Source: a virus. From it: DNA of 64,000 nt. Shown here piece by piece: positions 1 to 64,000 of the stretch. The position numbers and the translations under genes were made by a program. The stretch spans positions 4,973 to 68,972 of the IMG/VR virus record IMGVR_UViG_2915212873_000001; one strand, given 5' to 3'. The notes under the pieces were generated by a model. The model did no database searches. It saw only the letters and a program-made list of their open reading frames with translations, and was not told where the DNA came from. Numbering within the stretch: position 1 is the first letter of the stretch; every line of letters begins with the position of its first letter.

Positions 1-972
1 GGCGCTTCGGTCGCGGATGCCGGACTCGTGCTGGCGCAGCCGTTGGTGGTAGCGGCTGCGGCCGTAGGCGCCGAGTGATATGTGGTTCGGCCAAACGATG
101 TAGCCGAGGAATGGCACGCCGGCGGCCACCGGTGCCAAGCGGATTTTCTTGGGATGCAGGGTCAGCCCGTCGCCGGCCAGCTTTTCGACGATGGCGGTGC
201 TCAACTCCAGCAACTGCGCGCGGGAGGATGCAAGGATGACGATGTCGTCGACGTAGCGGACGTATGCTTTCACGCGCAGGTCTTGCTTGATCCAGTGGTC
301 GAAGTCCGACAGGAAGACGTTCGCGAACAGCTGACTAGACAAATTGCCAATCGGCATTCCCTTATCCCGTGTCCGGCGGTACAGGCCATCAGCCGGAAAT
401 AGGGCATCGAACTGGTCGTCGGTGCGGAACGAGTCGATCAGGCCGACGATCAGGGCGCGCACGTCCTGGTCGCCGATGTAGCGCAGCGCTCGCGCCTTCA
501 GCAGGGAGTGATTCACCGAATAAAAGTACTTGGAGATATCTACCTGCAGCGCCCAACTGTTCGCCGGCGAGCGTGCGAACTGCGCCAAGCGGTCGACCGC
601 AGCATGCGTTCCGCGATTCGGCAGGTTGCCAAAGGTGTCGTGGATGAACCTTGGCTGCCAGATCGGCAGCAGGTACTGGTACAGCATCCAATGGACGATG
701 CGATCCTTCATTGGTGCATCGACCACGTGGCGGAATTTTTTCTCGCGCACGGTGAATGTTTTGTACGGCCCGAAGGTGTATTCGCGGGCGCGCAGCCGGC
801 GTTGGATCTCAACCAGGTGCCGGAGCGCGTCGTCGCCAAAGCGCTGCACGCGGAGGCTGGCTGACTTGCTGCGCTTCGCCTGGCGCCAGCACGCATAGAG
901 GTTGGGCAATGACGTCAGTTCGGCGAACTTCGCCGGCGCCGTGCCGCGTTCCGCTGCGGCACTCGTGAGCAC
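1..972 (-). CDS. DGR reverse transcriptase, 3' end outside the window (start uncertain; GTG at 972 is plausible, frame open up to an ATG at 1200)
   Basis: Manual translation: LPNLYACWRQAKRSK, KFRHVVDAPMKDRIVHW, LQVDISKYFYSV, KGMPIGNLSSQLFANVFL (GxxxSQ, DGR-type), RYVDD at 244-255, FLGY; no stop before base 1, hence absent from the ORF track. Confidence 0.97.
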   Translation of the reverse strand, partial: MLTSAAAERGTAPAKFAELTSLPNLYACWRQAKRSKSASLRVQRFGDDALRHLVEIQRRLRAREYTFGPYKTFTVREKKFRHVVDAPMKDRIVHWMLYQYLLPIWQPRFIHDTFGNLPNRGTHAAVDRLAQFARSPANSWALQVDISKYFYSVNHSLLKARALRYIGDQDVRALIVGLIDSFRTDDQFDALFPADGLYRRTRDKGMPIGNLSSQLFANVFLSDFDHWIKQDLRVKAYVRYVDDIVILASSRAQLLELSTAIVEKLAGDGLTLHPKKIRLAPVAAGVPFLGYIVWPNHISLGAYGRSRYHQRLRQHESGIRDRSA

Positions 973-1094
973 CGCAGCGGTCTTCGGTTTGGCAGATTGC
1001 CGCGCTTTCGGGATGATTATCCCAGGAGAGTCTCGACCAAGAATTGACCTTCCGTCGGCTAGCAGCCGAACGTCTAGGTATGAAATTTTTGGGT

Positions 1095-1209
1095 CAGCGG
1101 AGGCCCACGTTGTCGTTGGCGTTGTCCGGCCAGTCGTTGTCGAGATTGAACACGCCGGCGTTGTCCTCGGAGTTCCAGTAGCCGCCCCGGATGAGGGCAT
1201 TGCCAGCCC
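1095..1209 (-). repeat. DGR template repeat (TR)
   Basis: 115 bp gap-free match to 2191-2305; 24 adenines on the coding strand in 16 codons, 8 of them AAC/AAT; lies between the accessory gene and RT. Confidence 0.98.
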
Positions 1210-1238
1210 CTTCAGAGACTCCCCTTTGTCGAGATGGT

Positions 1239-2096
1239 TCATGCTTTTGCCTTCATGGAGCGCATGATGCCTCCGGTCAGACGCCCAAGCTCGACGGCTA
1301 AGCCAACTCGATGCTCAAACGCAAATTTGAGTTGGCTAAGCCCTGCGGCCTGAGTGAGGTAATGTTTCAGCAAATCAATGTCGGCCGAAATCGAGGTCAG
1401 AACTATCGGTTTGTTTGCGGCTTCGCCGAAGGCGTAGATCGCACGCATGATTCGCCCCATGCAGGCGCGCAGGTTTTCCCCGTACGTGGTGCGCAGGTCG
1501 CGGGGCATCTTGATAATGTCCGCCAGAAGGGCGTCGTCCAGCGCTTGCGCGTGAGACTTCAGTTTGAAGCCTGAGCTGTCGGGATTCGCAAGGATCTGCT
1601 TCGCGGCAGCCTGGCTCAGTTGCCCGCGAGTCCGCAGATCGTCGATCACCTGGTGAACGATATCGGCGCTGACGCTGGCCATCAGATTCGAGGTGCCGGC
1701 GTTTTGTTCGGAAACGTAGATTTTCTGATCCTCGCCCCGGGCGCCAAGCGCCACCACATAAGGCATGCCGAATTCCTGCACCATAGGCCAAAGGCGCTTC
1801 TGGAAATTCTTGATCGGGAAGCCGACACGAATATGCGGCTGGTCCGTCGTGCCAACCAACTGCAGTTTGTAGCTCTTGAGCGTTGCCAGCACGTGCGCGG
1901 TGCGATCGAAGCCGTGCAGGAAGCCGCCAGCCTGGATCAGGATGAGGTGATCGCGATATTGCTGCTCCAGTTTCGCGGCTTGGACGGCACCAGCGTCTGC
2001 TGCGCCCAGCCCGATGTCGACCCCGCGCATTGCGCGAATCGCAAATTGGTCCCGCTCGGCTGCCGTCGGGTTTTGTGACTTGTACTCTTGCATCAT
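1239..2096 (-). CDS. avd: DGR accessory protein: N-terminal MutS-I-like domain fused to a C-terminal Avd four-helix bundle
   Basis: C-terminal ~110 aa (KMPRDLRTTYGENLR...IDLLKHYL...ELGRLTGG) fits Avd and its position before TR; QQYRDHLILIQAGGFLHGFDRTAHVL...RVGFP resembles MutS domain I; start taken at ATG 2096. Confidence 0.8.
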   Translation of the reverse strand: MMQEYKSQNPTAAERDQFAIRAMRGVDIGLGAADAGAVQAAKLEQQYRDHLILIQAGGFLHGFDRTAHVLATLKSYKLQLVGTTDQPHIRVGFPIKNFQKRLWPMVQEFGMPYVVALGARGEDQKIYVSEQNAGTSNLMASVSADIVHQVIDDLRTRGQLSQAAAKQILANPDSSGFKLKSHAQALDDALLADIIKMPRDLRTTYGENLRACMGRIMRAIYAFGEAANKPIVLTSISADIDLLKHYLTQAAGLSQLKFAFEHRVGLAVELGRLTGGIMRSMKAKA

Positions 2097-2124
2097 CGTT
2101 CTCGTTTCAGTTGAGGGGGGGGTA

Positions 2125-2149
2125 CCGACCACCGCTGCGCAGTGATCGG
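2125..2149 (-). promoter_or_regulatory. Candidate DGR target-recognition hairpin downstream of VR
   Basis: CCGACCAC...GTGATCGG imperfect inverted repeat about 25 bp past the target stop codon, where characterised DGRs have a hairpin/cruciform. Confidence 0.5.
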
Positions 2150-2174
2150 AAACCAGTGACCAGTGACCAGAGTC

Positions 2175-2906
2175 CTATTCGGGCTTGGTGCAGCGGAGGC
2201 CCACGTAGGCGACGGCGTAGTCCGGCCAGCCGAGGTCGAGACGGAACACGCCGGCGCAGTCCCCGGAGTCCCAGCAGCCGCCCCGGAGGAGGGCATCGCC
2301 AGCCCAGTCACTGCCAACACGTGGTTGCCAGCCGGCGCCCTTGGTCATGGACGGTGCGACCGCACTGGTGATCGATGGCGAGTCGGCGGTGAAGGCGGAG
2401 GTCACCAGACCTTGCTCGTCGCCCTGTACGTCGTCGAAGATCCAGGTGAATGCGTTGCCGGATGCGTCGCAAATGCGCTCGCCGTTCGACAGGGTGAACC
2501 AACGGTCCTCGTCGGCATCCGATGACACGTAGGTGCCGGCCAGAGCCGATTCGACGGACCATTTCCGCAGACCTTGTTTCAGCTTTCCTTCGCCGACCAC
2601 GCCGCTGGTCCAGTTGGCGGCCACGCTGGCGATATCCAATGCCAGCGACAGGTATTGCGATTCGGTGATCAGCGCCAGGCCGGCGGCCTTGCTGGCGGTT
2701 ACGGCGTCGTGGTAGTTGATCTCGACCAGCGGCGCGCGATCAGCTACGGCCATCAACTCGCCCGCATCGTTGCGCGAGGTCAGGTACTGGCCCACAAGGA
2801 ACGACGGCACGATTCGGCCACCCGGCAGGGTGCGCTCCGGCACACGTACGAAGATCGATTCCGTCGCCTGAATGGCGGTGGCTTCTGTTGCGGTGATTGC
2901 GTTCAT
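2175..2906 (-). CDS. DGR target protein, FGE-sulfatase/C-type lectin fold, with VR at the C-terminus
   Basis: FLVGQY...INYHDA...LITESQY...GNAFTW...ALLRGGCW...AGVF...VGLRC pattern typical of CLec/FGE DGR targets; AGGAG RBS; no signal peptide seen. Confidence 0.92.
   Translation of the reverse strand: MNAITATEATAIQATESIFVRVPERTLPGGRIVPSFLVGQYLTSRNDAGELMAVADRAPLVEINYHDAVTASKAAGLALITESQYLSLALDIASVAANWTSGVVGEGKLKQGLRKWSVESALAGTYVSSDADEDRWFTLSNGERICDASGNAFTWIFDDVQGDEQGLVTSAFTADSPSITSAVAPSMTKGAGWQPRVGSDWAGDALLRGGCWDSGDCAGVFRLDLGWPDYAVAYVGLRCTKPE
2191..2305 (-). repeat. DGR variable repeat (VR)
   Basis: 17 mismatches to TR, all at TR adenines; 13 codons changed. Confidence 0.98.
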
Positions 2907-2951
2907 GAGACTCCTTTAGTTGTTAAAGTTGTACTTCTTGGTGGTGAAATT

Positions 2952-3497
2952 TCAGTGTTGTGGCGCACCGTGGTATGCCATCAGCTGGTGATAGCGGTCC
3001 ATGAAATAGCTGTACGCTTCGACCGGTTGCATTGGCACGATCACCTGCGCCAGCGGCTCGACGCCCGGCCATTCCTGATAGTGATGCGGTGGCATCAGGT
3101 CGCGCTTCTCCGTCGCCAGCAAGATCAGATCGGCAGCTTTGATCGCCGGGTCCAGCGGCAGGGTGATGCCGAAGCGCCCGAGGATCGCGGCCTCAATGGC
3201 CTGCTCCAGCACCTGGTAGTCCGGCAGCAACCGCTTGAGCGGCTTCGGCAAGTCCTTCATCACTGCTTCGGAGCAGTCGTGCAGCAGGCCGACCATGGCC
3301 AGCTCTGGCGGGACGATCAAGCTGACCAGCACCGAGTGCTGAGCCACGCTGTAGAAGCTAAGCGTCTGGCCGTTGAATCGCGCCTCGTTGGCCAGGCCGC
3401 TTGCGATGTCCTCGATGGTGATAATCGAGGTCTCCGGCGACAGGAAATTGAAGAAGTTCCCGGAGCGCAGCAAGATGTCGGGGCGGTGGGCGCTCAT
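2952..3497 (-). CDS. HD-domain phosphohydrolase (YfbR/YfdR-like nucleotidase)
   Basis: [27 protein letters not shown] and LLHDCSEA motifs. Confidence 0.88.
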
Positions 3498-4720
3498 GCT
3501 GCACCGCCTTGCGCCAGCAGCGCACGGTCACCGTTCGACGCCGCTGCACTGACCACGCCGGCGGCCTCCATCGCATTCATCAGATGGGCTGCGCGGTTGT
3601 AGCCGATGCGCAGGTGGCGCTGGAGCAGCGATACAGACGCGCGCCGATTGGTGCGCACCACGGTCACTGCCTGCTGGTAAAGCGGATCGCTGGCGGTGCC
3701 GTCGCCGGGCGGAACTTCGCCGGCCGCGCCGACCACGCGCTGCGCGCGCACCGGCTCGTCGCCCTTAGCAGGTGATGCAGGTGATGCAGGTGCGGCAGCG
3801 TCAGCTTCCGCCGGCGTGCCGTCCGCGCGCGCCTCGCCGCCCAGCGCCTCCACCAGATCACCCAGCAGCTTGGCCAGCTCGCCGGTCATCAGCATGAAGT
3901 CGCCGTCGAAGCGCTCGCCGTCGTTGCGGCTGGTGACTTCCTTCTCTGTCAGAACGTCCAGCGGCTTGACCGACTTGACGGCCAGGCTCTCGTCCAGCAC
4001 GAAGCTGATCTTGCTATCCCAGGTCATGGCCAGCCGCGTGCACTGCTTGCCGTTCTCGATGTGACGGCGCACGTCGGCCGGGTCCAGCGTGTGCTTCTTG
4101 TAGGCCACCTGGGCTTTACTCTCGCCGGTGGCGCGCAGCGTGGCGTCCTGGTCGACTGTGAAGCCGGCCGGTGCTTCGTCGGTTTGCAGCCATTCGGTCA
4201 TCACGCCCACCGGCGAGCGCTGCACGCGCAGGCTTTCCAGCGGCATGCGGTCGACCGCCTTCAGCAGCAGCTTGATGACTTCATCGGCCTTGGCAGGGGA
4301 AGCGGCATCCACTACTAGCCAGCCGTTGACCGGGTCGATCCACGTCCAGGTGTTCGATTCGATCGTGAATGCTCGCGGCAGCAGCTCGTCGGTGACGCGC
4401 TCCTTCAATTCCTTCATCGCCTTCTTGCCGGGCGCGAAGCCTTGCTGCTCTTCCAGTTCGGCGGCGCGCGCCTTCGTCACCTGGTTGATGACGGTGGCCG
4501 GCAGCAGCTTCTTTTCGCCGCGCAGGCGGATCAGCATCTGCTTGTTGACGGTGTGCACCAGGCCTCCATCCTTGCGCGGCGCGTCCCAGCCCTGGCGGAT
4601 CAGCTCGTTGCTGCTGGCCGGCGCGAACGTGTAGCTGGCCAGCTGTTTGGCCAGGTGCTCGGCGGTCATGGTGAATCCCGGAATGCGATAAATTTGAAGG
4701 TTTTTGAAGAACATGCTCAT
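3494..4720 (-). CDS. rdgC: Recombination-associated protein RdgC with a C-terminal FtsK-gamma-like winged helix
   Basis: [10 protein letters not shown] start, [28 protein letters not shown]; C-terminal DPLYQQAV...[21 protein letters not shown]. Confidence 0.92.
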
Positions 4721-5319
4721 TTCCCTAACTTTTCGAATGCGGCTTCAACGCCGTGTTTTTGGATTTGTCGGTTCAGGCGCTCTGCTGTAACGCCGAGCTG
4801 ATCGGCCCAATCTTTGCGGCACATGGTTTTTCCTCTGTGGGTAATTTGATGATTGCTGCGCCGGTTTCGGCATTGCTCCGCGTTCGTCGCCCACTTACAG
4901 TTGTCCGGCCCATAACCTTTGCTGTTGTCGATTCTTTCCAGTGACATGCCAGCCGGACGCTCACCCATGTCAGCCAGGAACACTTCGAAAGAGTCCCATT
5001 CTTTGCATACCGTAATGCCGCGAGCTCCATATCCGGCATAACCCGAAGAGCCCGGCTTGCCGCAGCGCGCCCGCATTGTTTTCCAGATGACATGCGTACT
5101 AGTGCCCGACATGCCATGAGTTGCACGCTCACGCGCCTTGTCTGCTGCATGACAGCCGCAGGACTTCACTTGACCGGATTTCAAATGACTACCCCTAACA
5201 AAGGTCGTTTGCCCGCAATCACATTTGCATGTCCAAACGATTTTCCCGGAGGTGCTTCTTGCCATCTCGCCGACTGCAAGTCGGCCGAATCGTTGGCCCT
5301 CGAGTTTGTCGGCAATCAT
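4717..5319 (-). CDS. HNH-type homing endonuclease-like protein
   Basis: [49 protein letters not shown]. Confidence 0.8.
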
Positions 5320-5783
5320 TGCGGCCCTCGTATTGGTGGTTCGTGAAACTCGACGCCCATCTGGCCGCCGAATGCGTGTATCTGTTCCATGTACTGGGCG
5401 AAGCCCTTGACCGTTAGGTCGGTGGTGCTACCTACCAGCACCGCCTGGCCGCCCGGGTCGAAGTCCCACTTCCTGTACTGCTCGTCCTTGCACAGATCCG
5501 GGTCGAATTCATCTGGCAGGAACTGCTGCTTGAAGTACTCGTGCCACACCTCGGCGCTGTACTGCCGCCTGTCGCTCCACACCTGCTCCGAGATGTCTTT
5601 CAGCGGGCCCGCCCACATGCGGGCGTTCTGATCCAGCTTCCGCACCTTTACTTCTTCGCGTACCAACACTTCCAGCGGACGCTCGGCGTCCAGCGGCACG
5701 TTGCGGAGCAGGGCGATGGCGCGGTCGACCTGCTCCTGGCCGCGCAGCAGCAACTTGCGCTGCTCGAACTTCGGGCGGGTCAA
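5316..5783 (-). CDS. ninB: NinB/Orf-family recombination protein
   Basis: RKLDQNARMW...WHEYFKQQFL...STTDLTVKGFAQYMEQIHAFG; TTG start overlaps the upstream TGA. Confidence 0.8.
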   Translation of the reverse strand: MTRPKFEQRKLLLRGQEQVDRAIALLRNVPLDAERPLEVLVREEVKVRKLDQNARMWAGPLKDISEQVWSDRRQYSAEVWHEYFKQQFLPDEFDPDLCKDEQYRKWDFDPGGQAVLVGSTTDLTVKGFAQYMEQIHAFGGQMGVEFHEPPIRGPQ

Positions 5784-6916
5784 GGCGGCGTCTCCACCGC
5801 CAGCGCTGCTACCTTGGTGGTTACCGTCTGCGAATTCAACGCGATCACCTTGTTCGGGGCGCGATCCCAGCCAGCCACCTCGTCGGCAGTGAATTTTCCG
5901 GCCTGCGAAAGGTCGCTCGTATAGCCGCACGCGCCCACGCGGTGATAGAGTTCGTGGCCGGTGTGGTAGATCGCGAACAGCGCCGGATTGCCTGGAAACA
6001 GGATGTCGCGCAGAGCGCCGGCGCGCTCGAAGTTCAATGCCTTGATCGCCTTAGCCATTTCACCTTCCAAGCGGCTGCGGCGCTGTCGAGCATTCCGCTT
6101 AACCCTTGGATCGCCCGGGCACTCGCTGTACAGCTCCTTGTGGTACGCCCACTCAATTCCATGCGTCCCAGTTACCACCATCCAGCGGCCATTCAAGCTG
6201 TAATACGCGGAGCCGTACACCACCCGCCCGGCACTTGTGATCGCATAGACCTTGGAGCCGTCTTCGATGGCGACGCCGTCACCGGTGAAGCCATCCTCTG
6301 GGCTGTTAAAGGAAGCACGGCCGAGGCGCTCCACGTAATGACCGGAGGTGCGTTGGCTATGCTTCGCATATTCCAGCGCAGTGGCGCCATCAATCCCTAG
6401 CTTTGGACTGGATGGTTTAAACGTGTAGCCGCTCAGGACATTGAGAAGGTAAGTGCGAATCCGACGCCGTGCCCGCTCCATTTCGAGCCACATCACGTAT
6501 GGCATATGTTTTTCTTTATCGTGTTGGTAACGGCCGCCGTTATCAGGTCGGTCTGGGGCATTCACGTTTTGGAAGAAATCCAGTTGAATGCACCGCCCCG
6601 AAATATTTAGATCTGCGTGCAGATCACCCTTCTGGCAAAGCCGTTTCGACTCAGCGGACCAGCGGGCCACATTGCCGCCGTAGTGCTTGACGTCGTGCTC
6701 GCACACCTCGGGCATCGCGCAGATCCAGCCAAGGCGATTGAGCGTCTGGACAATGCGTGCGAACACTTCGCGCTTGAATGCGCGGCACCAACGCTTTTCC
6801 TCCGGGTAGCCGCCAGCTGCCCGCGCGGCCGATATGCCTTCCTCGTAAATGTTGAGGCTGGCGTCGCCGAAGGTGATGGTTCCGGCGCGGTCAATGCGCC
6901 CGATTGTCATGCTCAT
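5780..6916 (-). CDS. Hypothetical phage protein (378 aa)
   Basis: Long ORF coupled to both neighbours in the leftward operon. Confidence 0.75.
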   Translation of the reverse strand: MSMTIGRIDRAGTITFGDASLNIYEEGISAARAAGGYPEEKRWCRAFKREVFARIVQTLNRLGWICAMPEVCEHDVKHYGGNVARWSAESKRLCQKGDLHADLNISGRCIQLDFFQNVNAPDRPDNGGRYQHDKEKHMPYVMWLEMERARRRIRTYLLNVLSGYTFKPSSPKLGIDGATALEYAKHSQRTSGHYVERLGRASFNSPEDGFTGDGVAIEDGSKVYAITSAGRVVYGSAYYSLNGRWMVVTGTHGIEWAYHKELYSECPGDPRVKRNARQRRSRLEGEMAKAIKALNFERAGALRDILFPGNPALFAIYHTGHELYHRVGACGYTSDLSQAGKFTADEVAGWDRAPNKVIALNSQTVTTKVAALAVETPP

Positions 6917-7584
6917 GCCGCGCCGCCCAGGTCGACCACGCTGATGACGATGCCACGGCAGTACACGATGCCGTCTTCCATGATGTCGAAGGTGGCGTGC
7001 GGTACAGTCGTGCGGTAGATGGGGCCGACATCGGCGCCGCCGTCTAGCAGTTCCACCGACACATTGGCGATAACTACGGTGCTCTCGCCAAGCTGCCTGA
7101 AATAATCGGGGATGGCGCCGCGCAACTTCAACGGGTAACCGCCAGCGCCGAAGATCACCACCAGGCCCGCCGCCTTGGCATGCGCCCGCTCCTCGGCCGT
7201 GAGGTCGAACGGAGTTGAGCGGCCGTTCAGCGCCACGGCCAGCAGTTCCTTGGTCAGCGCCGGCGCGGCGACCGATTCGGCCGGCGTATTGACGACCGGC
7301 TGCGGCGCAGTGTGGTTGAACTGCGTCTGGTCGACCTTCGTGTAAGGGAACTGAGCGTCAAATTTCTTGATGCGCTGGATGAAGAAGGAGCCCTGAGAAT
7401 CGGCGCCCAGGAATTCAGCGAACATCTCGGCGCTGACGTTTTGGTAGTGATAGATGTCGCTTTCGCCGGTCTTCTTCTTCGGGTGGAACTTGATCGCCAG
7501 CAGGCTCAGCTCCGGCACATGGCCGATGGCCGCGAACTGGCTGGATTCGACCTGCTGCATGACGATGGTAGGGGTGGCGCTCAT
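6913..7584 (-). CDS. KTSC-domain protein with C-terminal extension
   Basis: VESSQFAAIGH...YHYQNVSAEMFAEFLGADSQGSFF. Confidence 0.8.
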   Translation of the reverse strand: MSATPTIVMQQVESSQFAAIGHVPELSLLAIKFHPKKKTGESDIYHYQNVSAEMFAEFLGADSQGSFFIQRIKKFDAQFPYTKVDQTQFNHTAPQPVVNTPAESVAAPALTKELLAVALNGRSTPFDLTAEERAHAKAAGLVVIFGAGGYPLKLRGAIPDYFRQLGESTVVIANVSVELLDGGADVGPIYRTTVPHATFDIMEDGIVYCRGIVISVVDLGGAA

Positions 7585-7605
7585 GGGTTTCTCCGTGGTT
7601 GGTGG

Positions 7606-9423
7606 TTAAGCTGCAGCGCGCAGTTCGGCGCGCAGGGTTGCGATATCGATGATGACGAGGCGGTCGAGCAGGGCGGCCAGCTGCATGCCGGCGGAGCTGG
7701 CCAGCGAGTTCAGGAAGTCGATGTCCTGCCGCACTTCGCGGTCGGCCACGTCGAACAGGCCGGCCGTGGTGCCGGTGGCGGCCGGCGCCGGCGTGCTGGC
7801 CAGCGGCGCGTCACGGTAGAAGCTGGCAGTGCGCTGCACATCGGCGGCGCCGCTGGCTGGCGGGGTGGTGGTGCGCGCGGCGGCTGCCAAGGCTTGAGCT
7901 TGGGCAACTGCGGCGGCGGCCGTGGTCGGGCGAGCCTGGGTAGCAACGGCGGCCTGCTGGGCACGCTGCTCGGCGGCCACGCGGTCACGTTCGGCCTGCG
8001 CGGCCGCAGCCTGGCGATCAGCATCAGCCTTGCGCTCGGCGGCCAGCTTCTCAGCGGCGGCAGCTTCGGCCTTGGCCTTTTCCTCGGCGGCGATCCGGGC
8101 GCGCAGCGCTTCCTGCTTGACCTCTTCGGCGCGGATGTGGTCGGCGATGCGGGTGCGCACCACCAGCTGGAAATCATCAATAGCTTTCCACGACAACTGT
8201 TGCAAGTCGCGGAACAAACCGGCATGGTCGCCGACGTTTGCGTTGTACCAGGCCAGCTTGGCGCGAAGATCGGCGGCTGCTTGACTCGCGGCGATTTTGG
8301 CGTTCGCCAGCGTGGTGTTGGCGGCGTCGTGAAGGCTGGCCAGCGTGCGCTTGTTCTTCATGGCGCCGGCGAAGTCGGGTGCGGGCAGTGAAATTTTCAG
8401 CGGCGCAATTTCTTCTTCAAGCGCCACAACATGATCCTGATAGGCATAGCGGCCTTCGTTCAGAATGGTTTCCTTGATCTGCTCTTTGCGCACCTTGACC
8501 AGCTTTTCCAGTTCCAGGCGCTTGGCGCGGAACTGCGCCTTGATGTGGTCGACCGTGCGCATCACCTCGTCGATGGTCGAGGTCTGCGCCAGCGCGGCGG
8601 CCTTGGCCAGCTCCAGCTTTTGCTCGGCCTCGCCGCAGAACTTGACGTTGTACTCGGCGTCGGCGAAGTCCTGATCATCCTGCAGGTCGGTCTTGATCGT
8701 CGCGAGGAACTTCTCGGCGGCCTTCTGGTAGGCCATCAGGTTGCTGCTGACTACTTTGCCTTCGGTCTGCACGACCAGCGCGGGCAGGGCGGTGGCCGGC
8801 GCGGCCTCGGGCTTCACGGCGTGGTTGACCTGTGTGTAGCTGGCTACATCCGCGTCGAACTGCTCCCAGCCGGCGACGATGCGTGCGAACCAGCTGGTAT
8901 CTGGATACACCCAGGTCCACACCCTATTCGCCTCGGTGCCATCGGACACCATGAACATCCACTTCTCGGCGCCGGTGACCATCAGCTCCTGCTGGACCTG
9001 CGGCATGTGAGTGTCGGGCACTTCGCCGGCCGCAACGGCGGCGGCCAGCTGCTCGTTCCACTGCTTGTGCTCCCAGCCCAGCGAGTCGCAGATGGTCAGG
9101 CCGTCGCACGACGCGCTGATGCGGCCGAGCGAGCAGGTAACAGGGTAGAGCGAATCGTTGATGACCTTCTCGGCAAGCGGGCGCGCCAGCGCTTCGACTT
9201 CGTGGCCGTGGTCCAGGATCTTTTCCTGCACCCAGTCGCTGAATTCTTTCGCCAAACCGGTTGCCTTCATGCGCACCAGTTCGTCGCGAGTGACTTTGTC
9301 GGACAGGCCCAGCATGGCAGCCGCTTCACTGGCGCCGTTGTGCTGCGAGCGGAAGGTGTGCCATTCGTCGCTACCTTGGGCGAGCTGGTGCACTACGTGA
9401 TGAATGTTAGGATCGCGTTGCAT
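7606..9423 (-). CDS. YqaJ/lambda-exonuclease-family recombination nuclease with long coiled-coil and Ala-rich tail
   Basis: QGSDEWHTFR...GASEAAAMLG...ASCDG...WEHK...PQVQQEL. Confidence 0.9.
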   Translation of the reverse strand: MQRDPNIHHVVHQLAQGSDEWHTFRSQHNGASEAAAMLGLSDKVTRDELVRMKATGLAKEFSDWVQEKILDHGHEVEALARPLAEKVINDSLYPVTCSLGRISASCDGLTICDSLGWEHKQWNEQLAAAVAAGEVPDTHMPQVQQELMVTGAEKWMFMVSDGTEANRVWTWVYPDTSWFARIVAGWEQFDADVASYTQVNHAVKPEAAPATALPALVVQTEGKVVSSNLMAYQKAAEKFLATIKTDLQDDQDFADAEYNVKFCGEAEQKLELAKAAALAQTSTIDEVMRTVDHIKAQFRAKRLELEKLVKVRKEQIKETILNEGRYAYQDHVVALEEEIAPLKISLPAPDFAGAMKNKRTLASLHDAANTTLANAKIAASQAAADLRAKLAWYNANVGDHAGLFRDLQQLSWKAIDDFQLVVRTRIADHIRAEEVKQEALRARIAAEEKAKAEAAAAEKLAAERKADADRQAAAAQAERDRVAAEQRAQQAAVATQARPTTAAAAVAQAQALAAAARTTTPPASGAADVQRTASFYRDAPLASTPAPAATGTTAGLFDVADREVRQDIDFLNSLASSAGMQLAALLDRLVIIDIATLRAELRAAA

Positions 9424-9425
9424 AA

Positions 9426-10280
9426 TTATTCCTTGTCAGCGTTACTTGCCTCGGCCGCCTTTGGCGCCCAGGACAGGATGGTTTTCTTTTGCGCTTCGGT
9501 GAAGGTGGCGCGAGTGCTCAGCATTGCGAGCAGCTGCTCCGGCGTTTTCTTACCGGACTCGACCGTCTTTTTCCACTTCGGCGATTCAGCGTTGAACAGG
9601 TCGTCGCTGCATGGTGGCGGCCCTTCAGGGGCTGCCGATTGCGTGGCGGCTGGCTCGTAGTGTTCGTACGGGCGGAGCTCTTCGGGTAGGTCTTCGATGT
9701 CCTGACTGAACATGTCCGAAGCGCCGGTGACCGTCAGCGTCATTGCCACGTGTGCGCGCTTCGACGCCATCTTCAAAACCGTATTTGCCTGATCGGCGGC
9801 TTCGGTGCGAACTTGGGGATTTTTGTAGATCGCGCCGCGCTCACCCTTTGCGAACTTGATGCGTCGCATCGTTTCAGGCGTGACATCGAACTCTTCGGTG
9901 CAAATAGCCTTTCGCCATTTATATTTTTCTTCTGCCGACGAGCACTCGCCCACACCTTCGCCCAGAACGATGCCGGTGGTCTGATGCGTACCCACGCAGG
10001 TGACGCGGCACCGGGCGATGCCGTCTTCACCCAGGTCATCGACGCGGTAGGACGGGGCGATGCGGAAAGCCACGCACAGCACCTCGGCGCCAGCCTTGTA
10101 CAGCGTCGGCTTCGGTGTGCCTGGGATTTTTCCGTAATGGACGCCTTCCTTCATGACGGCGCGCATCACCTCCTGCACCAGGTTGACACGTTCGCGAATC
10201 TCGGCGGCCGAGTAGCGGTGCACCTCTGCGGCCGTGAGGCCGGCCACCTCGCGCGGTGGCAGTTCAACTACAGCGTTCAT
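9426..10280 (-). CDS. Putative single-strand annealing protein (partner of the exonuclease)
   Basis: Directly upstream of the exonuclease; HYGKIPG-KPTLYKAGAE and NTVLKMASKRA motifs; function inferred from gene order. Confidence 0.5.
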   Translation of the reverse strand: MNAVVELPPREVAGLTAAEVHRYSAAEIRERVNLVQEVMRAVMKEGVHYGKIPGTPKPTLYKAGAEVLCVAFRIAPSYRVDDLGEDGIARCRVTCVGTHQTTGIVLGEGVGECSSAEEKYKWRKAICTEEFDVTPETMRRIKFAKGERGAIYKNPQVRTEAADQANTVLKMASKRAHVAMTLTVTGASDMFSQDIEDLPEELRPYEHYEPAATQSAAPEGPPPCSDDLFNAESPKWKKTVESGKKTPEQLLAMLSTRATFTEAQKKTILSWAPKAAEASNADKE

Positions 10281-10525
10281 TTCGTTCTCCGGTTCAACTT
10301 CGTTAAAGCTGCATTCAGCAGGGCAAGACGTAATGCGTGTTGTGGGCGGTGGCCGGCGCGCAGGTTGCGTAGCGTGTCGGCCGCCAGGTGGGCGAGGGCG
10401 GCTTTCACTGATCCGCCTTGCAGGCGCTCGCCGCCTGCTCGCGTTCGGCAGCTTCCGCGTCAGCCCACTGCATAAAGGCGTAGCCGGCAAGGATGATCAT
10501 TGCCAGCGCGGCGATGGTCAGCGCT

Positions 10526-10804
10526 TCACGCAGTCTCTTCACAGCCGCCTCCTTCACGCGCCGCGCGCCGTGTTTCCAGCCAGTCGCGTTTAATTTGGAT
10601 CAGCACACGCACCTCGATTTGGCGTTGGCGGCTCGGCACGCCCAAGCCTTCCAGTGCGATCTCGTAGTAGCGAAACTCGTGCGGCTCCAGCCGCGCAGCG
10701 TTGTTGCGCATGATCGTCAGCAGGTTTTGCAGAGCCCGCTCCGCCGGCGTGGCCTGCGCGGCGGCCAGCAGCATGTCCAGCAGCGGGCGGTCAGCGGCGC
10801 TCAT
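10526..10804 (-). CDS. Hypothetical phage protein
   Basis: 92-aa ORF coupled within the operon. Confidence 0.6.
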   Translation of the reverse strand: MSAADRPLLDMLLAAAQATPAERALQNLLTIMRNNAARLEPHEFRYYEIALEGLGVPSRQRQIEVRVLIQIKRDWLETRRAAREGGGCEETA

Positions 10805-11091
10805 TGCGCACCATCGAGGTGATAGGCGCCGAAGGCATCCTCGTGCTGTGCGGCTTCGAGCAAGGTCGAGAACTTCTCTTCGCGGCGGGCCTTGCGCTTC
10901 ATGTAGGCGTCTTTGAATGGCTGGTCACCGATGCGATCCAGAATCTCCAGGTGCTGGGCGTGGCGCTGATTCGCCGTCATGCCCAGCGCCACCATGGCCA
11001 CCTCGTTGATGTTTTGCACGCGGCGGGTGTAAGTGCGCGAGGTGGCGCACAGGCGCATGATGTCCGCCAGGGCATCGCGGTGATCGCTCAT
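10801..11091 (-). CDS. Hypothetical phage protein
   Basis: MSDHRDAL start overlaps the upstream stop. Confidence 0.6.
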   Translation of the reverse strand: MSDHRDALADIMRLCATSRTYTRRVQNINEVAMVALGMTANQRHAQHLEILDRIGDQPFKDAYMKRKARREEKFSTLLEAAQHEDAFGAYHLDGAQ

Positions 11092-11441
11092 GGCCGCACC
11101 ATCACCGTCACGCCGATGGCGCCGTTGTCGTACGCGGCATCGGCCAGCGCGCCGGCTGCGCCGATTGCGGTGTAGCTGCGCGCACCGGCGGCAGTGCGCT
11201 CGGTCACGGTGTAGGTCAGGCCGAACTCGCGCGCGGCCAGCTGCGGCGCCACGCTGTTGCGGCTGCGGCCAGCGATCTGGTAGCGGCTGATGTGGCTGCC
11301 GGCCGGCGCCTGCTCTGGCGCGTCCAGGTTGCCGCTGTTCAGCACGTCTTCGAATCCGCTGTCCTGATAGTCGAAATGCAGCAGGCCCGAGACAGCGAGG
11401 CGCGAGGCTTTGCCGGCGGTGATGTGGGTGACGGCGCTCAC
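11088..11441 (-). CDS. Hypothetical phage protein
   Basis: 117-aa coupled ORF. Confidence 0.6.
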   Translation of the reverse strand: MSAVTHITAGKASRLAVSGLLHFDYQDSGFEDVLNSGNLDAPEQAPAGSHISRYQIAGRSRNSVAPQLAAREFGLTYTVTERTAAGARSYTAIGAAGALADAAYDNGAIGVTVMVRP

Positions 11442-11716
11442 TTGGCACGCTCCGCGAGCATGGCGTCGGCGATGCTGTATGCGGCGTGCGCGAGGACGCC
11501 TTGGACGTTGTCTTGCAGCTTGTTGTTGGCTGCACAGATATCGCCTGCGGTCGACCCGCCACGACCTTCCGAAGGTTCGTTGATCAATCCGGTCAGCGCC
11601 TGCGCGGCGAAGTAGTCGCGCAAAGTCATCCCAGTTTCGGTCAGATCTTTGCGATGCTGTGCGCTTTGTGCGCGGCCCGGGTCTGGAAATGCGGCGCCGC
11701 CAGTTTCTTTGCTCAT
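11438..11716 (-). CDS. Conserved small phage early protein
   Basis: GGAAFP...GMTLRDYFAAQAL motif common in lambdoid early regions. Confidence 0.75.
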   Translation of the reverse strand: MSKETGGAAFPDPGRAQSAQHRKDLTETGMTLRDYFAAQALTGLINEPSEGRGGSTAGDICAANNKLQDNVQGVLAHAAYSIADAMLAERAK

Positions 11717-11830
11717 CGTGCTCTCCGTGTTGACTTCGTTGTTGGACTGGCCTTTCACCAGCTGGTCAGCTCTTACCGCGCCGATTGCGGACCTGTGCGC
11801 CGTGGGCGGTGATCTGCCCCAGGTTGGCGT

Positions 11831-12247
11831 GTGGTGGACTTCTTCGCTTCACCACAGAGCAAAGGGCTGGGCGCTACTCCAGCTATCGGTTGGCTATGTC
11901 GCGGTAGCACGACCCGAAACCGAATACCTTCTCCGCGAACTGATCCCAACGCGGTGAGGGGAATTTCTGCTTTCAATTCCGCCCTTGCTCTGTGGCTCCT
12001 GCGCGCTTACCCGGCGCAGGTTAGGGTGGCAATACATCGGTTCCGTGCGCTTCCCACGATTTCGCGGCCGCGTACTTTCTTGATCCATCACACGGATTAC
12101 GGTCACCACAAGTGATCCGGTTGCGTGGCCCACGTATTCGGGCAACACCGGCAGGTCGGTGCAGTAAGCCAGCCCATCTGCAGATAGGCCGTCCGCCCTT
12201 ATTGCAGCCGGATCACTTGTGGTTCCCGCGCTTCACCGGCGCGGGAA
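11831..12247 (-). ncRNA. Candidate pair of structured RNA elements in the leftward transcript
   Basis: Two long-range stems (11852-11862 with 11985-11995; 12105-12124 with 12204-12223), each beside a similar GC hairpin. Confidence 0.45.
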
Positions 12248-12270
12248 GGTGCTACTCAACTACGCGGTGA

Positions 12271-12720
12271 TTACTGCTTGCGGCTGAAGTTGCTGATGTT
12301 CAGTTGCAGGGAGCAGCCGTCGCCGATGTTGGTCTGGGCGCCGTTGTGCCAGGTGATTTGCGATTCGCCGTTGGCGCACGCCGTGCGGCTGATTGCATCG
12401 GTGTTCCACCAGCGGTAGCCGCCGTTGTAGGTCGAGCGAACGTACAGCGCGAATGCTGGAGCGTTGAAGAAGGCCGAATTGTTCAGGAAGTGACCGGCGG
12501 TCGCGCTGCCGTTGGCATCGACCACGCTCCAGTTGCCGCCGACCAGATCGACAGCGCGAGCGTGGGTGATGTCGATGGTCTGGTTGGGGCCGAAGTACAC
12601 CTGGTTCTGAACGTATTGGCCGACAGCTGCGGGGATCGACTGCGCGTTGACGTTGCCGCCACCGCATGCCGCCAGCATCACCGCAGCAGCCAGCATGGCT
12701 GATTTGAGGAAGCCTTTCAT
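12271..12720 (-). CDS. Lipoprotein (possible superinfection exclusion factor)
   Basis: MKGFLKSAMLAAAVMLAAC lipobox. Confidence 0.75.
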   Translation of the reverse strand: MKGFLKSAMLAAAVMLAACGGGNVNAQSIPAAVGQYVQNQVYFGPNQTIDITHARAVDLVGGNWSVVDANGSATAGHFLNNSAFFNAPAFALYVRSTYNGGYRWWNTDAISRTACANGESQITWHNGAQTNIGDGCSLQLNISNFSRKQ

Positions 12721-12820
12721 GATGTTGCCTTTCATGGTTTGTTGATGATCGGGAGGATTCCCTCTCACTGCCGAAACCACCTCTAGGGTGGTCTCGGGGA
12801 ATTTGTGTGCGAGTTCGGCC

Positions 12821-13168
12821 TCAGCCGATTGCAGCGCGGTCCCACGCGGCGCGGTCGGCGCGATCCTCTGCGCGGCTGGCTTGCTTGGCGCGGACTGCGG
12901 CGCGGTCCACGGCCCAGCCCATCTGCTTCATCTGCGCTGGCGACACGAGTTCCGAAATGTCGTCTCGCGTGCCGGTCAGCGAGACCGCCTCCACGCTGCA
13001 GCCCTCGTCCTCGTCGGCATAGCCGTGCAGATCCAAGATCAGGTTGCCGTGCAGGTACCGGGTCGCCAAGCGGCTCAAGTTGTCCGGGACTTGCGGCTGC
13101 TCCGGCTGCGGGTTGCTCGGGAGCGTGGCACGGGCGGCCAGGATTGCAATGGATACAGGTGCGTTCAT
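12821..13168 (-). CDS. Hypothetical phage protein
   Basis: 115-aa ORF in the operon. Confidence 0.6.
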   Translation of the reverse strand: MNAPVSIAILAARATLPSNPQPEQPQVPDNLSRLATRYLHGNLILDLHGYADEDEGCSVEAVSLTGTRDDISELVSPAQMKQMGWAVDRAAVRAKQASRAEDRADRAAWDRAAIG

Positions 13169-13294
13169 GGTGATCAGCCCAGAGTTGCCGGCGCGGCCGG
13201 CTGGTTGAGGTCGAAGCTTGGCGCCACGTCGCCGGCGGCAGCAGCCGCATCAGCGAGGGCTTTCAGTTCGGCTTTGGACATGGTGGCCTCCGAA

Positions 13295-13498
13295 TTAACA
13301 GTCGACCGTGCGGCCTTGGGCGATGGTCGTGCCCGAGCGCATGATGAACGCGTGGCACTTCAGAGCTGGGTTCCAACGACGGAACGATGCAGCGCGGTCC
13401 TTGATGAAATTGCGGACCTCATCCAGCGTGGCGAAGGCGTCGCTGTAGCAGCCGTCGTTTGGGTTTTCGGTTTTAACGTTGACTAGGTAGGTAGCCAT
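13295..13498 (-). CDS. Small hypothetical protein, first gene after PL
   Basis: GGAGAG RBS before MATYLVNVK. Confidence 0.55.
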   Translation of the reverse strand: MATYLVNVKTENPNDGCYSDAFATLDEVRNFIKDRAASFRRWNPALKCHAFIMRSGTTIAQGRTVDC

Positions 13499-13534
13499 TT
13501 CGCTCTCCATCGTGTTTGGTGTGTCGATGGAGTC

Positions 13535-13593
13535 ATTAAACCATAGGTTGAATTTAAACGTCAACCCAAGGTTGAATATATTTTCGGTTGAAT
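13535..13593 (-). promoter_or_regulatory. PL promoter with repressor operators (OL)
   Basis: TTGACG-18-TTTAAT with extended TG; overlaps two 19-bp ATTCAACC-N3-GGTTGAAT-like palindromes (13535-13553, 13559-13577) and a half-site at 13586-13593. Confidence 0.75.
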
Positions 13594-13861
13594 CGAAATT
13601 TTTTTGATTTGTTGGGCTTTTGCCGCTTGGAGCCGCCGGCGTATGGACTTCGGAGTGGGGATGCTGCCTGACAGGCAGTGTTTGGGAAAGAGTGGCCGAA
13701 AATGGAGTGGCGCCGGCCGGGTCTATCGAAGGCGATGCTGGTGGTGATACTCTTGCGATTCAGCCGTAGTGGGCGCGATGGGTGCGGCGCCAGTGGCACT
13801 TCAGGGAAGTTTCGTTTCGCGCAGGAATAGCACCGTTAATCCAACCATATAGGGATCGGAC

Positions 13862-14488
13862 ATGAACGATCGAGTTTCACAAGAATTGCTGGCGGCTGCT
13901 GCAGCCCAAGCTGCAACTCAGGCTATCGCCGACGCCGCCGATGTGATTGACTTCGAGAGACTCATTACAATTGAGGATCACAAATTGGTCGCGGACTCGC
14001 TCGGCGTGGCCAAGGCATTCAAGAAGGCCCACAAATACATCTTGCGGCAGATTGATCAGATGCGGGACAGTAAGCAGCCAGAGATCGCAAATCATTGGCG
14101 GCTCAATTTTGAGCCGCGAATCCGAACCTACAAAACGGGCAAGGGGCAGACCCGGCAGTCGCGCATGTACCTGATGACCAAAGACGGCCTCAGTGAGTTG
14201 GCTATGAGCTTCACTGGTGATCGGGCCCGCCTTGTGCGAATTCGATTCATCGCCGCTTTCAATGCTATGGCGGATCAACTGCAAAATCAGGGGAATAACT
14301 TGGTGAGGCAGTTCTTTGCAACAGAAGTGCAGTACACCAACGAGAAGTCGAAGGTGAGCGCCAGTGCTAGAAACATGCGCCTTTGGCAAAAAAAGAAGCC
14401 GGAACTGACTGGCACAATGGATCGACTGCGCGCGGACATCCAACTAAAGCTGGGTCTCGAAGTACCAGGCCAACTGGATAAGCGATAG
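13862..14488 (+). CDS. Rha-family phage regulatory protein
   Basis: DSLGVAKAFKKAHKYILRQI...MYLMTKDG...LAMSFTG...RFIAAFNAM. Confidence 0.88.
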   Translation: MNDRVSQELLAAAAAQAATQAIADAADVIDFERLITIEDHKLVADSLGVAKAFKKAHKYILRQIDQMRDSKQPEIANHWRLNFEPRIRTYKTGKGQTRQSRMYLMTKDGLSELAMSFTGDRARLVRIRFIAAFNAMADQLQNQGNNLVRQFFATEVQYTNEKSKVSASARNMRLWQKKKPELTGTMDRLRADIQLKLGLEVPGQLDKR

Positions 14489-14493
14489 GTGTT

Positions 14494-14519
14494 AAAAAGC
14501 CCCGACTGGCGGGGCTTTC
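14494..14519. terminator. Bidirectional intrinsic terminator
   Basis: AAAAAGCCCCG-ACTGG-CGGGGCTTT between convergent genes. Confidence 0.8.
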
Positions 14520-14530
14520 TATAAAGCGCA

Positions 14531-15394
14531 CTATTCGAGCGACTCAGGTGCGATCTTCTTAGTCGTGCGGAAAATCATGATTGGCGTGATGCCGTACCGA
14601 TCTACAGGTCGCCCGAGTCCCTCTCGGACGCCGTTCAACATCGTGCCCATCGCAATTTCGATTGGACTTAATTGATGGTAGTTTTGAGCGTCCGAGCCGA
14701 AATAGAGGCCATCAGGCAGCGCGTCGAGAATGCCTAACGTATGCCACTCCCCCTGCAGTGCACTTCCGTGCTTAAACGTTAAGTCGTCGGCGCTGGCAAG
14801 CAGACACTCGGGCTTCAGTGTGAACCATGCGGCATCGGAGTCAGTGAACAAGGTCCCTTGTAACGAATGGGGGAGCTTGGCGATCATCTTCGCTAGCGCC
14901 TCAAATTCCTTCTTTTTTTGCACAGCGACTCTTTGGCGCTCTTTGATGTTCTGTATGCTCGCAGTCTCATTGGCAGCAACCATCTCCCCCATATCTACCC
15001 AAAGGTCGCGGAGAATTCGGATATCAACCAAGGTTATTGAGCCTTTGACGAGAACAAGTGCGCCCACCGGGGAGTTACTGAGGCCGCCGGAAATGTAGCC
15101 AGCATCGAAGAGGGCGTCCAGCGTCTCTTGCGGCCTTGAAAAAGCCGCATCGATGTTGATCTCTAACGAGTGCTCATTTGTCGTCTCGGCAGCCATTCCT
15201 CCGGAAAGGACCGGAATTTTTACGGTGCCGCTAGACCCTTGTTTGCCACCTTCCTTTGTGATCCGCTTCGATCCGACGACCAATCCGTTGGAGGAGAGTT
15301 GACTGTAATAATGCGACAACTTGACGTTGTCGATGTAGACGTAGTCACAGAGGTATTCGACGCTTGGTGATTCTTGTTCCTGATTCAATTGCAT
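14531..15394 (-). CDS. Hypothetical cargo protein (287 aa, possibly DUF6414-like)
   Basis: DYVYIDNVKLSHYYSQL N-terminus; lower GC; family recalled from memory only. Confidence 0.65.
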   Translation of the reverse strand: MQLNQEQESPSVEYLCDYVYIDNVKLSHYYSQLSSNGLVVGSKRITKEGGKQGSSGTVKIPVLSGGMAAETTNEHSLEINIDAAFSRPQETLDALFDAGYISGGLSNSPVGALVLVKGSITLVDIRILRDLWVDMGEMVAANETASIQNIKERQRVAVQKKKEFEALAKMIAKLPHSLQGTLFTDSDAAWFTLKPECLLASADDLTFKHGSALQGEWHTLGILDALPDGLYFGSDAQNYHQLSPIEIAMGTMLNGVREGLGRPVDRYGITPIMIFRTTKKIAPESLE

Positions 15395-15542
15395 CGCGAG
15401 CTTTCTTTTGTTGTTCCGAAATCTCGCGCCCTCTTGAGTTTAGGTCCTCAGCAATGACTCCAAATACACGGGCAGCATCTTTCCTGTCGACCTTGTCGCC
15501 GCCAAGAATACCGCGAACCGCTCTTGTTAATTTGGTTTTCAT
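15345..15542 (-). CDS. Small hypothetical protein overlapping the next gene
   Basis: 65-aa basic ORF. Confidence 0.5.
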   Translation of the reverse strand: MKTKLTRAVRGILGGDKVDRKDAARVFGVIAEDLNSRGREISEQQKKARDAIESGTRITKRRIPL

Positions 15543-15748
15543 GTCTCGATTATAGACTTAGTGCGGGCGCAAGTGGTTAAGTGGTGTTGAATAGTTTGGG
15601 GTTCCGGCTTGCCGAGTCGGCTTGATTGCCAGAACGCTCTCACGCAGCAGCAACTTTGCCGCGAGTCACGCGCCTTTATTTGCAGTATACGTAATCTTGC
15701 TATCTTGAAATCTATCGAATTCTCACGCCGCATCGGATGGTTCGCGGG

Positions 15749-16258
15749 CTATTTCTTGGTCAAGTGCGACTTTGGCATCCAGAAAGATTTCTTGCTCTTG
15801 TCAGCAATTACCCATATCGCCTGACTGTCGGCCGGATTGTTCATCACAGAGACGCGGATATTGGGGCTGCCTTTGGTGCACTGAGCCATCGCCTGGTCAA
15901 GGGTTGCCACACCAGCCTTTTTACGGAGCAAATCCAGAATCATGCGAGTCTTGTTTGGACCATCTTTACCATCGAGATATTCAGGCTCGCCAGTTTTAGG
16001 CGAGATGGCCGGCATTTGTCCCGTGAACTGAATCGACGTGCTCACCAAGCCTATAACGAAGTTGACGTATTCGGATAACTCTTTGCTCGCACAGGCGTAA
16101 TATGGATCGTCCTTTTTGAAGTAGGTGATTGCGCGATCGCCTGCAGAGCAGACCTTGATGTGACAAGCGTCATTGATATCGGCATCTGCGGCCACGCACG
16201 TCGATGAAGCTAAGGCGAAAATGATGAGGAGTTTATGCATATAAGAAGTCATCACCAA
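15749..16258 (-). CDS. Putative exported Cys-containing protein
   Basis: MHKLLIIFALASSTCVAADA signal-peptide-like start; low GC. Confidence 0.65.
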   Translation of the reverse strand: MVMTSYMHKLLIIFALASSTCVAADADINDACHIKVCSAGDRAITYFKKDDPYYACASKELSEYVNFVIGLVSTSIQFTGQMPAISPKTGEPEYLDGKDGPNKTRMILDLLRKKAGVATLDQAMAQCTKGSPNIRVSVMNNPADSQAIWVIADKSKKSFWMPKSHLTKK

Positions 16259-16314
16259 TAGATGGAAAGTGAATTATATGCAAACTTGACAATAGGAAAT
16301 CTATCGAATTATCA

Positions 16315-16539
16315 CTACTTTTCGGCTTCGGCTCGACGCAGCATTGCCTTGATGTCATCAACATCGGTCGCTACCGTGCGCATCTGTTCATGCAGGTTGA
16401 ATGCCCGTAGTCGGAAGTTGATTTCGTCGTTGAGCGTCCAGCCCTTGGACTCCGCGATATTTTTCAGTTCGGTATGCAGGGTCATTGGCATCCGGATTGT
16501 CAGAGCCTTAACTTTGGCGTTCAGTTTGGAATCGGTCAT
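16315..16539 (-). CDS. Arc-like ribbon-helix-helix DNA-binding protein
   Basis: LTIRMPMTLHTELKNIAESKGWTLNDEINFRL. Confidence 0.8.
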   Translation of the reverse strand: MTDSKLNAKVKALTIRMPMTLHTELKNIAESKGWTLNDEINFRLRAFNLHEQMRTVATDVDDIKAMLRRAEAEK

Positions 16540-16767
16540 GCGCGCGATATTGCGGGACAATTTCGCAAAGTGTTGTATTTGGTGCGGATAAGTGTCAGTT
16601 TTTTTCGACTCTCGGAAAAATTTCAAGACTCGCGCTCACTACAGGAACCGCACTGGGCATAGCGGGGCATCGATAAATTTCCAATTGATAATATAAAGTT
16701 CCTATCGGAATCATGTGACAATTCGCGTATATTCGTAATTACCCTAATAACATCAAGGAGTTATGAA

Positions 16768-16941
16768 ATGAATTGTAATGAATCCCGGCACTCGGAAGAT
16801 GAGCAAGCTAGGGAGGCTTTGGAGAAAATGAGTGACGAAGCCGTCAAAGCCATGGCCGACGCACTGGAGAAAATGGTCGAAAAGAACGAGGAGGAGCCCA
16901 AGCCAGAGCTCCGAATCGTTAAACCAGATCAAAAACAATGA
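16768..16941 (+). CDS. Small acidic protein (57 aa; not in the ORF track)
   Basis: AAGGAG RBS; MNCNESRHSEDEQAREALEKMSDEAVKAMADALEKMVEKNEEEPKPELRIVKPDQKQ. Confidence 0.5.
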   Translation: MNCNESRHSEDEQAREALEKMSDEAVKAMADALEKMVEKNEEEPKPELRIVKPDQKQ

Positions 16942-17082
16942 CCTGATATGCACCAAATTGATCTGCCTAAAAGTTGCAGATCAATCGTTTACAAATGTAA
17001 AGTTCAGTGAAGTGACAATTTGATAGTTTCTAACTGCAAGTTATGTCGTATTGTTGTTTATCGAATACGAAAGTTGCTTGCA

Positions 17083-17226
17083 ATGAATGACGTTGAACGG
17101 GCCATGAGGGCGTTTAAAAAGTTGGATGCAAACCGCCGCCGCATCATGTTGCCAGTATTAAAAAGCCTTGCTGTATCACGCGCCAGAAAGGCCGCCCTTC
17201 GTTTGGTTGTCAACAACCGACGTTAG
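17083..17226 (+). CDS. Small basic protein convergent with the repressor
   Basis: MNDVERAMRAFKKLDANRRRIML. Confidence 0.45.
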   Translation: MNDVERAMRAFKKLDANRRRIMLPVLKSLAVSRARKAALRLVVNNRR

Positions 17227-17646
17227 GGGTGATTTTTCGATTGAGCGCGCCACATCCTCGATGATTCCTTTTGAATCTTCCGTCGCCATCCGAAACCAAT
17301 TCAGAAGTTGCGCCTCGCGCTGCGATATGACGTTGAGTTCCGCCAGCACGTCGGCATGCACATGATCACTATCTGAGCGCGGTGCCGACGGCAATTTGAA
17401 CCTGGTCGGAAGAGGTGGCTTTTGGTCGCCGTCGACCGGTGGCGCAATGCCATCGGACAAGAGATCGTCCAAGCTAACCTGCAATAGGTTCGCTACTGTG
17501 ACAGCGTTCGCCCTGGAGATCTTCCCAGTCTTAATCCATTTCGATACGGCGTTGTTAGACACGCCAGCTTTCTCAGCGAGCCAGCCTTGTGTCTTGCCCA
17601 TTTTTTCCAGTCGTTTCGACAGGATTTCACCAACATATGTACTCAT
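17176..17646 (-). CDS. cI: CI-like XRE-family repressor lacking an S24 autocleavage domain
   Basis: KTQGWLAEKAGVSNNAVSKWIKTG HTH; divergent from cro; start at ATG 17646. Confidence 0.88.
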   Translation of the reverse strand: MSTYVGEILSKRLEKMGKTQGWLAEKAGVSNNAVSKWIKTGKISRANAVTVANLLQVSLDDLLSDGIAPPVDGDQKPPLPTRFKLPSAPRSDSDHVHADVLAELNVISQREAQLLNWFRMATEDSKGIIEDVARSIEKSPLTSVVDNQTKGGLSGA

Positions 17647-17680
17647 AAGTTGAATCTTCAGTTTAAATTTCGCATCTTTC

Positions 17681-17722
17681 AACCAATCTCTGGTTGAATT
17701 CGAAATCAACCTGTGGTTTAAT
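17681..17722 (+). promoter_or_regulatory. PR promoter with OR operators
   Basis: TTGAAT-17-TTTAAT with extended TG; palindromes at 17681-17699 and 17704-17722 match the OL consensus. Confidence 0.75.
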
Positions 17723-17728
17723 TCGGTC

Positions 17729-17971
17729 ATGAAAACCGAATCCTCATCCCCGATCGAGCGGGCCGTCGAACTTACTGACGGTGTTGCCAACCTCGCTGCC
17801 GCTTGCAACGTGAGCGCACAGGCGGTCTACAAATGGCTGAAGAAGGGCCATCCGCCAGTCGAGCGCTGCGAAGCAATTGAGCGCGCTGTCGGTGGTCGGG
17901 TGACCAAGTTTGAGTTGCTGCAGCCAGCGTTCGATACCGCCACCACCGGAGAACCCCATGCCCATCCGTAA
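17729..17971 (+). CDS. cro: Cro-like (YdaS-type) regulator
   Basis: GVANLAAACNVSAQAVYKWLKKG...PVERCEAIE. Confidence 0.88.
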   Translation: MKTESSSPIERAVELTDGVANLAAACNVSAQAVYKWLKKGHPPVERCEAIERAVGGRVTKFELLQPAFDTATTGEPHAHP

Positions 17972-18038
17972 CCGCATCGACGCGCTGATTGCGCGCTTCG
18001 GGTATGTCCGCGCGCCGGCGATTGCGGGTGGCATCGCA

Positions 18039-18536
18039 TCAACTAGCGTACGGATCATGACCGCCGCCGTACCCAACAGCGCCAACCGGCCCTGGTTCGC
18101 GGACCTTGTCAGAAGGAATATCGCCATGCGTCGAGCACGTCAGATTGAAGCCATCATCTTTCGGCTGAAGGTAGGTTTTTATTCCTTTAGCCGCGCAGTT
18201 TGCGCAAATGTCTATCGGGGTCTGACCAGCATTCAATCCGGTCTTTTGGCGATACGTCAGGCCACCACGAGCGGTGCGATGCGGTTCGTAATTCTCCAGG
18301 TCCGCGTTCCGCCTTTCTTGCTCGCGCAGTTTTTCTTTGAGCTCGCGTTCGCTATCGGCCAGCGCAAATTGCTGCTCTTGAAGCGCCAAGCATTGATTCT
18401 GGACGTCGATCATTCGGTCGTTCATGTCGCCGATCACCTTATCGATTAAGCGGTCGTCTCGTTCTCGAAGCGCGGTTTTAACCAAGTCCGTAGCGGACTT
18501 AAGGCTTGAGAGTGCGGTCGAGAGAGTACCAATCAT
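18039..18536 (-). CDS. Antisense moron: coiled-coil protein with C-terminal Cys/His cluster
   Basis: CANC...C..H motif; opposite strand to the PR operon. Confidence 0.6.
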   Translation of the reverse strand: MIGTLSTALSSLKSATDLVKTALRERDDRLIDKVIGDMNDRMIDVQNQCLALQEQQFALADSERELKEKLREQERRNADLENYEPHRTARGGLTYRQKTGLNAGQTPIDICANCAAKGIKTYLQPKDDGFNLTCSTHGDIPSDKVREPGPVGAVGYGGGHDPYAS

Positions 18537-18675
18537 GGGGGATCCCTTTGCAAGTTGTTGTGTGAGAACTGCAACTGTATCGCATCTGGATCTCCCGCCC
18601 GAATTTTGAAGTTTGCAGCACCTGTATCACTTGCAGCACCTGAAATCCTGAACCACCCACTAAAAGGAACCCACC

Positions 18676-18951
18676 ATGAAAACGCAGCCCAAGAAATGCA
18701 ACACGCGTCACCTGGAAATCAAGACCAGCCTGAACGTCGACGAGTTCCAGTCGTTCAAATCCGTTTGCCAGGCCGCCGGCGTCGCAGTCGCGACTCGCAT
18801 CCGAGTGCTGATCAATCGCGATGCCGACATGGCGAATCGTAGCAGCGCTGACCGGCGGCGGGAACGGCCGAAATTCGGCCGAGTTCGCGTCGAACTGCCA
18901 GCAGCGCGCGGGCGCATGGGCGGCGCGCCGATGCCTCGCCCACGTCTTTGA
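18676..18951 (+). CDS. Hypothetical protein (CII position)
   Basis: AAGGA RBS; follows cro. Confidence 0.55.
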   Translation: MKTQPKKCNTRHLEIKTSLNVDEFQSFKSVCQAAGVAVATRIRVLINRDADMANRSSADRRRERPKFGRVRVELPAARGRMGGAPMPRPRL

Positions 18952-19008
18952 TCACCTAGCTGATCGCATGTCGCAGGTTCGAAATAACCGCAACGCAAAG
19001 GAGCCACC

Positions 19009-19800
19009 GTGATCCAGAATGAACTGACCATTCCACCAACCGTGAAAATCGCCGGCGTGAATATTCGCTTTGATGACGTCGGTCGATTTTCGCTGAACGA
19101 TTTGCATAAGGCGGCCGGCGGCGAAGTGCGTCACCAGCCAGCCCAATTTCTGCGGCTCGACTCCACCGGCGCGCTGGCAAAAGAAATGCTGTCGGAAAGC
19201 GATATGCAGAATCCCATATCGGTCGTCCGGGGCGGCGCTGGCCAAGGAACCTTCGTCTGCAAGGAACTGGTGTACGCATACGCCATGTGGATCAGTCCAA
19301 AATTCCACCTGCAGGTGATCCGCACTTTCGATGCCGTCACCACCAGCATTGTCGTGCCGATCGAGAAGCCGAAGAAACGGACCGCGCTGCCAAAGCCGCC
19401 AGTCCTGGAAGCTGCTGCGATGATTCCGCCAGTGTTCCGCGCACTGCGTGCGTGCGGCATTGACAAGAACGCTGCCGCCATCGGCGCCAACCAGATCGCC
19501 GCAGCACAAACCGGCGTGAACCTGCTGGCCATGGCCGGCCAGACGCATCTGCCAACCCCTACCCAGCAAATCTGCTACACGCCGACCGAGCTGGGCAAGC
19601 GCTTCTGCCAAAGCGCCATCGCATTCAACCGCCGCCTGACTGACGCCGGGCTGCAAGAGAGCATCAACGGACACTGGGTTCCAACGGAGAAGGGCCGGCG
19701 CCACGCCGTCGTGCTCGACACCGGCAAGGCCCATGGTAACGGAACGCCGATCCAGCAGGTGAAGTGGACTGATTCCGTTTTGGCAGAAATCGCATTGTGA
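19009..19800 (+). CDS. KilA-N domain antirepressor-like protein
   Basis: GRFSLNDLHKAAGG...GQGTFVCKELVYAYAMWISPKFHLQVIRTFD. Confidence 0.9.
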   Translation: MIQNELTIPPTVKIAGVNIRFDDVGRFSLNDLHKAAGGEVRHQPAQFLRLDSTGALAKEMLSESDMQNPISVVRGGAGQGTFVCKELVYAYAMWISPKFHLQVIRTFDAVTTSIVVPIEKPKKRTALPKPPVLEAAAMIPPVFRALRACGIDKNAAAIGANQIAAAQTGVNLLAMAGQTHLPTPTQQICYTPTELGKRFCQSAIAFNRRLTDAGLQESINGHWVPTEKGRRHAVVLDTGKAHGNGTPIQQVKWTDSVLAEIAL

Positions 19801-19853
19801 ATACGGGATGCCGCACCCCGTTGCGTGCGGCGCAGAAGAAGATGGAGAAACGC

Positions 19854-20102
19854 ATGCCTCAAGCATCGCAACAGAAGCCCGGCGCCAACGCGGCGCTGCT
19901 CGACCACCTGACCGACAAGCTGCAATTGAAGAATGATGCCGCCCTGGCGCGCGCGTTCGAAGTGGCGCCGCCGGTCATCAGCAAGATCCGTCACGACAAG
20001 CTGCCATTCGGCGACAGCATGATCCTGAAGGCGCACGAGAAGTTCAACTTCACCGTGCAGTCGATGCGCCAGATTCTGGCCGGCCAAGTGATGAACCCAT
20101 GA
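19854..20102 (+). CDS. Small HTH protein
   Basis: LKNDAALARAFEVAPPVISKIRH motif, familiar from Oxalobacteraceae genomes. Confidence 0.7.
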   Translation: MPQASQQKPGANAALLDHLTDKLQLKNDAALARAFEVAPPVISKIRHDKLPFGDSMILKAHEKFNFTVQSMRQILAGQVMNP

Positions 20103-20398
20103 CGCAGCACCAGCAGCAGGCCGGCGGCACCGACGAGCCACCAATGGATGTCGAGCCAGCGCACGTCATGAAGCGGGAGAAGCACCACCAGCGGGAGCAC
20201 CACGAACGCCTGGCGCAGGAAGCAGCAGAAGGGCGGAAATAAAAGGCCGCATTTTCTGGGCGGCCGTACCACTTTTCAGCCAGACAGTTTTCGACACTTG
20301 CATTTTAGACACTAACACGCCTAGAGACGAAGTTCATTACAGATAAGTAATCCGTGGCCGTGCTGCAACGCGGCACCGTAAATCAGCAAAGGAAATCC

Positions 20399-20608
20399 AT
20401 GTCCACATCGTTACAACAAGGACCGGCGCCAGACCAACCTGGCACGCCGGAGGGCACTGCCTTGCGCAAACTTGGCGTTTGGCGCGAGCGCGACCGTGCG
20501 CACGTTGCCGACAAGGCCGACCGCGAGGCCCAGCGCGCTGAGTACCGCGCGCGGCAGGAACTGCGCAGCGCCGCCGATGACCTGAACGGAAAGGCTGGCC
20601 AGCCGTGA
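20399..20608 (+). CDS. Hypothetical phage protein
   Basis: AAGGA RBS; coupled to the next gene. Confidence 0.55.
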   Translation: MSTSLQQGPAPDQPGTPEGTALRKLGVWRERDRAHVADKADREAQRAEYRARQELRSAADDLNGKAGQP

Positions 20609-20946
20609 CGAACACCTTCATGCCATCGAAAGGCAGCCGCTCACACGCGCTGCTGGTCGCGCTACTGGAAGGCCCGGCCACGTTCTATCAAGTCTGCGAG
20701 CGCGCCGGCTTCGACATCGAGGACGCCCGCCTGGAAGAGGCGCTGCGCCACATCTTTGACCACATGATCGGCGGTAACGTCCGCTTGACAGGCATCCGCT
20801 ACTCGCTGACCGCCGAGGCGCGCCGCGCCCTGGGAGAGCCGGCACCGGCGCCATACGTCGGCCAGATCGCCGGCCCGGCTTACCGCGGCAAACACGATCC
20901 TCGCACCGTCTACATCACGCGCCGCGCGACGGAGGTGCGGGCATGA
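20605..20946 (+). CDS. Hypothetical protein (possible winged helix)
   Basis: GTGA and ATGA overlaps with both neighbours. Confidence 0.6.
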   Translation: MTNTFMPSKGSRSHALLVALLEGPATFYQVCERAGFDIEDARLEEALRHIFDHMIGGNVRLTGIRYSLTAEARRALGEPAPAPYVGQIAGPAYRGKHDPRTVYITRRATEVRA

Positions 20947-22880
20947 AGCGCGACGCTCTGCCGGCGGAGATCACCTACGGCTCGGTGTGCAGCGGCATCG
21001 AGGCGGCCAGTGTGGCCTGGCATCCGCTGGGCTGGCGCGCCGCATGGGTCGCTGAAATCGAACCATTCCCAGCGCGCCTGCTGCATCACCACTATGGCAG
21101 TGGCCGGCCGCTGCACATGCCTGATCCGGATGAGCGCAACGACGACCTGATGACTGGCGACCGCGATGCGCGGCGCGCCGCGATCAAGGCGGTGAGCATG
21201 CTGCCGGCCGTCACAGACGGACCGCGGAACTTGGGTGACATGACCAAGATTGCCGCCATGGTGCGCGCCGGCCAGGTGGCTGCACCCGACGTGCTGGTCG
21301 GCGGCACGCCGTGCCAAGCCTTCTCCATCGCCGGTCTGCGCGAATCGCTAGATGACGCGCGCGGCCAGCTCACCCTCGCTTTTGTAAATATCGCCAATGA
21401 AATCGACACAGCTCGACATGTTCTCGGAGACGACGAGTGCGTCATCGTTTGGGAAAACGTTCCCGGAGTGCTCAGCACCAAGGACAACGCTTTCGGCTGC
21501 TTTTTGGGAGCGCTTGCCGGCGAGGATAGCCCGCTGCTCGCGCCAGGGGGCAAATGGCCGAACGCTGGTTGTGTCTTTGGACCCCAAAGGAATATTGCCT
21601 GGCGAGTCCTTGATGCCCAATATTTCGGAGTGGCCCAACGACGCCGTCGTGTGTTCGTTGTCGCAAGTGCTCGAGACGGGTTCGATCCCGCAGCGGTACT
21701 TTTTGAGCCCGATGGCGTGCGCCGGGATTCTCCGCCGAGCCGAGAAGCGCAGCAAGGCGCTACCGATAGCATTACGCCTGGCGCTGGAGCAGGTAGCCGG
21801 CATAAATCCCACTGGAACGGGTACGCGCACCCGCCATTAAGCCAAGCGTCGCAAAGTCGCAGTGGAAGCATAGGCGCCAGCAATCAAGAGATCTTTGAGC
21901 AGGGTGGGGCGGGACTGGTGCAAAGCTTCGGCAACGCTCAGTCGATTGATTTGATTGCGGGGGGGCAACTTGCGCGGTGCCTGACAACAAAGACGCGCAT
22001 CGATGCGGAGACGGAGACGCTGATTCCTACCATCGGGGGTGGCTTTGTTGACGCGACTGCCACGCTCGACGCCAGCTATGGGCGGCTGCAAGGTTGCTCC
22101 GGTCAAGACGCCAACCATGGTCACAGCCACCTCGTGCCAACGGTGGCGGCGCCGGTGCAGCGTTCGGTCGAGCGCCCCCGCGGTGATGGTCTGGACTCTT
22201 TGATCGCTTTCAGCGTTAAGGATTACGGCGGTGACGCGATGGTTGATTGCGCACCGACGCTGCGCGCTGGCAATCACGCCAGTAGCCACGCCAACGGTGG
22301 CCAGCCGCCGGCCATCGCATTCGATGCGCGGCAGGACTGCGTGAGTAGCATCGAGGTGTTCGGGGCGCTAGGATCATCTAGCCCGCAGGCGCAGGCGGTT
22401 TGCATCACCGGCGAAGTCACGCACACCCTGAAGGCTGAAGGTTTTGACGCCAGCGAGGATGGCACCGGCCGCGGCCAGCCGATTGTCGCTGCAACGTTAG
22501 ATGCCGCCGCAGGCCGCAGTCGCGGCGCCGGCACGCCGGTTGGCTTGCTTGCGCCATCCAGCATGGCCGTCCGCCGCCTCACTCCGCGCGAGTGCGAGCG
22601 CCTGCAATCGTTCCCTGATTTCCACACCCTGATCCCGCTGAGTAAGGTAAAGGCAAGTCGCGCTGAAACGCTTCTCGTGCGCGGCGAGCCGGTGGCTGAG
22701 ATCGATGGCCAGTGGTGGAAGCTGTCGGCCGACGGCCCGCGCTACAAGGCGCTGGGCAACTCCATGTGTGTGTTCAACATGCGCTGGATCGGCCGCCGCG
22801 TTCACTTCGCCCTAACTGGCGCCTGGCCGGCTTGCACCAACTTCACGCACGAGCGTGAGATGGGGCTGGTGGCCGCGTGA
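20943..22880 (+). CDS. DNA cytosine-C5 methyltransferase with long variable region
   Basis: SVCSGIEA (motif I), GGTPCQAFS (IV), WENVPG (VI), QRRRRVF (VIII), RRLTPRECERLQ, YKALGNS (X). Confidence 0.95.
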   Translation: MKRDALPAEITYGSVCSGIEAASVAWHPLGWRAAWVAEIEPFPARLLHHHYGSGRPLHMPDPDERNDDLMTGDRDARRAAIKAVSMLPAVTDGPRNLGDMTKIAAMVRAGQVAAPDVLVGGTPCQAFSIAGLRESLDDARGQLTLAFVNIANEIDTARHVLGDDECVIVWENVPGVLSTKDNAFGCFLGALAGEDSPLLAPGGKWPNAGCVFGPQRNIAWRVLDAQYFGVAQRRRRVFVVASARDGFDPAAVLFEPDGVRRDSPPSREAQQGATDSITPGAGAGSRHKSHWNGYAHPPLSQASQSRSGSIGASNQEIFEQGGAGLVQSFGNAQSIDLIAGGQLARCLTTKTRIDAETETLIPTIGGGFVDATATLDASYGRLQGCSGQDANHGHSHLVPTVAAPVQRSVERPRGDGLDSLIAFSVKDYGGDAMVDCAPTLRAGNHASSHANGGQPPAIAFDARQDCVSSIEVFGALGSSSPQAQAVCITGEVTHTLKAEGFDASEDGTGRGQPIVAATLDAAAGRSRGAGTPVGLLAPSSMAVRRLTPRECERLQSFPDFHTLIPLSKVKASRAETLLVRGEPVAEIDGQWWKLSADGPRYKALGNSMCVFNMRWIGRRVHFALTGAWPACTNFTHEREMGLVAA

Positions 22881-22882
22881 AA

Positions 22883-23191
22883 TTACAGAACTGGGTACAG
22901 CCGCAAGCTGCCGTCTCGCTCGATTTCGTTAAGCCTGAAGCGAAGTGCGGGCTGATCCGTGATTGGCCGGTCCGTGCGATGGAAATGCGAAAGTGCGGCC
23001 GCAGCATAGGCTTCGACATTAATCACGCCTTGATTCTGCAAGCCATCTGGCGGCGTGATGTTGTAGGCCACGTAACTTACATGGTCGTTCACGCTACTGG
23101 CTCGCCACTCAATTGTAACAGTCGCACTGTGGTGCAGCACACCAATTATCGCGAGAGACATCCCATGTCGCGTATCACAGTTGTATCGCAT
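22883..23191 (-). CDS. Possible antisense moron, hypothetical protein
   Basis: Lower-GC segment; competes with an in-register + strand ORF. Confidence 0.35.
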   Translation of the reverse strand: MRYNCDTRHGMSLAIIGVLHHSATVTIEWRASSVNDHVSYVAYNITPPDGLQNQGVINVEAYAAAALSHFHRTDRPITDQPALRFRLNEIERDGSLRLYPVL

Positions 23192-23227
23192 CTCGCCCCC
23201 TTAAATTATTAAAAAGAAAAGAATATC

Positions 23228-23647
23228 ATGATCTACGACCTATCCCGCGCGGAGCGCCAGCACCGCGCCATCCAGAAAGAAAAGCCCGGCCCGGTGCTGG
23301 AATCGAAGCAGTGCCCCTGCGGCAAAAACATCACCGCGCGCCAACTGGCGCAGTACGGCAAGTGCGAGCACTGCCGCCTGACGGCCGGCTTGGAAGAGGG
23401 TGACCTCGACAAGCTGCTCCACATGCTCGGCGCCGCCGGCAACTCGGCGGCCAAGCCCGGATTCCGCAACCACTACTTGTGCAACGTGCAGGATCGCGCC
23501 GCGATGGAGCGCCTGGTGGCCGCCGGCCTGGCGCTCGCCGGCGAGCAGCTGCTGCAAACCCAGTACTACCACGCCACTCGCGACGGTTGTCGCGCTGCTG
23601 GCCTTGATCGTTCGGGCATTGCTCGCGCGCTGGGAGCGGTGTTATGA
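23228..23647 (+). CDS. Hypothetical protein with CPCG and CEHC zinc knuckles
   Basis: ORF; GFRNHY motif. Confidence 0.65.
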   Translation: MIYDLSRAERQHRAIQKEKPGPVLESKQCPCGKNITARQLAQYGKCEHCRLTAGLEEGDLDKLLHMLGAAGNSAAKPGFRNHYLCNVQDRAAMERLVAAGLALAGEQLLQTQYYHATRDGCRAAGLDRSGIARALGAVL

Positions 23648-23883
23648 CGACCCAGGTGAAAAACGCATTAAAGCCGACCGATGATCAGATCGTGGCTGCG
23701 ATGCACACCGGCGGCCTGATGACCTACGTCGTCGCTAATCGGTTGCGTTGGACTTTCCCCGGGCTGGACACGGCGTTTGTTCTGCGCCGGCTAAAGGTGA
23801 TGGAGAAAGCTGGCCGCGTGCGCCGTGTGGCAAGTTCCTATGGCAGGCAGATCTGCTGGACTCTCGTAGAGGTGCAATCTTGA
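23644..23883 (+). CDS. Hypothetical phage protein
   Basis: Coupled to both neighbours. Confidence 0.6.
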   Translation: MTTQVKNALKPTDDQIVAAMHTGGLMTYVVANRLRWTFPGLDTAFVLRRLKVMEKAGRVRRVASSYGRQICWTLVEVQS

Positions 23884-24293
23884 TCCGCCTCGTATCTGAA
23901 CTGACCGGCACCGACCTGGCGCTATGGGTGGCGCGGGCGCAGAAGTTGAATGTGGTGCGTGACGGCGACCAAAGCAACGGGCTTTGGATCGTGTATTTCC
24001 CGAATGGCTTTTGCAGCTCATTTGGCGAGCACGGCTACCGGCCTGACCTGAACTGGGAGCATGGCGGCCCGCTGATCGAAAAATACGAAATCGGTTTCGG
24101 CATTCTGCAGGGCATTGCTCCTAAGGACGAGACAGACATCGTCCGGTGGCGCTGCTGCGGCTGGCATGCCCGCGTGTTGGCGGGAGCCGACGGTGGTCCG
24201 AGAAAGGAGGGAGCTACGCCCCTTATCGCCGCCATGCGCGCGCTGGTGGCCAGCGTCTACGGCAAAAACGTTCCGGATGAGGTGGCGCCTTGA
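23880..24293 (+). CDS. NinX/DUF2591-like phage protein
   Basis: ELTGTDLALWVARA...PDLNWEHGGPLIEK...TPLIAAMRALV. Confidence 0.75.
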   Translation: MIRLVSELTGTDLALWVARAQKLNVVRDGDQSNGLWIVYFPNGFCSSFGEHGYRPDLNWEHGGPLIEKYEIGFGILQGIAPKDETDIVRWRCCGWHARVLAGADGGPRKEGATPLIAAMRALVASVYGKNVPDEVAP

Positions 24294-24316
24294 GGAAAGC
24301 GAGCGCTTTCGCGGCC

Positions 24317-24961
24317 TTATGGTGCAGGGACGTGCTCAAGAAGCCTATCGCACGCCCTCTTGGCTTCGCGGATCATTTCGGCAGCACCGTGAACGATGTC
24401 GGCTTGGGATTGGTTGAACTCCGCCGCTTCCCAGTATTCAAAGTCGTCGTAATCCTGATTAAAAGGGCGGCTTTGCAGTTCATCAGCACACGACAAGAGC
24501 CATTCCCTGGCAACTGCAAGCGCCGGGGCTGGTTGGCCTTTCGCGTGGATAAGCGGGGTCAAGTCTGCGATTTGCCACGTAATCGAGGATCTAATCCGGT
24601 GGGCCCAGGTGACGTATGGCTGTGGCTTTCCATCGTCTTCGATGGGTCGACCCAATTCTTCGGCAATCGCAACCAGGGCATGCAGGGTATCCAGAAGTCG
24701 AATTTGAATGCCAGCTGCGGCCAACACGGCACTATCGTGAGCAATTTGCTTTTCCCTTCGAGTTGCAGCGGTTGCAAGCCAAATTGTTCCGATCAAAGTC
24801 CCTACCGTGCCAATCGCACCTACCCATGTTGCCCAGTCACCGGCTCCATGCGCGGGCGTGGTGTTAGCTGGGAAACTGCCCGCGAGTATGTGGTGCAAGG
24901 AGTAGAGCATCACACCGCCGAAGACGGCGAATACGAGCCATTCGAGAAATCTGGTGTTCAT
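24317..24961 (-). CDS. Antisense moron membrane protein (two N-terminal TM segments)
   Basis: WLVFAVFGGVMLYSL and WATWVGAIGTVGTLIGTIWL. Confidence 0.7.
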   Translation of the reverse strand: MNTRFLEWLVFAVFGGVMLYSLHHILAGSFPANTTPAHGAGDWATWVGAIGTVGTLIGTIWLATAATRREKQIAHDSAVLAAAGIQIRLLDTLHALVAIAEELGRPIEDDGKPQPYVTWAHRIRSSITWQIADLTPLIHAKGQPAPALAVAREWLLSCADELQSRPFNQDYDDFEYWEAAEFNQSQADIVHGAAEMIREAKRACDRLLEHVPAP

Positions 24962-24990
24962 GCAGACCCTTGTAAAAATGGAATCTTAGC

Positions 24991-25683
24991 ATGATGCGCC
25001 GCACACCCCTCAAGCAGGGCAGCACGCCGATGAAGCGCGGCGGCTTCGCTCGGTCGGAGCGCATCGAGGACCGGGAGGTCACGAAGATCAAGACCAAGGC
25101 CGTGCGCGAGAAAAAGCACAAGTGCGCTGTCCGCACGTGCCACGCGGAGTTCGTCCGGCCGGCGCCGTTCGTCATCTGGTGCTCGCCGGAGTGCGGCACG
25201 GTGCTGGCCATGGCGAAGCTGGAGAAGCAGAAGCAGGCAGCAGCGTCCGCCGAGCGCAAGGACCGTGAACAGAAGCTGGCCAAGTTCAAGCGCAAGGCTG
25301 ACCACGTCGCGGACTGCCAGAAGGCCTTCAATGCCTGGGTGCGTTTCCGCGACCGCGATCTGCCGTGTATCTGCTGCGGCCGGAAAACGGATGCCGTGTC
25401 ACGCGGCGGCACATGGGATGCCGGCCACTACCGCAGCCGTGGTAGCGCGCCGCACCTGCGGTTTGAGCCTGACAACTGCCACGCCCAACTCAAGAAGTGC
25501 AACCGCTACGACTCCGGCCGCGCTATCGATTACCGGGTCGGCCTCATTGCGCGCATCGGGCTGGCCAGGGTCGAAGCGCTGGAGGCGGACAACGAACCGC
25601 GCCACTACACGGTCGACCAACTGATCGCCATGACCGCGCATTACAAACAAAAACTGAAAGAACTGAAATCGGCCGCAGCTTGA
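24991..25683 (+). CDS. ninG: NinG/Rap recombination endonuclease
   Basis: WCSPECG, QKAFNAWVRFRD..PCICCG, DAGHYRSRG, FEPDNCHAQ. Confidence 0.92.
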   Translation: MMRRTPLKQGSTPMKRGGFARSERIEDREVTKIKTKAVREKKHKCAVRTCHAEFVRPAPFVIWCSPECGTVLAMAKLEKQKQAAASAERKDREQKLAKFKRKADHVADCQKAFNAWVRFRDRDLPCICCGRKTDAVSRGGTWDAGHYRSRGSAPHLRFEPDNCHAQLKKCNRYDSGRAIDYRVGLIARIGLARVEALEADNEPRHYTVDQLIAMTAHYKQKLKELKSAAA

Positions 25684-25716
25684 CGGCCGGTCCAGAACAA
25701 CTGAAACGGAGAATCA

Positions 25717-28362
25717 ATGAGCGCATTTAGCCCCGAAGAACAGAAACTGCTGGTACAGGCTGAATATGGCCAGTTCCTGCGCGAGAAGATCAAGTTGGCG
25801 CCGAAGAAGGGTTTCGACGTTCCACTGGAACAAATTAACCCACACCTGAAACCGCACACGCGCGACATCGTCCGGTGGGCGCTCGCCGGCGGCCAGCGCG
25901 CTATCTTCGCCAGCTTCGGATTACACAAAACCGCCACCAATCTGGAGGTGATGCGCCAGATCGGCATCCATCGACCTGGTGTGCGGCGTTTGATCATCAT
26001 GCCACTGGGTGTGCGCCAAGAGTTTGCGCGCGAGGTGCGCCAGCGCTTCACTGGCGACCTGACGGTCGAGCTGAAGTTCATCAAGTCGAGCGCCGAGGTC
26101 GACCGTGATGACGTGATTTACGTGACGAACTACGAGCCGGTGCGCGATGGCAAGATCGATCCGACACTTTTTGATGCGGTCGCCCTTGACGAAGCTGCAA
26201 TCCTGCGCAGCTACGGCAGCAAGACGTTTCAAGAGTTCCTGCCGATGTTCGCGCACGCGCAATTTCTCTTCGTCTACACGGCCACGCCGAGCCCGAACCG
26301 CCTGAAGGAGCTGATCCACTACGCCGGGTTCCTGGGCGTGATGGACACCGGCCAGGCGCTGACTCGTTTCTTCCAGCGCGACAGCGAGAAGGCCGGCAAC
26401 CTGACGCTGTATCCGCATAAGGTGCATGAATTCTGGTTGTGGGTGGCCAGCTGGGCGCTGTACCTTCAGAAGCCGAGCGACCTTGGGCACTCGGATGACG
26501 GCTACGTTCTGCCGCCGCTGGACCTGCAGGTGCACGAGCTGGCCAGCAACTACGACGCCGCCGGCAACGAGAAAAGCGGGCAGGGGTTGTTGATCCCGAA
26601 CGTGGCCATGAGCCTGTCGGCCGCCGCCGGCGAGAAGCGCGAGAGCCTGGACGACCGCGTCGCCAAGGTGGTCGACCTGCTGGCGCAGCGTCCGGCCGGC
26701 GCGCAGGCGATTGTGTGGTGTGACCTGAACGACGAGCAGCGCGCGCTGGAACGCGCTTTTGCCGCGGCAAATTGGAAAGTGTCGTCGCTGGACGGCAGCC
26801 AGGACCAGGACGTGCGCGAGCAACTGATGGACGACTGGCGCGAGCGCCGCACCGACATCTTCCTGTCGAAGCCGGTGATGTACGGCGCCGGCCCGAACCT
26901 GCAGCAGTGCCAGATGATGATTTTCGCCGGCATCGGCTTCAAATTTGCGGACTTCATCCAGGCCGTTCATCGGATATTTAGGTTTGGCCAGACCGGCACC
27001 TGCAGCGTGCACCTAATCCACACCGAAGTGGAGCGCGCGGTGCTGGCCACGCTGATGGAGAAGTGGCGCCTACACGATGACGCGGTGGCGCGCATGGGCG
27101 AGATTATCCGGGAATACGGGCTGGACCAGCTGCAGATGCAGGACTCGCTGGCGCGGACCATCGGCGTGCTGCGCCAGGTGGCCGTGGGCGAGCACTTCAG
27201 CGTGGCGAACAACGATTGCGTGCTGGAGGCGCTGGAGCAGCCGGATAACTCGGTGGGCATGATCCTGACGTCGATTCCTTTCGGCAACCAGTACGAATAT
27301 TCAGCGAGCTACAACGACTTTGGCCACAGCCAGGACAATGACCACTTCTGGCGCCAGATGGACTTCCTGACGCCGCAGCTGCTGCGCATCCTTCAGCCCG
27401 GCCGGATCTACGCCTGCCACGTTAAGGACCGCATCCTGTTCGGCAACGTCACCGGCGCCGGCGTGCCGACCGTCAGCCCGTTCCACGCGGAAGCGATCTT
27501 CCACGCGCGCCGCCACGGCTTCGACTACATGGGCATGATCACGGTGGTGACCGACGTGGTGCGCGAGAACAATCAGACCTACCGCCTGGGCTACTCCGAG
27601 GTGTGCAAGGACGGCACGAAGATGGGCGTCGGCATGCCGGAATACGTCCTGCTGTTCCACAAGCCGCAGTCGGACCGCTCACGCGGCTACGCCGACGTGC
27701 CGGTGACCAAGGTCAAGCCGCTGTGCACGGATGCCACCACCGGCGCCGCCGTACCGTTCGACCGCAAGTTGGCGCCGATCCCAGGCACTGGCTACAGCGT
27801 GGCGCGCTGGCAGGTCGACGCGCACGCCTTCTGGCGCGCCAGCGGCGACCGGCTGCTGGGCGCGGCCGAGCTGGCCGCCTATGGCCCGGGCAAGCTGGCC
27901 AAGCTGTTCACCGAGCTGTCGCTGGCCAACGTCTACGACTACGAGTTGCACGTCGCCACCGGCGAGCAGATGCTGGTCAACAAGACGCTACCGGCCACGT
28001 TCATGAGCCTGGCGCCGGGCAGCACCGACCCGATGGTCTGGCACGACATCGTGCGCATGCGCACCCTGAACGGTGAGCAGTCTGCCCGCGCCGTCGAGAA
28101 CCACGTTTGCCCATTCCAGATTGACATCGTTGACCGCCTGATCAACCGCTACACGAACCCGGGCGACGTGGTCTATGACCCGTTCCACGGCCTGGGCACA
28201 GTGGGCGTGCGCGCGGTGAAGCTCGGCCGCCGTGGCGCCGGATCGGAGCTCAACGCCGGCTACTTCCGCGACCAGGTGCACTACCTGCAGCTGGCCGAGC
28301 GTGAGGTGAGCATGCCTACGCTCTTCGATCTGGTGGCGCTGGACCAGGAGAATGAGAAGTGA
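25717..28362 (+). CDS. SNF2-like helicase fused to an N4/N6 DNA methyltransferase
   Basis: FGLHKT, DEAA, TATP, QAVHRIFRFGQ; then TSIPF and DPFHGLGT. Confidence 0.9.
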   Translation: MSAFSPEEQKLLVQAEYGQFLREKIKLAPKKGFDVPLEQINPHLKPHTRDIVRWALAGGQRAIFASFGLHKTATNLEVMRQIGIHRPGVRRLIIMPLGVRQEFAREVRQRFTGDLTVELKFIKSSAEVDRDDVIYVTNYEPVRDGKIDPTLFDAVALDEAAILRSYGSKTFQEFLPMFAHAQFLFVYTATPSPNRLKELIHYAGFLGVMDTGQALTRFFQRDSEKAGNLTLYPHKVHEFWLWVASWALYLQKPSDLGHSDDGYVLPPLDLQVHELASNYDAAGNEKSGQGLLIPNVAMSLSAAAGEKRESLDDRVAKVVDLLAQRPAGAQAIVWCDLNDEQRALERAFAAANWKVSSLDGSQDQDVREQLMDDWRERRTDIFLSKPVMYGAGPNLQQCQMMIFAGIGFKFADFIQAVHRIFRFGQTGTCSVHLIHTEVERAVLATLMEKWRLHDDAVARMGEIIREYGLDQLQMQDSLARTIGVLRQVAVGEHFSVANNDCVLEALEQPDNSVGMILTSIPFGNQYEYSASYNDFGHSQDNDHFWRQMDFLTPQLLRILQPGRIYACHVKDRILFGNVTGAGVPTVSPFHAEAIFHARRHGFDYMGMITVVTDVVRENNQTYRLGYSEVCKDGTKMGVGMPEYVLLFHKPQSDRSRGYADVPVTKVKPLCTDATTGAAVPFDRKLAPIPGTGYSVARWQVDAHAFWRASGDRLLGAAELAAYGPGKLAKLFTELSLANVYDYELHVATGEQMLVNKTLPATFMSLAPGSTDPMVWHDIVRMRTLNGEQSARAVENHVCPFQIDIVDRLINRYTNPGDVVYDPFHGLGTVGVRAVKLGRRGAGSELNAGYFRDQVHYLQLAEREVSMPTLFDLVALDQENEK

Positions 28363-29333
28363 ATTACTTCGAGCACCACATCGGCGATTACGCCGAGGCG
28401 ACAGCGCACCTGTCGTTCGTCGAGGATGCAGCATACAGCCGCTGCATCCGCAAGTACTACGCCAAGGAGAAGCCGCTGCCGGCCGACATGAAGGCAGTGC
28501 AGCGCCTGGTCGGAGCGCGCACCAAGGAGGAGAAGGATGCGGTGGAGACGGTGCTGGCCGAGTTCTTCGTGCTGGGCGAGGATGGCTGGCGCAATGCTCG
28601 CTGCGATGCTGATATTGCTGCGTTCTTGGCCGGCGAGCCGGAGCGCGAGGCGAAGAAGGCGAACGAAGAGACGCGCCTGAAGCGCCACCGCGAAGAGCGC
28701 GCGGCGCTGTTCCAGCAGCTGACGGCCGCCGGCCTTCACGCGGCCTGGAACACCACGATGAAGGAGCTGCGCAAGATGGTTGCCGGCCTACCTGCAACGG
28801 TTGCTGCAACGGCTGAGCCTGAAACGCCTGAAACGCAACCTGCAACGGCACCTGCAACGCCTGTTACGGCTACCCAGACACCAATACCCACTACCCATAC
28901 ACCAAGTATACATACTTCTTTGTCGGCGAATTCCGCCGACGAGCAGAAGGATGATCAGAAATGCAATGGTGCTGAGCAGGGCGAACCGGCTGCGCCGAAG
29001 TACACGCCCGAGGACGAGGCCTGCGCGCAATGGCTGTTCGACCGCATCAAAAAAACCAATCCCAACCACAAGCTTCCGAAGCTCGCGACCTGGGCGAACG
29101 ACGTACGCCTGATGCGCGAGAGCGACAAACGCACGCACCGCGAGATCTGCGAGCTGTTCGGCTGGGCGCAAGACGACAGCTTCTGGCGCGCCAACATCCT
29201 GTCGCCGTCGAAGCTGCGAAGCAAGTGGGACCAACTCAACATCAAACGCGGCACGCCGCAGAAAGGGCAACAGCATGGAAACTTTGGGGCGCAGGATTAC
29301 CGCAAGGGAGTTGGCGCAGATGGCTCGTTCTGA
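28359..29333 (+). CDS. Replication initiator (YdaU/DUF1376 family)
   Basis: MNYFEHHIGDY...YY..EKPLP; C-terminal DSFWRANILSPSKLRSKWDQL. Confidence 0.88.
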   Translation: MNYFEHHIGDYAEATAHLSFVEDAAYSRCIRKYYAKEKPLPADMKAVQRLVGARTKEEKDAVETVLAEFFVLGEDGWRNARCDADIAAFLAGEPEREAKKANEETRLKRHREERAALFQQLTAAGLHAAWNTTMKELRKMVAGLPATVAATAEPETPETQPATAPATPVTATQTPIPTTHTPSIHTSLSANSADEQKDDQKCNGAEQGEPAAPKYTPEDEACAQWLFDRIKKTNPNHKLPKLATWANDVRLMRESDKRTHREICELFGWAQDDSFWRANILSPSKLRSKWDQLNIKRGTPQKGQQHGNFGAQDYRKGVGADGSF

Positions 29334-30096
29334 AGGCCGGCCGCGCTACTTCAGCGCGATCCTGGAGACTTGCCCGGAGCATGGCGAGTTCACATCGATG
29401 CTGGTGGCCGACCGCTGGTCCGATTGCATCGCGTGCGCCAATAAGGTCGAGATGAACGCGCTGGCGAGCCAAAACGACGCCTGGCGGCGCGAACTCGGTG
29501 CGCGGGCATGGGAGGCTCGTCTGGGCCGCGCGGCGATCCCAGAGCGCTTCTCAGACCGTCGGCTGTCGACGTACAAGCCGACCTGCCCGGAGGCCGAGCG
29601 CGCGCTGCAGGTGGCGCAGCGGTACGCCGACAACTTCGGCGCAGTGCGCAAGGCCGGCATGTGCCTGATTTTTTGCGGTGACATCGGTACCGGCAAAACC
29701 CACCTGTCGGTCGGTATCGCGCATGTGGTGCTGGAGCAGGGCGGCCAGGCGGTGTTTGCCTCGGTGCGCGGGGTGATTGCCTCGGTCAAGGAGACTTGGG
29801 AGCGCGGCGCGGCGAAGACAGAGGCCCAGGTTATACGCGAACTGGTTTCGCCGGACCTGCTGATCCTCGACGAGGTGGGCGTCCAGTTCGGCAGCGACAC
29901 CGAAAAGCTGATCATGTTCGACATTATCAACGGCCGCTACGAGAGGCGGCTGCCGACGATCATCATCAGCAACTTGGCGCTCGGCGAGCTGGAGAAGTTC
30001 CTCGGCGCGCGCGCGGTCGACCGGCTGCGCGAGGGCGGCGGCAAGGTGGTGGTGTTCGACTGGGAATCGTATCGTGGACGAAGGGATGCAGCATGA
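29275..30096 (+). CDS. DnaC/IstB-like helicase loader ATPase
   Basis: GDIGTGKTHL, DLLILDEVG, INGRYE...TIIISN. Confidence 0.92.
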   Translation: METLGRRITARELAQMARSEGRPRYFSAILETCPEHGEFTSMLVADRWSDCIACANKVEMNALASQNDAWRRELGARAWEARLGRAAIPERFSDRRLSTYKPTCPEAERALQVAQRYADNFGAVRKAGMCLIFCGDIGTGKTHLSVGIAHVVLEQGGQAVFASVRGVIASVKETWERGAAKTEAQVIRELVSPDLLILDEVGVQFGSDTEKLIMFDIINGRYERRLPTIIISNLALGELEKFLGARAVDRLREGGGKVVVFDWESYRGRRDAA

Positions 30097-30518
30097 GCAA
30101 GACGAAAAAACCACGCAAGCGCTACACGCCCAAGCCGGCCGTGCTGCCGTTCGGCATGCGCCGCCAGGTGCAGATGGAGATGCCCGGCTACCAGGCAATG
30201 ATCGCGCTGGGCATGGACCACCTGCAAGAGCAGCACGTCTACGACCTGCTGTCGGCGGCGGACATGGTCAAGCGGACCGCGCCGGCCGGCCACGCCATCC
30301 TCGCGGTGGCGCAGAACATGGTGCTGGCGTGCGCCGATATCCAGCACCGCGCTCAGCGCATCGGCAAGATCGGCGCCAGCGGCGACGAGATGCGCGCGCT
30401 CAAGGCCGGGCTGCCGCAGGTGATGGACTTCCTGCGCACGGTGTCGAATGCGGACATATCGCGGGCCGCTGCCGCGGCTGTTCGCGAGTTCGACCGCAAT
30501 GGGGTGTTGCGGGTATGA
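30093..30518 (+). CDS. Hypothetical phage protein
   Basis: Coupled ORF. Confidence 0.65.
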   Translation: MSKTKKPRKRYTPKPAVLPFGMRRQVQMEMPGYQAMIALGMDHLQEQHVYDLLSAADMVKRTAPAGHAILAVAQNMVLACADIQHRAQRIGKIGASGDEMRALKAGLPQVMDFLRTVSNADISRAAAAAVREFDRNGVLRV

Positions 30519-30934
30519 GCGAGGAGGGATTTAAGTGTTGTAGTCGCTGCGAAATTGAAAAATCGCGGTCAAGTTATTCTCGTTGCACCTCAGCTGCGGA
30601 TGGTTTGAAGTCCGAATGTAAAGCGTGTGCGAGTGAGAGGACACGGCAGTGGCGGCTGAACCATCCCGGCTATCAGGATCGCTACTATCGCGAGAATAAG
30701 GCTCGGTTAAATGTGACGAAGAAGGTCGGAGAACTATCGCCGACGCAACTTGAAAAGCAGCGCGCCAAGGGGCGACAGGAGTACCGGAGTAGGCGTGACA
30801 GAGTCAGTAATTCGTACATCGCGAGTAGTTGGGGCGTGAGGGTGGCGGATGTTCCGCCCGAAATTTTCGAGCTGCAGCGAGTCATCGTAAAAATTCGTAG
30901 GCAAGTTAAATCACTAAAGAAAGGAGGATCATAA
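30515..30934 (+). CDS. Hypothetical zinc-binding basic protein
   Basis: CSRC...C...CKAC; lower GC. Confidence 0.6.
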   Translation: MSEEGFKCCSRCEIEKSRSSYSRCTSAADGLKSECKACASERTRQWRLNHPGYQDRYYRENKARLNVTKKVGELSPTQLEKQRAKGRQEYRSRRDRVSNSYIASSWGVRVADVPPEIFELQRVIVKIRRQVKSLKKGGS

Positions 30935-30935
30935 A

Positions 30936-31166
30936 ATGACAACCATTACGGATATCCGCAATGACCTCATCAAAGTTTTTAACGGACTGAAGGATGGGAC
31001 GATGGAAGCGAAGGAGGCGGTCGAAATTAACAACACCGCAGGCAAGATAATCTCATCGGCCAAGGTGCAACTGGCGTATGCCGCGCTGCGCGGGGAGCGG
31101 CCGGAGATCGATTTTCTGAAGTCGAGCACCACGCCGGCGCTGCCCGGCGCCGGCACATCCGACTAA
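30936..31166 (+). CDS. Hypothetical phage protein
   Basis: AGGAGG RBS. Confidence 0.65.
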   Translation: MTTITDIRNDLIKVFNGLKDGTMEAKEAVEINNTAGKIISSAKVQLAYAALRGERPEIDFLKSSTTPALPGAGTSD

Positions 31167-31237
31167 GTTAGTCAGCAGCCCTTTGCAAGCGCGAAGGGCT
31201 GTGTTAACGTCCAGCCACACACCAAGGAGCGCACCAC

Positions 31238-31792
31238 ATGGGCTTTGCTGACCGATACCTTCACTCCGTTAATTCGAGCAATCTGCTGGACGATGAGCAC
31301 CATCATGCGACCGATGCGCTGTGCGCGGCGGCGGTGGCGGACACGGCCGGCGCTGGCTTCGGTGCGCTGCTGTCGCGCGTGAAGTACGCCGACGGCACGC
31401 AGCACAAGATGTTCGAATCGGGCAGCGCCAACCTGGCCGGCCTGCTTCGCATCTGGACTGCGCGCGTGATCGAAAAGGGCCGTGAACGGAAGTGGGTGAA
31501 GATCGGCAATGCCTGGGATGGCCAGGCGGCCGAGGCGCTGTATCGCCGCGTCGCGGAGCGTTCGCTTGCGCACTGGTTGGATGGAAAATGTCCAACGTGC
31601 GCCGGCACCGGCAACAAGGATCGCCGCATCTGCACTCCCTGCAAAGGAACCGGGCGCGGCGAAGTCGGCGGCCAAGGCTTTGAGCGTGAGCGCGTGTTGG
31701 ACATGGTGTCGGAGCTGGAGGGATTGCTCCAAGCGCACAACGCGCGCGCTGCCGGTATGCTGCGTGGCGCGTGGCATACACATTTGAGTTGA
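31238..31792 (+). CDS. Q-like late antiterminator with CxxCxGxG zinc finger
   Basis: Last early gene before the promoter/terminator pair; CPTCAGTG..CTPCKGTG. Confidence 0.75.
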   Translation: MGFADRYLHSVNSSNLLDDEHHHATDALCAAAVADTAGAGFGALLSRVKYADGTQHKMFESGSANLAGLLRIWTARVIEKGRERKWVKIGNAWDGQAAEALYRRVAERSLAHWLDGKCPTCAGTGNKDRRICTPCKGTGRGEVGGQGFERERVLDMVSELEGLLQAHNARAAGMLRGAWHTHLS

Positions 31793-31818
31793 CAGGCGCT
31801 CGAAGAGTACGTTAACGT
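31789..31818 (+). promoter_or_regulatory. Candidate late promoter pR'
   Basis: TTGACA-18-TAACGT at the end of Q. Confidence 0.55.
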
Positions 31819-31964
31819 CGGGCCCTACACACTCACTGCGTGTCGTAATGCAGGCTTCGAGCCTCACCGCTAGCAGTGATTCGAGGATAGCACCAAAATC
31901 GTTTGATGCTTTCGCTCGCGTGTACAAACCGCTCACTTCGCAGATAGCGCTGGAGCAAAAACCG

Positions 31965-31992
31965 AACCGCCCTCGTGGCGGTTTTTCTTTTT
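31965..31992 (+). terminator. Candidate tR' terminator
   Basis: AACCGCC-CTCGT-GGCGGTT plus T-run, about 150 nt after pR'. Confidence 0.75.
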
Positions 31993-32199
31993 CCGCGCCT
32001 GATTCGCGAGGCTGCCATGCAAACCACACTCACCGTCGCCGAGGTTCACGCCAGGATTCGCTGGGTGCGCATATGCATGGCGTTGCTCGCGTTACAGGAT
32101 GGCATGGCGGCGGCGCGCGACGCTGCTGCGACGCTGCTGCGACGTTGCCGCGCAAGCCAGCTCGCTGGTAACCCAGCACCAACGATCAAAGGATTTCAC

Positions 32200-32526
32200 A
32201 TGATCACTCCGACCGTAGGCCGCAAGGTCTGGTACCGTCCGAGCCGCTCCGATCTGACTGGCCCGCTGCCGATGGCGATGCAGGGCAATCCCGACTACAA
32301 CCCGCAGCCGCTGGATGCAACGGTGCTGGCGGTGCACGGCGACCGCCTGGTCAACGTGCTGGTGCTGGATGTGTACGGCAAGCCGTTCACCAAGACCTCC
32401 GTCACCCTGATCCAGGAGGGTGATGCAACGCCGAAGACGGTCGATGGCGCCGAAGCATATGGCTACGTCGAATGGATGCCGTACCAGGCGGCGCAGGCGA
32501 AGAAGCACGCCACCACCGCCGAGTAA
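32200..32526 (+). CDS. Conserved hypothetical phage protein
   Basis: MITPTVGRKVWYRP...EWMPYQ; AAGGA RBS. Confidence 0.75.
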   Translation: MITPTVGRKVWYRPSRSDLTGPLPMAMQGNPDYNPQPLDATVLAVHGDRLVNVLVLDVYGKPFTKTSVTLIQEGDATPKTVDGAEAYGYVEWMPYQAAQAKKHATTAE

Positions 32527-32719
32527 CCAAGCAGCACGAGGATCGCCAGGCCCATGTGGGCTGAACGGCGAAAACTGGCGGTCCTCACCACCCCTTGCAA
32601 GAGGGGCCACACACCAGCGACGGCACCGCGCCGCCACGCTGCTGTGTGGTTGCAGCACCTGCGGTAATCCCGAGGCCACGGCAGAGGATGAGAACGCAGG
32701 GCTGTGAAACGCTATACAC

Positions 32720-32793
32720 GCGGGCGTAGCTCAATGGCAGAGCTGCCGCCTTCCAAGCAGATGACGAGGGTTCGATTCCCTTCGCCCGCTCCA
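32720..32793 (+). tRNA. tRNA-Gly(TCC) with two anticodon-stem mismatches
   Basis: GCGGGCG/CGCCCGC acceptor stem, GCTC/GAGC D stem, GGTTCGATTCC T arm, encoded CCA, anticodon at 32752-32754. Confidence 0.88.
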
Positions 32794-32878
32794 GCTTCTC
32801 CCGATCGTCGCCAGATGATCCTTCGCCGCCGCGCGCATGGTGCGCCGCCGGCTTTTTATTCGCACATCGCGGCAGCAG

Positions 32879-33241
32879 TTATGCGCCACAACGCTCCAGC
32901 GCAGCAAGGATCACATCAAGGTGGGCCGGCTTGAGCAGATAGGCATCGAAGTTTGCTTCCGCAGCGAGTGGGTGCGCGGGGTCGAATGGCATTCCCGAAA
33001 GCGCCACGATGCTGACGCGGCGGCGAAAGGCGAGAAGTCGCCTAATTCGACTGGCGAGGGCGTAGCCGTCGAGGTCCGGTAGCAAGATGTCCAGAACAAT
33101 TCCGTCGTATTCGTGCTTGGTTACCAGATTGAGCGCGTCATAGGCGGTTCTTGCGAGATGCACTTCGTGGCCGAGCAGTCCGAAGAACTCTTTGTACAGC
33201 TCAACGGCATCCGCATCATCGTCTATCAAGAGGATGAGCAT
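32879..33241 (-). CDS. Stand-alone CheY-like response regulator receiver
   Basis: ILLIDDD, IVLDILLPDLDG, ALSG, YLLKP conserved positions. Confidence 0.92.
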   Translation of the reverse strand: MLILLIDDDADAVELYKEFFGLLGHEVHLARTAYDALNLVTKHEYDGIVLDILLPDLDGYALASRIRRLLAFRRRVSIVALSGMPFDPAHPLAAEANFDAYLLKPAHLDVILAALERCGA

Positions 33242-33579
33242 GTGGTTCCTTTTAGGTAAGAAGTGAAATATTAACATCCCGCCAGCTTTTTAATAGTGGG
33301 TTCGAGGTGCTCAAATGTCACTGCTCGCCATCATGATGATCCTGTACGGCGTCGACCAGATGTCGCCGGTGCCATCCGCGCCGCGCAAACCGAACACGGC
33401 CTGCAACTGGCCATACTCCTGACGCGTGCTGACCGTCCAAAGCGCACAGCGGGCGGGCTACGAAAAGCGGCGCAGATCACCGACGAAGACGAGGCCAAGA
33501 GGTGTTTCCGGCTGCTGGGCAATGTAGTACGCCCAGTAGTCCCTGCTTGGCGCGGGCGGTGACACCTTGAAAGAGCAAC

Positions 33580-33825
33580 ATGAACAAGATCCAGCACCCA
33601 TCGAACAATGCCGTGCTCGGCGCGCCGGAGGGCTGGAACCAGGCCGAACTGCCGTGCGAGGCACTGGCCATTACGCGCAGCGAGTACGCCGGCATGCCGG
33701 TGGTGAAGTCCTACTGGCGCCCGAGCGCCGAAGAGCTGGCCATCCTGAACGCTGGCGGCAGCGTCGAGCTGGCGGTGCTGGGCCACACGATGCCGCCGGT
33801 GATGGTGTCGGTCGACCCGCTGTAG
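33580..33825 (+). CDS. Hypothetical phage protein
   Basis: 81-aa ORF, YWRPSAEELAILNAGG. Confidence 0.65.
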   Translation: MNKIQHPSNNAVLGAPEGWNQAELPCEALAITRSEYAGMPVVKSYWRPSAEELAILNAGGSVELAVLGHTMPPVMVSVDPL

Positions 33826-33827
33826 CC

Positions 33828-34472
33828 ATGGCGAAGAAGCCCGCCGCACCAGGCGCCGGCCGCCCGATGCCGCCGGCCATCTACGCCGACCCTCTGAATT
33901 CCCGCTACACCCCAGCGCCCGAGGTGCTGAAGTGGGCGAGGGCGGAGATCCTGACCGGCGGCGGCCAACTGTTCAACGAAGACCACGCTCACCTGGAATA
34001 CTGCGACGTTCAGTTCCTATGGGCGCCCGGCAGCTTCCAGAAGCAGGGCCGCACGGTCATCGGCCAGTGCGAAGAGATGCTGTTTCGCTGCGGGCCGTGG
34101 CAAAAAGGCCGCCAGCAACAGCAGATGGCCGACTGGTTCGGCGCGGTGCCGGATTACCTGATCACGCTGGACGCCAGCTACTGCCTGACCTGCACCGATG
34201 CCGAGTTCTGCGCGCTGGTCGAGCACGAGCTTTACCACATCGGGCAGGAGATGGACGCATTCGGCAGCCCGGCTTTCGACAAGTACGGCATGCCGAAGCT
34301 GACGATCCGAGGTCACGATATCGAAGAGTTCGTCGGCGTGGTCCGGCGCTACGGCATCGGCCACCCCGACGGCGCTCTGGCTCAACTGGTCGCAGCTGCA
34401 AACGCCACCCCGGAGGTGGCAAAGATCAATATAGCGAGGGCTTGCGGCACCTGCTTGCTGAAGGCTGCGTAA
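33828..34472 (+). CDS. Putative phage metallopeptidase
   Basis: LVEHELYHI (HExxH) and HDIEEF. Confidence 0.85.
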   Translation: MAKKPAAPGAGRPMPPAIYADPLNSRYTPAPEVLKWARAEILTGGGQLFNEDHAHLEYCDVQFLWAPGSFQKQGRTVIGQCEEMLFRCGPWQKGRQQQQMADWFGAVPDYLITLDASYCLTCTDAEFCALVEHELYHIGQEMDAFGSPAFDKYGMPKLTIRGHDIEEFVGVVRRYGIGHPDGALAQLVAAANATPEVAKINIARACGTCLLKAA

Positions 34473-34502
34473 GCTTTACGCACGCTTTACCGGAAGGCAA
34501 CT

Positions 34503-34964
34503 ATGGCCGCACTCAAAGACGAGGTGAAGCAGTTCATCGTCCAAGCGCTGGCCTGTTACGACACGCCGACGCAGGTGGCGAAGGCAGTAAAAGAGGAATT
34601 CGGGCTAGATGTGCTCCGCCAGCAGGTGGCTTGCTACGACCCAAACTGCTACGTCGGCCGCAATCTCAGCGAGAAGTGGCGCACTGTGTTCAACGACACT
34701 CGCGCCAAGTTCCGCGACGAGGTTGCGGAGATTCCGATTGCCAGCCGTGCATTCCGCCTCCGCGCATTGGGCCGGATGGCGCAGCAGGCTGAGGGCATGC
34801 GCAACATCGCGCTGGCCGTCCAGGTGATCGAACAGGCTGCCAAGGAGGTTGGCGACATCTACGTCAACAAGAACAAGGCTGAGCAGAACGATCAGCCGCC
34901 CACGCCGGTGCAAATCACGATCGGCGTGAAGGACGCGGCGAAGCACGATGACACCGAATCTTGA
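34503..34964 (+). CDS. terS: Terminase small subunit (DUF2280-like)
   Basis: MAALKDEVKQFIVQALACYDTP; directly upstream of terL. Confidence 0.8.
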   Translation: MAALKDEVKQFIVQALACYDTPTQVAKAVKEEFGLDVLRQQVACYDPNCYVGRNLSEKWRTVFNDTRAKFRDEVAEIPIASRAFRLRALGRMAQQAEGMRNIALAVQVIEQAAKEVGDIYVNKNKAEQNDQPPTPVQITIGVKDAAKHDDTES

Positions 34965-36231
34965 ACTGAACGTACCGCAGGCGAATTTCCTCAACCTGCC
35001 GCACAAGTTCAAGGCCTATGTCGCTGGCTTTGGTTCGGGGAAGACCTTCGTCGGTTGTGTGGGCATCTGCATGCATTTCTGGCAGTGGCCCGGCATAAAC
35101 CAAGGCTACTTCGCGCCGACCTACCCGCAGATCCGCGACATCTTCTATCCGACGATGGAAGAGGTGGCCTATGCGATGGGCCTGAAAATCAAGGTCAAGC
35201 AGGGTGACCACGAGGTCGAGGTCTACCAGGGCCGGCTTTACCGTGGTACGGTGATCTGCCGGTCAATGGAGAAGCCCGAGACCATCGTCGGCTTCAAGAT
35301 CGGCCACGCGCTGATCGACGAGCTCGACGTGATGCCGATGCTCAAGGCGCAGACTGCGTGGCGTAAGATCATTGCGCGGATGCGCTACAACGTACCTGGG
35401 CTGCTGAACGGCATCGATGTGACGACCACGCCCGAGGGCTTCAAGTTCGTCTACCAGCAGTTCGTGAAGGCGGTGCGCGACAAGCCAGAACTGGCGGCGC
35501 TGTACGGCTTGATTCAGGCCAGCACGTTCGACAACGAGTTGAACCTGCCGGCAGACTACATTCCGTCGCTACTGGCCAGCTATCCGCCGGCGCTGATCGA
35601 TGCCTACTTGCGCGGCAAGTTCACCAACCTGACCAGCGGCAGCGTCTACCCAGACTTCGACCGCGTGCAGAATCGCACAACGCAGATCATTCTGCCGGGC
35701 GAACCGCTGCAGGTGGGGCTCGACTTCAACGTGCAGAACATGACCGCATGCATCAACGTCGTGCGCGACGGCCTGCCGCTGACGCTGGCTGAGCGCGTGA
35801 AGGTCCGCGACACGCCGGCCATGGCCCGAATCCTGAAGGAGGATTTCGCGGACAAAGGTCACCAGATCAAGATTTACCCGGATGCCTCTGGTGCCAACAC
35901 CACGAGCAAGAACGCGAGCGAGTCGGATCTTTCGATCCTACGTTCAGCGCGCTTCCAGATCGACGTGAATCCGGCTAACCCTGCCGTGAAGGACCGGGTC
36001 AACGCCTACAACGCGATGATCCTGAACGCCGACGGCGAGCGCCGCTGGAAGATTAACACCGACCTGTGCCCGACGACGACCGAGGCGCTGGAGCAGCAGG
36101 TCTGGGGGCTCGATGGTCAGCCGGATAAGAAGACCGGCCACGATCACCCGAACGACGCGAACGGCTACTTCATTGTGAAGAGGTACCCGATCGTCAAACG
36201 CACCGCCCAGTCGGGCGAGCTCAGAATTTAA
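34948..36231 (+). CDS. terL: Terminase large subunit
   Basis: AGFGSGKT, LIDELD, GLDFN, YPDASG, DHPNDA. Confidence 0.95.
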   Translation: MTPNLELNVPQANFLNLPHKFKAYVAGFGSGKTFVGCVGICMHFWQWPGINQGYFAPTYPQIRDIFYPTMEEVAYAMGLKIKVKQGDHEVEVYQGRLYRGTVICRSMEKPETIVGFKIGHALIDELDVMPMLKAQTAWRKIIARMRYNVPGLLNGIDVTTTPEGFKFVYQQFVKAVRDKPELAALYGLIQASTFDNELNLPADYIPSLLASYPPALIDAYLRGKFTNLTSGSVYPDFDRVQNRTTQIILPGEPLQVGLDFNVQNMTACINVVRDGLPLTLAERVKVRDTPAMARILKEDFADKGHQIKIYPDASGANTTSKNASESDLSILRSARFQIDVNPANPAVKDRVNAYNAMILNADGERRWKINTDLCPTTTEALEQQVWGLDGQPDKKTGHDHPNDANGYFIVKRYPIVKRTAQSGELRI

Positions 36232-36242
36232 GCAAGGAATCT

Positions 36243-37664
36243 ATGTCCAAGGTCAACGACAAATCTGCTGCCGTCGAGGCCATGGAGGAAGACTGGGCCA
36301 AGATGGACGCCCTGATCGGCGGCACCAAGGCCATGCGCGCGGCGGGGGAGAAGTACCTGCCGCGCTTCCCTGCCGAGAGCAAGGATGCCTATGATTTCCG
36401 GGTGAAGACCAGTACGCTGTACAACGCGACCGGTCGGACCGTCGAGAACATGGCGGCCAAGCCATTCGCCGAAGCGACGACCGTGCGCGACATCGACGGC
36501 GATTCCGAGAAGTGGCTGGAGAACATCGACCTGTGCGGCAACAACGTGACCGTGTTCGCGCACAAGCTGTTCCTCGCTGGGCTCGGCTACGGCCTGGCCC
36601 ACGTGCTGGTCGACATGCCGTCGACGGTGGATGACGACGGCAAGCAGCTGTACCCGACCAAGGCAGCAGAGCAGTCCGCCGGAGTGCGGCCGTACCTGGT
36701 GCTGATCAGTCCGAAGCAGATTCTTGGCTGGCGCAGCGCGCGCGGTCCAGATGGTCAGGAAGCGCTGAGCATGCTGCGCTTCATGGAATCGGTGGACGAA
36801 GATGATGGCGAATTTGGCACCAAGACGATTCCGCAGATCCGTGTGCTGACGCCGTCGACCTGGGCGACCTACCGCAAGGCTGAGAAGCCCGCCGCCGGCC
36901 AGGCCACGGAAGACTGGGTGCCGCATAAGCAAGGTCCGGTCTCTCTGGGCAAGGTGCCGCTGGTGACCTTCTACACGAAGCGCACCGGGTTCATGACTGC
37001 GACACCGCCGCTGATCGACATGGCCGACTTGAACATCAAGCACTGGCAGTCGTCCAGCGATCAAGACTCGATCTTGCACACCGCCCGCGTGCCGCTGCTG
37101 GCCATCTCGGGCTTGCAAGATGACGACAATATCGAGATCGGACCGAAAGCCTTTCTCCGCCTCCCTGTTGGCGGCGAGGCGAAGTATGTTGAGCACACAG
37201 GCGCCGCGATCGAGGCCGGGCGCATGTCGCTGCAGGATCTGGAAAACCAGATGCGCGCCATGGGCGCCGAGCTGCTGGCCGAGACGCAAGTCGCCACCAC
37301 CGCAACCCAAAACAACATCGAGGACAGCGAAGCCAAGTCGCAGTTGAAACTGATGGTGGAGGGCGAGGAGGACGCGCTCGACAATGCAATCACCCTGATG
37401 CACGAATGGGTGGGGCGCGAGTTCAGCGGCAAAACCGACATCTTCAAGGACTTCAGCTCCGACGCGGTACTGGTGACCGCCGGCCCGTTCGTAGCAGCAC
37501 TGATCGACCTGGTCGAGACCGGCATGCTATCGAAGGAGGATGCCTTCAACGAGATGCGCCGATACGGTATCGTGAATCCCGACCTGGTCTGGAAGGATGT
37601 CAAGGCGCGCATTGCCGCCGATCCGCCGGCGCCACCGAAGGCGCCAGACGTTGTCGTGCCGTAG
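36243..37664 (+). CDS. Portal protein (DUF4055-like)
   Basis: AMRAAGEKYLPRFPAES..Y, PPLIDMADLN.HWQSSSD; follows terL. Confidence 0.9.
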   Translation: MSKVNDKSAAVEAMEEDWAKMDALIGGTKAMRAAGEKYLPRFPAESKDAYDFRVKTSTLYNATGRTVENMAAKPFAEATTVRDIDGDSEKWLENIDLCGNNVTVFAHKLFLAGLGYGLAHVLVDMPSTVDDDGKQLYPTKAAEQSAGVRPYLVLISPKQILGWRSARGPDGQEALSMLRFMESVDEDDGEFGTKTIPQIRVLTPSTWATYRKAEKPAAGQATEDWVPHKQGPVSLGKVPLVTFYTKRTGFMTATPPLIDMADLNIKHWQSSSDQDSILHTARVPLLAISGLQDDDNIEIGPKAFLRLPVGGEAKYVEHTGAAIEAGRMSLQDLENQMRAMGAELLAETQVATTATQNNIEDSEAKSQLKLMVEGEEDALDNAITLMHEWVGREFSGKTDIFKDFSSDAVLVTAGPFVAALIDLVETGMLSKEDAFNEMRRYGIVNPDLVWKDVKARIAADPPAPPKAPDVVVP

Positions 37665-37690
37665 TAGCGCCAAATCATTCGGATTTACTC

Positions 37691-37725
37691 AAGGCCGCCC
37701 GGGCAACCTGGCGGCCTTTTCTTTT
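37691..37725 (+). terminator. Intrinsic terminator after the portal gene
   Basis: AAGGCCGCC...GGCGGCCTTTTCTTTT. Confidence 0.7.
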
Positions 37726-37798
37726 GCCGCAAGCGGATGCGACGCGGCGCACCGGCCGGAAGGCCATCGATAGGGCGGATGCCCGGAAAGACTGAACC

Positions 37799-38602
37799 AT
37801 GCCATATAAATTCAATGCCGACGGCACCATTGCGATGGACGCCGAGCGAAAACTGCCGATCTTCATCCACCCGAACGGGACCGAGGCACCATTCGATGCT
37901 GATAGTACCGTCGATACCATTGGCCGCCTGAACGGTGAGGCCAAGGCACACCGCATCGCCAAAGAAGCCGCCGAAGCTGCGCTGAAGCCGTTCAAGGATG
38001 CGGGCATCGAAGATCCAGTCGCAGCAGCTGAGGCAGTGAGGCTGGCGAAGAACATCAAGGAAGGCGACTTGGTCACTGCCGGCAAGGTGCAGGAGATCAA
38101 GGACGCTGCTACGCGTACCGCAAATGAAGCTGTCGCCAACGCTACCCGCCAGGCGGAAGAAAAGCAACGCGCGCTGACCGAACAAAACGAAAAGCTGACG
38201 GAGAACCTGAACAACCACATCATCGGCGGCGCTTTCACCGGATCGAAGTTCATCGCTGACAAGTTGGCCATTCCAGCCGACATCGCGCAAAAATTCTTCG
38301 GTGACCGCTTCAAGGTGGATGACGGCAAGCTGGTGCCGCTGGGCGCCGATGGCAACCCCATCTTCTCGGCCACGAATCACGGCAACCACGCCGACTTCGA
38401 AGAAGCCATCCAAGTGATGGTCGGCCAATACTCGAACAAGGACATGATCCTGAAGGGCACTGGTGGCTCGGGCAGCGGCGCACCTGGCGGTAGCGGCGGC
38501 GCTCCCGGCGGGAAGAAAACGATCACCCGGGCCACCTTCGACTCCATGAACCCGCAAGAGCGCAATTCCGCGATGAAGGAAGGTGCGACCATCACCGATT
38601 AA
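37799..38602 (+). CDS. Capsid scaffolding protein
   Basis: Coiled coil; GSGAPGG...ITRATFDSM C-terminus; precedes the capsid gene. Confidence 0.8.
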   Translation: MPYKFNADGTIAMDAERKLPIFIHPNGTEAPFDADSTVDTIGRLNGEAKAHRIAKEAAEAALKPFKDAGIEDPVAAAEAVRLAKNIKEGDLVTAGKVQEIKDAATRTANEAVANATRQAEEKQRALTEQNEKLTENLNNHIIGGAFTGSKFIADKLAIPADIAQKFFGDRFKVDDGKLVPLGADGNPIFSATNHGNHADFEEAIQVMVGQYSNKDMILKGTGGSGSGAPGGSGGAPGGKKTITRATFDSMNPQERNSAMKEGATITD

Positions 38603-38743
38603 CACCGCTTCCGGCGCGCTTCGACGCGCGCCACGCTTCACCCGCAACACCTCTGCCGGCGCCTGGATGGGCAAGTCGGTGCTTTGGGCTGGATGGCCTG
38701 TCTGTTCTGAAACCCCAAAACACATACCTGAAAGGCAATATCC

Positions 38744-40099
38744 ATGAAGATGATTATCTTCGCGCTGGCGGCCATTGTCGCCCTGGCGCTGGCGCCAGCT
38801 TTCCAGCTGTTCGCCGACCTGACTGGCCACGGCCACGAAGTCGCACGTAAAACCGAGCTGTACGGCAAGGCGTTTGCCGAAATCGCCGGCGCATACCTGC
38901 GCAACCACATGGCCAACACCGGCCTGATGCTGGGCGCGAACACGCTGACCGGCCTGATCCCGACGATGTTCCAGGCGCTGGACACCGTATCCCGCGAAGC
39001 CGTCGGCTTCATCCCGGCGGTTGCGCGCAACTCCAGCGGCGAGCGTGCCGCGCTGGGGCAGGTGATCACCATCCCCGTCACCCCTCAGGGCTCGCTGGTC
39101 GACATCGTCCCTGGTGTGACTCCGGGCAATGGTGGCGATCAAACCATCGTGCCGAACACCATGACCATCTCGAAGTCGAAAGCCTACGAGGTGAAATGGG
39201 CCGGCGAGGAGCAGCGCAGCCAGATCAACGCAGGCACCTTCAACACCACGCTGCTGGATCAGTTCACCCAGGGCTTCCGCACGCTGGCTAACGCTGTCGA
39301 GGCTGACCTGGCCGCACTGGCTATCGGCGCATCGCGCGCCTATGGCACCGCCGGCACCACCCCGTTCGGCACCGCCAACGATCTGTCGGACTTCGCCCAG
39401 TCGCGCAAGATCCTGATCGACAACGGCGCGCCGCAGACCGACCTGCAGATGGTGATGAACACCGCTGCGGCTGCGAACATGCGCGGCAAACAGGCTGGCC
39501 TGTTCAAAGTGAATGAAGCCGGCTCCGAAATCCTGCTGCGCACTGGCTCGATCGCGCTGCCTGTGGATGGCTTCTACCCGCACGAATCGGGTCAGATCAA
39601 GACCTTCACCAAGGGCACCGGCTCGGCGTACACCACCAACACCGCCGGCTACGCTGCTGGCGCAACGGTCATCAACCTGATCACCGGTACCGGCACCGTG
39701 CTGGCGGGCGACGTTGTCACCTTCGCTGGCGATGCCAACAAGTACGTGGTTGCCGTGGGCATCACCGGCCCGGGCGCGATCACCTTGCAGGCTCCCGGTC
39801 TGCAACAGGCGATTCCAGCATCGGCAACCGCCCTGACCATCGGCGCCAGCTACACCGGCAACCTGGCGTTCAACCGCAATGCGATCCAGCTGATCACCCG
39901 CGCGCCGGCAATGCCGGTTGGTCCTGACGGCAAGCCGATGGACATGGCTGACGACGTGATCGAACTGGTCGATCCGCTGTCCGGCCTGGTCTACCAGGTG
40001 GCGATGTACAAAATGTACCGCCAGATCAAGTACGAGATTGGCTTGGCCTGGGGTGTCAAAGCTGCCAAAAACGAGCACATCGCGCTGCTGCTGGGCTAA
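38744..40099 (+). CDS. Major capsid protein (P22-coat-like) with a 64-aa N-terminal extension
   Basis: ANTLTGLIPTMFQALDTVSRE, GQVITIP, LANAVEADL, YRQIKYEIGLAWGVKA. Confidence 0.88.
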   Translation: MKMIIFALAAIVALALAPAFQLFADLTGHGHEVARKTELYGKAFAEIAGAYLRNHMANTGLMLGANTLTGLIPTMFQALDTVSREAVGFIPAVARNSSGERAALGQVITIPVTPQGSLVDIVPGVTPGNGGDQTIVPNTMTISKSKAYEVKWAGEEQRSQINAGTFNTTLLDQFTQGFRTLANAVEADLAALAIGASRAYGTAGTTPFGTANDLSDFAQSRKILIDNGAPQTDLQMVMNTAAAANMRGKQAGLFKVNEAGSEILLRTGSIALPVDGFYPHESGQIKTFTKGTGSAYTTNTAGYAAGATVINLITGTGTVLAGDVVTFAGDANKYVVAVGITGPGAITLQAPGLQQAIPASATALTIGASYTGNLAFNRNAIQLITRAPAMPVGPDGKPMDMADDVIELVDPLSGLVYQVAMYKMYRQIKYEIGLAWGVKAAKNEHIALLLG

Positions 40100-40121
40100 T
40101 TCGCCGCTTGTCGGCCTGATA

Positions 40122-40146
40122 GAGGAGGGCTTCGGCCCTCCCTTTT
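40122..40146 (+). terminator. Intrinsic terminator after the capsid gene
   Basis: GAGGGC-TTCG-GCCCTC followed by CCTTTT. Confidence 0.75.
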
Positions 40147-40158
40147 CTGGAGTTTCGA

Positions 40159-40629
40159 ATGCAAATCGATACCATCAAAATCAAAGCCCCGATCAGCGCG
40201 GACAACTCGCTGGGCTATGTCGTGATCAACAAATCCGACTTCGATCCCAGTCAGCACGAGCTACTGGACGGCGAAACTCTGGGCGACGATACGAACACCA
40301 CCAACTCGGACGTCCCGACGTTGGCTGAGCTGATCGTCGCCCAGAGCCAACTGGCGTCCCGCAAGGACGAACTGGACGACCGCGAATTGCAGTTGAACCA
40401 GCGCGCCAGTGCGCTGGACGAGCGTGAGCAGGCGCTGGTCGACCGCGAGGCTGCAAACGCTGCCGAAGCGCAGCGCCTCGCTGATCTGGCCGCTGCCAGC
40501 ACCACTGGCGCCGACATCTCGTCGATGACCAAGGCCCAGCTGCAGGCGGCGCTGACCGCCAAGGGCGTCAGCTACTCGTCGACTGCCGACAAGGCTGAAC
40601 TGGTTGCGCTGCTGACCGCTGCTCAGTAA
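40159..40629 (+). CDS. Head-associated protein with C-terminal HeH/LEM-like motif
   Basis: MTKAQLQAALTAKGVSYSSTADKAELVALL. Confidence 0.7.
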   Translation: MQIDTIKIKAPISADNSLGYVVINKSDFDPSQHELLDGETLGDDTNTTNSDVPTLAELIVAQSQLASRKDELDDRELQLNQRASALDEREQALVDREAANAAEAQRLADLAAASTTGADISSMTKAQLQAALTAKGVSYSSTADKAELVALLTAAQ

Positions 40630-40695
40630 TCGCAACACGCTTCATCTCCAGCCCGCCGCGCGCGGGCATTTTCTATTCCGCTGCCGAGATAGCCC

Positions 40696-42837
40696 ATGTC
40701 CCAAACCACCACGATCAACGCCGGCGAGCTCGGCAAGACCATCACCTTGCAAGAAGGTAAGGCGCTAACCATCACGGGTTCGGCCGGCGCCGCCGGCATG
40801 GCGTATCTGCTGGACCCTGCACTCGGTGGCACGAACTCCAGCAAGTCGTGGGTGATCGGCACTGGTCCGCTGCCGCCGATCGGCTCGTTTAATGGCGCGC
40901 AGAAGGTGCTTGTGACCTGCACCGTAGGCAGTATTGATGCGGTTGTGGGGGATGCAGTGCTGGTGATGCCGCAGCTCGACACTGCTGGAGGTGCCCTGAT
41001 AGACACTATTGGCAACCGGCGCACGCTTGGTGAGGCATACTCGCCGCAGAGCAAACGCCTGCCGATGTTTTATGTGCGCACCCGAAAGGAGTTGAAAAGC
41101 GCGACTTTCACACATACCAACACCCCTACAGCGGCGCCAACTGAGATCTACATCGACTTCAACCGGGGCCTAGATACCAACCCTGGTACCCGCTACTCGC
41201 CGAAGAAGAACCCATCATCAATCAGCGGGCAAAGCATCGGCGGCAATTCTCTTATCCTTTTTGCCACTGACTCGTTGTGGGACATCGTGGCTACCTCCGC
41301 TGCATCCAACATCATTGATGTGCAAAACATGAAAGGCACTTCGGGAAACCGCCTATATATCGGCGCGTATGACCCTGCTGGCCATACTGGACTGAAGCCA
41401 ACTTTCACTTATGGCTACGAGCCAGCCGCAGGAGATTGGGTTTGGAGCGCCACCTACAATGCATGGGAATTGACCATTGCAACAGCATCGCCACAGCAAG
41501 ATATGGCGTGCTTCTTCGGCACTGCGAAAATCGCTGGCACCAATGCGTGGCAGGGTAACCATCCACCGCTGTTCGGAGATTTGCAATACGGCTTCATCAC
41601 AGGGTCTCCTGGCAAGTTGTACGTTTGGGCACCGAGCACGCAGAACCCTACTTCCTATTACGGGAAGGTCCGCACCTGCCCGAATACGCGCGGTCTGTTT
41701 CATAACGTATGGCAGGGCCTGCAATACACGACTATCGAGAATCTGCACTTCCAGGATATGGCCGCCGGCATCTCCAATAACGTCAGCTCAGGTGCTGGCG
41801 CGCACGTTGGCCTGGATGTGCGTAACTGCGAGGTGGACCGTGGTCAGCTTTTGGGCTGGTTCAGCGGATCGGCCGGCGCGCACTCCTTTACGGCTAGCAA
41901 CAATATCGGGCGTGACTGCGGTTCGTCGCTAATCAAGGCGTCGCAAAACTCCAACGGCGGCACCCACACGTACGATATGTCGTACAACAAGATTTACGGT
42001 TGCAACAAGCAGCAGTCGGCGCATGGCGGCTTCTACTTCCAACTGGTATCTGCCGCGCTGGGTGACGGACGCATCCACCACAACTACATCCGCGATGCGT
42101 GGAACGGCACAGGCACCGAGCTGAACAACTCGGCGCAGGGCGCCGGCTCGGGCTACGGCTCACCGTTCGACGGCTGCGGGGTTTATTTCGACGTCACGTC
42201 GGACAAATGTGTAGCCTACGCCAATATCGTGGAGCACTCGCACGTTGGCCTTCAAGCGAACAGCGCCAAGCAGATGCAGTTCCTGTCGAACATCACAATC
42301 GACTGCAACGTGCACTGCACGGTGACCGACGACGGCACTGGCGGCAACGATGTGGTGGTGGCGCACGGCACGTACATCAACAACCTGGTGGACACCAACC
42401 AGCTCAAGCGCGGCACAACCTCCGATCCCCGTCGCGGCATTTCGGTGTGGTTCAAACCGGCAACCGCTGGCAGCGTGCGGGTGTTCAACAACGCGCTGCA
42501 CCGCACCGCTAGTGTGGCGGGTCAGCCCGCTATCCGCATCGAGGCGGACTCGCCGACGAAATACTGCGCTGGCAATGCAATTTCCGGCTGGAGCGACGCA
42601 GCCAAGGTTCAAGAGATCTCACTCACCGGCACCAACCCGACGCTAGACCTGACCGCTACGGCCGCTGTGCTGACCTCGGGCGGCGCCACTTGGTTCGACG
42701 GGGCCACCGCCGTGCCAATCGCGGGTGGCCCGCTGGTGAATGCCGGCGTGCGGCACATTGATGGCCTGTACGACGTGACTGGAACCGCGTACGAGCGTCT
42801 ACCGACTATTGGTGCCGTCGAGTACACGGCGAGCTGA
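40696..42837 (+). CDS. 713-aa right-handed beta-helix protein (possible head fibre or depolymerase)
   Basis: IYIDFNRGLDTNPGT motif, Asn/Gly-rich parallel beta-helix repeats, PTIGAVEY C-terminus. Confidence 0.65.
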   Translation: MSQTTTINAGELGKTITLQEGKALTITGSAGAAGMAYLLDPALGGTNSSKSWVIGTGPLPPIGSFNGAQKVLVTCTVGSIDAVVGDAVLVMPQLDTAGGALIDTIGNRRTLGEAYSPQSKRLPMFYVRTRKELKSATFTHTNTPTAAPTEIYIDFNRGLDTNPGTRYSPKKNPSSISGQSIGGNSLILFATDSLWDIVATSAASNIIDVQNMKGTSGNRLYIGAYDPAGHTGLKPTFTYGYEPAAGDWVWSATYNAWELTIATASPQQDMACFFGTAKIAGTNAWQGNHPPLFGDLQYGFITGSPGKLYVWAPSTQNPTSYYGKVRTCPNTRGLFHNVWQGLQYTTIENLHFQDMAAGISNNVSSGAGAHVGLDVRNCEVDRGQLLGWFSGSAGAHSFTASNNIGRDCGSSLIKASQNSNGGTHTYDMSYNKIYGCNKQQSAHGGFYFQLVSAALGDGRIHHNYIRDAWNGTGTELNNSAQGAGSGYGSPFDGCGVYFDVTSDKCVAYANIVEHSHVGLQANSAKQMQFLSNITIDCNVHCTVTDDGTGGNDVVVAHGTYINNLVDTNQLKRGTTSDPRRGISVWFKPATAGSVRVFNNALHRTASVAGQPAIRIEADSPTKYCAGNAISGWSDAAKVQEISLTGTNPTLDLTATAAVLTSGGATWFDGATAVPIAGGPLVNAGVRHIDGLYDVTGTAYERLPTIGAVEYTAS

Positions 42838-42839
42838 TC

Positions 42840-43364
42840 GTGGGCCTCATCACTGAAACTGGCGCCGGCCTTCCGAACGCCGAGAGCTACATTAGCGTGG
42901 CCGACGCCACCGCATACCACGCCGGCCTGGGCAATGCCGCCTGGGCGGCGCTGGCCAGCGACACCCTGCGCGAGCAGGCGCTGCGCAAGGCGACGCTCTA
43001 CATGCTCCAGACCTATCGGTCGCGCTGGAAGGGCGTGCGCACCACCAGCACGCAAGCGCTCGACTGGCCGCGTTATGACGTCGAGGTGCCGGACGTCGGC
43101 TATGGCCGATTCGTGTCGATCTTGGCTTCGAACGTGGTGCCGGCAGAAGTGCGCAATGCGTGCGCCGAGCTGGCGTTGCGCGTGGCGAGCGGTGTTGACC
43201 TGTCGCCCGATCTCGAGCGGACCATCAGCCGCGAGACCGTCGGCCCCATTACCACCGAATATGAGGGCGGTGCGGCAGAATCGCCTCGCTTCAAGGCGGT
43301 TGACCGCATGCTGGCGCCGTACCTGTGTGGATCGAGTAATTCGGGAAGGCTGGTGCGCGGATGA
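42840..43364 (+). CDS. Head-tail adaptor (DnaT-like/gp15-like family)
   Basis: AESYISVADATAYH, QALDWPR, ETVGPITTEY. Confidence 0.85.
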   Translation: MGLITETGAGLPNAESYISVADATAYHAGLGNAAWAALASDTLREQALRKATLYMLQTYRSRWKGVRTTSTQALDWPRYDVEVPDVGYGRFVSILASNVVPAEVRNACAELALRVASGVDLSPDLERTISRETVGPITTEYEGGAAESPRFKAVDRMLAPYLCGSSNSGRLVRG

Positions 43365-43735
43365 GCAAATACCCGGCGGTGCAGATTGAAGGCTGCGCAG
43401 TGCACGAGAACACCTTTAGCCAGGATGGCAAGGTCTGGAACGTTACCAATCTGATCGCCCGCGCGAAGGACTTGGAACCATTCGATCTTCCGCTGGCCGC
43501 GATCTACCTCGGCACCGAGGTGTGGGGCGCAACTGGCACTCCGTATGGCATGGCTTTTCACATGCGCCGGGCGCTGGACGTTGACACAAGCTACCCGGTG
43601 ATCATGTCCGAGGAAGGCTTCATCATGGACGGATGGCACCGCGTGCTGCGTGCGCTGATCGACGGCAACGCCACGATTAAGGCCGTGCGGTTCGCGAAAA
43701 CGCCGCCGCACGACTATCTGGAGCCGAAAACGTGA
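43361..43735 (+). CDS. ParB/Srx-like domain protein
   Basis: YPVIM...IMDGWHRVLRA. Confidence 0.65.
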   Translation: MSKYPAVQIEGCAVHENTFSQDGKVWNVTNLIARAKDLEPFDLPLAAIYLGTEVWGATGTPYGMAFHMRRALDVDTSYPVIMSEEGFIMDGWHRVLRALIDGNATIKAVRFAKTPPHDYLEPKT

Positions 43736-43752
43736 ACTATGCGGAGGCGTGA

Positions 43753-44397
43753 GTGAGCATGAATTCGGTACAAGAAAAGCTGTACAAAGGCTATGCGAAG
43801 GCTGCACTGAAGCTGGGGCAACAATACGACCTTTACAGGCCGACGGCGGCCGACTACCCGGTCGCACCGGCGCAGCTCGTCGCTACGGTGATGGCCAGCT
43901 TTAACCCGCAGGACATGAAATACGGGTCGGCGGGCGATTACGCCAAGCCGGGCTGGTACTGCCTGACGGACGGTCGGCTTACCAAGGTGGGCGATTACTT
44001 GGTGAACGGCGCCGAGGTGTATTTCATCGCCGCCCAGCAGCTGGCACTGCCGATTGATGCAGTGCGGTGCAATCGCGTGGCCACCGTAACGCGACCTAAG
44101 CAGCAGTCCGGCGCCGGCGCACAGGGCTACGGCGGCAGCGTCGTGGCGGACGAGGTCGCATTGATGACGCAGTGGCCCTGTTCCATCTTGCAGGGCACGA
44201 AAGGCGAAAAAACCGAGGCGAACCTGCCGGCCGACATCCGCTCGCCGTGGTGGGCAATCCTGCTGCCGGCGTGGCCTGGCGTCGTGCTGCGGTCGACCGA
44301 TGTGATAACCGATGATTTGGGGCGCCGCTACACGGTAAGTTCGGCTGAATTGACCGACCGGGGCTGGCGCCTCACCGCAATGCAGGCGCAAACCTGA
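43753..44397 (+). CDS. Head closure/neck protein
   Basis: Position in the module. Confidence 0.6.
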   Translation: MSMNSVQEKLYKGYAKAALKLGQQYDLYRPTAADYPVAPAQLVATVMASFNPQDMKYGSAGDYAKPGWYCLTDGRLTKVGDYLVNGAEVYFIAAQQLALPIDAVRCNRVATVTRPKQQSGAGAQGYGGSVVADEVALMTQWPCSILQGTKGEKTEANLPADIRSPWWAILLPAWPGVVLRSTDVITDDLGRRYTVSSAELTDRGWRLTAMQAQT

Positions 44398-45257
44398 TGG
44401 CCGACTTCACTGAAATCGCCGACGAGCTGGTCGGTCTGCTGGCTGGCATCGCTTACCCGGATGGCACGGCCGCGCCGTCGGTGATCGGCTTGCCGGTCGT
44501 GCTCTATCAAGGCTGGCCGAATCCACCGGATCTCGACCAGGACATGGTCAGCGACAGCAAGCGGGTGCATGTTTCGGTCTGGCCGACCAATATCGAGCGG
44601 ATTACCAACTCGTTCGCGGCGCGGCTGATGCCGCTGGAAGTGGTAGAGCCGACCATCACCGTCACGGTGGCCGGCAACCAGATCACCGTCGGTGGCACCG
44701 CAACGGCTGGCCAGAACATCGGCCTGGTGATCGACGGCGCCGCCTTCGGCTACACCGTTCAGCAGAACGACAGCACGACTGGCATCGCGACGGCGCTGGC
44801 GAACGCGATCAGCGCGGCGCAGCCGGCAACGAATGCCGGGCCGGTGATTACGGTCCCGGGCGCGCGGCTGATTTCGCAGAAGACGGGCGGCACCGCGACG
44901 ATGGTTGCGCCGCTGGAGCGCATCGAGAAGGTGTTCCAGATCACGATCTGGGCGCCATCACCAGCGGCGCGGGACGGGCTGGCCAAGGTGCTCGACCCGG
45001 CGCTGCGCGGCACCACGCGCATCGTGCTTACGGACGGCACCGGCGCCGTCCTGCGGTACCGCAACAGCGTGCAGACCGATGCGCTGGTGAAGCAGGGCGC
45101 CTTCCGCCGCGACATGAACTACGCGGTGGAATACGTGACCACGCAGACGGCCACGGCGACCGAGGTGGTGACCACCCAGTTGAACGTGACCATCAAGCAA
45201 ACGAATGCACCGCTGGCCACCGGTGGCGCGATCGGTAACAAAACCATTTACACGTGA
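44397..45257 (+). CDS. Tail completion/terminator protein
   Basis: Precedes the sheath; YQGWP motif. Confidence 0.6.
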   Translation: MADFTEIADELVGLLAGIAYPDGTAAPSVIGLPVVLYQGWPNPPDLDQDMVSDSKRVHVSVWPTNIERITNSFAARLMPLEVVEPTITVTVAGNQITVGGTATAGQNIGLVIDGAAFGYTVQQNDSTTGIATALANAISAAQPATNAGPVITVPGARLISQKTGGTATMVAPLERIEKVFQITIWAPSPAARDGLAKVLDPALRGTTRIVLTDGTGAVLRYRNSVQTDALVKQGAFRRDMNYAVEYVTTQTATATEVVTTQLNVTIKQTNAPLATGGAIGNKTIYT

Positions 45258-45265
45258 GGATGCCC

Positions 45266-45424
45266 ATGAAGCTCGTTGTTATCACCCAGTTCGCCGACTA
45301 CCAAATCGGCGACGAAATCACCGAACAGGCGAAGATCGATGCGATTCTGGAGAGCGACCAGGCGCACTTCGTGGTGAAGGTCGCCGTATCTGCGCCGGCG
45401 GCGAAATCGAAGGCCGCCGACTAA
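45266..45424 (+). CDS. Small tail-module protein (52 aa)
   Basis: GAGGA RBS; MKLVVITQFADYQIGDEIT. Confidence 0.55.
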   Translation: MKLVVITQFADYQIGDEITEQAKIDAILESDQAHFVVKVAVSAPAAKSKAAD

Positions 45425-45500
45425 TTCCCGCGCTGCACGCCGCAGCCTCCAGCTCAAACCAGACCGCGCCACGTGCGCGGTTTTTTATTAGGGGTACAGA

Positions 45501-47057
45501 ATGACCATTTACCAACAAGGGCAGATCAACGCCACCGCGCAGGTGGTGCCGGACCTGTTCGTCCAGGTGATCCCGCCGAGCCAAGCAACGCTGAACGGCG
45601 TGCCGTCGAACGTGCTGGGCATCTGCGGCACCGCCCAGTGGGGTCCGGTGGGTGCGGCGACGCCGATTTCCGCGATGTCGGACTACGCGCAGGCGCATGG
45701 CGCCATCCAGAATCGCAAGTACGACATGGGCACGGCCGTCGCCATCGCGGTCCAGCAGGGCGCGAACAACATGCGCTGCACCCGGGTGACCGATGGCACC
45801 GACGTGGCCGCCACCGCCACCGTGCAGACCACTGGCCTGACGCTGACCGCGAAATATACCGGCACGCTGGGCAACCAGATCCAGGCGACCATCGCCAACG
45901 GCAGCGCGGCCAACTCGTTCAAGCTGACCCTCGCACTGCCGGGATTCACGCCGGAGGTGTTCGACAACATCACCGGTACCGGAAACGCCTTCTGGGTCAA
46001 TGCCGCCGCCGCGATCAACAACGGCAACTCCGACCTGCGCGGCAAGTCGGACCTGGTGGTCGCCGCCGCCGGCGCGCTGACCGCTGCGCCAGTCGCTGGC
46101 TCCGTGACGCTGACCGGCGGCACCGATGGCGCCGCTACCATCACCGGCACCGTGCTGATCGGCACCGACGGTGTGTCCCGTAAAGGCATGTACGCCTGGC
46201 GCGGCGCCGGCATCTCGGTCGGCATGCTGGCCGACTGCGATGATTCGACCACCTGGGCGACGCAAGCAGCCTTTGGCCTGGCCGAGGGCGTCTACATGGT
46301 CGCGACCGGCCCGGCCGGCGACTCGGTCGGCGACGGCGTCACCACCGGCGCCGCATACGTCAAGAAGAATCTGGGCATCGACTCCTACGCGCTGAAGCTG
46401 CTGTTTGGCGACTGGATTTACTGGGCCGATTCGGTGAACTCGGTCACGCGCCTGGTGTCGCCGCAGGCGTTCAGCGCCGGCCTGCTGGCCAATATCAACC
46501 CGGCCAGCTCCGGCCTGAACAAACAGGTGCAGAGCGTCGTCGGCACCCAGCGCAGCGCTGCCAACAAGAAGTACTCGCAGGCAGAACTGACCATCCTCGG
46601 CCAGGCCGGGCTGGACCTGATCTGCAACCCGGTACCGGGCGGCGCCTACTTCGGTATGCGCTTTGGCCGTAACACGTCGAGCAGCCAGTCGATCCGGGGC
46701 GACAACTACACCCGCATGACCAACTACCTCGCCGCCAGCCTGAACTCTGGCATGGGGCAGTACGTCGGCCAACTGCAGTCGCAAAGCGCGCAAGACACGC
46801 TGCGACCACAGGTGAAGGCGACGCTCGACAACTTCCTGCTGGGCATGAAGCAGACCACTGCTGCGAGCTCGAACGGCATGATCGACGACTACAACACGAA
46901 GTGCGACCTGGGCAATAACCCAGCGACGCGCATCGCGGCCGGCTACTTGCAGGCCGACGTCAGCGTCCGCTATCTGTCGGTCGTCGAGAACTTCATCATC
47001 AACCTGCAGGGCGGTCAGAATGTCGACATCGTCCGCACCAACACCACCGCACAATAA
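45501..47057 (+). CDS. Tail sheath protein
   Basis: VPDLFVQVIPP, GTAQWGPVG, LTGGTDG, NPATRIAAGYLQADV. Confidence 0.9.
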   Translation: MTIYQQGQINATAQVVPDLFVQVIPPSQATLNGVPSNVLGICGTAQWGPVGAATPISAMSDYAQAHGAIQNRKYDMGTAVAIAVQQGANNMRCTRVTDGTDVAATATVQTTGLTLTAKYTGTLGNQIQATIANGSAANSFKLTLALPGFTPEVFDNITGTGNAFWVNAAAAINNGNSDLRGKSDLVVAAAGALTAAPVAGSVTLTGGTDGAATITGTVLIGTDGVSRKGMYAWRGAGISVGMLADCDDSTTWATQAAFGLAEGVYMVATGPAGDSVGDGVTTGAAYVKKNLGIDSYALKLLFGDWIYWADSVNSVTRLVSPQAFSAGLLANINPASSGLNKQVQSVVGTQRSAANKKYSQAELTILGQAGLDLICNPVPGGAYFGMRFGRNTSSSQSIRGDNYTRMTNYLAASLNSGMGQYVGQLQSQSAQDTLRPQVKATLDNFLLGMKQTTAASSNGMIDDYNTKCDLGNNPATRIAAGYLQADVSVRYLSVVENFIINLQGGQNVDIVRTNTTAQ

Positions 47058-47066
47058 GGAGCGCTC

Positions 47067-47501
47067 ATGAGCACAGGCGGACAATCCCTCGGCAAGGACG
47101 TCAGCGTCGTCATCGTGACCGCGTCCGGCACCTTGAACATCCCGGCGGCGGCCATTACCAAGTTCGATTCCAAGCCGGTCACCGGCGACGAGAAGCGCAT
47201 CGGCCTTGATGGCCAGGTGCGCAACAACGTCACCCATGAAGGCTGGAACGGCTCGTTTGAGGTGGACCGTTTCAATTCGGTGCTGGACGACTTCTGGGCG
47301 GCGGCCGAGGCGGCATATTACGCCGGCACCGCGCTCCCTTGGGGCACGATTCAGGAAACCATCACGAATCCTGATCTGTCGGTGTCGCAGTACACCTACA
47401 CCCAGGTAGTGCTGAAGCTGACTGACATCGGCAGCCGCGAGGGCAACAAGACCATCAAGCAGAAGCTGGACTTCGTGGCATCGCGCCGCATCGCCAGCTA
47501 A
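47067..47501 (+). CDS. Tail tube protein
   Basis: 144 aa directly after the sheath; GWNGSFEVDR. Confidence 0.8.
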   Translation: MSTGGQSLGKDVSVVIVTASGTLNIPAAAITKFDSKPVTGDEKRIGLDGQVRNNVTHEGWNGSFEVDRFNSVLDDFWAAAEAAYYAGTALPWGTIQETITNPDLSVSQYTYTQVVLKLTDIGSREGNKTIKQKLDFVASRRIAS

Positions 47502-47548
47502 ACCCGGTCAGGACGGCTCCGGCCGCCTGCCAACAATAGGAACGCACC

Positions 47549-47923
47549 ATGGCAAACGCATCAAAAGTCCGCGTCAACACTGACGTCGCTGCTACCGCAG
47601 CAATTACCAAATCCGCAGAGGTGGCAACGATCCCGGCCGGTGACATCACCATCACCCTCAAGAAACCGGGTGTGCTGGCCCAGTACCGAATCGTCGAAAT
47701 CGTTGGTGGCGACGCCGCCAAAAATCAGACGTATATGGGAATGGTGCTACCGCTGCTCTGGATTATTGCAATCAATGAGACGCCAACCCCGCCGATCTCC
47801 ACGAAACGGGAGTTGGAGGCGCTGATCACGCGCCTGGGCGAAGTGGGCACGGATGCCGTTATGGGCCACGTGTACGGCAATCCGGCAGAGGCCGAGCTGT
47901 CGGAGGAGGCGGTAAAAAACTAG
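47549..47923 (+). CDS. Tail assembly chaperone (G), with predicted -1 frameshift extension to 48093 (GT)
   Basis: A AAA AAC slippery heptamer at 47914-47920 just before TAG; -1 frame is open for 57 codons. Confidence 0.8.
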   Translation: MANASKVRVNTDVAATAAITKSAEVATIPAGDITITLKKPGVLAQYRIVEIVGGDAAKNQTYMGMVLPLLWIIAINETPTPPISTKRELEALITRLGEVGTDAVMGHVYGNPAEAELSEEAVKN

Positions 47924-48089
47924 CCTGGGACGCCGAATTTCAAGAGGCTACATTCCTCGTTGAAAAGGGCGTCCCTATCGATGTCGCATTTAACATGCGA
48001 GACGAGATCCGGAAGGCGTGGGTGATCGTCGCTGGCGAGCGCGGCGGCGGCAAGTTCGATTACGACTCAATGAGCTGGGTAGATCCAAA

Positions 48090-48548
48090 ATGAGCGAATT
48101 TGACCTGGCGAGTTTCGCCAACCACCTGCTGGCCGTCGAGGTGGGGCTGATGAAGCGCGCGGAAACCGCGCTCGACAAGTCGGCAAAGGCAATCGCCGAC
48201 GCTGCGCGCGCCGAGATTGGCTACTACCAGCCGGCGGTTGGTCCTTACCCAGAATGGCCGCAGCTGACGCCAGCCACGCTGGACCAGCACGCTGCCGCCG
48301 GCGTCGGTGACACGCCGCTGCTGGTGCACGGCGAGCTGTACGCCAGTATCAGCCACGAAACCGCGAACGGCGAGGCAGTTGCCGGATCGACTTCGGAAAT
48401 CATGGTTTATCAAGAGTTCGGGACCGACAAGATCCCTCCGCGACCAGTGGTGGGGCCAGCTGAGTTTGCCACGCGAGAGAGGGTGTCGAAGATCATGCAT
48501 CGCGGATTGGCCGACGCCATCGCCGGCGGCAATGCATTGCTGGACTAG
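48090..48548 (+). CDS. HK97 gp10-like tail/neck protein
   Basis: YQEFGTDKIPPRPVVGPA. Confidence 0.75.
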   Translation: MSEFDLASFANHLLAVEVGLMKRAETALDKSAKAIADAARAEIGYYQPAVGPYPEWPQLTPATLDQHAAAGVGDTPLLVHGELYASISHETANGEAVAGSTSEIMVYQEFGTDKIPPRPVVGPAEFATRERVSKIMHRGLADAIAGGNALLD

Positions 48549-48790
48549 AAGATCGCCACGTAGGCGATATACAACATGACAATCAGCGCGGCGCCCGCAA
48601 CGACGATGGTGGCGAGGCTGAAAACAGCAAGACCGAGCCGAGTTAGCAGCGGCATTTGATATTTCCACTGCATGCCGTGATGCCGCCGCGTGCGGGCATC
48701 CGCTGGTCGCAGCCGAGGGTACTGGACGAAGCCAACGCGATCGGCCAGCCACTCTTGCATTTTGTCAATTCTATTCACGGAAATGCCCAA
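48545..48790 (-). CDS. Small antisense membrane protein (moron)
   Basis: C-terminal hydrophobic helix LGLAVFSLATIVVAGAALIVMLYIAYVAIF. Confidence 0.55.
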   Translation of the reverse strand: MGISVNRIDKMQEWLADRVGFVQYPRLRPADARTRRHHGMQWKYQMPLLTRLGLAVFSLATIVVAGAALIVMLYIAYVAIF

Positions 48791-50877
48791 TGAGCTTTGA
48801 AGCCTACAAGGTCGCAGTAAAGCTGACTCTTGTCAACCACGTCAGCGCCGGGCTAGTCAGCATTGCGGGCCAACTCCACACTGTGCACGGCGCCGCCGGC
48901 GGCGCACAGAACGCCCTGTCGGGCGTCGAGCGCCAAATGCTGGCGATCAAGCGCGCCGGTATGATTGGCGGCGCGATGGCTGGCCTTGGTTTCGGCATGC
49001 TCGCCATGATGAAGGCGCCACTGGAAGAGGCGGCAAAGTTCGACCAAGCCGTGGGCAAATTCAAACTGTTTGGCATGAGTGAACAGGTGAACGCCGAGGC
49101 GGTCAAGTTCGCACGTGGTATGAATGTCATCGGCTCGAGCTACACCGAGAACATGAAGCTGCTGACGGAGGCGCAAGGCGTATTCCGCGAGTCGGGCATT
49201 GCCGGACCGGCGGCGTTGGAGGGCTCCAAGCTCGCCGCGCCGATGTTGGCAAAAATTAACTTCGCTACCGAGAGTCTGGACGAGGAATCGAAGGCGAAAA
49301 TGCGCACGCAGAGCATGGCGATGCTGCGCTTCGTCGAGATGCGCGGCGGCCTAAAGGATGCGGACACGTTCAACCGCATCGCTGACTCGGGCTGGAAGGC
49401 CGTCCAGAGCTCTGGCGGCAACATCAACTGGGAGCAGATGCGTCAGTTCCTCGCGCGCGGCGGGGTAGCGGCGCAGGGGCTCACCGATACGGCACTGTTC
49501 GGCCACATGGAGCCGATTATCGGCGAGCTGAAAGGCAGCACGGCCGGCAATGCGTGGATGACGGCGTACAATCGCCTCGTCGGCGGTGTCAAAATCCCCA
49601 ACCAGGTCGCCCACTTGCTGGCTGATAACGGGATCTGGGACGCAAAACGCATCGAATGGAACTCGCAGGGTGGCATCAAGCGGTTCAACGGCAACCCGTT
49701 GAAGGATATGGAGACGTTCAGCACCGATCCAACGGTGTTCTACGAGAAACAGATCCTGCCGATGTACGCCAAGATGAACCATGGCGCCGGCCTGAATGCT
49801 GTTGAGCGTGCGCGAGAAAACACGCTGATCTTCGGCCGAACCGGCGGCATGATGTTCTCGCTGATTGATCGGCAAATGGAGACGCTGCGGCATTCGGCCG
49901 AGGCGCAAGCGAAAGCGCTGGGTGTCGACAAGTCCGTCGATGTCGCCAAGCAAACTGTGGCCGGTAAAGAGTTGGACCTGCGTACCCGCTGGACGAATGC
50001 AAAGCAGGATTTCGGTGACGCGGTGCTGCCGCTAGCCATCCGCGTACTGGACGGGCTGACGGGAGCGCTGAAGCGATTCAGTGAGTTCGCAAAGGAGCAC
50101 CCGGGTACCGTGCGTGCGCTGACTTATGCATTCGTAGGTTTGGCTGCCGCTCTGGCGTTTGGTGGTGTTGTCACGCTCGCCGCGACCGGCGTGCGTGGTC
50201 TCGGCTTGGCGTTGCGAGTACTTGGCGCAACCGATGGCGGCATGGCACTTGTTGCGCGCGGCGCGCGATATGCTGGTGTATTTTTGGGGCGCCTAGGCGC
50301 CATAGGTATGGCCTTCGGGGTCGGGTGGACGGTCGGGACACTGCTGTACGACGCCGCGATCAAAGGCACAAAGTTCAGCGATTGGCTCGGCGGCCTCATT
50401 GCCCGGGTACTCAGCTTCTTCGGAAACAAAGAAGCGAAAGAGGCCATCGAGGGCAACAAGTCGCCAGGGCAGCGCACTGCCGAGGCGTGGGCGAAACGCC
50501 AGCAGGACAGGGCTGATGCAGCCTACCAGGCTGGAATTCAGAAACCGATGCTCCAGTCGCTACGCGAAGCTGCAGGGCATCAGCCAAGCGCCGCGCTGGC
50601 CAATACTGCGCCGCGCTCCTATTCCCCTGTCTTGCCACCTGCCGCAAATGGTACGTCGCTGGTGGAAAGCGCGGTCCAGTCTTCGACTAAGTCGATGGTG
50701 CCGCCACCTCAAGCGCTGAAGGTCCAGGTGATATCGAATACGCACCTGAATGGCCGCATCATCGCGCAAGAGGTGTCGGAACAGCAGGCGCGGACTTTTG
50801 CGCGTCCGCCGACCGGCCCATCGGGCGCCGATACTTCGATGGCGCTCGCGCCAGTTTCCTACGCAGGGACTTTCTGA
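48790..50877 (+). CDS. Tape measure protein
   Basis: Long Ala/Gly-rich helical ORF after the chaperones, with hydrophobic segments. Confidence 0.85.
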   Translation: MSFEAYKVAVKLTLVNHVSAGLVSIAGQLHTVHGAAGGAQNALSGVERQMLAIKRAGMIGGAMAGLGFGMLAMMKAPLEEAAKFDQAVGKFKLFGMSEQVNAEAVKFARGMNVIGSSYTENMKLLTEAQGVFRESGIAGPAALEGSKLAAPMLAKINFATESLDEESKAKMRTQSMAMLRFVEMRGGLKDADTFNRIADSGWKAVQSSGGNINWEQMRQFLARGGVAAQGLTDTALFGHMEPIIGELKGSTAGNAWMTAYNRLVGGVKIPNQVAHLLADNGIWDAKRIEWNSQGGIKRFNGNPLKDMETFSTDPTVFYEKQILPMYAKMNHGAGLNAVERARENTLIFGRTGGMMFSLIDRQMETLRHSAEAQAKALGVDKSVDVAKQTVAGKELDLRTRWTNAKQDFGDAVLPLAIRVLDGLTGALKRFSEFAKEHPGTVRALTYAFVGLAAALAFGGVVTLAATGVRGLGLALRVLGATDGGMALVARGARYAGVFLGRLGAIGMAFGVGWTVGTLLYDAAIKGTKFSDWLGGLIARVLSFFGNKEAKEAIEGNKSPGQRTAEAWAKRQQDRADAAYQAGIQKPMLQSLREAAGHQPSAALANTAPRSYSPVLPPAANGTSLVESAVQSSTKSMVPPPQALKVQVISNTHLNGRIIAQEVSEQQARTFARPPTGPSGADTSMALAPVSYAGTF

Positions 50878-51839
50878 TGGCAGATACGACGCTGAAACTC
50901 GGGGATTTCACGTTCCAGAACTTCGAAATCCCCGCCAGTATCTCGCTCGGTGGCGAGCAGGTGCTGGTGATTCATCGGTTGCCGGGCGGCACCCGGGTCG
51001 TACAGTCGATGGGGCGCGACGATGCGCCGATAGGCTGGAGCGGTTCGATGTACAGCCAGGACGCCCTGGACCGCATGCGCCAGCTGGACCTGATGCGCAC
51101 GAAGGGCGAGCCGTTGAACCTGACGTTCATGGGGCTGAGCTACCTGGTGGTGATCAAGAGCTTCTTGCCGAGGGTCGAGCGGTCTTACCGGGTGCAGTAC
51201 ACCATCGAGGTCGTGGTGGTGGTCGATAAGACTCAGGCCCAGCAGCAGGCCGGCACCACCAGCATCGACAGCGCGATCCGGAGCGACACCTCGGCGGCGT
51301 CGACGCTGGGTGGGCTGATCGGTGATTCGTCACTGACCAGCTCGCTGGCGAGCCTGACCACGGCCGTCGCCGGTGTGAACAATTTCAAGGCAGCGACAGC
51401 GTCAATGCTCAACGTGGTGCGCAACCCAGCGACCAGCGCGGCAACGCGCGTGGCGCAGCTGCTGAACAGCGCAAACACGGTGGTCGACTCTGTCGCGGTG
51501 CTGGGCGGCGTGAGCGCTGGCGCCTCTGCTTCGGCGTCAGCTGCGGCGTTCAAGGCGCAGGCCGACGCCACCGGGCAGATGGCCAATCTGTACAGCGCGC
51601 AAGCGGCGCTCGGGCGGCTGACTGCGAATCTGAACCAGCTCAGCCCGTCGGGCAGTGGCCAGACAGTCACGACGGCCGGCGGCAATTTGTTCTCGCTCGC
51701 GCAGAAGGCATACGGCGACGCAACGAAGTGGATCAGCATCTCCCAGGCCAACAAGATCAGCGACCCGGTGCTGACCGGACTCACCACGGTCAGCATCCCA
51801 TCGAACCCTCCGGACAACGGCGGGCTGCCAAACACGTAG
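50877..51839 (+). CDS. Tail initiator/DNA circularisation-like protein with C-terminal LysM-like motif
   Basis: FEIPASISLGGEQ; GNLFSLAQKAYGDATKWISISQAN. Confidence 0.75.
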   Translation: MADTTLKLGDFTFQNFEIPASISLGGEQVLVIHRLPGGTRVVQSMGRDDAPIGWSGSMYSQDALDRMRQLDLMRTKGEPLNLTFMGLSYLVVIKSFLPRVERSYRVQYTIEVVVVVDKTQAQQQAGTTSIDSAIRSDTSAASTLGGLIGDSSLTSSLASLTTAVAGVNNFKAATASMLNVVRNPATSAATRVAQLLNSANTVVDSVAVLGGVSAGASASASAAAFKAQADATGQMANLYSAQAALGRLTANLNQLSPSGSGQTVTTAGGNLFSLAQKAYGDATKWISISQANKISDPVLTGLTTVSIPSNPPDNGGLPNT

Positions 51840-51845
51840 GTCCGC

Positions 51846-52967
51846 ATGATAAACAATCCGAATCGCGGCAGCGTGCCGCAGAGCCCGCGCGGGATGGTGC
51901 TGGCGAACGGCGTGCGCCTGTCCGGGCTGTTGTCGTTCAGCGTGACGAATAATAATTTCTTCCATGCGGACAGCTTCAGCTTCACTTTGTCGATGTCGGC
52001 TCAATCGGCGGCCACCAACTTCGACTGGTGGTCGCGGCAAGAGATGCTGGAGATCGAGCTGCTGGGCGGCTTCCCGCCGGACCCGGGTAATTTCGAGAAG
52101 GCGGACTTGACCAGCTTCCTCGTCGGCTACGTGGATGACCTGCAGTTCGATCCAGTTGCGGACCAGATGACCTTCACCGGCCGCGACTTGACGTCGAAAC
52201 TGATCGACACGAAGAACACGCTGTTCCAGAAGGCGATGCACCCGATGACGTCATCGACCATCGTTACGGCGATCGCGAAACAGGCCGGGTTGACACCCGT
52301 AGTTACAGCCACTTCAGGATCCTCCCCGGGCAGCACGTACTACCAGATCATCGATTCCCTTCTGAAGGCGCATTGCTCGTACTGGGACATCGTGACCAAG
52401 TTGGCGCAGGTGGAGGGCTATCAAGCGTACGTGTTGGGCCACGAGCTCCACTTCGAGCCACGAACTGCGGCAGATTCGGACCCTTATGTGATCCAGTGGA
52501 CGGCGCCAAGCTCCGGCGGCGCGCCATCGCTGAATGTGATCGACCTGACTTTCCAGCGTAACCTGTCGGTGGCGAAGGACTTGAAGGTCGTGGTGATGTC
52601 CTACAACCCGAAGAAGAATAAGACCTTCACCGCCACCGCAACGCGCGCGCGCGCCGGCAGCGGCAAGGCGACGCCGTTTGGTGAGGAGCAGGTCTACACC
52701 TTCGCCGTCGCCAACAAGACGCAGGCGCAGGTGCAGGAAATCGCGAACGCCAAGCTGCTCGAACTGAGCCGGCACGAGATGAACATGAGCGCCAGGATGC
52801 CGGCCGACGTGGTGCTGACGCCGCGCCACCTGATTCAGGTTACCGGTACCGGCAGTGCCTTCGATCAAAACTATTTCGCCTCCACGGTCACCCGGAACTA
52901 TTCGCTGGCCGAGGGCTTCACGATGACCGTGCAGGGCAAAAACCAGACGCCAAACAATCCGACATGA
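51846..52967 (+). CDS. Baseplate hub (gpD/Mu gp44-like)
   Basis: GYVDDL...FTGRDLTSKLID. Confidence 0.8.
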   Translation: MINNPNRGSVPQSPRGMVLANGVRLSGLLSFSVTNNNFFHADSFSFTLSMSAQSAATNFDWWSRQEMLEIELLGGFPPDPGNFEKADLTSFLVGYVDDLQFDPVADQMTFTGRDLTSKLIDTKNTLFQKAMHPMTSSTIVTAIAKQAGLTPVVTATSGSSPGSTYYQIIDSLLKAHCSYWDIVTKLAQVEGYQAYVLGHELHFEPRTAADSDPYVIQWTAPSSGGAPSLNVIDLTFQRNLSVAKDLKVVVMSYNPKKNKTFTATATRARAGSGKATPFGEEQVYTFAVANKTQAQVQEIANAKLLELSRHEMNMSARMPADVVLTPRHLIQVTGTGSAFDQNYFASTVTRNYSLAEGFTMTVQGKNQTPNNPT

Positions 52968-53506
52968 TGCATCTGCAGAATCAATTCCGGATGGCAGCCG
53001 AACTGGCGGGCCAGGGCGGCGCTCGGCCGCGCTTCGGTACCGTAACCGGCTACGACGGCTTTAGCTGCGCCACCGTGCGACTGGAGCCGGAGGGCGTCGA
53101 CACCGGCTGGCTGCCGATCCAGGCGCTGCAGGTAGGCGCCGGCTGGGGCATCGTGGCTGCCCCCAGCATCGGGGACGTGGCCAAGATCGAGTTTCAAGAG
53201 GGTGACAGCAGCGCCGGCATGATCACCGGCTTCTTCAACCACGACGGCGCCAGGTCGCCAGAGGTGCCGGCCGGTGAGTTCTGGATCGTGCGCAAGGACG
53301 GTGGCTTCTTCAAGTTCCTCAACAACGGCAATGTCGTCATCAAGGCGGCGAACGTGCAGATCACCGTAGATGGACAAGTCGGCATCGATGGCAATGCGTC
53401 TGTCAGCGGGAACATGTCGGTCGGTAGCGGCGCAACCGGCTCTTTTACCACGCCAATGGGCGATACGGTGACCGTTCAGGACGGCATTGTCACCAACATT
53501 TTCTAG
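52964..53506 (+). CDS. Baseplate spike (gpV-like)
   Basis: DTGWLP...GWGIVAAPSIGD. Confidence 0.85.
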   Translation: MMHLQNQFRMAAELAGQGGARPRFGTVTGYDGFSCATVRLEPEGVDTGWLPIQALQVGAGWGIVAAPSIGDVAKIEFQEGDSSAGMITGFFNHDGARSPEVPAGEFWIVRKDGGFFKFLNNGNVVIKAANVQITVDGQVGIDGNASVSGNMSVGSGATGSFTTPMGDTVTVQDGIVTNIF

Positions 53507-53514
53507 GAGTAGTC

Positions 53515-53889
53515 ATGGTCCCACAAGGCTCCGCATTACTGAATCTCGACCACTTCACCAACCTGACCAAATCGATCAATGCCGTGGCAAGTTGCGATGA
53601 GCTCCGCGTGCTGGCTGCTGATGCGTTGGCATCTATTGCAGCGGTCGAGGCCGGCATCCAGGCTGAGCTCGCGGCTATCGCTCCGATCCTGGCGCTGCTC
53701 CAGCCACCCGGGGCCAATCTCGGTGCCATCGTCACCTGGCTGACGAACTACATTTCGCACGTGCTGACTCCGCTGGTGAAGCCGAACATCACCTTTGCGG
53801 CGCAACTGACACAAATCGCGGCGCAAATCGCGGAGTTGACGGCGGCTATCCAGTCCGCCTCTGTGCGTTTCCCGAACTGCTCGATTTAA
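53515..53889 (+). CDS. Hypothetical baseplate-region protein
   Basis: ORF in the module. Confidence 0.6.
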   Translation: MVPQGSALLNLDHFTNLTKSINAVASCDELRVLAADALASIAAVEAGIQAELAAIAPILALLQPPGANLGAIVTWLTNYISHVLTPLVKPNITFAAQLTQIAAQIAELTAAIQSASVRFPNCSI

Positions 53890-53892
53890 GCC

Positions 53893-54258
53893 ATGTCAGA
53901 TCTGAATCACTACATAGGCAACGACCTGACCGTATCGAACACCGGCGACCTGGACTTCGCGTCGGGCACGCTGGAGGGGCAGCAGCGGGTGCTGCGCCGG
54001 CTGCTGACCAACCCGACCGACTACATCTGGCATCCGGAGTACGGCGCGGCGGTGCCGGCCGAGGTTGGCGCCGATGGCGACCAGCTGCGCATTCAGGGCG
54101 TCATCCGGGCGCAAATCTTCAATGAGGCGGCAGTCTCCCAGACGCCGGACCCAGTGATCGCCGTTGCCGCGGTAAAGACCGGCGTGAGCGCGCAGATTCA
54201 ATATACGGACTCGACGACCGGCGAGCCGGCTTCAATCGCTTTCGACATCGACAGGTAG
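53893..54258 (+). CDS. Baseplate wedge protein (gp25/Mu gp46-like)
   Basis: QRVLRRLLTNP.DYIWHPEYGA. Confidence 0.8.
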   Translation: MSDLNHYIGNDLTVSNTGDLDFASGTLEGQQRVLRRLLTNPTDYIWHPEYGAAVPAEVGADGDQLRIQGVIRAQIFNEAAVSQTPDPVIAVAAVKTGVSAQIQYTDSTTGEPASIAFDIDR

Positions 54259-54261
54259 TCC

Positions 54262-55383
54262 ATGACAGCACTGAATACAAAAACGTTCGCCACCATGGTG
54301 AGCGACCAAGTCACGTCCATACAGTCCAAAGCGTCGCAGCTGATCAACTTCACGATCGGCTCGGTGCTGCGCGCGCTAGTGGAGACGAACGCGGCGCTGG
54401 GCCTGTGGTTGCAGAGCATGATCATCCAGGTGCTTGGCGTCACGCGCGCTTCGACGTCCAGCGATTCCGACCTCGACTCGTGGATGGCGGACTACGGCGT
54501 GACTCGCATCGCGGCCACGGCTGCCGTGGGTCAGGTGACATTCTCCCGGTTCACCCCGACGACGCAGGCGATTGTGCCGATTGGCTCCATCGTGCAGACG
54601 GCGGACGGCTCGCTGCAGTACGCCGTCACGGTCGACCTGTCGAATCCGTCCTATACGACCGCTGGCTATGTGATCGCGGCCGGTACCGCTAGCGTGACCG
54701 TCCCAGTTCAAGCGCTCGTCGCCGGCGCATCGGGGAACGCCGCCGCCAACCTGGTGACGGCGCTGGCGCAGACGATCCTGTACGTCGATACGGTCACCAA
54801 CGCGGCCGCGTTTTCCGGTGGCGCCGACGCCGAAAGCGACACGGCACTGCGGGCGCGCTTCGTCGCATACATCGCGTCCCTGTCCAAAGCGACCGTGACC
54901 GCCATCGGATATGCAATCGCGGCGGCCGAGCTGGGTGCCTACTACTCGATCGTGGAAAACAAGAAGTACGACGGCTCGGCTGATCTGGGCTACTTCTATA
55001 TCGTTGTGGATGACGGCTCCGGTTCGCCGCCGGCCGCGTTCATCACCACGGTAACGAATGCGGTCGACGCTGTCCGCCCCATCACCACGCGCTTCGGGAT
55101 CTACACGCCCAACGTGATCACCGCCGCAGTGGCGATGACCGTGACGGTGGCCAGCGGCTACGATGCGGCGGCGACCCGGGCGCTGGTGGTAACAGCGCTG
55201 CAAACCTACATCAACTCGCTGGCGCTGGGGCAGACGCTCCAATACACGCGCTTGGCGGCGATCGCCTACGGTGCGTCGGCCGGCGTGGCCAATGTCAGCG
55301 GCGTCACGCTGAATGCCGGCACCGCCGACCTGACCGCCACTGCGCAGCAGGTGATCAAGCATTCGACCGTGGTGGTGTCCTGA
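54262..55383 (+). CDS. Baseplate J-like protein
   Basis: GSVLRALVE, AATAAVGQVTF, GGADAESDTALRAR. Confidence 0.92.
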   Translation: MTALNTKTFATMVSDQVTSIQSKASQLINFTIGSVLRALVETNAALGLWLQSMIIQVLGVTRASTSSDSDLDSWMADYGVTRIAATAAVGQVTFSRFTPTTQAIVPIGSIVQTADGSLQYAVTVDLSNPSYTTAGYVIAAGTASVTVPVQALVAGASGNAAANLVTALAQTILYVDTVTNAAAFSGGADAESDTALRARFVAYIASLSKATVTAIGYAIAAAELGAYYSIVENKKYDGSADLGYFYIVVDDGSGSPPAAFITTVTNAVDAVRPITTRFGIYTPNVITAAVAMTVTVASGYDAAATRALVVTALQTYINSLALGQTLQYTRLAAIAYGASAGVANVSGVTLNAGTADLTATAQQVIKHSTVVVS

Positions 55384-55970
55384 TGGCGACCGGCGACCAA
55401 AACGACATGCTGGAGCGGCTGAAGTTCACACTCCCGCCCTGGTTCCCTGATGATTCGCCGGTGCTCGACGCAGTGCTGTACGGCTGGGCCGCTGTGTGGG
55501 CCTACATCTACCAGCTGCTGGCCTATGTGAAGCTGCAGACGCGTATCTTGACGGCGACCGACGGCTGGCTCGACCTGATCGCCGGCGACTTCTTCGGTGC
55601 CGGCCTTCCGCGCAAGACTGGGCAGAGCGATACCAGCTACCGCATCGCGATTATCAGCAATATCTTCCGCGAGCGCGCCACGCGCAACGCGATCACGCGC
55701 ATCTGCGAAGACATCACCGGCCGCACGCCGATCGTAATCGAGCAGTCGCGCATTCTGGACTTCGGCATTTACAGCGGGCCGACGTCGTTCTACGGCGCCA
55801 CGGCGCGCTACGGCAGTCAACTGCTGACCACGAAATATCAGTGCTTCGTGAAGGTGTATCGGCCGCTACCCGGGTCGCAGTGGGACGGAATTTCAGACGC
55901 GGATATCTACGCCGCGCTCGATTCAGTTCGCCCGATCGACGTGACGATCTGGGCGCAACTGCTCAATTAG
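55383..55970 (+). CDS. Baseplate wedge/tail protein I-like
   Basis: TATDGWLDLIAGDFFG...RKTGQSDTSYR. Confidence 0.75.
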   Translation: MATGDQNDMLERLKFTLPPWFPDDSPVLDAVLYGWAAVWAYIYQLLAYVKLQTRILTATDGWLDLIAGDFFGAGLPRKTGQSDTSYRIAIISNIFRERATRNAITRICEDITGRTPIVIEQSRILDFGIYSGPTSFYGATARYGSQLLTTKYQCFVKVYRPLPGSQWDGISDADIYAALDSVRPIDVTIWAQLLN

Positions 55971-55977
55971 GAGAAAT

Positions 55978-57534
55978 ATGGACCGCACAATTGTCTACCC
56001 ACTGGAGGAGACGACCGAAACCGATCTGCTGAACACCAACAAGTTCGCGATGATCGCCCTGGCCAAGCTCGCAGTGGCTATTTTGGGTACCGGCCCGCAC
56101 CTGCACGGCCTGGCCTGCACGCCAGGCGCTGGGCTGACGGTTTCCGTTGCCGCTGGCCAGATCCTCAAGACGGGCGCGATCGACGCCACTGCGTATTCGT
56201 CGCTGGGCGCCGACTCGCACACGATCCTGAAGCAAGGGCTGGTGCTGGACGCGACGGCGCTGAGCTGTCCGGCGCCGACCACGGCCGGGAAGTCGATCAA
56301 CTACCTGGTGCAGATCGGGTACGCCGACACCGACACCGGCGGCACGGTGCTGCCGTTTTATAACGCCAGTAACCCGGCGATTCCATTCACCGGCCCGGGC
56401 GGCAGCGGCGCGGCCGTCTCGACCGTTCGCGCGGCGCAGTGCCTCGTGCAGGTAAAGGCCGGCGCCGCCGCCAACACCGGCTCCCAGACGACGCCGGCGG
56501 CGGACAGCGGCTTCGTCGCGGCCTACGTGGTGCAGGTGGATTACGGCATGGCCGCCATCCCGCAGGCCAACATCACCGTGGCATCTGGTGCGCCATTCCT
56601 CGCGGGCCTGCTGAACTCGCACCACGGTGGTGGCGCTGGCCAGGCGCCAAAGGTCGACCTCGCGACCGAAACAACTGGCACGCTGCCCCTGTCGAACTTG
56701 CCGACTGGGCTGACGATCTGGTGCGGCACCTCGACCGGCGCCGCGAATGCGCAAGTGGTTGCGGTGCCAACCGGGATGACTACGTTCCCGACCGGCACCG
56801 GCATCGCATGGAAGGTAGGCGCCGGCCTCACCAACACCAGCGCGTTGACGGTCACCGTTGGCGGCTTCGGCACCTGCAGTGTCCTCAAGGACGGCCCGAC
56901 TGGCCCTATCCCGCTCACCGGCGGCGAGCTGGTCGCCGGACAGGTAGCGAACGCGCGCTTTGACGGCACAATCCTGCAGTTGTCCAGCACCGAGCTGGGT
57001 ACCGCCGCGCTGGCGAATGCATCGTCGAACACTGGCGTCGTCGCAGCAGTCAACGGCGTGGCCACAGTTGGGCAAGTCCCGACGTTTACCGACACGGCCG
57101 GCACGGTGGGCGCCGGCCGCGCGGTGACCGCCAACACCGGCAAGCTGGCGGCCGTGCAAGGGAGCCCAACTATTGGCCACATGGCCGTGTTCGACGCGAA
57201 CGGGTCGCTTCAGGACGGCGGTATTGCTGGCGTGGCCGCCGCGCCGACCTATCTGAATTACGCCAACGCGAATAACACGGTGCTGGGCCCGGGCGCATAC
57301 AACGCCGACACGCTACCAGCAAATGGCGGCGCCTTCACCGTGCTGCTTCCGGCGGCGCCAGCGATCGGCGCTGCGCTGGATTTCACCGACGTGTCCGGAT
57401 CTTGGAACACGAACTATTTCACCCTCGGCCGCAATGGCAACACGATCGAAGGCCTATCTGAAGACTTTGTCTTCAACGTGGCCGGACTGGTGTTTCGCAT
57501 TGAATGGAACGGTACGACCTGGAGGCTCATCTAA
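55978..57534 (+). CDS. Tail fibre protein
   Basis: MDRTIVYP N-terminus after the wedge genes; Ala/Gly/Thr-rich. Confidence 0.8.
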   Translation: MDRTIVYPLEETTETDLLNTNKFAMIALAKLAVAILGTGPHLHGLACTPGAGLTVSVAAGQILKTGAIDATAYSSLGADSHTILKQGLVLDATALSCPAPTTAGKSINYLVQIGYADTDTGGTVLPFYNASNPAIPFTGPGGSGAAVSTVRAAQCLVQVKAGAAANTGSQTTPAADSGFVAAYVVQVDYGMAAIPQANITVASGAPFLAGLLNSHHGGGAGQAPKVDLATETTGTLPLSNLPTGLTIWCGTSTGAANAQVVAVPTGMTTFPTGTGIAWKVGAGLTNTSALTVTVGGFGTCSVLKDGPTGPIPLTGGELVAGQVANARFDGTILQLSSTELGTAALANASSNTGVVAAVNGVATVGQVPTFTDTAGTVGAGRAVTANTGKLAAVQGSPTIGHMAVFDANGSLQDGGIAGVAAAPTYLNYANANNTVLGPGAYNADTLPANGGAFTVLLPAAPAIGAALDFTDVSGSWNTNYFTLGRNGNTIEGLSEDFVFNVAGLVFRIEWNGTTWRLI

Positions 57535-58421
57535 TGCTCATCAGTAATTTCCTTGGCCAGTCTCGCCTGTCCAACGTACTCAATACGAATCCTCCGTATG
57601 GATTCCTGGGCTACTACGGTAGCGGTGCCGTTCAGGTTTTCGGCCCTGGCTCTTTTAGTTGGACCGTGCCGGTAGGAGTGACGCGTGCCCGCATCCGGAC
57701 TGGCGGCGGCGGGGCTGGCGGTAACGGCAGCAATGGGAATGGTGGTGGCGGTGGCGGCTTCGCTATGGGCGAATTCAGCGTTACGCCAGGCACCACGCTT
57801 TCCGGTACTGGTGGCGCTGCTGGTGTCGCAGGTGGCAATGGTGGCTCGTCGTCTGTTGCGGCTTTGATCTCTGCAACTGGCGGCCTGGCTACCGGTGCTG
57901 GCGGTACGGGCACCGGCGGCTCGTTCCAAGCTGCGGGCGGCGCGGGAGGCGCTACACGTGGCGGCGGGGGAGGTGCGGGCTCACAGGTCGGAGTCGGCGG
58001 TGCCGGCGGTGCGTCGAACGGCGGTGGTGGCGGTGTGGGCGGAGGCGCAGGGGTTGGCAGCGGCGGCAACGGCGGCTCGCCATTTTCGACGGACGGGCGC
58101 GATTTACTGCTTGGTCGCGCAGCCGGTACCGCCAACGCGACGCTAAACCCGACAAATGCGCAGATTCGCTTCCCTGGCGATGGTTTTGTCGGAGGCGGCG
58201 GGGTGGCAAGTGCCAGCTCTGGCTACGACGGCGGTTACGGAGGCGGAGGCAGCGGTGCGAATGCCGGTAATGGCGGTAATGGAAACGGTGGCGGCGGTGG
58301 TGGAGGCGGGAATGCCGTAGGCACCGGCACCGGGGGCAATGGCTCCTACGGCGGCGGGGGTGGTGGTGGCGGCAATCTTGGTGGCGCTGGTGGCGCTGGT
58401 TTTGTTGTAATCGAATGGTGA
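57534..58421 (+). CDS. Glycine-rich tail-associated protein
   Basis: WTVPVGVTRARI...GGGAGG repeats ending GAGFVVIEW. Confidence 0.75.
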   Translation: MLISNFLGQSRLSNVLNTNPPYGFLGYYGSGAVQVFGPGSFSWTVPVGVTRARIRTGGGGAGGNGSNGNGGGGGGFAMGEFSVTPGTTLSGTGGAAGVAGGNGGSSSVAALISATGGLATGAGGTGTGGSFQAAGGAGGATRGGGGGAGSQVGVGGAGGASNGGGGGVGGGAGVGSGGNGGSPFSTDGRDLLLGRAAGTANATLNPTNAQIRFPGDGFVGGGGVASASSGYDGGYGGGGSGANAGNGGNGNGGGGGGGGNAVGTGTGGNGSYGGGGGGGGNLGGAGGAGFVVIEW

Positions 58422-58425
58422 ACAT

Positions 58426-58602
58426 ATGACTACTTATGCACGCATCGCGGGCGGTCTGGCCACGGACGTGACCACGACCGATCCCCACCTGATCTTCCAT
58501 CCGCTGGTGGCGGCCGAGTTCTACATCGTTCCGGACGACACGCCGCGCGACGAGCCGCTGGACCCAACGCAGTTCATCAAGGCGCCAAAGCCTGACGCGT
58601 GA
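58426..58602 (+). CDS. Small tail-fibre-associated protein (58 aa)
   Basis: MTTYARIAGG...IFHP; not in the ORF track. Confidence 0.5.
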   Translation: MTTYARIAGGLATDVTTTDPHLIFHPLVAAEFYIVPDDTPRDEPLDPTQFIKAPKPDA

Positions 58603-58678
58603 TTGGTGGCCCACCTGGCCGCGCGGCGTGCCCGCGCGAGAAATATCAAAAATCCCAACTGCAAATGAAAGGGCGCAA

Positions 58679-58867
58679 ATGCCAGAAGAGGATCGCAAGC
58701 TGACCGATGCCGATGTCGAGGCCATCGTGCAGTTGCTGGACAAAAAGGTGACCGAGCGTTTCTACAGCGACCTCGGTCGCGGTGTGATGGGCTTGGTCTG
58801 GAAGGCCATTGTTGTGGCTATCGTGGGCGTCGCTGCCTACGGTTCTTTGAAAGGTATTTCGAAATGA
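58679..58867 (+). CDS. Small single-TM lysis-cassette protein (holin or antiholin candidate)
   Basis: GVMGLVWKAIVVAIVGVAAYG; ATGA overlap with the endolysin. Confidence 0.6.
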   Translation: MPEEDRKLTDADVEAIVQLLDKKVTERFYSDLGRGVMGLVWKAIVVAIVGVAAYGSLKGISK

Positions 58868-59817
58868 ACATCATCAACTCGATTTCGCGGCACCGGTCGC
58901 TGTTCTTGGTCGGTGGCGCACTGATCGCCGCAGCACTTTCGCTGTACTCGGACCCAGACCACGGCTGGGGAACTGCGCTGAGTGGCCTGGCCATCCTGCA
59001 GGGCATCTGGGCCGTGGCCGCGTCGCACTGGGCGCGTAAAGCGCTGATGGACTATCCGGAGGCGGACATGCGCAAGCTGTTCGCGCGCGCTAGCGAAAAC
59101 CCAGTCGGCGCCGGCCTGGCGCTGGTTGCGGTTTCGATCGTGCTGTACGGGCTGCTGGGCGTTTTCTCGCCGCGCGCGCACGCGGGCGAGCTGCCGGCCG
59201 GCGCCGTGAAATACATGCCTGTGCTGAAGGCCGAGCAGGTGCGCCTGTGGCCAGATCATCCGCGCCCGGTGCTGCTGGCCAGCCTGGTCGAACAGGAATC
59301 GTGCATCTCGCTGCGTTCGGCCGGCTGCTGGAACCCTGGCGCCAAACTGAAGACGGCGCGGGAAGAGGGCGCCGGCGTCGGCCAGATCACCCGGGCATAC
59401 GCCGCCGGCGGCGCGGTCCGCTTCGATGCGCTGGCCGACCTGCGTGAGCAGTACGGTGCCGAGCTGGGCGCGCTGAGTTGGTCGAACGTCTACCAGCGGC
59501 CCGACCTGCAGCTGCGCGCCGTGGTGCTGATGTCGCGCGACTCGGCGCGGCAGTTCCGTGGCGCGCCGGCGATGCTGGAATTCGGCGATGCCGGCTACAA
59601 CGGCGGCCCGGCCGGCGTGCAGCGTGAGCGCCGCGCCTGCGCCATGACGCAAGGCTGCGACCCGGGCCTGTGGTTTGGTCACGTGGAGCGGCACTGTCTG
59701 AAGTCGCGCCAGCCGCTGTACGGCGGCCGTTCGGCTTGCGACATCAACCGCGAGCACGTGCGCAACGTCTTCCAGGTGCGGCCGGCGAAGTACATCACCG
59801 CCTGGGCGGCGCTGTGA
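58864..59817 (+). CDS. Lytic transglycosylase-like endolysin with an N-terminal multi-TM domain
   Basis: About three hydrophobic segments in the first ~105 aa; EQES catalytic Glu, GVGQIT, YNGG. Confidence 0.82.
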   Translation: MNIINSISRHRSLFLVGGALIAAALSLYSDPDHGWGTALSGLAILQGIWAVAASHWARKALMDYPEADMRKLFARASENPVGAGLALVAVSIVLYGLLGVFSPRAHAGELPAGAVKYMPVLKAEQVRLWPDHPRPVLLASLVEQESCISLRSAGCWNPGAKLKTAREEGAGVGQITRAYAAGGAVRFDALADLREQYGAELGALSWSNVYQRPDLQLRAVVLMSRDSARQFRGAPAMLEFGDAGYNGGPAGVQRERRACAMTQGCDPGLWFGHVERHCLKSRQPLYGGRSACDINREHVRNVFQVRPAKYITAWAAL

Positions 59818-60362
59818 GCTGGGGCGGCATCGTCGCGGCCGTGCTGGCCGCCGGCGCGCTGTTCGCGGCCGAGCAGGCGTACGAAGCGCACCTGATCGCC
59901 AAGGGCGACACGGCCGGCGCCGCCCGCGTGCAGGGGCGGTGGGAGAAGCGAGAGGCGACGATCAAGGCGGACGCCGAACGCATGGCCGCCGCCGATACCG
60001 CACGCGCTCGCGCAGAAACCGCCGCGCTGCAATCGAAGTTCAATCAGCTGGCCGGGCGCCAGCAGAAAGACCGGGTGGACCATGAAATCGCTACGAAAAT
60101 CGCTGTTGCTGCCGCTCTTGCTGGCACTGAGCGCCTGTCAATCGCCATTGCCCCAGATCCAGCCCACGCGGTACCTGAAGGCGGAGAAGGCCAAGGTGCC
60201 GGATCTGGAGCCGGCGCTGCGCGAGAAGCGCGAGCCGACGTCCTGCCGGAAGTTGCTGCAGCTGTTCTCGGCTTCGCCGGCGATTACGGACAACTTGTGC
60301 GGGACTATAACGCCGTCGTCGAGCGATTCGACGCCGCGCGCGCCGTCTGCAATGGCGAGTAA
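59814..60362 (+). CDS. Rz-like inner-membrane spanin
   Basis: N-terminal TM helix then coiled coil; GTGA overlap with the endolysin stop. Confidence 0.8.
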   Translation: MSWGGIVAAVLAAGALFAAEQAYEAHLIAKGDTAGAARVQGRWEKREATIKADAERMAAADTARARAETAALQSKFNQLAGRQQKDRVDHEIATKIAVAAALAGTERLSIAIAPDPAHAVPEGGEGQGAGSGAGAAREARADVLPEVAAAVLGFAGDYGQLVRDYNAVVERFDAARAVCNGE

Positions 60363-60369
60363 AGATTAG
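60082..60369 (+). CDS. Rz1-like outer-membrane spanin overlapping Rz in another frame
   Basis: MKSLRKSLLLPLLLALSAC lipobox; Pro-rich. Confidence 0.8.
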   Translation: MKSLRKSLLLPLLLALSACQSPLPQIQPTRYLKAEKAKVPDLEPALREKREPTSCRKLLQLFSASPAITDNLCGTITPSSSDSTPRAPSAMASKD

Positions 60370-60593
60370 TCGCCTGGCCGGTCGACAATTACCAGTTGGC
60401 CGGGCCGAAACACCTCAAATATCGACTCACCTTCCACTTCCCACGTGCAGTAAATTCCGTTACGCACGCCCTCCCAGTCATGCTCCTCACCGAGCTCGGC
60501 TGCCAAAACTTCCATGATCGGGCCATCTGGCTTGCCGTTCATGCGTACCAAATCGCCGTCCCGTGGACGGCCGTTCTCCAGTTCGAATTTCAT
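60366..60593 (-). CDS. Small DUF2158/YodC-like protein
   Basis: GDLVRM..GPIMEV...CTW...F. Confidence 0.55.
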   Translation of the reverse strand: MKFELENGRPRDGDLVRMNGKPDGPIMEVLAAELGEEHDWEGVRNGIYCTWEVEGESIFEVFRPGQLVIVDRPGD

Positions 60594-61294
60594 AGAAGCC
60601 CCATCTGCGCATCAACTGTGGGTACCTGTGGCGGCAATGGCCGGGCCAGTTCTGGCCCATCCTTCACCGCGCTGCTGACTTCAAACCAGGCAAAAGTATC
60701 AGGGCCAAGTGCCATGTTGCGCGCCAGCTCGGCGGCCATTTCACCCGACAGCTCCGGATCTAACCATGTCGCCGCATCGGCCGCAGTAAATACGATCGGC
60801 GCGCGCGAGTGCATGTCGACCATGCTGCCCTCGGCCTCCGATGTGACGATCACGAAGCCGCTCTCATGCGCCTTCTCGGTCACCTCCCACTGCGTGATGC
60901 CGGCCATGTAGAGCAATTCGCCGTCGGCGCGGTGTATATGCCAGCGGTGCTTTTTCTTTGGATTGTCCGGCTCGGGCACCCATTCATACCAAGCATTCGC
61001 TGGCACAATTACCCGCCGGCTGCGAGCCAGTCTCCCCCAGTAGCGTCCGAGCAGTTTGTCGAGCCGAGCGTTGGGCACTGGACGGTTTGCGCCTGGCGGT
61101 GCGTTGCGGCCAAGGTAGCCCCAGAAACGTGTGTCCAACACCAGCTGCGAATCTTCTATATAGAGAATTGGTCGCTGCGTACCCGGCCTGGCGTCAAACG
61201 TTGGCGCGGTCGATCCTCGGCGCAATACCTCATCCGCCCAGCTGAAATCCGCAAGGAACCTTCCGACGTCGTTTTGGTCAAGTCGTCCGCACAT
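60590..61294 (-). CDS. SOS response-associated peptidase (SRAP/YedK/HMCES family)
   Basis: MCGR N-terminus (catalytic Cys2), NAR, YEW, HSRAP. Confidence 0.93.
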   Translation of the reverse strand: MCGRLDQNDVGRFLADFSWADEVLRRGSTAPTFDARPGTQRPILYIEDSQLVLDTRFWGYLGRNAPPGANRPVPNARLDKLLGRYWGRLARSRRVIVPANAWYEWVPEPDNPKKKHRWHIHRADGELLYMAGITQWEVTEKAHESGFVIVTSEAEGSMVDMHSRAPIVFTAADAATWLDPELSGEMAAELARNMALGPDTFAWFEVSSAVKDGPELARPLPPQVPTVDAQMGLL

Positions 61295-61328
61295 TGAAAA
61301 ATAGTAACCTAGTTTTGCCGGTGATATA

Positions 61329-61344
61329 CTGTTTTTATATACAG
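61329..61344. promoter_or_regulatory. LexA (SOS) box between divergent genes
   Basis: CTGTTTTTATATACAG = CTGT-N8-ACAG, flanked by TA on both sides. Confidence 0.88.
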
Positions 61345-61362
61345 TATTTGATCGAGGGAAAA

Positions 61363-62037
61363 ATGAAAGTCTGGGCACAACGGCGGCGGGAAGACGGCGC
61401 GGCGCTGGCCGGCGCGCTGCCGGTGGTCGAGGGCGCGTCGCTGCTGGAGCTACTGGTGGTCGACGTCACGCTGGCGGGTAACCGCCGGCCATCAAAGGTC
61501 GCCCGGCTGCAGCCGATCGGCGAGCAGCGAATCCTTGCGCAACTGGCCATGCCGAAGTTGGTCCAGCTCAAGGGCTGGGGCATCGTCATCAGCGGGATAG
61601 AGGAGCACCGCGACGATTACCGGAACGTGCGCGGCACGGCGCAGACCTGGGTGTGCAAGTTCCATGTGCCTGCGAACGCCGTCGGCTGGCGAGTGCGAGA
61701 TATGTACGTCGGCGGCATCGCCGTGCCGAAGAGTGGCGTCCGGGAGGGCTCCGGCTCACGCGGCCCGCTGGTGGTGGGCGGCGAGCACTCCAACGCGCTC
61801 CAGCGCCACACCACTTGCGCAGAGTTGCACCGCTACGAGATATCCACTTTCCCGCAGAAGCGCCTGATAGACTGTGACCTGGTGTGGATGTCGGACACCA
61901 CTTTTGAGCTGGTCGGCCTGCACATCAAGCCGGCGCATGGAGATGAGCCGGAGCAGCTGGAGCGTGGCGGCTGGCTGTGCGAGATCGACATCAAAGAGCG
62001 CGAGCTGACGAAGGCCGAGTATCGGGCGCTGCGGTAG
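61363..62037 (+). CDS. SOS-regulated hypothetical protein, apparently two tandem similar domains
   Basis: GAGGG RBS; both halves contain R...G, L..L....L and W.C patterns. Confidence 0.7.
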   Translation: MKVWAQRRREDGAALAGALPVVEGASLLELLVVDVTLAGNRRPSKVARLQPIGEQRILAQLAMPKLVQLKGWGIVISGIEEHRDDYRNVRGTAQTWVCKFHVPANAVGWRVRDMYVGGIAVPKSGVREGSGSRGPLVVGGEHSNALQRHTTCAELHRYEISTFPQKRLIDCDLVWMSDTTFELVGLHIKPAHGDEPEQLERGGWLCEIDIKERELTKAEYRALR

Positions 62038-62176
62038 CCTTGCGCTGGCATATCGTTCTATTGTGCCGTGGTATGATCAAAGGCGTTCATGTGGCGCTCC
62101 AAATTATTCGCCAGCATAAATTTTGTGGCGAAAATTTGCCAATCGTGTTTTTAAGTTGTTGAATTTAAAGAAATCA

Positions 62177-62197
62177 CGATTCCGGCTCGAGGCACCA
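62177..62197 (+). repeat. att site: duplicated tRNA 3' end (CGATTCCGGCTCGAGGCACCA), probably tRNA-Leu
   Basis: T-arm half, acceptor strand and CCA with no 5' tRNA half upstream; between the SOS module and an integrase remnant. Confidence 0.75.
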
Positions 62198-62211
62198 CCC
62201 AATCTACAACG

Positions 62212-62905
62212 TCATCGCGGGGTGGTATGGCCTAGCTGATCTTGCGCAGCGCCCAATCCCTCGGCATCGTCTTTATCCGTTGTTGCCTTCGCGCGCAGAT
62301 CGCGGAATTGGAAGTTTTTAATCTCCTGCCCCAGCTCGGGGTGCGCGACAATTGCGGCCGCCCGCGCGCGATCGAATGCGCCCCGCAACATGAACTCCGT
62401 CATCCGCTGGCCTTTGTCGTTGCAGATCAGTGCTATCCCGGCCACCTTGCGGCCGTTGATTCGGTGACCACGGCCTCCAGTTGCCCCTCCACCGCAATGC
62501 GGATCTTCTTGCCGGTTTTGTTTTGCTCGACCGGCAGATGCCCATCTTTGAGGTCCGATCGGTTGAAGTCCAGTAGGTCGCCTTTGCGCTGTGCCGACAG
62601 GTAAGCGATGTCCATAGCGTCTTGCAGTCCCTGGTCGGCCACTGCCCAGACGGCGTTGTAGATGTGGTCCTCGATGTAGACGTCACGGCCTTCCTCCTGA
62701 AATCCCTTAATGCCAGCGCAGGGGTTTGGCAGCTTCGTCAGCCCCTTGTTGCGGGTAAAATTCCAGATGTGCGAGAGCAGCGCCTTTTTGCGGTTTGCCA
62801 CCACCTGGCCTTCCTTCCCTGTGAATTTCTGCAGCGGCTTGCCGTTCGCCTGCCGTGCTGCGTTTTCGTCTTTGCGCCGCTGAACGGCGGTCCTCCATCG
62901 GAGAG
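62212..62905 (-). pseudogene. Tyrosine integrase remnant (5'-truncated, frameshifted)
   Basis: NPCAGIK, YLSAQRKGDLL, QNKTGK, FQFRDLRAK, QLGHTT; frameshift near 62460; catalytic Tyr region missing. Confidence 0.85.
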
Positions 62906-62911
62906 CACCAC

Positions 62912-63442
62912 ATGGGCTTTGCTGACCGATACCTTCACTCCGTCAATTTGAGCAATCTGCTGGACGACGAGCACCACCACGCGACCGATGCACTGTGCGC
63001 GGCGGCGGTCGCGGACACGGCCGGCGCTGGCTTCGGTGCGCTGCTATCTCGCGTCAAGTACGCCGATGGCACGCAGCACAAGCTGTTCGAATCGGGCAGT
63101 GCCAACTTGGCCGGTCTGCTGCGCATCTGGACTGCGCGTGTGATCGAGAAGGGCCGCGAGCGGAAGTGGGTGAAGATCGGCAATGCTTGGGATGGCCAGG
63201 CGGCCGAGGCTTTGTATCGTCGCGTCGCGGAGCGTTCGCTCGCGCACTGGCTGGATGGAAAATGCCCGACGTGCGCCGGCACCGGTAACAAGGATCGCCG
63301 CATTTGCACTCCCTGCAAAGGCACCGGGCGCGGCGAGGTGGGCGGCCAAGGCTTCGAACGTGAGCGTGTGCTGGATATGGTCAGTGAGCTGGAAGGGCTC
63401 ATTCAAGCGCACAACGCGCGGGCGGCGACAAGTCTTCGTTAG
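62912..63442 (+). CDS. Second copy of the Q-like antiterminator
   Basis: Same protein as 31238-31792 except S to L, M to L, L to I and a different, shorter C-terminus; many synonymous differences. Confidence 0.85.
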   Translation: MGFADRYLHSVNLSNLLDDEHHHATDALCAAAVADTAGAGFGALLSRVKYADGTQHKLFESGSANLAGLLRIWTARVIEKGRERKWVKIGNAWDGQAAEALYRRVAERSLAHWLDGKCPTCAGTGNKDRRICTPCKGTGRGEVGGQGFERERVLDMVSELEGLIQAHNARAATSLR

Positions 63443-63564
63443 CGGTAAAGCTCTGCTCCTACGGAACGGTAAGTTGGTTTTGCAACAATTGTCATTTATT
63501 AGTGTTAAATTAGCAATTATTGTGCTACGGTCGTGGTTCCTAATAACAAATAAGGGATCTCATC

Positions 63565-64000
63565 ATGCGCTTAATTGCGGCGGCAGTCGTTGCATTTATT
63601 TCGGCTTGTGCGTCAATTCCGTCGCCTAGTGTTTCGACGCTCCCGGACGGGAAAAGTGCGATATTAAATTCGCCACTTGTATGGAGTACTGGCGGCGAAA
63701 CTATCGTAGTTCCTCGCGGCTTCTACACCGATTATGCTAGTGTGCCATTCCCTTTTAAAATGCTACTACCAAGTCAAGGGCGATATAGCAGGGCGGCCAT
63801 AGTTCATGACTACCTTTATTGGACGCAAGCTTGCACGCGCAAACAAGCAGATGCAATTTTGTTGCGAGGTATGCGTGAAAGTGGCGTTGATGCATTGGTT
63901 GCCGATGCTGTTTACGGAGGGGTTCGGCTCGGAGGCTGGTGGGCGTGGAAAACTAACAGGAAGGAGCGCGCGAGTCATTTGCCGAAGGTAGTACCTCCGG
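63565..64000 (+). CDS. DUF1353-like protein with lipoprotein signal (partial; not in the ORF track)
   Basis: MRLIAAAVVAFISAC; VPRGFYTDYASVP, AAIVHDYLY, RKQADAIL. Confidence 0.82.
   Translation, partial: MRLIAAAVVAFISACASIPSPSVSTLPDGKSAILNSPLVWSTGGETIVVPRGFYTDYASVPFPFKMLLPSQGRYSRAAIVHDYLYWTQACTRKQADAILLRGMRESGVDALVADAVYGGVRLGGWWAWKTNRKERASHLPKVVPP

What the first reader, a model, noticed from the sequence alone, without database searches (positions are those of the whole stretch)
1..2906. Diversity-generating retroelement with strictly adenine-specific TR/VR differences
Seen: the minus-strand order is target(VR), hairpin, accessory gene, TR, RT. TR 1095-1209 and VR 2191-2305 align without gaps over 115 bp, and all 17 mismatches are at TR adenines (17 of 24; 13 of 16 variable codons). 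TR reads GNALIRGGYWNSEDNAGVFNLDNDWPDNANDNVGLR and VR reads GDALLRGGCWDSGDCAGVFRLDLGWPDYAVAYVGLR. The RT has GMPIGNLSSQ and YVDD and is missing from the ORF track, so an ORF-based annotation would overlook it. Established: this is the Bordetella phage BPP-1 mtd-avd-TR-brt layout and its A-to-N mutagenic retrohoming signature. Inference: the element is or recently was active.
Basis: partly seen in the sequence, partly recalled or inferred. Interest (0 to 1): 0.9.

Follow-up and report, generated by a model that had tools for sequence, protein, structure and literature searches.

The report
Intact prophage DGR with MutS-Avd accessory
This is a complete diversity-generating retroelement in a 67-kb prophage, a known kind of targeted hypermutation system, and its helper protein is an unusual fusion of a MutS mismatch-recognition domain to Avd.

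Summary
TR 1095-1209 and VR 2191-2305 (minus strand) align without gaps, and all 17 differences fall on the 24 TR adenines (chance about 4e-15). All 13 changed codons are nonsynonymous.

The RT is not broken. Its ORF ends 69 nt left of the window edge, and its best solved relative is the Bordetella phage RT.

The target is a 243-aa C-type-lectin/FGE-fold protein. An 11-bp hairpin follows the VR.

The 160 nt after the TR form a structured spacer RNA. Covariation across 23 related loci supports it, and its elements are colinear with the BPP-1 DGR RNA.

So this is a genuine, intact DGR of known mechanism. Three details differ from BPP-1:
- The accessory protein (285 aa) fuses a MutS domain I (Phe-X-His in place of Phe-X-Glu) to Avd. 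This matches the "MSL" class, but as one polypeptide.
- The RT frame stays open from an ATGA overlap with the accessory stop, through TR and spacer.
- The cassette sits in the early/recombination arm, not next to tail genes.

Current activity could not be tested, because no sequencing runs were listed.

First-stage notes on this same window (no other DNA) had already flagged the fusion and the stand-alone target.

The parts
1..1242 (-). Reverse transcriptase ORF. It is 436 codons counted from the ATG at 1242 and continues 69 nt left of the window. The RT core runs from about 930 leftwards. The alternative start is GTG at 972.
   Evidence: ORF L001 1432-2742(-) ends with a normal stop. Pfam RVT_1 4e-23, phrog_1423 3e-96, bRT 8ub7_A 5e-32. 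IGNLSSQ and YVDD present. The frame is open through TR and spacer in 16 of 18 loci.
935..1094 (-). Spacer (Sp) RNA downstream of the TR. In order it holds a hairpin next to the TR, the primer strand UUGGUC (1035-1040), the stop-duplex strand (1025-1034), a stem-loop followed by an A-rich motif (GAAAGC in kin, where only part is invariant; GAAAGCG here), a small hairpin, and a long 11-12-bp stem capped by a UNCG-like loop (about 938-975).
   Evidence: Own fold z = -3.7. Across 23 loci 97% of cells are paired and 21 of 45 pairs have compensatory changes, and no shuffle (0 of 500) reached the observed values. No Rfam family matches.
1089..1214 (-). Template repeat (mutagenic core 1095-1209). The 3' end GACCCAA (1089-1095) pairs with the Sp strand UUGGUC.
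1215..1224 (-). Upstream strand GGGGAGUCUC of a 10-bp long-range duplex with Sp 1025-1034. This is the analogue of the BPP-1 'cPRT Stop' avd:Sp duplex.
   Evidence: The duplex sits at the same position in 22 of 23 loci (126 nt in L016, 127 nt elsewhere). It is 98% paired and 6 of 10 pairs are compensatory.
1239..2096 (-). Accessory gene, 285 aa. MutS-domain-I-like N-terminal domain (about residues 35-130; Phe59-Leu-His61) fused to a C-terminal Avd four-helix bundle (about residues 180-280).
   Evidence: Model pLDDT 76. Foldseek gives Taq MutS 1ewq_A 4e-4 and Avd 8ub8_C/4dwl_D with TMt 0.77-0.82. Pfam bAvd hits 40 of 40 members and MutS_I 22 of 40. HMM alignment to the host MutS. More than 300 clusters of about 284 aa.
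2125..2149 (-). GC-rich hairpin 41 nt downstream of the VR. The stem is 11 bp. The loop here is GCA, whereas most relatives have a 4-nt G-N-N-A loop.
   Evidence: In 21 loci 92.6% of cells are paired, against 23-54% when the partners are slid.
2185..2310 (-). Variable repeat (diversified core 2191-2305), at the 3' end of the target ORF.
2175..2906 (-). Target (variable protein) gene, 243 aa. A single C-type-lectin/FGE-sulfatase-fold domain. By inspection there is no signal peptide and no extra N-terminal domain.
   Evidence: phrog_9572 3e-9. PF03781 in many homologues. Foldseek gives TaqVP 5vf4 6e-5, FGE and Mtd.
62177..62199 (+). attR, a 23-nt repeat of the 3' end of tRNA-Leu(UAA). The tRNA itself lies about 5.2 kb left of the window, next to the integrase. 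The prophage is about 67 kb.

Best explanation
This is a complete diversity-generating retroelement carried in the leftward early/recombination arm of a ~67-kb myovirus-like prophage integrated at tRNA-Leu.

The expected mechanism is as follows. A transcript covering the end of the accessory gene, the TR and the spacer folds so that two duplexes form. The 10 nt just upstream of the TR pair with the spacer (the stop duplex). The TR 3' end GACCCAA pairs with the spacer strand UUGGUC (the template:primer duplex). The RT, held on an Avd-type scaffold, self-primes from the spacer and copies the TR. It misincorporates opposite adenines.

The cDNA then replaces the VR of the 243-aa lectin-fold target. 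The GC-rich shared 3' end, the VR-specific CA dinucleotide and the downstream hairpin guide this replacement. The result is variation in 16 codons of the ligand-binding face.

The accessory protein adds a MutS mismatch-binding domain to each Avd protomer. I infer that this domain binds the mismatch-dense cDNA:VR heteroduplex and shields it from host mismatch repair.

Shown here: the parts, their integrity, the adenine signature and the RNA pairings. Inferred: the priming site, the role of the MutS domain and present-day activity.
For: Adenine signature:
- 17 of 17 differences are at TR adenines, p about 4e-15, and all changed codons are nonsynonymous.
- 0 of 91 non-A core sites differ.
- Family-wide, 663 of 682 TR/VR mismatches in 42 VRs are at adenines.

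Protein parts:
- The RT is intact and bRT-like.
- The accessory has an Avd fold and a MutS-I fold.
- The target has a lectin/FGE fold.

RNA and DNA elements:
- The hairpin after the VR is conserved with covariation.
- The spacer RNA has 21 of 45 compensatory pairs, and the stop duplex has 6 of 10.
- The order of elements is colinear with BPP-1 as described in bioRxiv 10.1101/2023.10.23.563531.
- The TR-only AC dinucleotide lies inside the TR:Sp duplex, which explains why it is fixed.

Context and MMR background:
- The same cassette occurs in 23 loci of Burkholderiales, Rhodocyclales and Lysobacteraceae.
- Host MutS lowers DGR retrohoming 5-10-fold in Bacteroides (bioRxiv 10.1101/2024.11.15.621889).
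Against: - There is no direct evidence of current diversification. No sequencing runs were listed, and no near-identical prophage exists in the 100 genus genomes searched to compare VRs.
- The hairpin loop here is 3 nt, whereas loop size and sequence were critical in BPP-1 (PMC3240598). However, five relatives with 3-nt loops also carry adenine-specific VRs.
- The Avd and MutS_I hits of this protein are below the curated Pfam/NCBIfam cut-offs.
- The role of the MutS domain is untested.
Confidence: 0.88

Rival explanations
1. The cassette is an evolutionarily recent but now silent DGR. All parts look intact, yet it no longer diversifies, for example because the hairpin has lost one loop nucleotide or because the cassette is not expressed in the lysogen.
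For: The hairpin loop is 3 nt (GCA), against the 4-nt G-N-N-A loop of most relatives. In BPP-1 both loop size and sequence are critical. No population data could be obtained.
Against: 0 of 91 non-A sites differ between TR and VR. There are no disabling mutations in the RT, the accessory, the stop duplex or the primer duplex. Relatives with 3-nt loops (L004, L007, L011, L015, L016) show the same adenine-specific pattern.
Confidence: 0.25
2. The repeat pair is an ordinary partial gene duplication, and the RT belongs to another retroelement such as a group II intron, a retron or a defence RT.
For: NCBIfam gives sub-threshold hits to group II intron and Drt RT models.
Against: All 17 differences are at adenines of one copy only (4e-15). 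The best solved relative is bRT. No intron or retron RNA family matches. An Avd domain, a lectin-fold target and the DGR-type spacer RNA are all present.
Confidence: 0.01
3. The MutS-like domain does not act on the DNA heteroduplex. Instead it binds the DGR RNA or the RNA:cDNA hybrid as an extra grip for the ribonucleoprotein, for example by wedging Phe59 against flipped-out or unpaired bases.
For: In BPP-1, Avd contacts flipped-out bases of the spacer stem-loop. The catalytic-site Glu of the MutS Phe-X-Glu motif is replaced by a conserved His, so base recognition may differ from MutS.
Against: Host MutS is known to restrict retrohoming, which makes competition at the heteroduplex the simpler role. 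No data distinguish the two roles.
Confidence: 0.3

Closest known systems
Bordetella phage BPP-1 DGR (mtd-avd-TR-brt)
   Same: It has the same gene order and adenine-specific TR-to-VR transfer. The RT is the closest solved relative (5e-32). Both have an Avd fold, a C-terminal VR in a C-type-lectin fold and a GC-rich hairpin after the VR. The spacer RNA elements come in the same order: stem-loop, primer strand, stop duplex with the sequence upstream of the TR, stem-loop plus adenosines, then a long stem.
   Different: - The accessory carries an added MutS domain I (285 aa here; the solved Avd chains it matched are 107-122 aa).
- The target is a stand-alone 243-aa lectin domain in the early arm, not a tail-fibre protein with N-terminal domains.
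- The stop-duplex strand lies after the accessory stop, not inside avd.
- The primer and stop duplexes abut with no spacer nucleotides.
- The hairpin is 41 nt from the VR and has a 3-nt loop.
- The RT frame is open through TR and spacer.
MSL (MutS-like) accessory class, DGR Architecture D (Wu et al. 2018, PMC5758913); Msl of Bacteroides and Legionella DGRs
   Same: A small protein with similarity to the MutS mismatch-recognition domain, encoded inside a DGR cassette that also has Avd. The reported size range is 112-283 aa.
   Different: Here MutS-I and Avd are one polypeptide. The papers I could read describe MSL and avd as separate genes, and I could not read the supplementary tables to see whether the 283-aa members are this fusion. 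By single-sequence search, this N-terminal domain finds only 34 representative clusters and no stand-alone Msl.
MutS domain I (Taq and E. coli MutS)
   Same: The fold matches (Foldseek probability 1.0, 18-24% identity over about 100-120 residues). The G-x-F motif with the Phe wedge and the G-[VF]-P motif are conserved.
   Different: There are no connector, clamp or ATPase domains. Phe-X-Glu is Phe-X-His, with His at 90% or more across the family.
TaqVP / TvpA / FGE-type DGR variable proteins
   Same: The fold is C-type lectin/FGE-sulfatase, with the VR forming the C-terminal binding face. The TR uses AAY-rich codons.
   Different: The protein is shorter and single-domain, with no lipobox or signal peptide seen. 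It is carried by a prophage beside RdgC and recombination genes.

Membership tests
Diversity-generating retroelement | RT of the DGR clade with the [LIV]GxxxSQ motif and YxDD | tested here: met
   IGNLSSQ and YVDD are present. The best PDB relative is bRT at 5e-32. phrog_1423 3e-96. The ORF is intact.
Diversity-generating retroelement | TR/VR pair whose differences are confined to TR adenines | tested here: met
   17 of 17 differences are at A, 0 of 91 at other bases, p about 4e-15.
Diversity-generating retroelement | VR at the 3' end of a target ORF with a C-type-lectin (or Ig) fold | tested here: met
   The VR ends 14 nt before the stop codon. Foldseek matches TaqVP, FGE and Mtd. The VR part of the model is low-confidence.
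Diversity-generating retroelement | Avd accessory protein | tested here: met
   Foldseek against Avd gives TMt 0.77-0.82. bAvd hits 40 of 40 family members. This protein's own scores are below the curated cut-offs (19.6 against 40 bits; 24.3 against 80 bits).
Diversity-generating retroelement | Target-recognition elements: a shared GC-rich 3' end with a VR/TR-specific continuation (IMH/IMH*) and a GC-rich hairpin downstream of the VR | tested here: met
   The 3' dinucleotide is fixed at CA in nearly all VRs and AC in all TRs across the relatives. The 11-bp hairpin is conserved with covariation. Its loop is 3 nt here instead of 4.
Diversity-generating retroelement | cis-acting spacer RNA with a TR:Sp primer duplex and an upstream:Sp stop duplex | tested here: met
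   97% of cells are paired and 21 of 45 pairs are compensatory. The primer duplex is invariant, so it is supported only by conservation and position.
Diversity-generating retroelement | Observed VR diversification in a population (mutagenic retrohoming) | not testable with these tools
   No sequencing runs were listed. No near-identical prophage was found in the 100 genus genomes searched.
MSL accessory class (Wu 2018) | Similarity to the MutS mismatch-recognition domain, encoded within a DGR cassette | tested here: met
   Foldseek matches MutS domain I at 4e-4. Pfam MutS_I hits 22 of 40 members, best 8.6e-5, and this protein scores 16 bits against a 20.6-bit cut-off.
MSL accessory class (Wu 2018) | A separate small gene accompanying a separate avd gene | tested here: not met
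   There is a single 285-aa ORF with both domains, and about 284 aa in more than 300 clusters.
MutS mismatch-repair protein | Full domain set (I-V with ATPase) and the Phe-X-Glu motif | tested here: not met
   Only domain I is present. The motif is Phe59-Leu-His61. The genuine host MutS is elsewhere in the genome.

The most novel reading that the evidence does not exclude
In this DGR lineage two things may differ mechanistically from BPP-1.

First, a MutS mismatch-binding domain with Phe-X-His is built into every Avd protomer. The RT-Avd particle would then carry its own multivalent mismatch binder, which protects the adenine-mutagenised heteroduplex from host mismatch repair or helps install it.

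Second, the RT may be translated from an ATG that overlaps the accessory stop, straight through its own template (TR) and spacer RNA. Translation and template use of the same RNA would then be mutually exclusive and coupled.
Probability: 0.3. Interest if true: 0.65.

Novelty: new member of a known kind. Interest (0 to 1): 0.35.

Why it matters
On its own this is one more DGR, correctly recognised from raw sequence.

It is useful as a clean, complete example of a sizeable proteobacterial lineage, with more than 300 protein clusters. In this lineage the MutS-like accessory function, whose role in DGRs is still unknown, is physically fused to Avd.

That fusion gives a direct handle on how DGRs cope with host mismatch repair, which restricts retrohoming 5-10-fold in Bacteroides. 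It also offers a family-wide alignment that defines the DGR RNA elements by covariation.

The stand-alone, apparently cytoplasmic lectin-fold target in an early phage operon raises a further question: what does a phage diversify there?

Tried and rejected
- Sequencing runs for 1-3000 and for the target gene: none listed. The read-level test of VR variation could therefore not be run.
- Near-identity search in the phage collection: only short unrelated hits.
- Search of 100 genomes of the same genus: three carry the cassette, at about 70% identity, too distant for a VR-only comparison.
- Rfam on 1-3000: no family.
- Profile search of the accessory family against PDB sequences: only chance hits. 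The MutS/Avd assignment needed the fold comparison.
- Whole-region DNA fold of the VR-accessory spacer: not better than shuffles (z = -0.35). Only the local hairpin is significant, and that through conservation.
- RNAalifold also proposed pairing of TR GCU with the AGC of GAAAGC. I left it out because it is invariant and crosses the covariation-supported stop duplex.
- The GTG at 2132 as accessory start was rejected. It lies inside the hairpin, and homologues start at the ATG at 2096.
- The supplementary tables of Wu 2018 are not held. I could not check whether this fusion is already in their MSL list.
Full report
**Observation**

On the minus strand, TR 1095-1209 and VR 2191-2305 align without gaps over 115 nt. 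There are 17 mismatches, and every one sits at a TR adenine (24 A in the TR).

The chance that 17 mismatches all fall on the 24 A sites is 4e-15. TR adenines occupy only codon positions 1 and 2. Of the 16 A-containing codons, 13 are changed. All 13 changes are nonsynonymous and none creates a stop.

The homology extends to 126 nt, 1089-1214 against 2185-2310. The extra columns hold two non-A differences:
- one at the 5' edge;
- a 3' dinucleotide that is CA in the VR and AC in the TR.

That dinucleotide is the same in nearly every TR and in most VRs of the 23 related loci. It is therefore a boundary feature and not a violation of adenine specificity.

**RT integrity and context**

The window is G000:C11:517547-581546. 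The RT ORF continues only 69 nt beyond the window edge and ends with a normal stop. Its absence from an ORF track is a window-edge artefact.

The RT matches Pfam RVT_1 and phrog_1423. Its best solved relative is the Bordetella phage bRT at 5e-32.

The cassette lies in a prophage:
- An integrase and tRNA-Leu(UAA) sit about 5 kb to the left.
- A 23-nt repeat of the tRNA 3' end is at 62177-62199.
- RecE-like, RdgC, HNH, methyltransferase, helicase and tail-sheath genes lie between.

The DGR is in the leftward early/recombination arm. In L011, L012, L021 and L025 it again lies just downstream of an RdgC gene. Only one VR exists in the genome.

**Accessory protein**

The gene at 1239-2096 encodes 285 aa, about twice the size of the solved Avd chains it matched (107-122 aa). 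Homologues are numerous, with more than 300 clusters at 90% identity, and have constant length of about 284 aa.

A model built on 40 homologues (pLDDT 76) has two domains:
- The N-terminal alpha/beta domain matches MutS domain I. The best hit is Taq MutS 1ewq_A at 4e-4 with probability 1.0.
- The C-terminal four-helix bundle matches Avd (8ub8_C, 4dwl_D, TMt 0.77-0.82).

Pfam bAvd hits 40 of 40 members and MutS_I hits 22 of 40, with a best E-value of 8.6e-5. This protein's own scores are below the curated cut-offs.

I aligned the family profile to the host's own MutS. The invariant Phe59 falls on the MutS mismatch-wedge Phe. The near-invariant His61 falls on the MutS Glu, so Phe-X-Glu becomes Phe-X-His.

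**What the literature says about MutS-like accessories**

- Wu et al. 2018 (PMC5758913) defined an MSL (MutS-like) accessory class. They found it in 16 DGRs, at 112-283 aa, always together with avd.
- Bacteroides DGRs also encode a separate Msl. Deleting host mutS there raises retrohoming 5-10-fold (bioRxiv 10.1101/2024.11.15.621889).

I found no description of the fused form in the texts I could read, and the supplementary tables were not available. A single-sequence search with the N-terminal domain found only 34 representative clusters. Going by their lengths, the longest of these are the fused type.

**Target and hairpin**

The 243-aa target has FGE-sulfatase (PF03781) homologues. Its model matches the DGR variable protein TaqVP, formylglycine-generating enzymes and Mtd. 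It is a single lectin-fold domain. By inspection it has no signal peptide.

An 11-bp GC-rich hairpin lies at 2125-2149, 41 nt after the VR. It is conserved in 21 loci. There 92.6% of cells are paired, against 23-54% when the partners are slid, and compensatory changes occur.

Most relatives have a 4-nt G-N-N-A loop. The window has a 3-nt loop (GCA), as do five relatives that still show adenine-specific VRs. In BPP-1 both loop size and sequence are critical (PMC3240598), so this remains a small caveat.

**DGR RNA**

The 160 nt after the TR are conserved and structured. I extended the alignment to include the TR and its upstream flank. A named structure on that alignment gave the following:
- 97% of cells are paired.
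- 21 of 45 pairs have compensatory changes.
- No shuffle (0 of 500) reached the observed values.

The key elements are:
- A 10-bp duplex forms between 1215-1224, just upstream of the TR and 14 nt after the accessory stop codon, and spacer 1025-1034. It sits at the same position in 22 of 23 loci (one nt off in L016), and 6 of its 10 pairs are compensatory.
- An invariant duplex abuts it. The TR 3' end GACC(C)AA (1089-1095) pairs with spacer UUGGUC (1035-1040).
- A stem-loop followed by an A-rich motif (GAAAGC in kin, only partly invariant; GAAAGCG in the window), a small hairpin, and a long stem with a UNCG-like loop complete the spacer.

This order is the same as in the BPP-1 ribonucleoprotein: Avd-binding stem-loop, primer strand, cPRT-Stop duplex, stem-loop plus A-minor adenosines, then the bRT-binding stem (bioRxiv 10.1101/2023.10.23.563531).

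The TR-specific AC dinucleotide lies inside the primer duplex. The VR version would not pair there. By analogy with BPP-1, cDNA synthesis would start upstream of it. That would explain why the dinucleotide is never transferred to the VR. This is inference.

**Family evidence**

23 loci from Burkholderiales, Rhodocyclales and Lysobacteraceae share the order target(s), MutS-Avd, TR, RT, often with two to four target genes. Over 42 VRs, 663 of 682 TR/VR mismatches are at adenines. The machinery has therefore clearly operated across this lineage.

**Noticed: the RT frame**

In 22 of 23 loci an ATG overlaps the accessory stop codon as ATGA. In 16 of 18 loci without large insertions:
- the RT frame is open from that ATG through TR and spacer;
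- the spacer length varies from 193 to 214 nt but is always 1 mod 3;
- the RT frame has no stop, while each other frame has one to four.

The two exceptions are the Undibacterium arcticum copies, whose accessory gene is also frameshifted. This argues that the RT is translated through its own template and spacer, or at least that ribosomes are delivered that way. Loci with an insertion between the spacer and the RT (L017, L020) give the RT its own ATG, so the extension is probably not essential for catalysis.

**Activity**

There are no non-A differences at 91 sites, and every part is intact. Together these point to retrohoming that is recent on an evolutionary scale. No reads could be laid, and no near-identical prophage was found. 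Present-day activity is therefore unproven.

**Verdict**

This is a genuine, intact DGR of the known mechanism, correctly read by the first stage. Relative to BPP-1 the differences are:
- the fused MutS-I/Avd accessory;
- the stand-alone target in the early arm;
- the RT frame running through TR and spacer.

Separate first-stage notes on this same window had already flagged the fusion and the stand-alone target. I tested the first and partly tested the second.

Noticed in passing
window 935-1242 (-), and L005-L026: The RT reading frame is open from an ATG that overlaps the accessory stop (ATGA) through TR and spacer in 16 of 18 loci. Spacer lengths of 193-214 nt are always 1 mod 3. The RT frame has 0 stops against 1-4 in each other frame. 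The RT may therefore be translated through its own template.
   Followed up: partly
L003 6745-6829 and window 62177-62199: The prophage is bounded by tRNA-Leu(UAA) next to the integrase and by a 23-nt direct repeat of the tRNA 3' end. It is about 67 kb, so nearly the whole window is prophage.
   Followed up: partly
L004 6212-6751; L023 7132-7656: In two related loci an HNH endonuclease gene, similar to window 4717-5319, sits where the RT should be, and only a C-terminal RT remnant is left. These appear to be decayed cassettes.
   Followed up: no
L025 and L026 (Undibacterium arcticum, two copies): Both copies have a frameshifted accessory gene and a spacer length that breaks the RT frame. They are either pseudogenes or indel errors in a long-read assembly.
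   Followed up: no
L017, L020, L010: Insertions separate TR and spacer from the RT, which then has its own ATG. In L020 the ORF that starts at the ATGA runs from the spacer into a Cys/His-rich sequence.
   Followed up: no
window 3494-4720 (-): An RdgC domain is fused to a C-terminal FtsK-gamma (KOPS-binding) winged helix. RdgC also lies upstream of the DGR targets in L011, L012, L021 and L025.
   Followed up: no
window 2150-2180 (-): Between the VR and the hairpin there are short tandem CTGGTCAC-like repeats, conserved as CTGG-rich sequence in relatives. Their function is unknown.
   Followed up: no

What the first reader, a model, noticed from the sequence alone, without database searches (positions are those of the whole stretch)
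1239..2096. Accessory gene appears to fuse a MutS-I mismatch-recognition-like domain to Avd
Seen: the ORF is 285 aa, over twice a typical Avd. The last ~110 aa (1239-1568) look like Avd. The segment at about 1740-1970 (LEQQYRDHLILIQAGGFLHGFDRTAHVLATL...IRVGFP) lines up by eye with MutS domain I (QY.D.hhhh.GDFYE.F..DA...A..L...MAGVP). The mismatch-stacking Phe is kept and the Glu is replaced by His. Established: Avd forms a complex with the DGR RT, and separate MutS-like (MSL) accessory genes have been reported in some DGRs. Inference: a single-chain MSL-Avd could bring mismatch binding to the RT-cDNA complex and protect or guide the heavily mismatched cDNA/VR heteroduplex. I cannot say whether this fusion has been described.
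Basis: partly seen in the sequence, partly recalled or inferred. Interest (0 to 1): 0.8.

Follow-up and report, generated by a model that had tools for sequence, protein, structure and literature searches.

The report
Fused MutS-like–Avd DGR helper protein
The helper gene of this prophage's targeted-mutation machine (a diversity-generating retroelement) joins two known helper proteins in one chain, a copy of the mismatch-sensing head of the repair protein MutS and the Avd four-helix bundle, which suggests the untested MutS-like helper works physically attached to the reverse-transcriptase complex.

Summary
The ORF at 1239-2096 (minus strand) encodes 285 aa and sits between the variable repeat (VR) and template repeat (TR) of a prophage DGR with adenine-specific TR/VR differences.

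- **Avd half.** Residues about 172-285 form an Avd four-helix bundle (Z 14.4-15.3 to bAvd).
- **MutS half.** Residues about 28-135 have the MutS domain I fold. Modelled alone (pLDDT 85), all 50 best Foldseek hits are MutS/MSH. VIA gives Z 9.1-11.7 for four MutS/MSH chains; the next chain scores 4.8.
- **Sequence link.** The direct Pfam MutS_I hit is sub-threshold (16-17.8 bits against a 20.6 cut-off). A profile of the N-domain alone finds stand-alone DGR MutS-like (MSL) proteins that do pass the cut-off.
- **One gene.** The frame is open full-length in more than 300 homologues, 63 viral contigs and 22 of 24 genome loci.
- **Split form.** A related DGR carries target-MSL-Avd-TR, with the two genes in the same order as the two domains here.
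- **Motif.** Phe59 is invariant (123/123). The MutS Glu is His (119/123).
- **Activity.** Two isolates of a related phage differ only at eight TR-adenine sites in one VR, so such DGRs are active.

Function is inferred: mismatch or heteroduplex handling on the RT-Avd complex, most likely shielding from host MutS. MSL and Avd are known classes, and I found no paper describing the fusion. This scan has noted similar fusions in other genomes. I rate it a new variant of a known kind, of moderate interest.

The parts
1239..2096 (-). Accessory gene encoding the 285-aa single-chain MSL-Avd protein. The stop codon at 1239-1241 overlaps the next ATG as ATGA.
   Evidence: ORF list and translation; sequence at both ends; more than 300 full-length homologues of 281-285 aa.
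1692..2015 (-). MutS-domain-I-like (MSL) module, residues 28-135.
   Evidence: Pfam MutS_I E 0.004. Domain-only AF2 model pLDDT 85, pTM 0.78. Foldseek top 50 all MutS/MSH, TMq 0.54-0.70. VIA Z 11.7/10.9/9.9/9.1 for MutS/MSH3/MSH6, next chain 4.8. ESM Atlas: 98 of 100 nearest named clusters carry MutS_I.
1914..1922 (-). F59-L60-H61, the counterpart of the MutS Phe-X-Glu mismatch-contact motif.
   Evidence: Translation. Alignment to Taq MutS F39/E41. Family counts: F 123/123, L 123/123, H 119/123 with Q in 4.
1584..1691 (-). Linker, residues 136-171, mostly one long helix (144-170), conserved across the family.
   Evidence: AF2 secondary structure; mean column conservation 0.69.
1242..1583 (-). 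Avd four-helix-bundle domain, residues 172-285.
   Evidence: bAvd, NCBIfam and PHROG hits. VIA Z 15.3 (8ub7_B) and 14.4 (4dwl_A). Foldseek TMt 0.81-0.83 to bAvd chains. pI 9.6.
1089..1214 (-). Template repeat (TR).
   Evidence: Direct repeat with the VR at 83% identity. 19 of 21 differences fall at TR adenines; the other two are at the repeat edges.
2185..2310 (-). Variable repeat (VR) at the 3' end of the target gene.
   Evidence: It is the only VR for this TR in the genome.
2175..2906 (-). DGR target gene, 243 aa, related to FGE-sulfatase / C-type-lectin-fold targets.
   Evidence: phrog_2889 E 8e-23 and phrog_9572 'sulfatase-modifying factor enzyme' E 3e-9. Homologous targets sit upstream of the fusion in 24 of 24 genome loci.
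1..1242 (-). ORF containing the TR and continuing into the DGR reverse transcriptase. It runs 68 nt beyond the window start; the full ORF is 436 aa.
   Evidence: RVT_1 E 7e-23. The full ORF is in L007. Alignment with two homologous loci.

Best explanation
The gene encodes a single-chain DGR accessory protein made of two known accessory modules that related elements encode as adjacent genes in the same order.

What is shown (about 0.95):
- An N-terminal MutS-domain-I-like (MSL) head is joined by a conserved helix to a C-terminal Avd four-helix bundle.
- The protein belongs to a prophage DGR cassette: target/VR, then MSL-Avd, then TR, then RT.
- Closely related cassettes are active in nature.

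What is inferred (about 0.35-0.4):
- The Avd half assembles as in the Bordetella phage system, a pentamer docking the RT and the TR RNA. Up to five basic MutS-I heads would then sit on the cDNA-synthesising particle.
- The heads keep the stacking Phe and the conserved G-F-P loop, which aligns to the MutS A-G-(I/V)-P loop. They lack every other MutS domain (connector, clamp, ATPase) and so lack the parts of MutS that drive repair.
- They would bind the adenine-derived mismatches, or the distorted duplex formed when mutagenised cDNA pairs with the VR.
- The most likely result is that the host's own MutS is kept off, so that the new sequence is not repaired back to the parental one.
For: Architecture:
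- Avd half.
- MutS-I fold.
- Sequence link. The N-domain-only profile finds stand-alone proteins P0153, P0154 and P0156-P0159 at E 6e-6 to 7e-4 in 1.84 billion representatives. These pass the Pfam MutS_I cut-off at 26.9-54.5 bits. A profile of fused N-domains plus stand-alone MSLs, with no MutS included, hits Taq MutS at E 3.2e-7 and E. coli MutS at about 1e-5.
- ESM Atlas agrees.

One gene:
-.
- Conservation is even along the chain: 0.77 for the head, 0.69 for the linker, 0.80 for the Avd domain.

Split form:
- L008 has a Lcl_C target with VR, then a 115-aa MSL, then a 159-aa Avd overlapping it by 11 nt, then the TR.
- L009 has a 191-aa MSL, a 147-aa ORF, the TR and the RT.

Cassette conservation:
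- Target, fusion and an RT match in that order in all 24 genome loci; the RT match is full-length about 0.3 kb (up to 0.55 kb) downstream in 19.

Activity:
- L037 and L096 are the same phage from two metagenomes, with an accessory protein 65% identical to this one. They differ at 8 of 6852 nt, all in VR1 and all at TR-adenine positions.

Motif:
- F59 is invariant and H61 near-invariant.
- PDB holds E. coli MutS E38A, E38Q and E38T mutants bound to a G.T mismatch (rows), so loss of the Glu does not abolish mismatch binding.

Context for anti-repair:
- The host has a full mutS.
- Knocking out host mutS raised retrohoming 5-10 fold in Bacteroides (bioRxiv 10.1101/2024.11.15.621889).
- An engineered DGR in E. 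coli was built with a dominant-negative MutL (bioRxiv 10.64898/2026.07.21.739853).
Against: - No binding, genetic or expression data exist for this protein or for any MSL.
- The direct Pfam MutS_I score is below the curated cut-off (16-17.8 against 20.6 bits). The N-domain-only profile does not reach MutS in the PDB (E 1.6). hhalign against the host MutS N-terminus gives only 5% probability.
- The MutS Glu is replaced by His, and stand-alone MSLs carry E, Q, H, N or R there, so mismatch discrimination may differ or be lost.
- In MutS, domain I works within a dimer that clamps the DNA; whether an isolated domain binds mismatches is unknown.
If true, that argues for a role beyond blocking MutS.
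- Pentamer formation and RT docking are assumed from bAvd, not tested. The full-length model has pTM 0.51, so the arrangement of the domains is unknown.
Confidence: 0.55

Rival explanations
1. The fold and fusion are as described, but the MutS-I head acts during reverse transcription or cDNA hand-off rather than against host repair. It would grip the RNA:cDNA hybrid or the primer terminus that carries A:N mispairs, or recognise the cDNA/VR heteroduplex or D-loop to guide integration.
For: The covalent link to Avd places the head at the RT-RNA particle, not at the chromosome. The head is basic (pI 9.1), as expected for nucleic-acid binding, unlike the neutral average Wu et al. report for MSLs. 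Translational coupling to the RT-frame ORF through ATGA suggests stoichiometric co-production. Wu et al. also report MutS_I-like C-terminal extensions on three DGR RTs. An unchecked scan note (e1-5224686) reports a fused MSL-Avd in a lineage said to lack mismatch repair.
Against: Adenine mutagenesis in the Bordetella system needs only RT-Avd and RNA (background knowledge, not tested here), and most DGRs have no MSL (16 of 372 in Wu et al.). An essential role in synthesis is therefore unlikely in general. No data exist on binding of MutS domain I to RNA:DNA hybrids.
Confidence: 0.25
2. The N-domain is a MutS-I-derived scaffold that has lost mismatch recognition. It would serve another purpose, such as oligomer stabilisation, binding of a phage or host protein, or regulation of the DGR.
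For: The Glu of the Phe-X-Glu motif is lost, and that position varies across MSLs. The ESM Atlas shows MutS_I modules recruited into unrelated architectures such as Prim-Pol and Eco57I/N6_Mtase fusions, so the domain is a versatile module.
Against: The two conserved MutS-I loops are the best-kept positions shared by the fused heads, the stand-alone MSLs and MutS. In the 11-sequence alignment with the host MutS N-terminus the invariant columns are G57, A67, G92 and P94, and F59 is kept in all but two stand-alone MSLs (M, Y). F59 is 123/123 in the family. The domain is basic.
Confidence: 0.15
3. The resemblance to MutS domain I is chance or a generic alpha/beta fold. The N-domain would then be an unrelated 'long-Avd' extension, for example TIR-like as hinted by a weak SIGIRR hit.
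For: The family-only profiles give SIGIRR E 0.07-0.26 as best PDB sequence hit and MutS only E 1.6. The Pfam hit is sub-threshold. An earlier scan note on another genome (e1-5248127) could not confirm the MutS link for a different long Avd.
Against: Two independent structure searches put only MutS/MSH chains at the top, with a gap from Z 9.1 to Z 4.8. There is a transitive sequence link through proteins that pass the MutS_I cut-off. 15 of 30 family members give the same MutS_I hit. ESM Atlas: 98 of 100. No TIR chain appears in the fold lists.
Confidence: 0.03
4. The 285-aa ORF is an annotation or assembly artefact joining two genes (MSL and avd).
For: Split MSL and avd genes exist, and they overlap by 11 nt in L008, so a single frameshift could join them.
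Against: There are more than 300 full-length homologues at 58-67% identity with the same length. The frame is intact in 22 of 24 genome loci and in 63 viral contigs from many samples. The linker is conserved and there is no conserved internal start.
Confidence: 0.02

Closest known systems
Split MSL + Avd accessory gene pairs of DGRs ('Architecture D', Wu et al. 2018, PMC5758913; Msl of Bacteroides DGRs, bioRxiv 10.1101/2024.11.15.621889). Example fetched here: L008.
   Same: The same two modules in the same order (MSL, then Avd) at the same place in the cassette, between target/VR and TR/RT. The heads share the MutS-I fold and the G-x-F and G-F-P motifs.
   Different: Here the two modules are one polypeptide joined by a conserved helix of about 35 residues. 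The head is basic (pI 9.1, against the neutral average reported for MSLs). The motif is fixed as F-L-H. The Avd halves show no pairwise BLAST similarity. No paper in the held library describes the fused form, although Wu et al.'s upper MSL size of 283 aa matches this family's length.
bAvd, accessory variability determinant of the Bordetella phage BPP-1 DGR (PDB 4dwl; RT-Avd-RNA particle 8ub7/8ub8).
   Same: Four-helix bundle of about 110 residues (Z 14.4-15.3, rmsd 1.8-1.9 A, TMt 0.81-0.83), basic, encoded just upstream of the TR and RT.
   Different: 16-19% identity. Scores are below the curated Pfam and NCBIfam cut-offs. This protein carries a 170-residue N-terminal extension that bAvd lacks. 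Pentamer formation and RT binding were not tested.
Domain I (mismatch-binding domain) of MutS/MSH proteins (Taq MutS 1ewq/1fw6, E. coli MutS 1e3m, human MSH3/MSH6).
   Same: Fold (TMq up to 0.70, Z up to 11.7, 21-24% identity to Taq MutS), the stacking Phe in the beta-hairpin, and the G-F-P loop aligned to the MutS A-G-(I/V)-P loop.
   Different: There is no connector, lever, clamp or ATPase domain, so this is not a repair enzyme. Glu is replaced by His. The genome's real mutS lies elsewhere.
Engineered DGR systems in E. coli that add a single-strand annealing protein (CspRecT) and a dominant-negative MutL (bioRxiv 10.64898/2026.07.21.739853).
   Same: The idea that DGR cDNA installation benefits from recombination functions and from suppression of mismatch repair. 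Here the natural DGR sits inside a phage recombination module (YqaJ, NinB, RdgC; RecT in homologous loci) and carries a MutS-like head.
   Different: This is an analogy only. Nothing shows that the natural head suppresses repair or that the neighbouring recombination genes serve the DGR.

Membership tests
Avd (DGR accessory variability determinant; Pfam bAvd PF22296, NCBIfam NF033474) | Four-helix-bundle fold of about 110 residues like bAvd | tested here: met
   VIA Z 15.3 (8ub7_B, rmsd 1.9, 110 aligned) and Z 14.4 (4dwl_A). Foldseek TMt 0.81-0.83. Helical bundles often score high by chance, but the bAvd and S23-IVP family chains are the top four rows.
Avd (DGR accessory variability determinant; Pfam bAvd PF22296, NCBIfam NF033474) | Sequence match to the curated Avd models above their cut-offs | tested here: not met
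   bAvd 19.6-21.7 bits against a cut-off of 40. NF033474 24.3 bits against 80. The E-values are nonetheless significant (3e-5 to 1.3e-3), 30 of 30 family members hit bAvd, and many homologues carry a precomputed PF22296 call. This is a divergent member; Avds are known to be poorly conserved.
Avd (DGR accessory variability determinant; Pfam bAvd PF22296, NCBIfam NF033474) | Encoded in a DGR cassette next to the TR and RT; basic protein | tested here: met
   Gene order VR, gene, TR, RT, conserved in related loci. Avd-domain pI 9.6 against 9.5 +/- 0.7 reported for Avds.
Avd (DGR accessory variability determinant; Pfam bAvd PF22296, NCBIfam NF033474) | Homopentamer that binds the RT and the TR RNA | not testable with these tools
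   Only single chains can be modelled here.
MSL (MutS-like DGR accessory protein, Wu et al. 2018) / Pfam MutS_I PF01624 | MutS domain I fold | tested here: met
   Domain-only model pLDDT 85. Foldseek top 50 all MutS/MSH (E down to 2.6e-6, TMq 0.54-0.70). VIA Z 11.7, 10.9, 9.9 and 9.1, then 4.8.
MSL (MutS-like DGR accessory protein, Wu et al. 2018) / Pfam MutS_I PF01624 | Pfam MutS_I score above the gathering cut-off (20.6 bits) | tested here: not met
   16.0 bits for the full protein and 17.8 bits for the N-half. 15 of 30 relatives give the same sub-threshold hit. Homology is supported transitively through stand-alone MSLs that score 26.9-54.5 bits, and by the mixed profile, which hits Taq MutS at E 3.2e-7.
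MSL (MutS-like DGR accessory protein, Wu et al. 2018) / Pfam MutS_I PF01624 | Small protein or module with domain I only, encoded inside a DGR cassette that also has Avd | tested here: met
   No other MutS domain was found. The cassette is shown. The Avd is present in the same chain.
MSL (MutS-like DGR accessory protein, Wu et al. 2018) / Pfam MutS_I PF01624 | Phe-X-Glu mismatch-contact motif | tested here: inconclusive
   The Phe is kept (123/123). The Glu is replaced by His (119/123) or Gln (4). Stand-alone MSLs also vary at the Glu position, so the Glu does not define MSL, although it does define repair-proficient MutS.
MutS (mismatch-repair ATPase) | Domains II-V, including the ABC ATPase and the clamp | tested here: not met
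   The protein has 285 aa and only the domain I and Avd matches. The genome's true mutS is on another contig (148 bits, ORF of about 896 aa). This protein is not a MutS.

The most novel reading that the evidence does not exclude
The fusion builds a five-headed mismatch 'cap' on the Avd pentamer. It would travel with the cDNA and sit on the adenine-derived mismatches of the cDNA/VR heteroduplex, acting as a natural element-encoded inhibitor of host MutS at one locus only. If so, MSL-Avd would explain how DGRs escape all-or-nothing mismatch repair. It could also replace global repair suppression (dominant-negative MutL) in engineered DGR mutagenesis systems.
Probability: 0.3. Interest if true: 0.7.

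Novelty: new variant of a known kind. Interest (0 to 1): 0.5.

Why it matters
MSL has been a named DGR accessory class since 2018, but its function has never been tested. A conserved, widespread single-chain MSL-Avd is a Rosetta-stone argument that MSL acts in physical contact with Avd, and so on the RT-RNA-cDNA particle rather than as a free repair factor.

- **Scale.** More than 300 protein clusters, 63 viral contigs and 24 species genomes carry it.
- **Link to recent findings.** Host MutS limits DGR retrohoming, and engineered DGRs were built with mismatch repair suppressed.
- **A compact test object.** One gene carries an invariant Phe to mutate, and it sits in a phage DGR family for which natural activity can be shown.

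If the head shields mismatches locally, it would be a useful part for targeted in vivo mutagenesis tools.

Tried and rejected
- **Family-only profiles against PDB sequences**. There was no significant MutS hit (E 1.6). The best hit was the SIGIRR TIR domain at E 0.07-0.26, judged chance because no TIR chain appears in either fold search.
- **hhalign of the N-domain profile against the host MutS N-terminus**. It gave 5% probability and E 0.008, with a correct register but too little diversity in the profiles to be significant.
- **BLASTP of the fused Avd half against the Avd of the split loci**. No similarity was found. This is consistent with the poor conservation of Avds and gives no information on ancestry.
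- **N-domain profile against 1.84 billion representatives**. Only 38 hits were found and canonical MutS was not reached. Two long hits were checked: P0149 is a repetitive cell-wall amidase, and P0147 has no Pfam match and only weak BLASTP similarity (E 0.007). Both were set aside.
- **Public sequencing runs for 1000-3000**. None was listed, so neither expression nor VR heterogeneity in this strain could be examined.
- **Supplementary tables of Wu et al. 2018**. They are not held, so I could not check whether their 283-aa 'MSL' is a member of this fused family.
- **Same-order genomes**. Only 2 of 401 carry the gene, own genome included. The gene is sporadic and prophage-borne, not lineage-wide.
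- **Separate-genes and internal-start readings.** Rejected. The only conserved Met after the N-domain (M197) lies inside the Avd bundle.
Full report
**1. What is in the sequence**

On the minus strand, the left end of the window carries a complete DGR cassette.

- The target gene is at 2175-2906 (243 aa). It matches phage families annotated as sulfatase-modifying-factor-like.
- Its 3' end is the variable repeat at 2185-2310. The template repeat is at 1089-1214.
- Over the 126-nt repeat there are 21 differences. 19 fall at TR adenines and the other two sit at the repeat edges. TR adenines fall mostly in codon positions 1 and 2.
- This is the only TR/VR pair in the genome.
- Downstream of the TR the same ORF continues into a reverse transcriptase (RVT_1 E 7e-23). 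It runs 68 nt past the window start.
- Between VR and TR lies the ORF in question, 1239-2096, 285 aa from the ATG at 2096. That start agrees with the start of the homologues.
- Its TGA overlaps the ATG of the TR/RT-frame ORF as ATGA.

**2. The C-terminal half is Avd**

- Three independent HMM libraries assign residues about 177-284 to Avd: Pfam bAvd E 3e-4, NCBIfam DivGenRetAVD E 3e-5, PHROG 'Avd protein of DGR' E 1.8e-5. All three are below the curated cut-offs.
- All 30 sampled relatives hit bAvd.
- In the AF2 model (mean pLDDT 75), residues 172-284 form a four-helix bundle. It superposes on bAvd in the RT-Avd particle (8ub7_B, Z 15.3, rmsd 1.9 A, 110 residues) and on free bAvd (4dwl_A, Z 14.4). 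Foldseek gives TM 0.81-0.83 normalised to the Avd chains.
- The domain has pI 9.6, as reported for Avds.

**3. The N-terminal half is a MutS domain I**

- *Direct sequence evidence.* It is weak: Pfam MutS_I E 0.004-0.015, 16-17.8 bits against a cut-off of 20.6. Half of the relatives give the same hit.
- *Transitive link.* A profile built only from the N-domains of the fused family was run against 1.84 billion representative proteins. It found only 38 proteins. Among them are small stand-alone proteins of 87-191 aa (E 6e-6 to 7e-4) that pass the MutS_I cut-off on their own at 26.9-54.5 bits.
- *Mixed profile.* A profile of fused N-domains plus these stand-alone proteins, with no MutS included, hits Taq MutS at E 3.2e-7 and E. 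coli MutS at about 1e-5. It aligns F59 with Phe39 and H61 with Glu41 of Taq MutS.
- *Domain-only model.* Modelled alone, the domain gives pLDDT 85 and pTM 0.78.
- *Fold searches.* All 50 best Foldseek PDB matches are MutS, MSH2, MSH3 or MSH6 chains (E down to 2.6e-6, TM by query 0.54-0.70). A search that does not rely on Foldseek gives Z 11.7 (Taq MutS), 10.9 (MSH3), 9.9 and 9.1 (MSH6). The next chain is at Z 4.8.
- *ESM Atlas.* The feature search gives MutS_I clusters for 98 of the 100 nearest named clusters (score 0.95).

I regard the fold assignment as secure and the homology as very likely.

**4. It is one protein**

- More than 300 proteins match over the full length at E <= 0.001. The 120 listed are almost all 279-297 aa at 58-68% identity.
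- The conservation profile is flat across head (0.77), linker helix (0.69) and Avd (0.80).
- A more divergent branch of 307-333 aa has the same architecture.
- The frame is intact in 22 of 24 loci found in species-representative genomes. The two Undibacterium arcticum copies show apparent frameshifts.
- The gene is also found in 63 IMG/VR viral contigs.
- The only conserved Met after the N-domain lies inside the bundle, so an internal start is unlikely.

**5. Where it occurs**

- Hosts named in the records are mainly Burkholderiales and Rhodocyclales: Undibacterium, Duganella, Pseudoduganella, Telluria, Solimicrobium, Aromatoleum, Thauera, Gallionella and Paracandidimonas. There is also a Lysobacteraceae MAG.
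- Within the window's own order only 2 of 401 sampled genomes carry the gene. This fits a prophage-borne gene.
- The cassette order (one or two targets, fusion, RT match) holds in all 24 loci. In 19 the RT match is full-length about 0.3 kb (up to 0.55 kb) downstream.
- The surroundings are a phage early and recombination module: RecT/YqaJ/RdgC in L001 and L003; YqaJ, NinB, RdgC-FtsK-gamma and HNH in this window.

**6. The split counterpart**

- *L008.* The stand-alone MutS_I protein P0156 (115 aa) lies in L008. The order there is Lcl_C-type target with a VR, the 115-aa MSL, a 159-aa Avd (bAvd 39.2 bits) overlapping it by 11 nt, and then the TR.
- *L009.* The order is a 191-aa MSL, a 147-aa ORF, the TR and the RT, with the VR in a downstream gene.
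- The gene order of the split form therefore equals the domain order of the fusion. This is the classic pattern of a gene fusion between interacting partners.

**7. Such DGRs work**

- L037/L038 and L096 are the same phage recovered from different metagenomes. Its accessory protein is 65% identical to this one and has the same architecture.
- Over 6852 nt they differ at eight positions. All eight lie in one of the two VRs and all at TR-adenine positions.
- By chance, eight differences would all fall in a 121-nt stretch with a probability of about 1e-14.
- This shows recent mutagenic retrohoming in a cassette of this type. It does not show activity for the copy in this window.

**8. Residues**

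- In 123 family members F59 and L60 are invariant. H61 is His in 119 and Gln in 4. The R-V-G-F-P loop, which aligns to the MutS A-G-(I/V)-P loop, has invariant G92 and P94.
- In the alignment that adds the host MutS N-terminus to fused heads and stand-alone MSLs, the invariant columns are G57, A67, G92 and P94. The Phe is kept in all but two stand-alone MSLs. The Glu position varies among the stand-alone MSLs (E, Q, H, N, R).
- PDB entries of E. coli MutS E38A, E38Q and E38T bound to a G.T mismatch appear among the matches. The Glu is therefore not needed for binding as such.
- The head is basic (pI 9.1).

**9. How it probably works**

*Shown.* It is a two-module accessory protein of a DGR, co-encoded and translationally coupled with the RT frame.

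*Inferred.*
- The Avd half plays the usual Avd role on the RT and TR RNA.
- The tethered MutS-I heads engage the mispaired or distorted duplexes that adenine mutagenesis must create.
- I favour local shielding of the cDNA/VR heteroduplex from host MutS, for these reasons:
  - The host has a full mutS.
  - Deleting mutS raised retrohoming 5-10 fold in Bacteroides in an all-or-nothing manner.
  - An engineered E. coli DGR was built with a dominant-negative MutL, added to suppress mismatch repair.
  - The head lacks every MutS part beyond domain I.

*Main rival.* The head may act on the RNA:cDNA hybrid or in cDNA hand-off and integration. I cannot separate these two readings computationally.

*Weak points.* An isolated domain I may bind poorly. 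The Glu is lost. Most DGRs manage without MSL.

**10. Comparison with what is known, and novelty**

- MSL and Avd are both published DGR accessory classes (Wu et al. 2018, PMC5758913).
- In that paper, in the 2021 and 2023 reviews and in the Bacteroides study they are treated as separate genes.
- 'Fused' and 'fusion' do not occur in the main text of Wu et al.. My full-text searches found no description of a single-chain MSL-Avd.
- The upper MSL length in Wu et al. (283 aa) equals this family's length, and genomes carrying the gene were public before 2017. Members may therefore already sit unremarked in that data set. The supplement is not held.
- Earlier notes of this scan report MSL-Avd fusions in other genomes. 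These are unchecked AI notes. I used them as leads only.
- I rate this as a new variant of a known kind, with moderate interest.

Noticed in passing
window 1-1242 (-); L001:5843-7135; L003:5849-7138: The TR lies inside an ORF that starts at the ATGA overlap with the accessory gene and continues in frame into the RT (436, 431 and 430 aa). It is open in all three loci compared. Either the RT is made with a TR-encoded N-terminal extension, or the true RT start is internal with no obvious ATG. A conserved 'PKARQ.A.P.T' stretch between TR and RT core may reflect RNA-level (spacer) conservation rather than protein.
   Followed up: partly
L037 and L096, positions 1897-1933 (VR1 at 1835-1955): Two metagenome copies of a related phage differ at only 8 of 6852 nt, all at TR-adenine positions of one VR. 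The second VR (2796-2916) is identical in both. This is direct evidence of recent retrohoming, apparently at one of the two targets.
   Followed up: yes
window 3494-10490 (-): The DGR is embedded in a phage recombination module. The module comprises RdgC fused to an FtsK-gamma domain (3494-4720), an HNH endonuclease (4717-5319), NinB (5316-5930), a YqaJ-type exonuclease with a long C-terminal extension (7606-9423), and a 354-aa protein of unknown function (phrog_10048, 9426-10490). The 354-aa protein sits where homologous loci carry RecT, so it is a candidate single-strand annealing protein. The adjacency recalls the engineered DGRs that need an added RecT.
   Followed up: partly
L032 and L033 (Undibacterium arcticum, one contig): One genome carries two copies of the cassette. 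In both, the accessory gene matches in two pieces in different frames. This is either real decay or homopolymer errors of a long-read assembly. A 284-aa protein from this species is on record (P0023).
   Followed up: no
L024:5837-7722; L026:5825-6933; L011 and L030: In two loci the RT lies 1.1-1.9 kb downstream of the accessory gene instead of about 0.3 kb, which suggests inserted DNA. In two others only the last ~35 residues of the RT match, which suggests degraded cassettes.
   Followed up: no
ESM Atlas rows; P0151: MutS domain I occurs as a stand-alone module fused to quite different partners: phage Prim-Pol, Eco57I/N6_Mtase restriction-modification enzymes, DUF3553, a winged helix, and a zinc ribbon in the 132-aa P0151. 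It looks like a mobile DNA-distortion-sensing module in phage and defence contexts.
   Followed up: no
P0186 (378 aa): A relative of the divergent fused branch is 378 aa and carries a precomputed RVT_1 hit. It is either a gene call reading through into the RT or a triple MSL-Avd-RT fusion.
   Followed up: no
L008:2263-2346: The stand-alone Avd gene of the split cassette contains a 42-nt tandem duplication at 74% identity, which lengthens its C-terminal tail.
   Followed up: no
window 2097-2174 (-): The 78-nt spacer between the target stop codon and the accessory start contains a tandem 'GGTCACT' heptamer and a C8 run (G8 on the plus strand). Only a weak Shine-Dalgarno-like sequence precedes the ATG.
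   Followed up: no

What the first reader, a model, noticed from the sequence alone, without database searches (positions are those of the whole stretch)
2175..2906. DGR target is a stand-alone, apparently non-structural protein in the early operon, not a tail fibre
Seen: the 243-aa CLec/FGE-fold target has no signal peptide, TM helix or fibre-like repeats. It follows the HD hydrolase, rdgC, HNH and ninB genes in the leftward operon, about 53 kb from the fibre genes. By eye I found no VR copy in the tail fibre, Gly-rich protein or beta-helix protein. Established: the best-studied phage DGRs diversify virion receptor-binding proteins. Inference: this phage hypermutates an intracellular binding protein made early in infection or induction, for example a counter-defence or host-takeover factor chasing a variable host target, or a factor excluding competing phages. 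This is the strongest candidate for an undescribed system here.
Basis: partly seen in the sequence, partly recalled or inferred. Interest (0 to 1): 0.85.

Follow-up and report, generated by a model that had tools for sequence, protein, structure and literature searches.

The report
Phage mutator aimed at early protein
A 67-kb prophage carries a working-looking diversity-generating retroelement whose only target is a small soluble lectin-fold protein encoded among its early recombination genes rather than a tail fibre, a layout shared by about ninety related phages, so the system probably tunes something other than receptor binding, though what it binds is unknown.

Summary
The template repeat (1095-1209) and variable repeat (2191-2305) differ at 17 positions. 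All 17 are template adenines at codon positions 1 or 2. The 7.55-Mb genome holds no other copy. The 243-aa target is one FGE-type C-type-lectin domain. It is acidic, with no signal peptide, membrane helix, lipobox or fibre-docking part. It sits in the leftward early operon (NinB, HNH, RdgC, HD phosphatase, target, Avd-like, TR, RT), 7.4 kb from attL.

One correction applies. Across attP in the circular phage, the fibre genes are about 11 kb away, not 53 kb, on the opposite strand.

The placement is a property of the family:
- 103 distinct related loci were surveyed (92 of them phage-like).
- Their commonest neighbours are RecE, RdgC, ParB, HNH, methylase, integrase and cI genes, never virion genes.
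- Virion modules differ between the carrier phages.
- A near relative shows differences confined to the variable repeat between two samples.

An intracellular, early-acting binder is the best reading (about 0.55). It is unproven, and a remotely encoded virion adhesin is not excluded.

"Undescribed" is overstated. Non-structural second DGR targets are published (Quimbyvirus, Shimadzu), and FGE-only targets are catalogued. This scan has also noted similar early-operon DGRs on other DNA. What is new here is that the non-structural protein is the only target.

The parts
1..1090 (-). DGR reverse transcriptase. The ORF is open from 1242 and runs 68 nt beyond the left end of the window. The true start codon was not determined.
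   Evidence: RVT_1 at E 7e-23. The motif IGNLSSQ (DGR-type IGxxxSQ) is visible in the translation. PADLOC RT at E 1.9e-44.
1095..1209 (-). Template repeat (TR), 115 nt with 24 adenines
1239..2132 (-). Avd-like accessory protein, 297 aa. An Avd four-helix part at the C-terminus (about 190-296) follows a conserved N-terminal extension of about 190 aa.
   Evidence: PF22296 bAvd at E 1.4e-3, phrog_3206 at E 2e-5 and NF033474 at E 3.2e-5, all below the curated cut-offs. Homologs of about 284 aa lie downstream on the same strand in 62 of 78 loci.
2125..2149 (-). Hairpin (11-bp stem, 3-nt loop) about 40 nt downstream of the VR/TR homology end, before the Avd start
   Evidence: The stem appears in both the MFE and centroid structures, but the z-score of the whole 101-nt stretch is not significant.
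2191..2305 (-). Variable repeat (VR), codons 201-239 of the target. It has 17 adenine-specific differences from the TR.
2175..2906 (-). DGR target: a 243-aa single-domain FGE-type C-type-lectin protein, acidic, with no export signal
2952..3497 (-). HD-domain dNMP phosphatase, immediately upstream in the same operon
   Evidence: phrog_318 at E 1.9e-65
3494..4720 (-). RdgC fused to an FtsK gamma domain
   Evidence: PF04381 at E 4e-108, PF09397 at E 2e-23
4717..5319 (-). HNH endonuclease
   Evidence: phrog_374 at E 1.3e-63
5316..5930 (-). NinB-like protein
   Evidence: PF05772 at E 4.5e-15
7606..9423 (-). RecE/YqaJ-type recombination exonuclease further upstream in the same leftward operon
   Evidence: PF09588. 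Homologs neighbour the target in 14-23 related loci.
17176..17808 (-). cI-like HTH repressor of the prophage
   Evidence: HTH_3 and Phage_CI_repr
55978..58421 (+). Tail-fibre candidate (518 aa) and the downstream 305-aa gene. Neither holds a VR copy.
62177..62199 (+). attR core (23 nt), identical to the 3' end of tRNA-Leu at attL (window -5191)

Best explanation
This is a genuine, probably active diversity-generating retroelement in a 67-kb temperate phage of an Oxalobacteraceae-like host. Its single target is a soluble, acidic, 243-aa protein that consists of one FGE-type C-type-lectin domain. The whole cassette (target, long Avd, TR, RT) is part of the leftward early operon, which in this phage type is controlled by the repressor. 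It lies between the recombination genes (RecE, NinB, HNH, RdgC, HD) and the integrase.

Shown: the RT/TR pair rewrites up to 24 adenine-coded positions in the last 39 codons. Family members are diversified in nature. The early-operon position is conserved while virion modules vary.

Inferred: the protein is made early after infection or induction and stays in the cytoplasm. There its hypervariable surface binds a variable intracellular partner. The most likely partner is a host or competing-element protein in a conflict, such as counter-defence or host takeover. A new VR allele would then be tested at the next infection, when the genome carrying it expresses it first.
For: - TR/VR mismatches are adenine-only, and this is the only VR in the genome.
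- The RT has the IGxxxSQ motif.
- The fold is an FGE/CLec domain over the whole length, with the VR loop being the only low-confidence part.
- There is no export signal or TM helix, and the pI is 4.5.
- There is a strong SD and a 45-nt gap to the upstream gene. No promoter- or terminator-like site lies on the - strand between about 13.5 kb and the cassette.
- In 103 distinct related loci the commonest same-strand neighbours are RecE, RdgC, ParB-like, HNH, DNA methylase, integrase and cI-like repressor genes. None is a structural gene.
- The Avd-like gene lies downstream on the same strand in 62 of 78 loci, and the RT in 59.
- Six fully annotated contexts from Duganella, Aromatoleum, Gallionella and metagenomes all read cI, early genes, target(s), Avd, RT, int.
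- In a complete 37.5-kb phage, two targets are the 2nd and 3rd genes after a terminator and a promoter with operator-like palindromes next to cI.
- Among 20 long phage records with the target, the window's baseplate protein occurs in 3, its capsid protein in 0 and a PF04984 sheath in 2.
- In BFVD, viral FGE/CLec domains mostly sit at the C-terminus of 500-1500-aa fibre-like proteins, unlike this one.
- A related pair of contigs shares 12,498 nt with 8 differences, all at TR-adenine positions of the VR.
- Non-DGR paralogs in Massilia and Telluria sit in ordinary chromosomal neighbourhoods.
Against: - There is no direct evidence on localisation, timing or partner. No sequencing run was listed.
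- All phage virion proteins also lack signal peptides, so that feature does not discriminate.
- Small stand-alone adhesins that dock on fibre tips exist (for example T2-type gp38, from my own knowledge).
- The position in the recombination operon could serve the retrohoming machinery rather than say anything about the target.
- The target has no homolog in 50,697 cultured-phage records, so no virion proteome covers it.
- PADLOC, Pfam and NCBIfam give no functional hint.
Confidence: 0.55

Rival explanations
1. The target is a virion-associated accessory adhesin or receptor-binding protein that happens to be encoded away from the tail module. It is made early or continuously and docks on the fibre or baseplate through its conserved non-VR face or N-terminal helix. 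The DGR then switches tropism, as in BPP-1.
For: - Every experimentally understood phage DGR diversifies a receptor-binding protein (PMC8144416).
- In the circular genome the cassette is only about 11 kb from the fibre genes across attP.
- The fold is the same as in fibre-borne CLec domains.
- About a third of homologs carry an extra phage-specific N-terminal domain of about 70 aa that could be a docking part.
Against: - The protein has no docking, trimerisation or fibre part, because the whole protein is the lectin domain.
- It lies on the strand opposite to the late operon, inside an operon of DNA-metabolism genes.
- Placement is conserved in about 90 loci, and none of these is next to tail genes.
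- Carrier phages have unrelated capsid and baseplate modules while the target stays 50-60% identical.
- In one complete phage the targets are the first genes after the early promoter.
Confidence: 0.22
2. The target is a prophage-borne sensor or excluder directed against other phages or mobile elements (superinfection exclusion or defence). It is diversified so as to recognise changing invader proteins, like the DGR-diversified sensors proposed in multicellular bacteria.
For: - Genes next to cI and in the int-proximal accessory region of temperate phages are often exclusion or defence genes (my own knowledge of lambda rexAB, sieB).
- In some relatives the targets lie just downstream of the cI operon.
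- Benler 2021 places a second DGR target in a defence-related island.
Against: - In this prophage the gene is the distal part of a long operon with no promoter-like site of its own. It is therefore probably silent in the lysogen.
- In the complete relative, a terminator separates the cI operon from the targets.
- There is no effector domain or adjacent effector gene, and no PADLOC hit.
Confidence: 0.13
3. The position says nothing about the target's function. The cassette sits in the recombination operon because retrohoming needs early co-expression with replication and single-strand-annealing functions. The target merely travels with it and could act anywhere.
For: - RecE/RecT-type, RdgC and ParB-like genes are the commonest neighbours.
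- The target, Avd, TR and RT are usually contiguous.
Against: - In several relatives the targets are separated from Avd and RT by 4-8 kb and still lie in the early operon.
- Published phages with the RT in the tail module also have a remote second target in the early region. The early position therefore belongs to the target itself.
Confidence: 0.1

Closest known systems
Bordetella phage BPP-1 DGR (mtd-avd-TR-brt)
   Same: The cassette order is the same: target, Avd, TR, RT. Mutagenesis is adenine-specific. The VR lies in the last codons of a C-type-lectin fold, and AAY codons occur in the TR.
   Different: Mtd has N-terminal domains, sits at fibre tips and is encoded at the end of the tail module. 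Here the target is only the lectin domain, and the cassette lies in the early recombination operon. The Avd is about 2.5 times longer.
Second, non-structural DGR targets of Quimbyvirus (Benler et al. 2021, PMC8008677) and Roseburia phage Shimadzu VR2 (Cornuault et al. 2019, bioRxiv 10.1101/575076)
   Same: In each case a phage DGR rewrites a small CLec protein. That protein is encoded away from the structural genes, on the other strand, among DNA-metabolism or defence-related genes, and its function is unknown.
   Different: In those phages it is a remote second target beside a tail-protein target, and the RT lies in the structural module. Here it is the only VR in the genome, and the whole cassette is in the early operon. 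The hosts are Betaproteobacteria rather than gut Bacteroidota or Firmicutes.
TaqVP, variable protein of a Thermus aquaticus prophage DGR (PDB 5VF4; PMC6328139)
   Same: It is the best structural match (Foldseek E 2.4e-5). It is a prophage DGR target of the FGE/CLec type with no known partner.
   Different: TaqVP is 380 aa with extra inserts, and sequence identity is about 20%. Its genomic context was not compared here.
TvpA of Treponema denticola (PDB 2Y3C) and the FGE-sulfatase-only targets, category b of Wu et al. 2018 (PMC5758913)
   Same: The target is an FGE-type CLec fold with a C-terminal VR. Wu et al. report that 52 of 71 such targets carry no other motif.
   Different: TvpA is a surface lipoprotein of a bacterium. 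This protein has no export signal and is encoded by a phage.

Membership tests
Diversity-generating retroelement | TR/VR pair whose differences fall at TR adenines | tested here: met
   17 of 17 mismatches over 115 nt are at TR adenines, and 7 adenines are unchanged.
Diversity-generating retroelement | Reverse transcriptase with the DGR-type (I/L/V)GxxxSQ motif next to the TR | tested here: met
   RVT_1 at E 7e-23. IGNLSSQ is present in the translation. The TR lies directly upstream of the RT.
Diversity-generating retroelement | VR at the C-terminus of a C-type-lectin-fold target | tested here: met
   The VR covers codons 201-239 of 243. The model matches TaqVP and FGE folds.
Diversity-generating retroelement | Avd accessory protein | tested here: inconclusive
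   The C-terminal ~100 aa hit the bAvd, Avd and DivGenRetAVD models at E 1e-3 to 2e-5, below the curated cut-offs. Position and conservation fit an Avd.
Diversity-generating retroelement | IMH-type end of homology and a hairpin downstream of the VR | tested here: inconclusive
   Homology ends at GTGGGCCTCCGCTG, after which the TR and VR diverge. An 11-bp hairpin lies about 40 nt downstream. Its role was not tested, and the fold z-score is not significant.
Diversity-generating retroelement | Ongoing mutagenic retrohoming | not testable with these tools
   No reads could be found for this strain. In a relative with a near-identical TR, two contigs differ only at 8 TR-adenine positions of the VR over 12.5 kb.
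Virion receptor-binding DGR target (Mtd type) | N-terminal domain(s) that attach the lectin domain to the tail | tested here: not met
   One domain spans residues about 17-243, preceded only by a short helix. Viral fibre-borne relatives are 500-1500 aa.
Virion receptor-binding DGR target (Mtd type) | Gene lies in or at the end of the tail module and is co-oriented with the late genes | tested here: not met
   It lies on the opposite strand, in an operon of recombination genes. The same holds in about 90 related loci.
Virion receptor-binding DGR target (Mtd type) | Protein present in virions | not testable with these tools
   This needs virion proteomics. There is no cultured-phage homolog.
Non-structural second DGR target (Quimbyvirus/Shimadzu type) | Small CLec target distal to the structural genes, among DNA-metabolism or defence genes | tested here: met
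Non-structural second DGR target (Quimbyvirus/Shimadzu type) | Accompanies a first VR in a tail gene served by the same TR | tested here: not met
   This is the only VR in the 7.55-Mb genome.
Formylglycine-generating enzyme (FGE-sulfatase, PF03781) | Match to the family model above threshold, and the catalytic cysteine pair | tested here: not met
   There is no Pfam hit at E<=0.01 for this protein, and homologs give only weak or faint hits. The PDB profile search gives E about 1e-3 to FGEs. The cysteine pair was not examined in an alignment.

The most novel reading that the evidence does not exclude
A large group of temperate phages uses a DGR as a programmable counter-measure inside the cell. 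The phage hypermutates a free early-expressed lectin-fold binder, so that some progeny genomes carry an allele able to bind and neutralise a variable host defence or competitor protein. This would be adaptive counter-immunity rather than tropism switching.
Probability: 0.25. Interest if true: 0.9.

Novelty: new variant of a known kind. Interest (0 to 1): 0.6.

Why it matters
Phage DGRs are understood almost wholly through tropism switching of tail fibres. Here the retroelement serves only a free, signal-less lectin protein in the early operon. The same layout recurs in about ninety phages of soil and freshwater Betaproteobacteria with unrelated virions. That makes a direct experiment possible on what non-structural DGR targets do, an open point since they were first noted as second targets in gut phages. 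Syntenic prophages lie in cultured strains, for example Duganella sp. BJB476, Aromatoleum toluclasticum and Thauera butanivorans. If the target acts inside the cell, it would be a phage-encoded diversifying binder directed at intracellular partners. It would also be a compact 243-aa scaffold for directed evolution.

Tried and rejected
- I looked for a second VR by BLAST and by a scan restricted to non-adenine TR positions. None was found.
- I looked for paralogs of the target, Avd or RT elsewhere in the genome. None was found.
- tblastn of the target against 50,697 cultured-phage records gave no match.
- A search for sequencing runs, to get at expression, listed none. Timing therefore rests on operon position only.
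- Pfam, NCBIfam and PADLOC gave nothing for the target.
- PF04984 sheath as a morphotype marker proved weak. The window's own baseplate-bearing prophage does not match it, so I relied instead on direct searches with the window's baseplate and capsid proteins.
- The N-terminal extension of about 70 aa in long-form homologs has no Pfam family. Its fold matches only small, unnamed viral proteins. The AlphaFold model of a long form was too poor to use (pLDDT 63).
- I tested whether the small gene upstream of the targets equals that extension. An HMM search found only seven stand-alone hits, none directly upstream of a target and none in the window, so the idea is not supported.
- I considered that the Massilia/Telluria homologs were remote targets. 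I rejected this because they have no TR partner, Avd or RT and lie beside spoT, rpoZ and gmk in the chromosome.

Full report
**1. What is at the coordinates**

ORF 2175-2906 on the minus strand encodes 243 aa. It has a strong ribosome-binding site (AAAGGAG, 5 nt before the ATG) and lies 45 nt after the stop of the upstream HD gene.

A 126-nt direct repeat links 1089-1214 with 2185-2310. Read on the coding strand, the core is 115 nt:
- TR is 1095-1209 and VR is 2191-2305.
- There are 17 mismatches, every one at a TR adenine. Another 7 adenines are unchanged.
- All changes fall on codon positions 1 and 2, and the TR is rich in AAC/AAT codons.
- The VR covers codons 201-239 of the 243.

The rest of the cassette is as follows:
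- Downstream lie a 297-aa protein whose C-terminal ~100 residues weakly match Avd models, then the TR, then a reverse transcriptase.
- The RT matches RVT_1 (E 7e-23) and carries IGNLSSQ.
- TR/VR homology ends at GTGGGCCTCCGCTG. An 11-bp hairpin follows about 40 nt later.

This is a canonical DGR cassette.

**2. Is there another target?**

No. BLAST of the TR against the 7.55-Mb genome finds only the TR and this VR. A scan that scored only the 91 non-adenine positions and allowed 25 mismatches finds the same two sites. The genome holds no other paralog of the target, Avd or RT.

**3. The protein**

- With a 47-sequence alignment, AlphaFold gives pLDDT 81 and pTM 0.83. The only poorly defined part is the VR loop, residues 213-226.
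- The best PDB matches are the DGR variable protein TaqVP (5VF4) and formylglycine-generating enzymes. TvpA ranks lower. A profile search of PDB sequences reaches only FGEs, at E about 1e-3.
- The domain spans nearly the whole chain, so there is no separate N-terminal module.
- The maximum 19-residue hydropathy is 1.28. There is no basic N-region or lipobox, and the pI is 4.5.
- In BFVD, viral proteins with this fold are mostly 500-1500 aa and fibre-like, with the domain at the C-terminus. The only match of similar size is a 246-aa protein of Microcystis phage LMM01.

**4. The element and its map**

- The window lies in contig C11 of a 7.55-Mb genome.
- To the left of the window the RT is followed by four minus-strand genes of unknown function (213, 214, 100 and 638 aa) and two small genes. 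Then come an integrase on the plus strand and tRNA-Leu, and then host channel genes.
- A 23-nt core at the 3' end of the tRNA recurs at window 62177-62199. The prophage is therefore about 67.4 kb.
- Late genes are on the plus strand: tape measure 48790-50877, baseplate 54262-55970, a fibre candidate 55978-57534, and an endolysin-like gene 58864-59817.
- The figure of 53 kb between target and fibre genes belongs to the integrated map. Across attP the distance is about 11 kb, in convergent orientation, with int and seven other genes between.
- The minus-strand genes from about 13.25 kb down to the RT form one closely packed run. It has no promoter-like or terminator-like site on that strand. A cI-like repressor lies at 17176-17808.

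**5. Is the placement a family trait?**

The target has at least 198 homologs of 230-310 aa at 50-63% identity over the full length. A profile search of 1.84 billion representatives gives 109 clusters at E<=1e-30.

I fetched 79 viral-contig loci and 37 genome loci. After removing duplicates these gave 103 distinct loci holding 157 target copies. Of the 103 loci, 46 hold two to four copies.

Results for the 78 phage-like loci with at least 3 kb downstream:
- An Avd-like gene of about 284 aa lies downstream on the same strand in 62 of them. An RT does so in 59.
- At least 37 targets have a TR partner with adenine-specific differences. In multi-target loci my scan often picked another VR instead of the TR.

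The largest clusters of same-strand neighbours were annotated with Pfam and PHROGs:
- RecE/YqaJ exonuclease: 14 loci
- a 62-aa unknown protein just upstream: 13 loci
- RdgC: 11 loci
- ParB-like: 10 loci
- HNH endonuclease: 9 loci
- DNA methyltransferase: 8 loci
- integrase: 8 loci
- cI-type S24 repressor: 7 loci

No structural family appears among them. Only one locus holds any homolog of the window's late genes within 10 kb.

Six contexts with precomputed Pfam labels all read the same way: divergent cro/cI switch, early genes, target(s), Avd, RT, accessory genes, integrase, host DNA. They are Duganella sp. BJB476, two metagenomic prophages, a complete 37.5-kb phage with terminal repeats, Aromatoleum toluclasticum and a Gallionella MAG.

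In the complete phage, the cI operon ends in a strong terminator. A 10/12 promoter match flanked by palindromic operator-like repeats follows. Then come a 62-aa gene and two targets, which places the targets among the first early genes. Avd and RT lie 4 kb further on.

**6. Independence from the virion**

I searched 20 long viral records that carry the target, 14 of them at least 90% complete by CheckV:
- The window's baseplate wedge protein occurs in 3.
- Its major capsid protein occurs in none.
- A PF04984 sheath occurs in 2.

The sheath marker is weak, because the window's own prophage does not match it. The two direct protein searches still show that the virion modules differ while the target stays 50-60% identical. 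A protein that had to dock on a particular fibre or baseplate would be expected to travel with it.

**7. Activity**

No reads for this strain could be listed. In a relative with a 57%-identical target and a nearly identical TR, contigs from two metagenomes share 12,498 nt. They differ at only 8 positions, all inside the VR and all at TR adenines. The family is therefore being diversified in nature. In the window, intact ORFs and 17 clean adenine substitutions argue that this copy is functional too.

**8. Relatives outside phages**

A more distant group (44-50% identity) in Massilia and Telluria has no TR partner, Avd or RT. It lies between a carbamoyltransferase/GDSL-lipase cluster and spoT-rpoZ-gmk. 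This is a cellular, non-diversified paralog, which fits a cytoplasmic origin for the scaffold. The domain also occurs several times over in giant proteins of 900-3700 aa.

**9. Interpretation**

Shown:
- This is a real DGR with a single target.
- The target is a free lectin domain with no export signal.
- It and its relatives belong to the early recombination/lysogeny operon, not to the tail module, whatever the virion type.

Inferred: the protein is expressed early and acts in the cytoplasm. I put this at about 0.55. Within that reading, a role in conflict with host or competitor proteins is the most natural. The reason is that pL-type operons and the int-proximal region of temperate phages are where takeover, anti-restriction and exclusion genes usually lie. 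That last point is my own knowledge of lambda and P22, not something tested here. Early expression would also let a new allele be tested at once in the next infected cell.

Rivals:
- A remotely encoded virion adhesin, 0.22.
- A prophage defence or exclusion sensor, 0.13. This is weakened by the lack of its own promoter, and by the terminator after cI in the relative.
- Placement that serves retrohoming rather than the target, 0.10. This is weakened by relatives whose targets lie kilobases from Avd and RT but still in the early operon, and by published phages whose RT is in the tail module while a second target is in the early region.

**10. Prior knowledge**

- Roux et al. 2021 class viral targets as mostly tail proteins or unknown.
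- Wu et al. 2018 list FGE-only targets as the largest category, with 52 of 71 carrying no extra motif.
- Benler et al. [quoted passage not shown]
- Cornuault et al. 2019 found a second VR in an ORF of unknown function in Roseburia phage Shimadzu and showed that both VRs are mutated.
- In the searches I ran I found no paper describing a phage DGR whose only targets are non-structural early proteins, and none describing this Betaproteobacterial family.
- Notes from this scan report similar early-operon DGRs on other DNA. A look-up by sequence found no look-alike stretch of the target in other scanned windows, so those are probably different protein families.

**11. Verdict**

This is a new variant of a known kind: a DGR dedicated solely to a free early-operon lectin protein, conserved across a large phage group. 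Interest is 0.6. The most novel reading still open is adaptive counter-defence, at probability about 0.25.

Noticed in passing
window 1239-2132 (-): The accessory protein is 297 aa, far longer than a typical Avd. Only the last ~100 aa match Avd models. The N-terminal extension of about 190 aa is conserved, as an ~284-aa protein, in 51-62 related DGR loci. It has no family hit.
   Followed up: partly
L121/L130 10001-10738 and L115-L128: Massilia and Telluria chromosomes carry a 245-aa paralog of the target (44-50% identity). It has no TR, Avd or RT and lies between a carbamoyltransferase/GDSL-lipase cluster and spoT-rpoZ-gmk. It appears to be a cellular, non-diversified member of the family.
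   Followed up: partly
L045 9123-9159 versus L046: Two metagenomic contigs share 12,498 nt and differ at only 8 positions. All 8 are in one VR, at TR-adenine positions. This is direct evidence of DGR activity in a relative.
   Followed up: yes
L131 8885-9030: In a complete 37.5-kb phage, a strong terminator after the cI operon is followed by a promoter-like site. Palindromic operator-like repeats (TTAGCGAT...ATCGCTAA) flank it, directly ahead of a 62-aa gene and two DGR targets.
   Followed up: partly
P0036 residues 1-75 and 26 other long-form homologs (A3): About a third of the homologs carry an N-terminal domain of about 70 aa (GLYxKFxVxRxDG...YFVLDL...AYA). It also exists as free 79-126-aa proteins found only in viruses. 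It has no Pfam family and is absent from the window's target.
   Followed up: partly
P0144, P0152, P0156, P0166, P0172, P0182: Close matches to the target profile also occur as two to six tandem copies inside giant proteins of 900-3700 aa.
   Followed up: no
window 3494-4720 (-): RdgC is fused to a C-terminal FtsK gamma (KOPS-binding) domain through an Ala/Pro-rich linker.
   Followed up: no
window 13500-18000: This is a low-GC island (0.49-0.52 against about 0.62) between the leftward operon and the cI-like repressor. It holds a Rha-family regulator (13862-14488, +) and a DUF6414 protein (14531-15394, -), and is probably moron cargo.
   Followed up: no
L009 14036-17641 (window -3511 to 94): Four minus-strand genes (213, 214, 100 and 638 aa) lie between the RT and the integrase. 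They have only unnamed PHROG hits. The 213-aa protein has a faint DpdH-like PADLOC hit (E 5.6e-4).
   Followed up: partly
L011 (Duganella sp. BJB476) 8705-19037: A syntenic DGR prophage in a cultured strain is integrated next to the same MscS-channel gene as the window's prophage. It is a practical system for experiments.
   Followed up: partly
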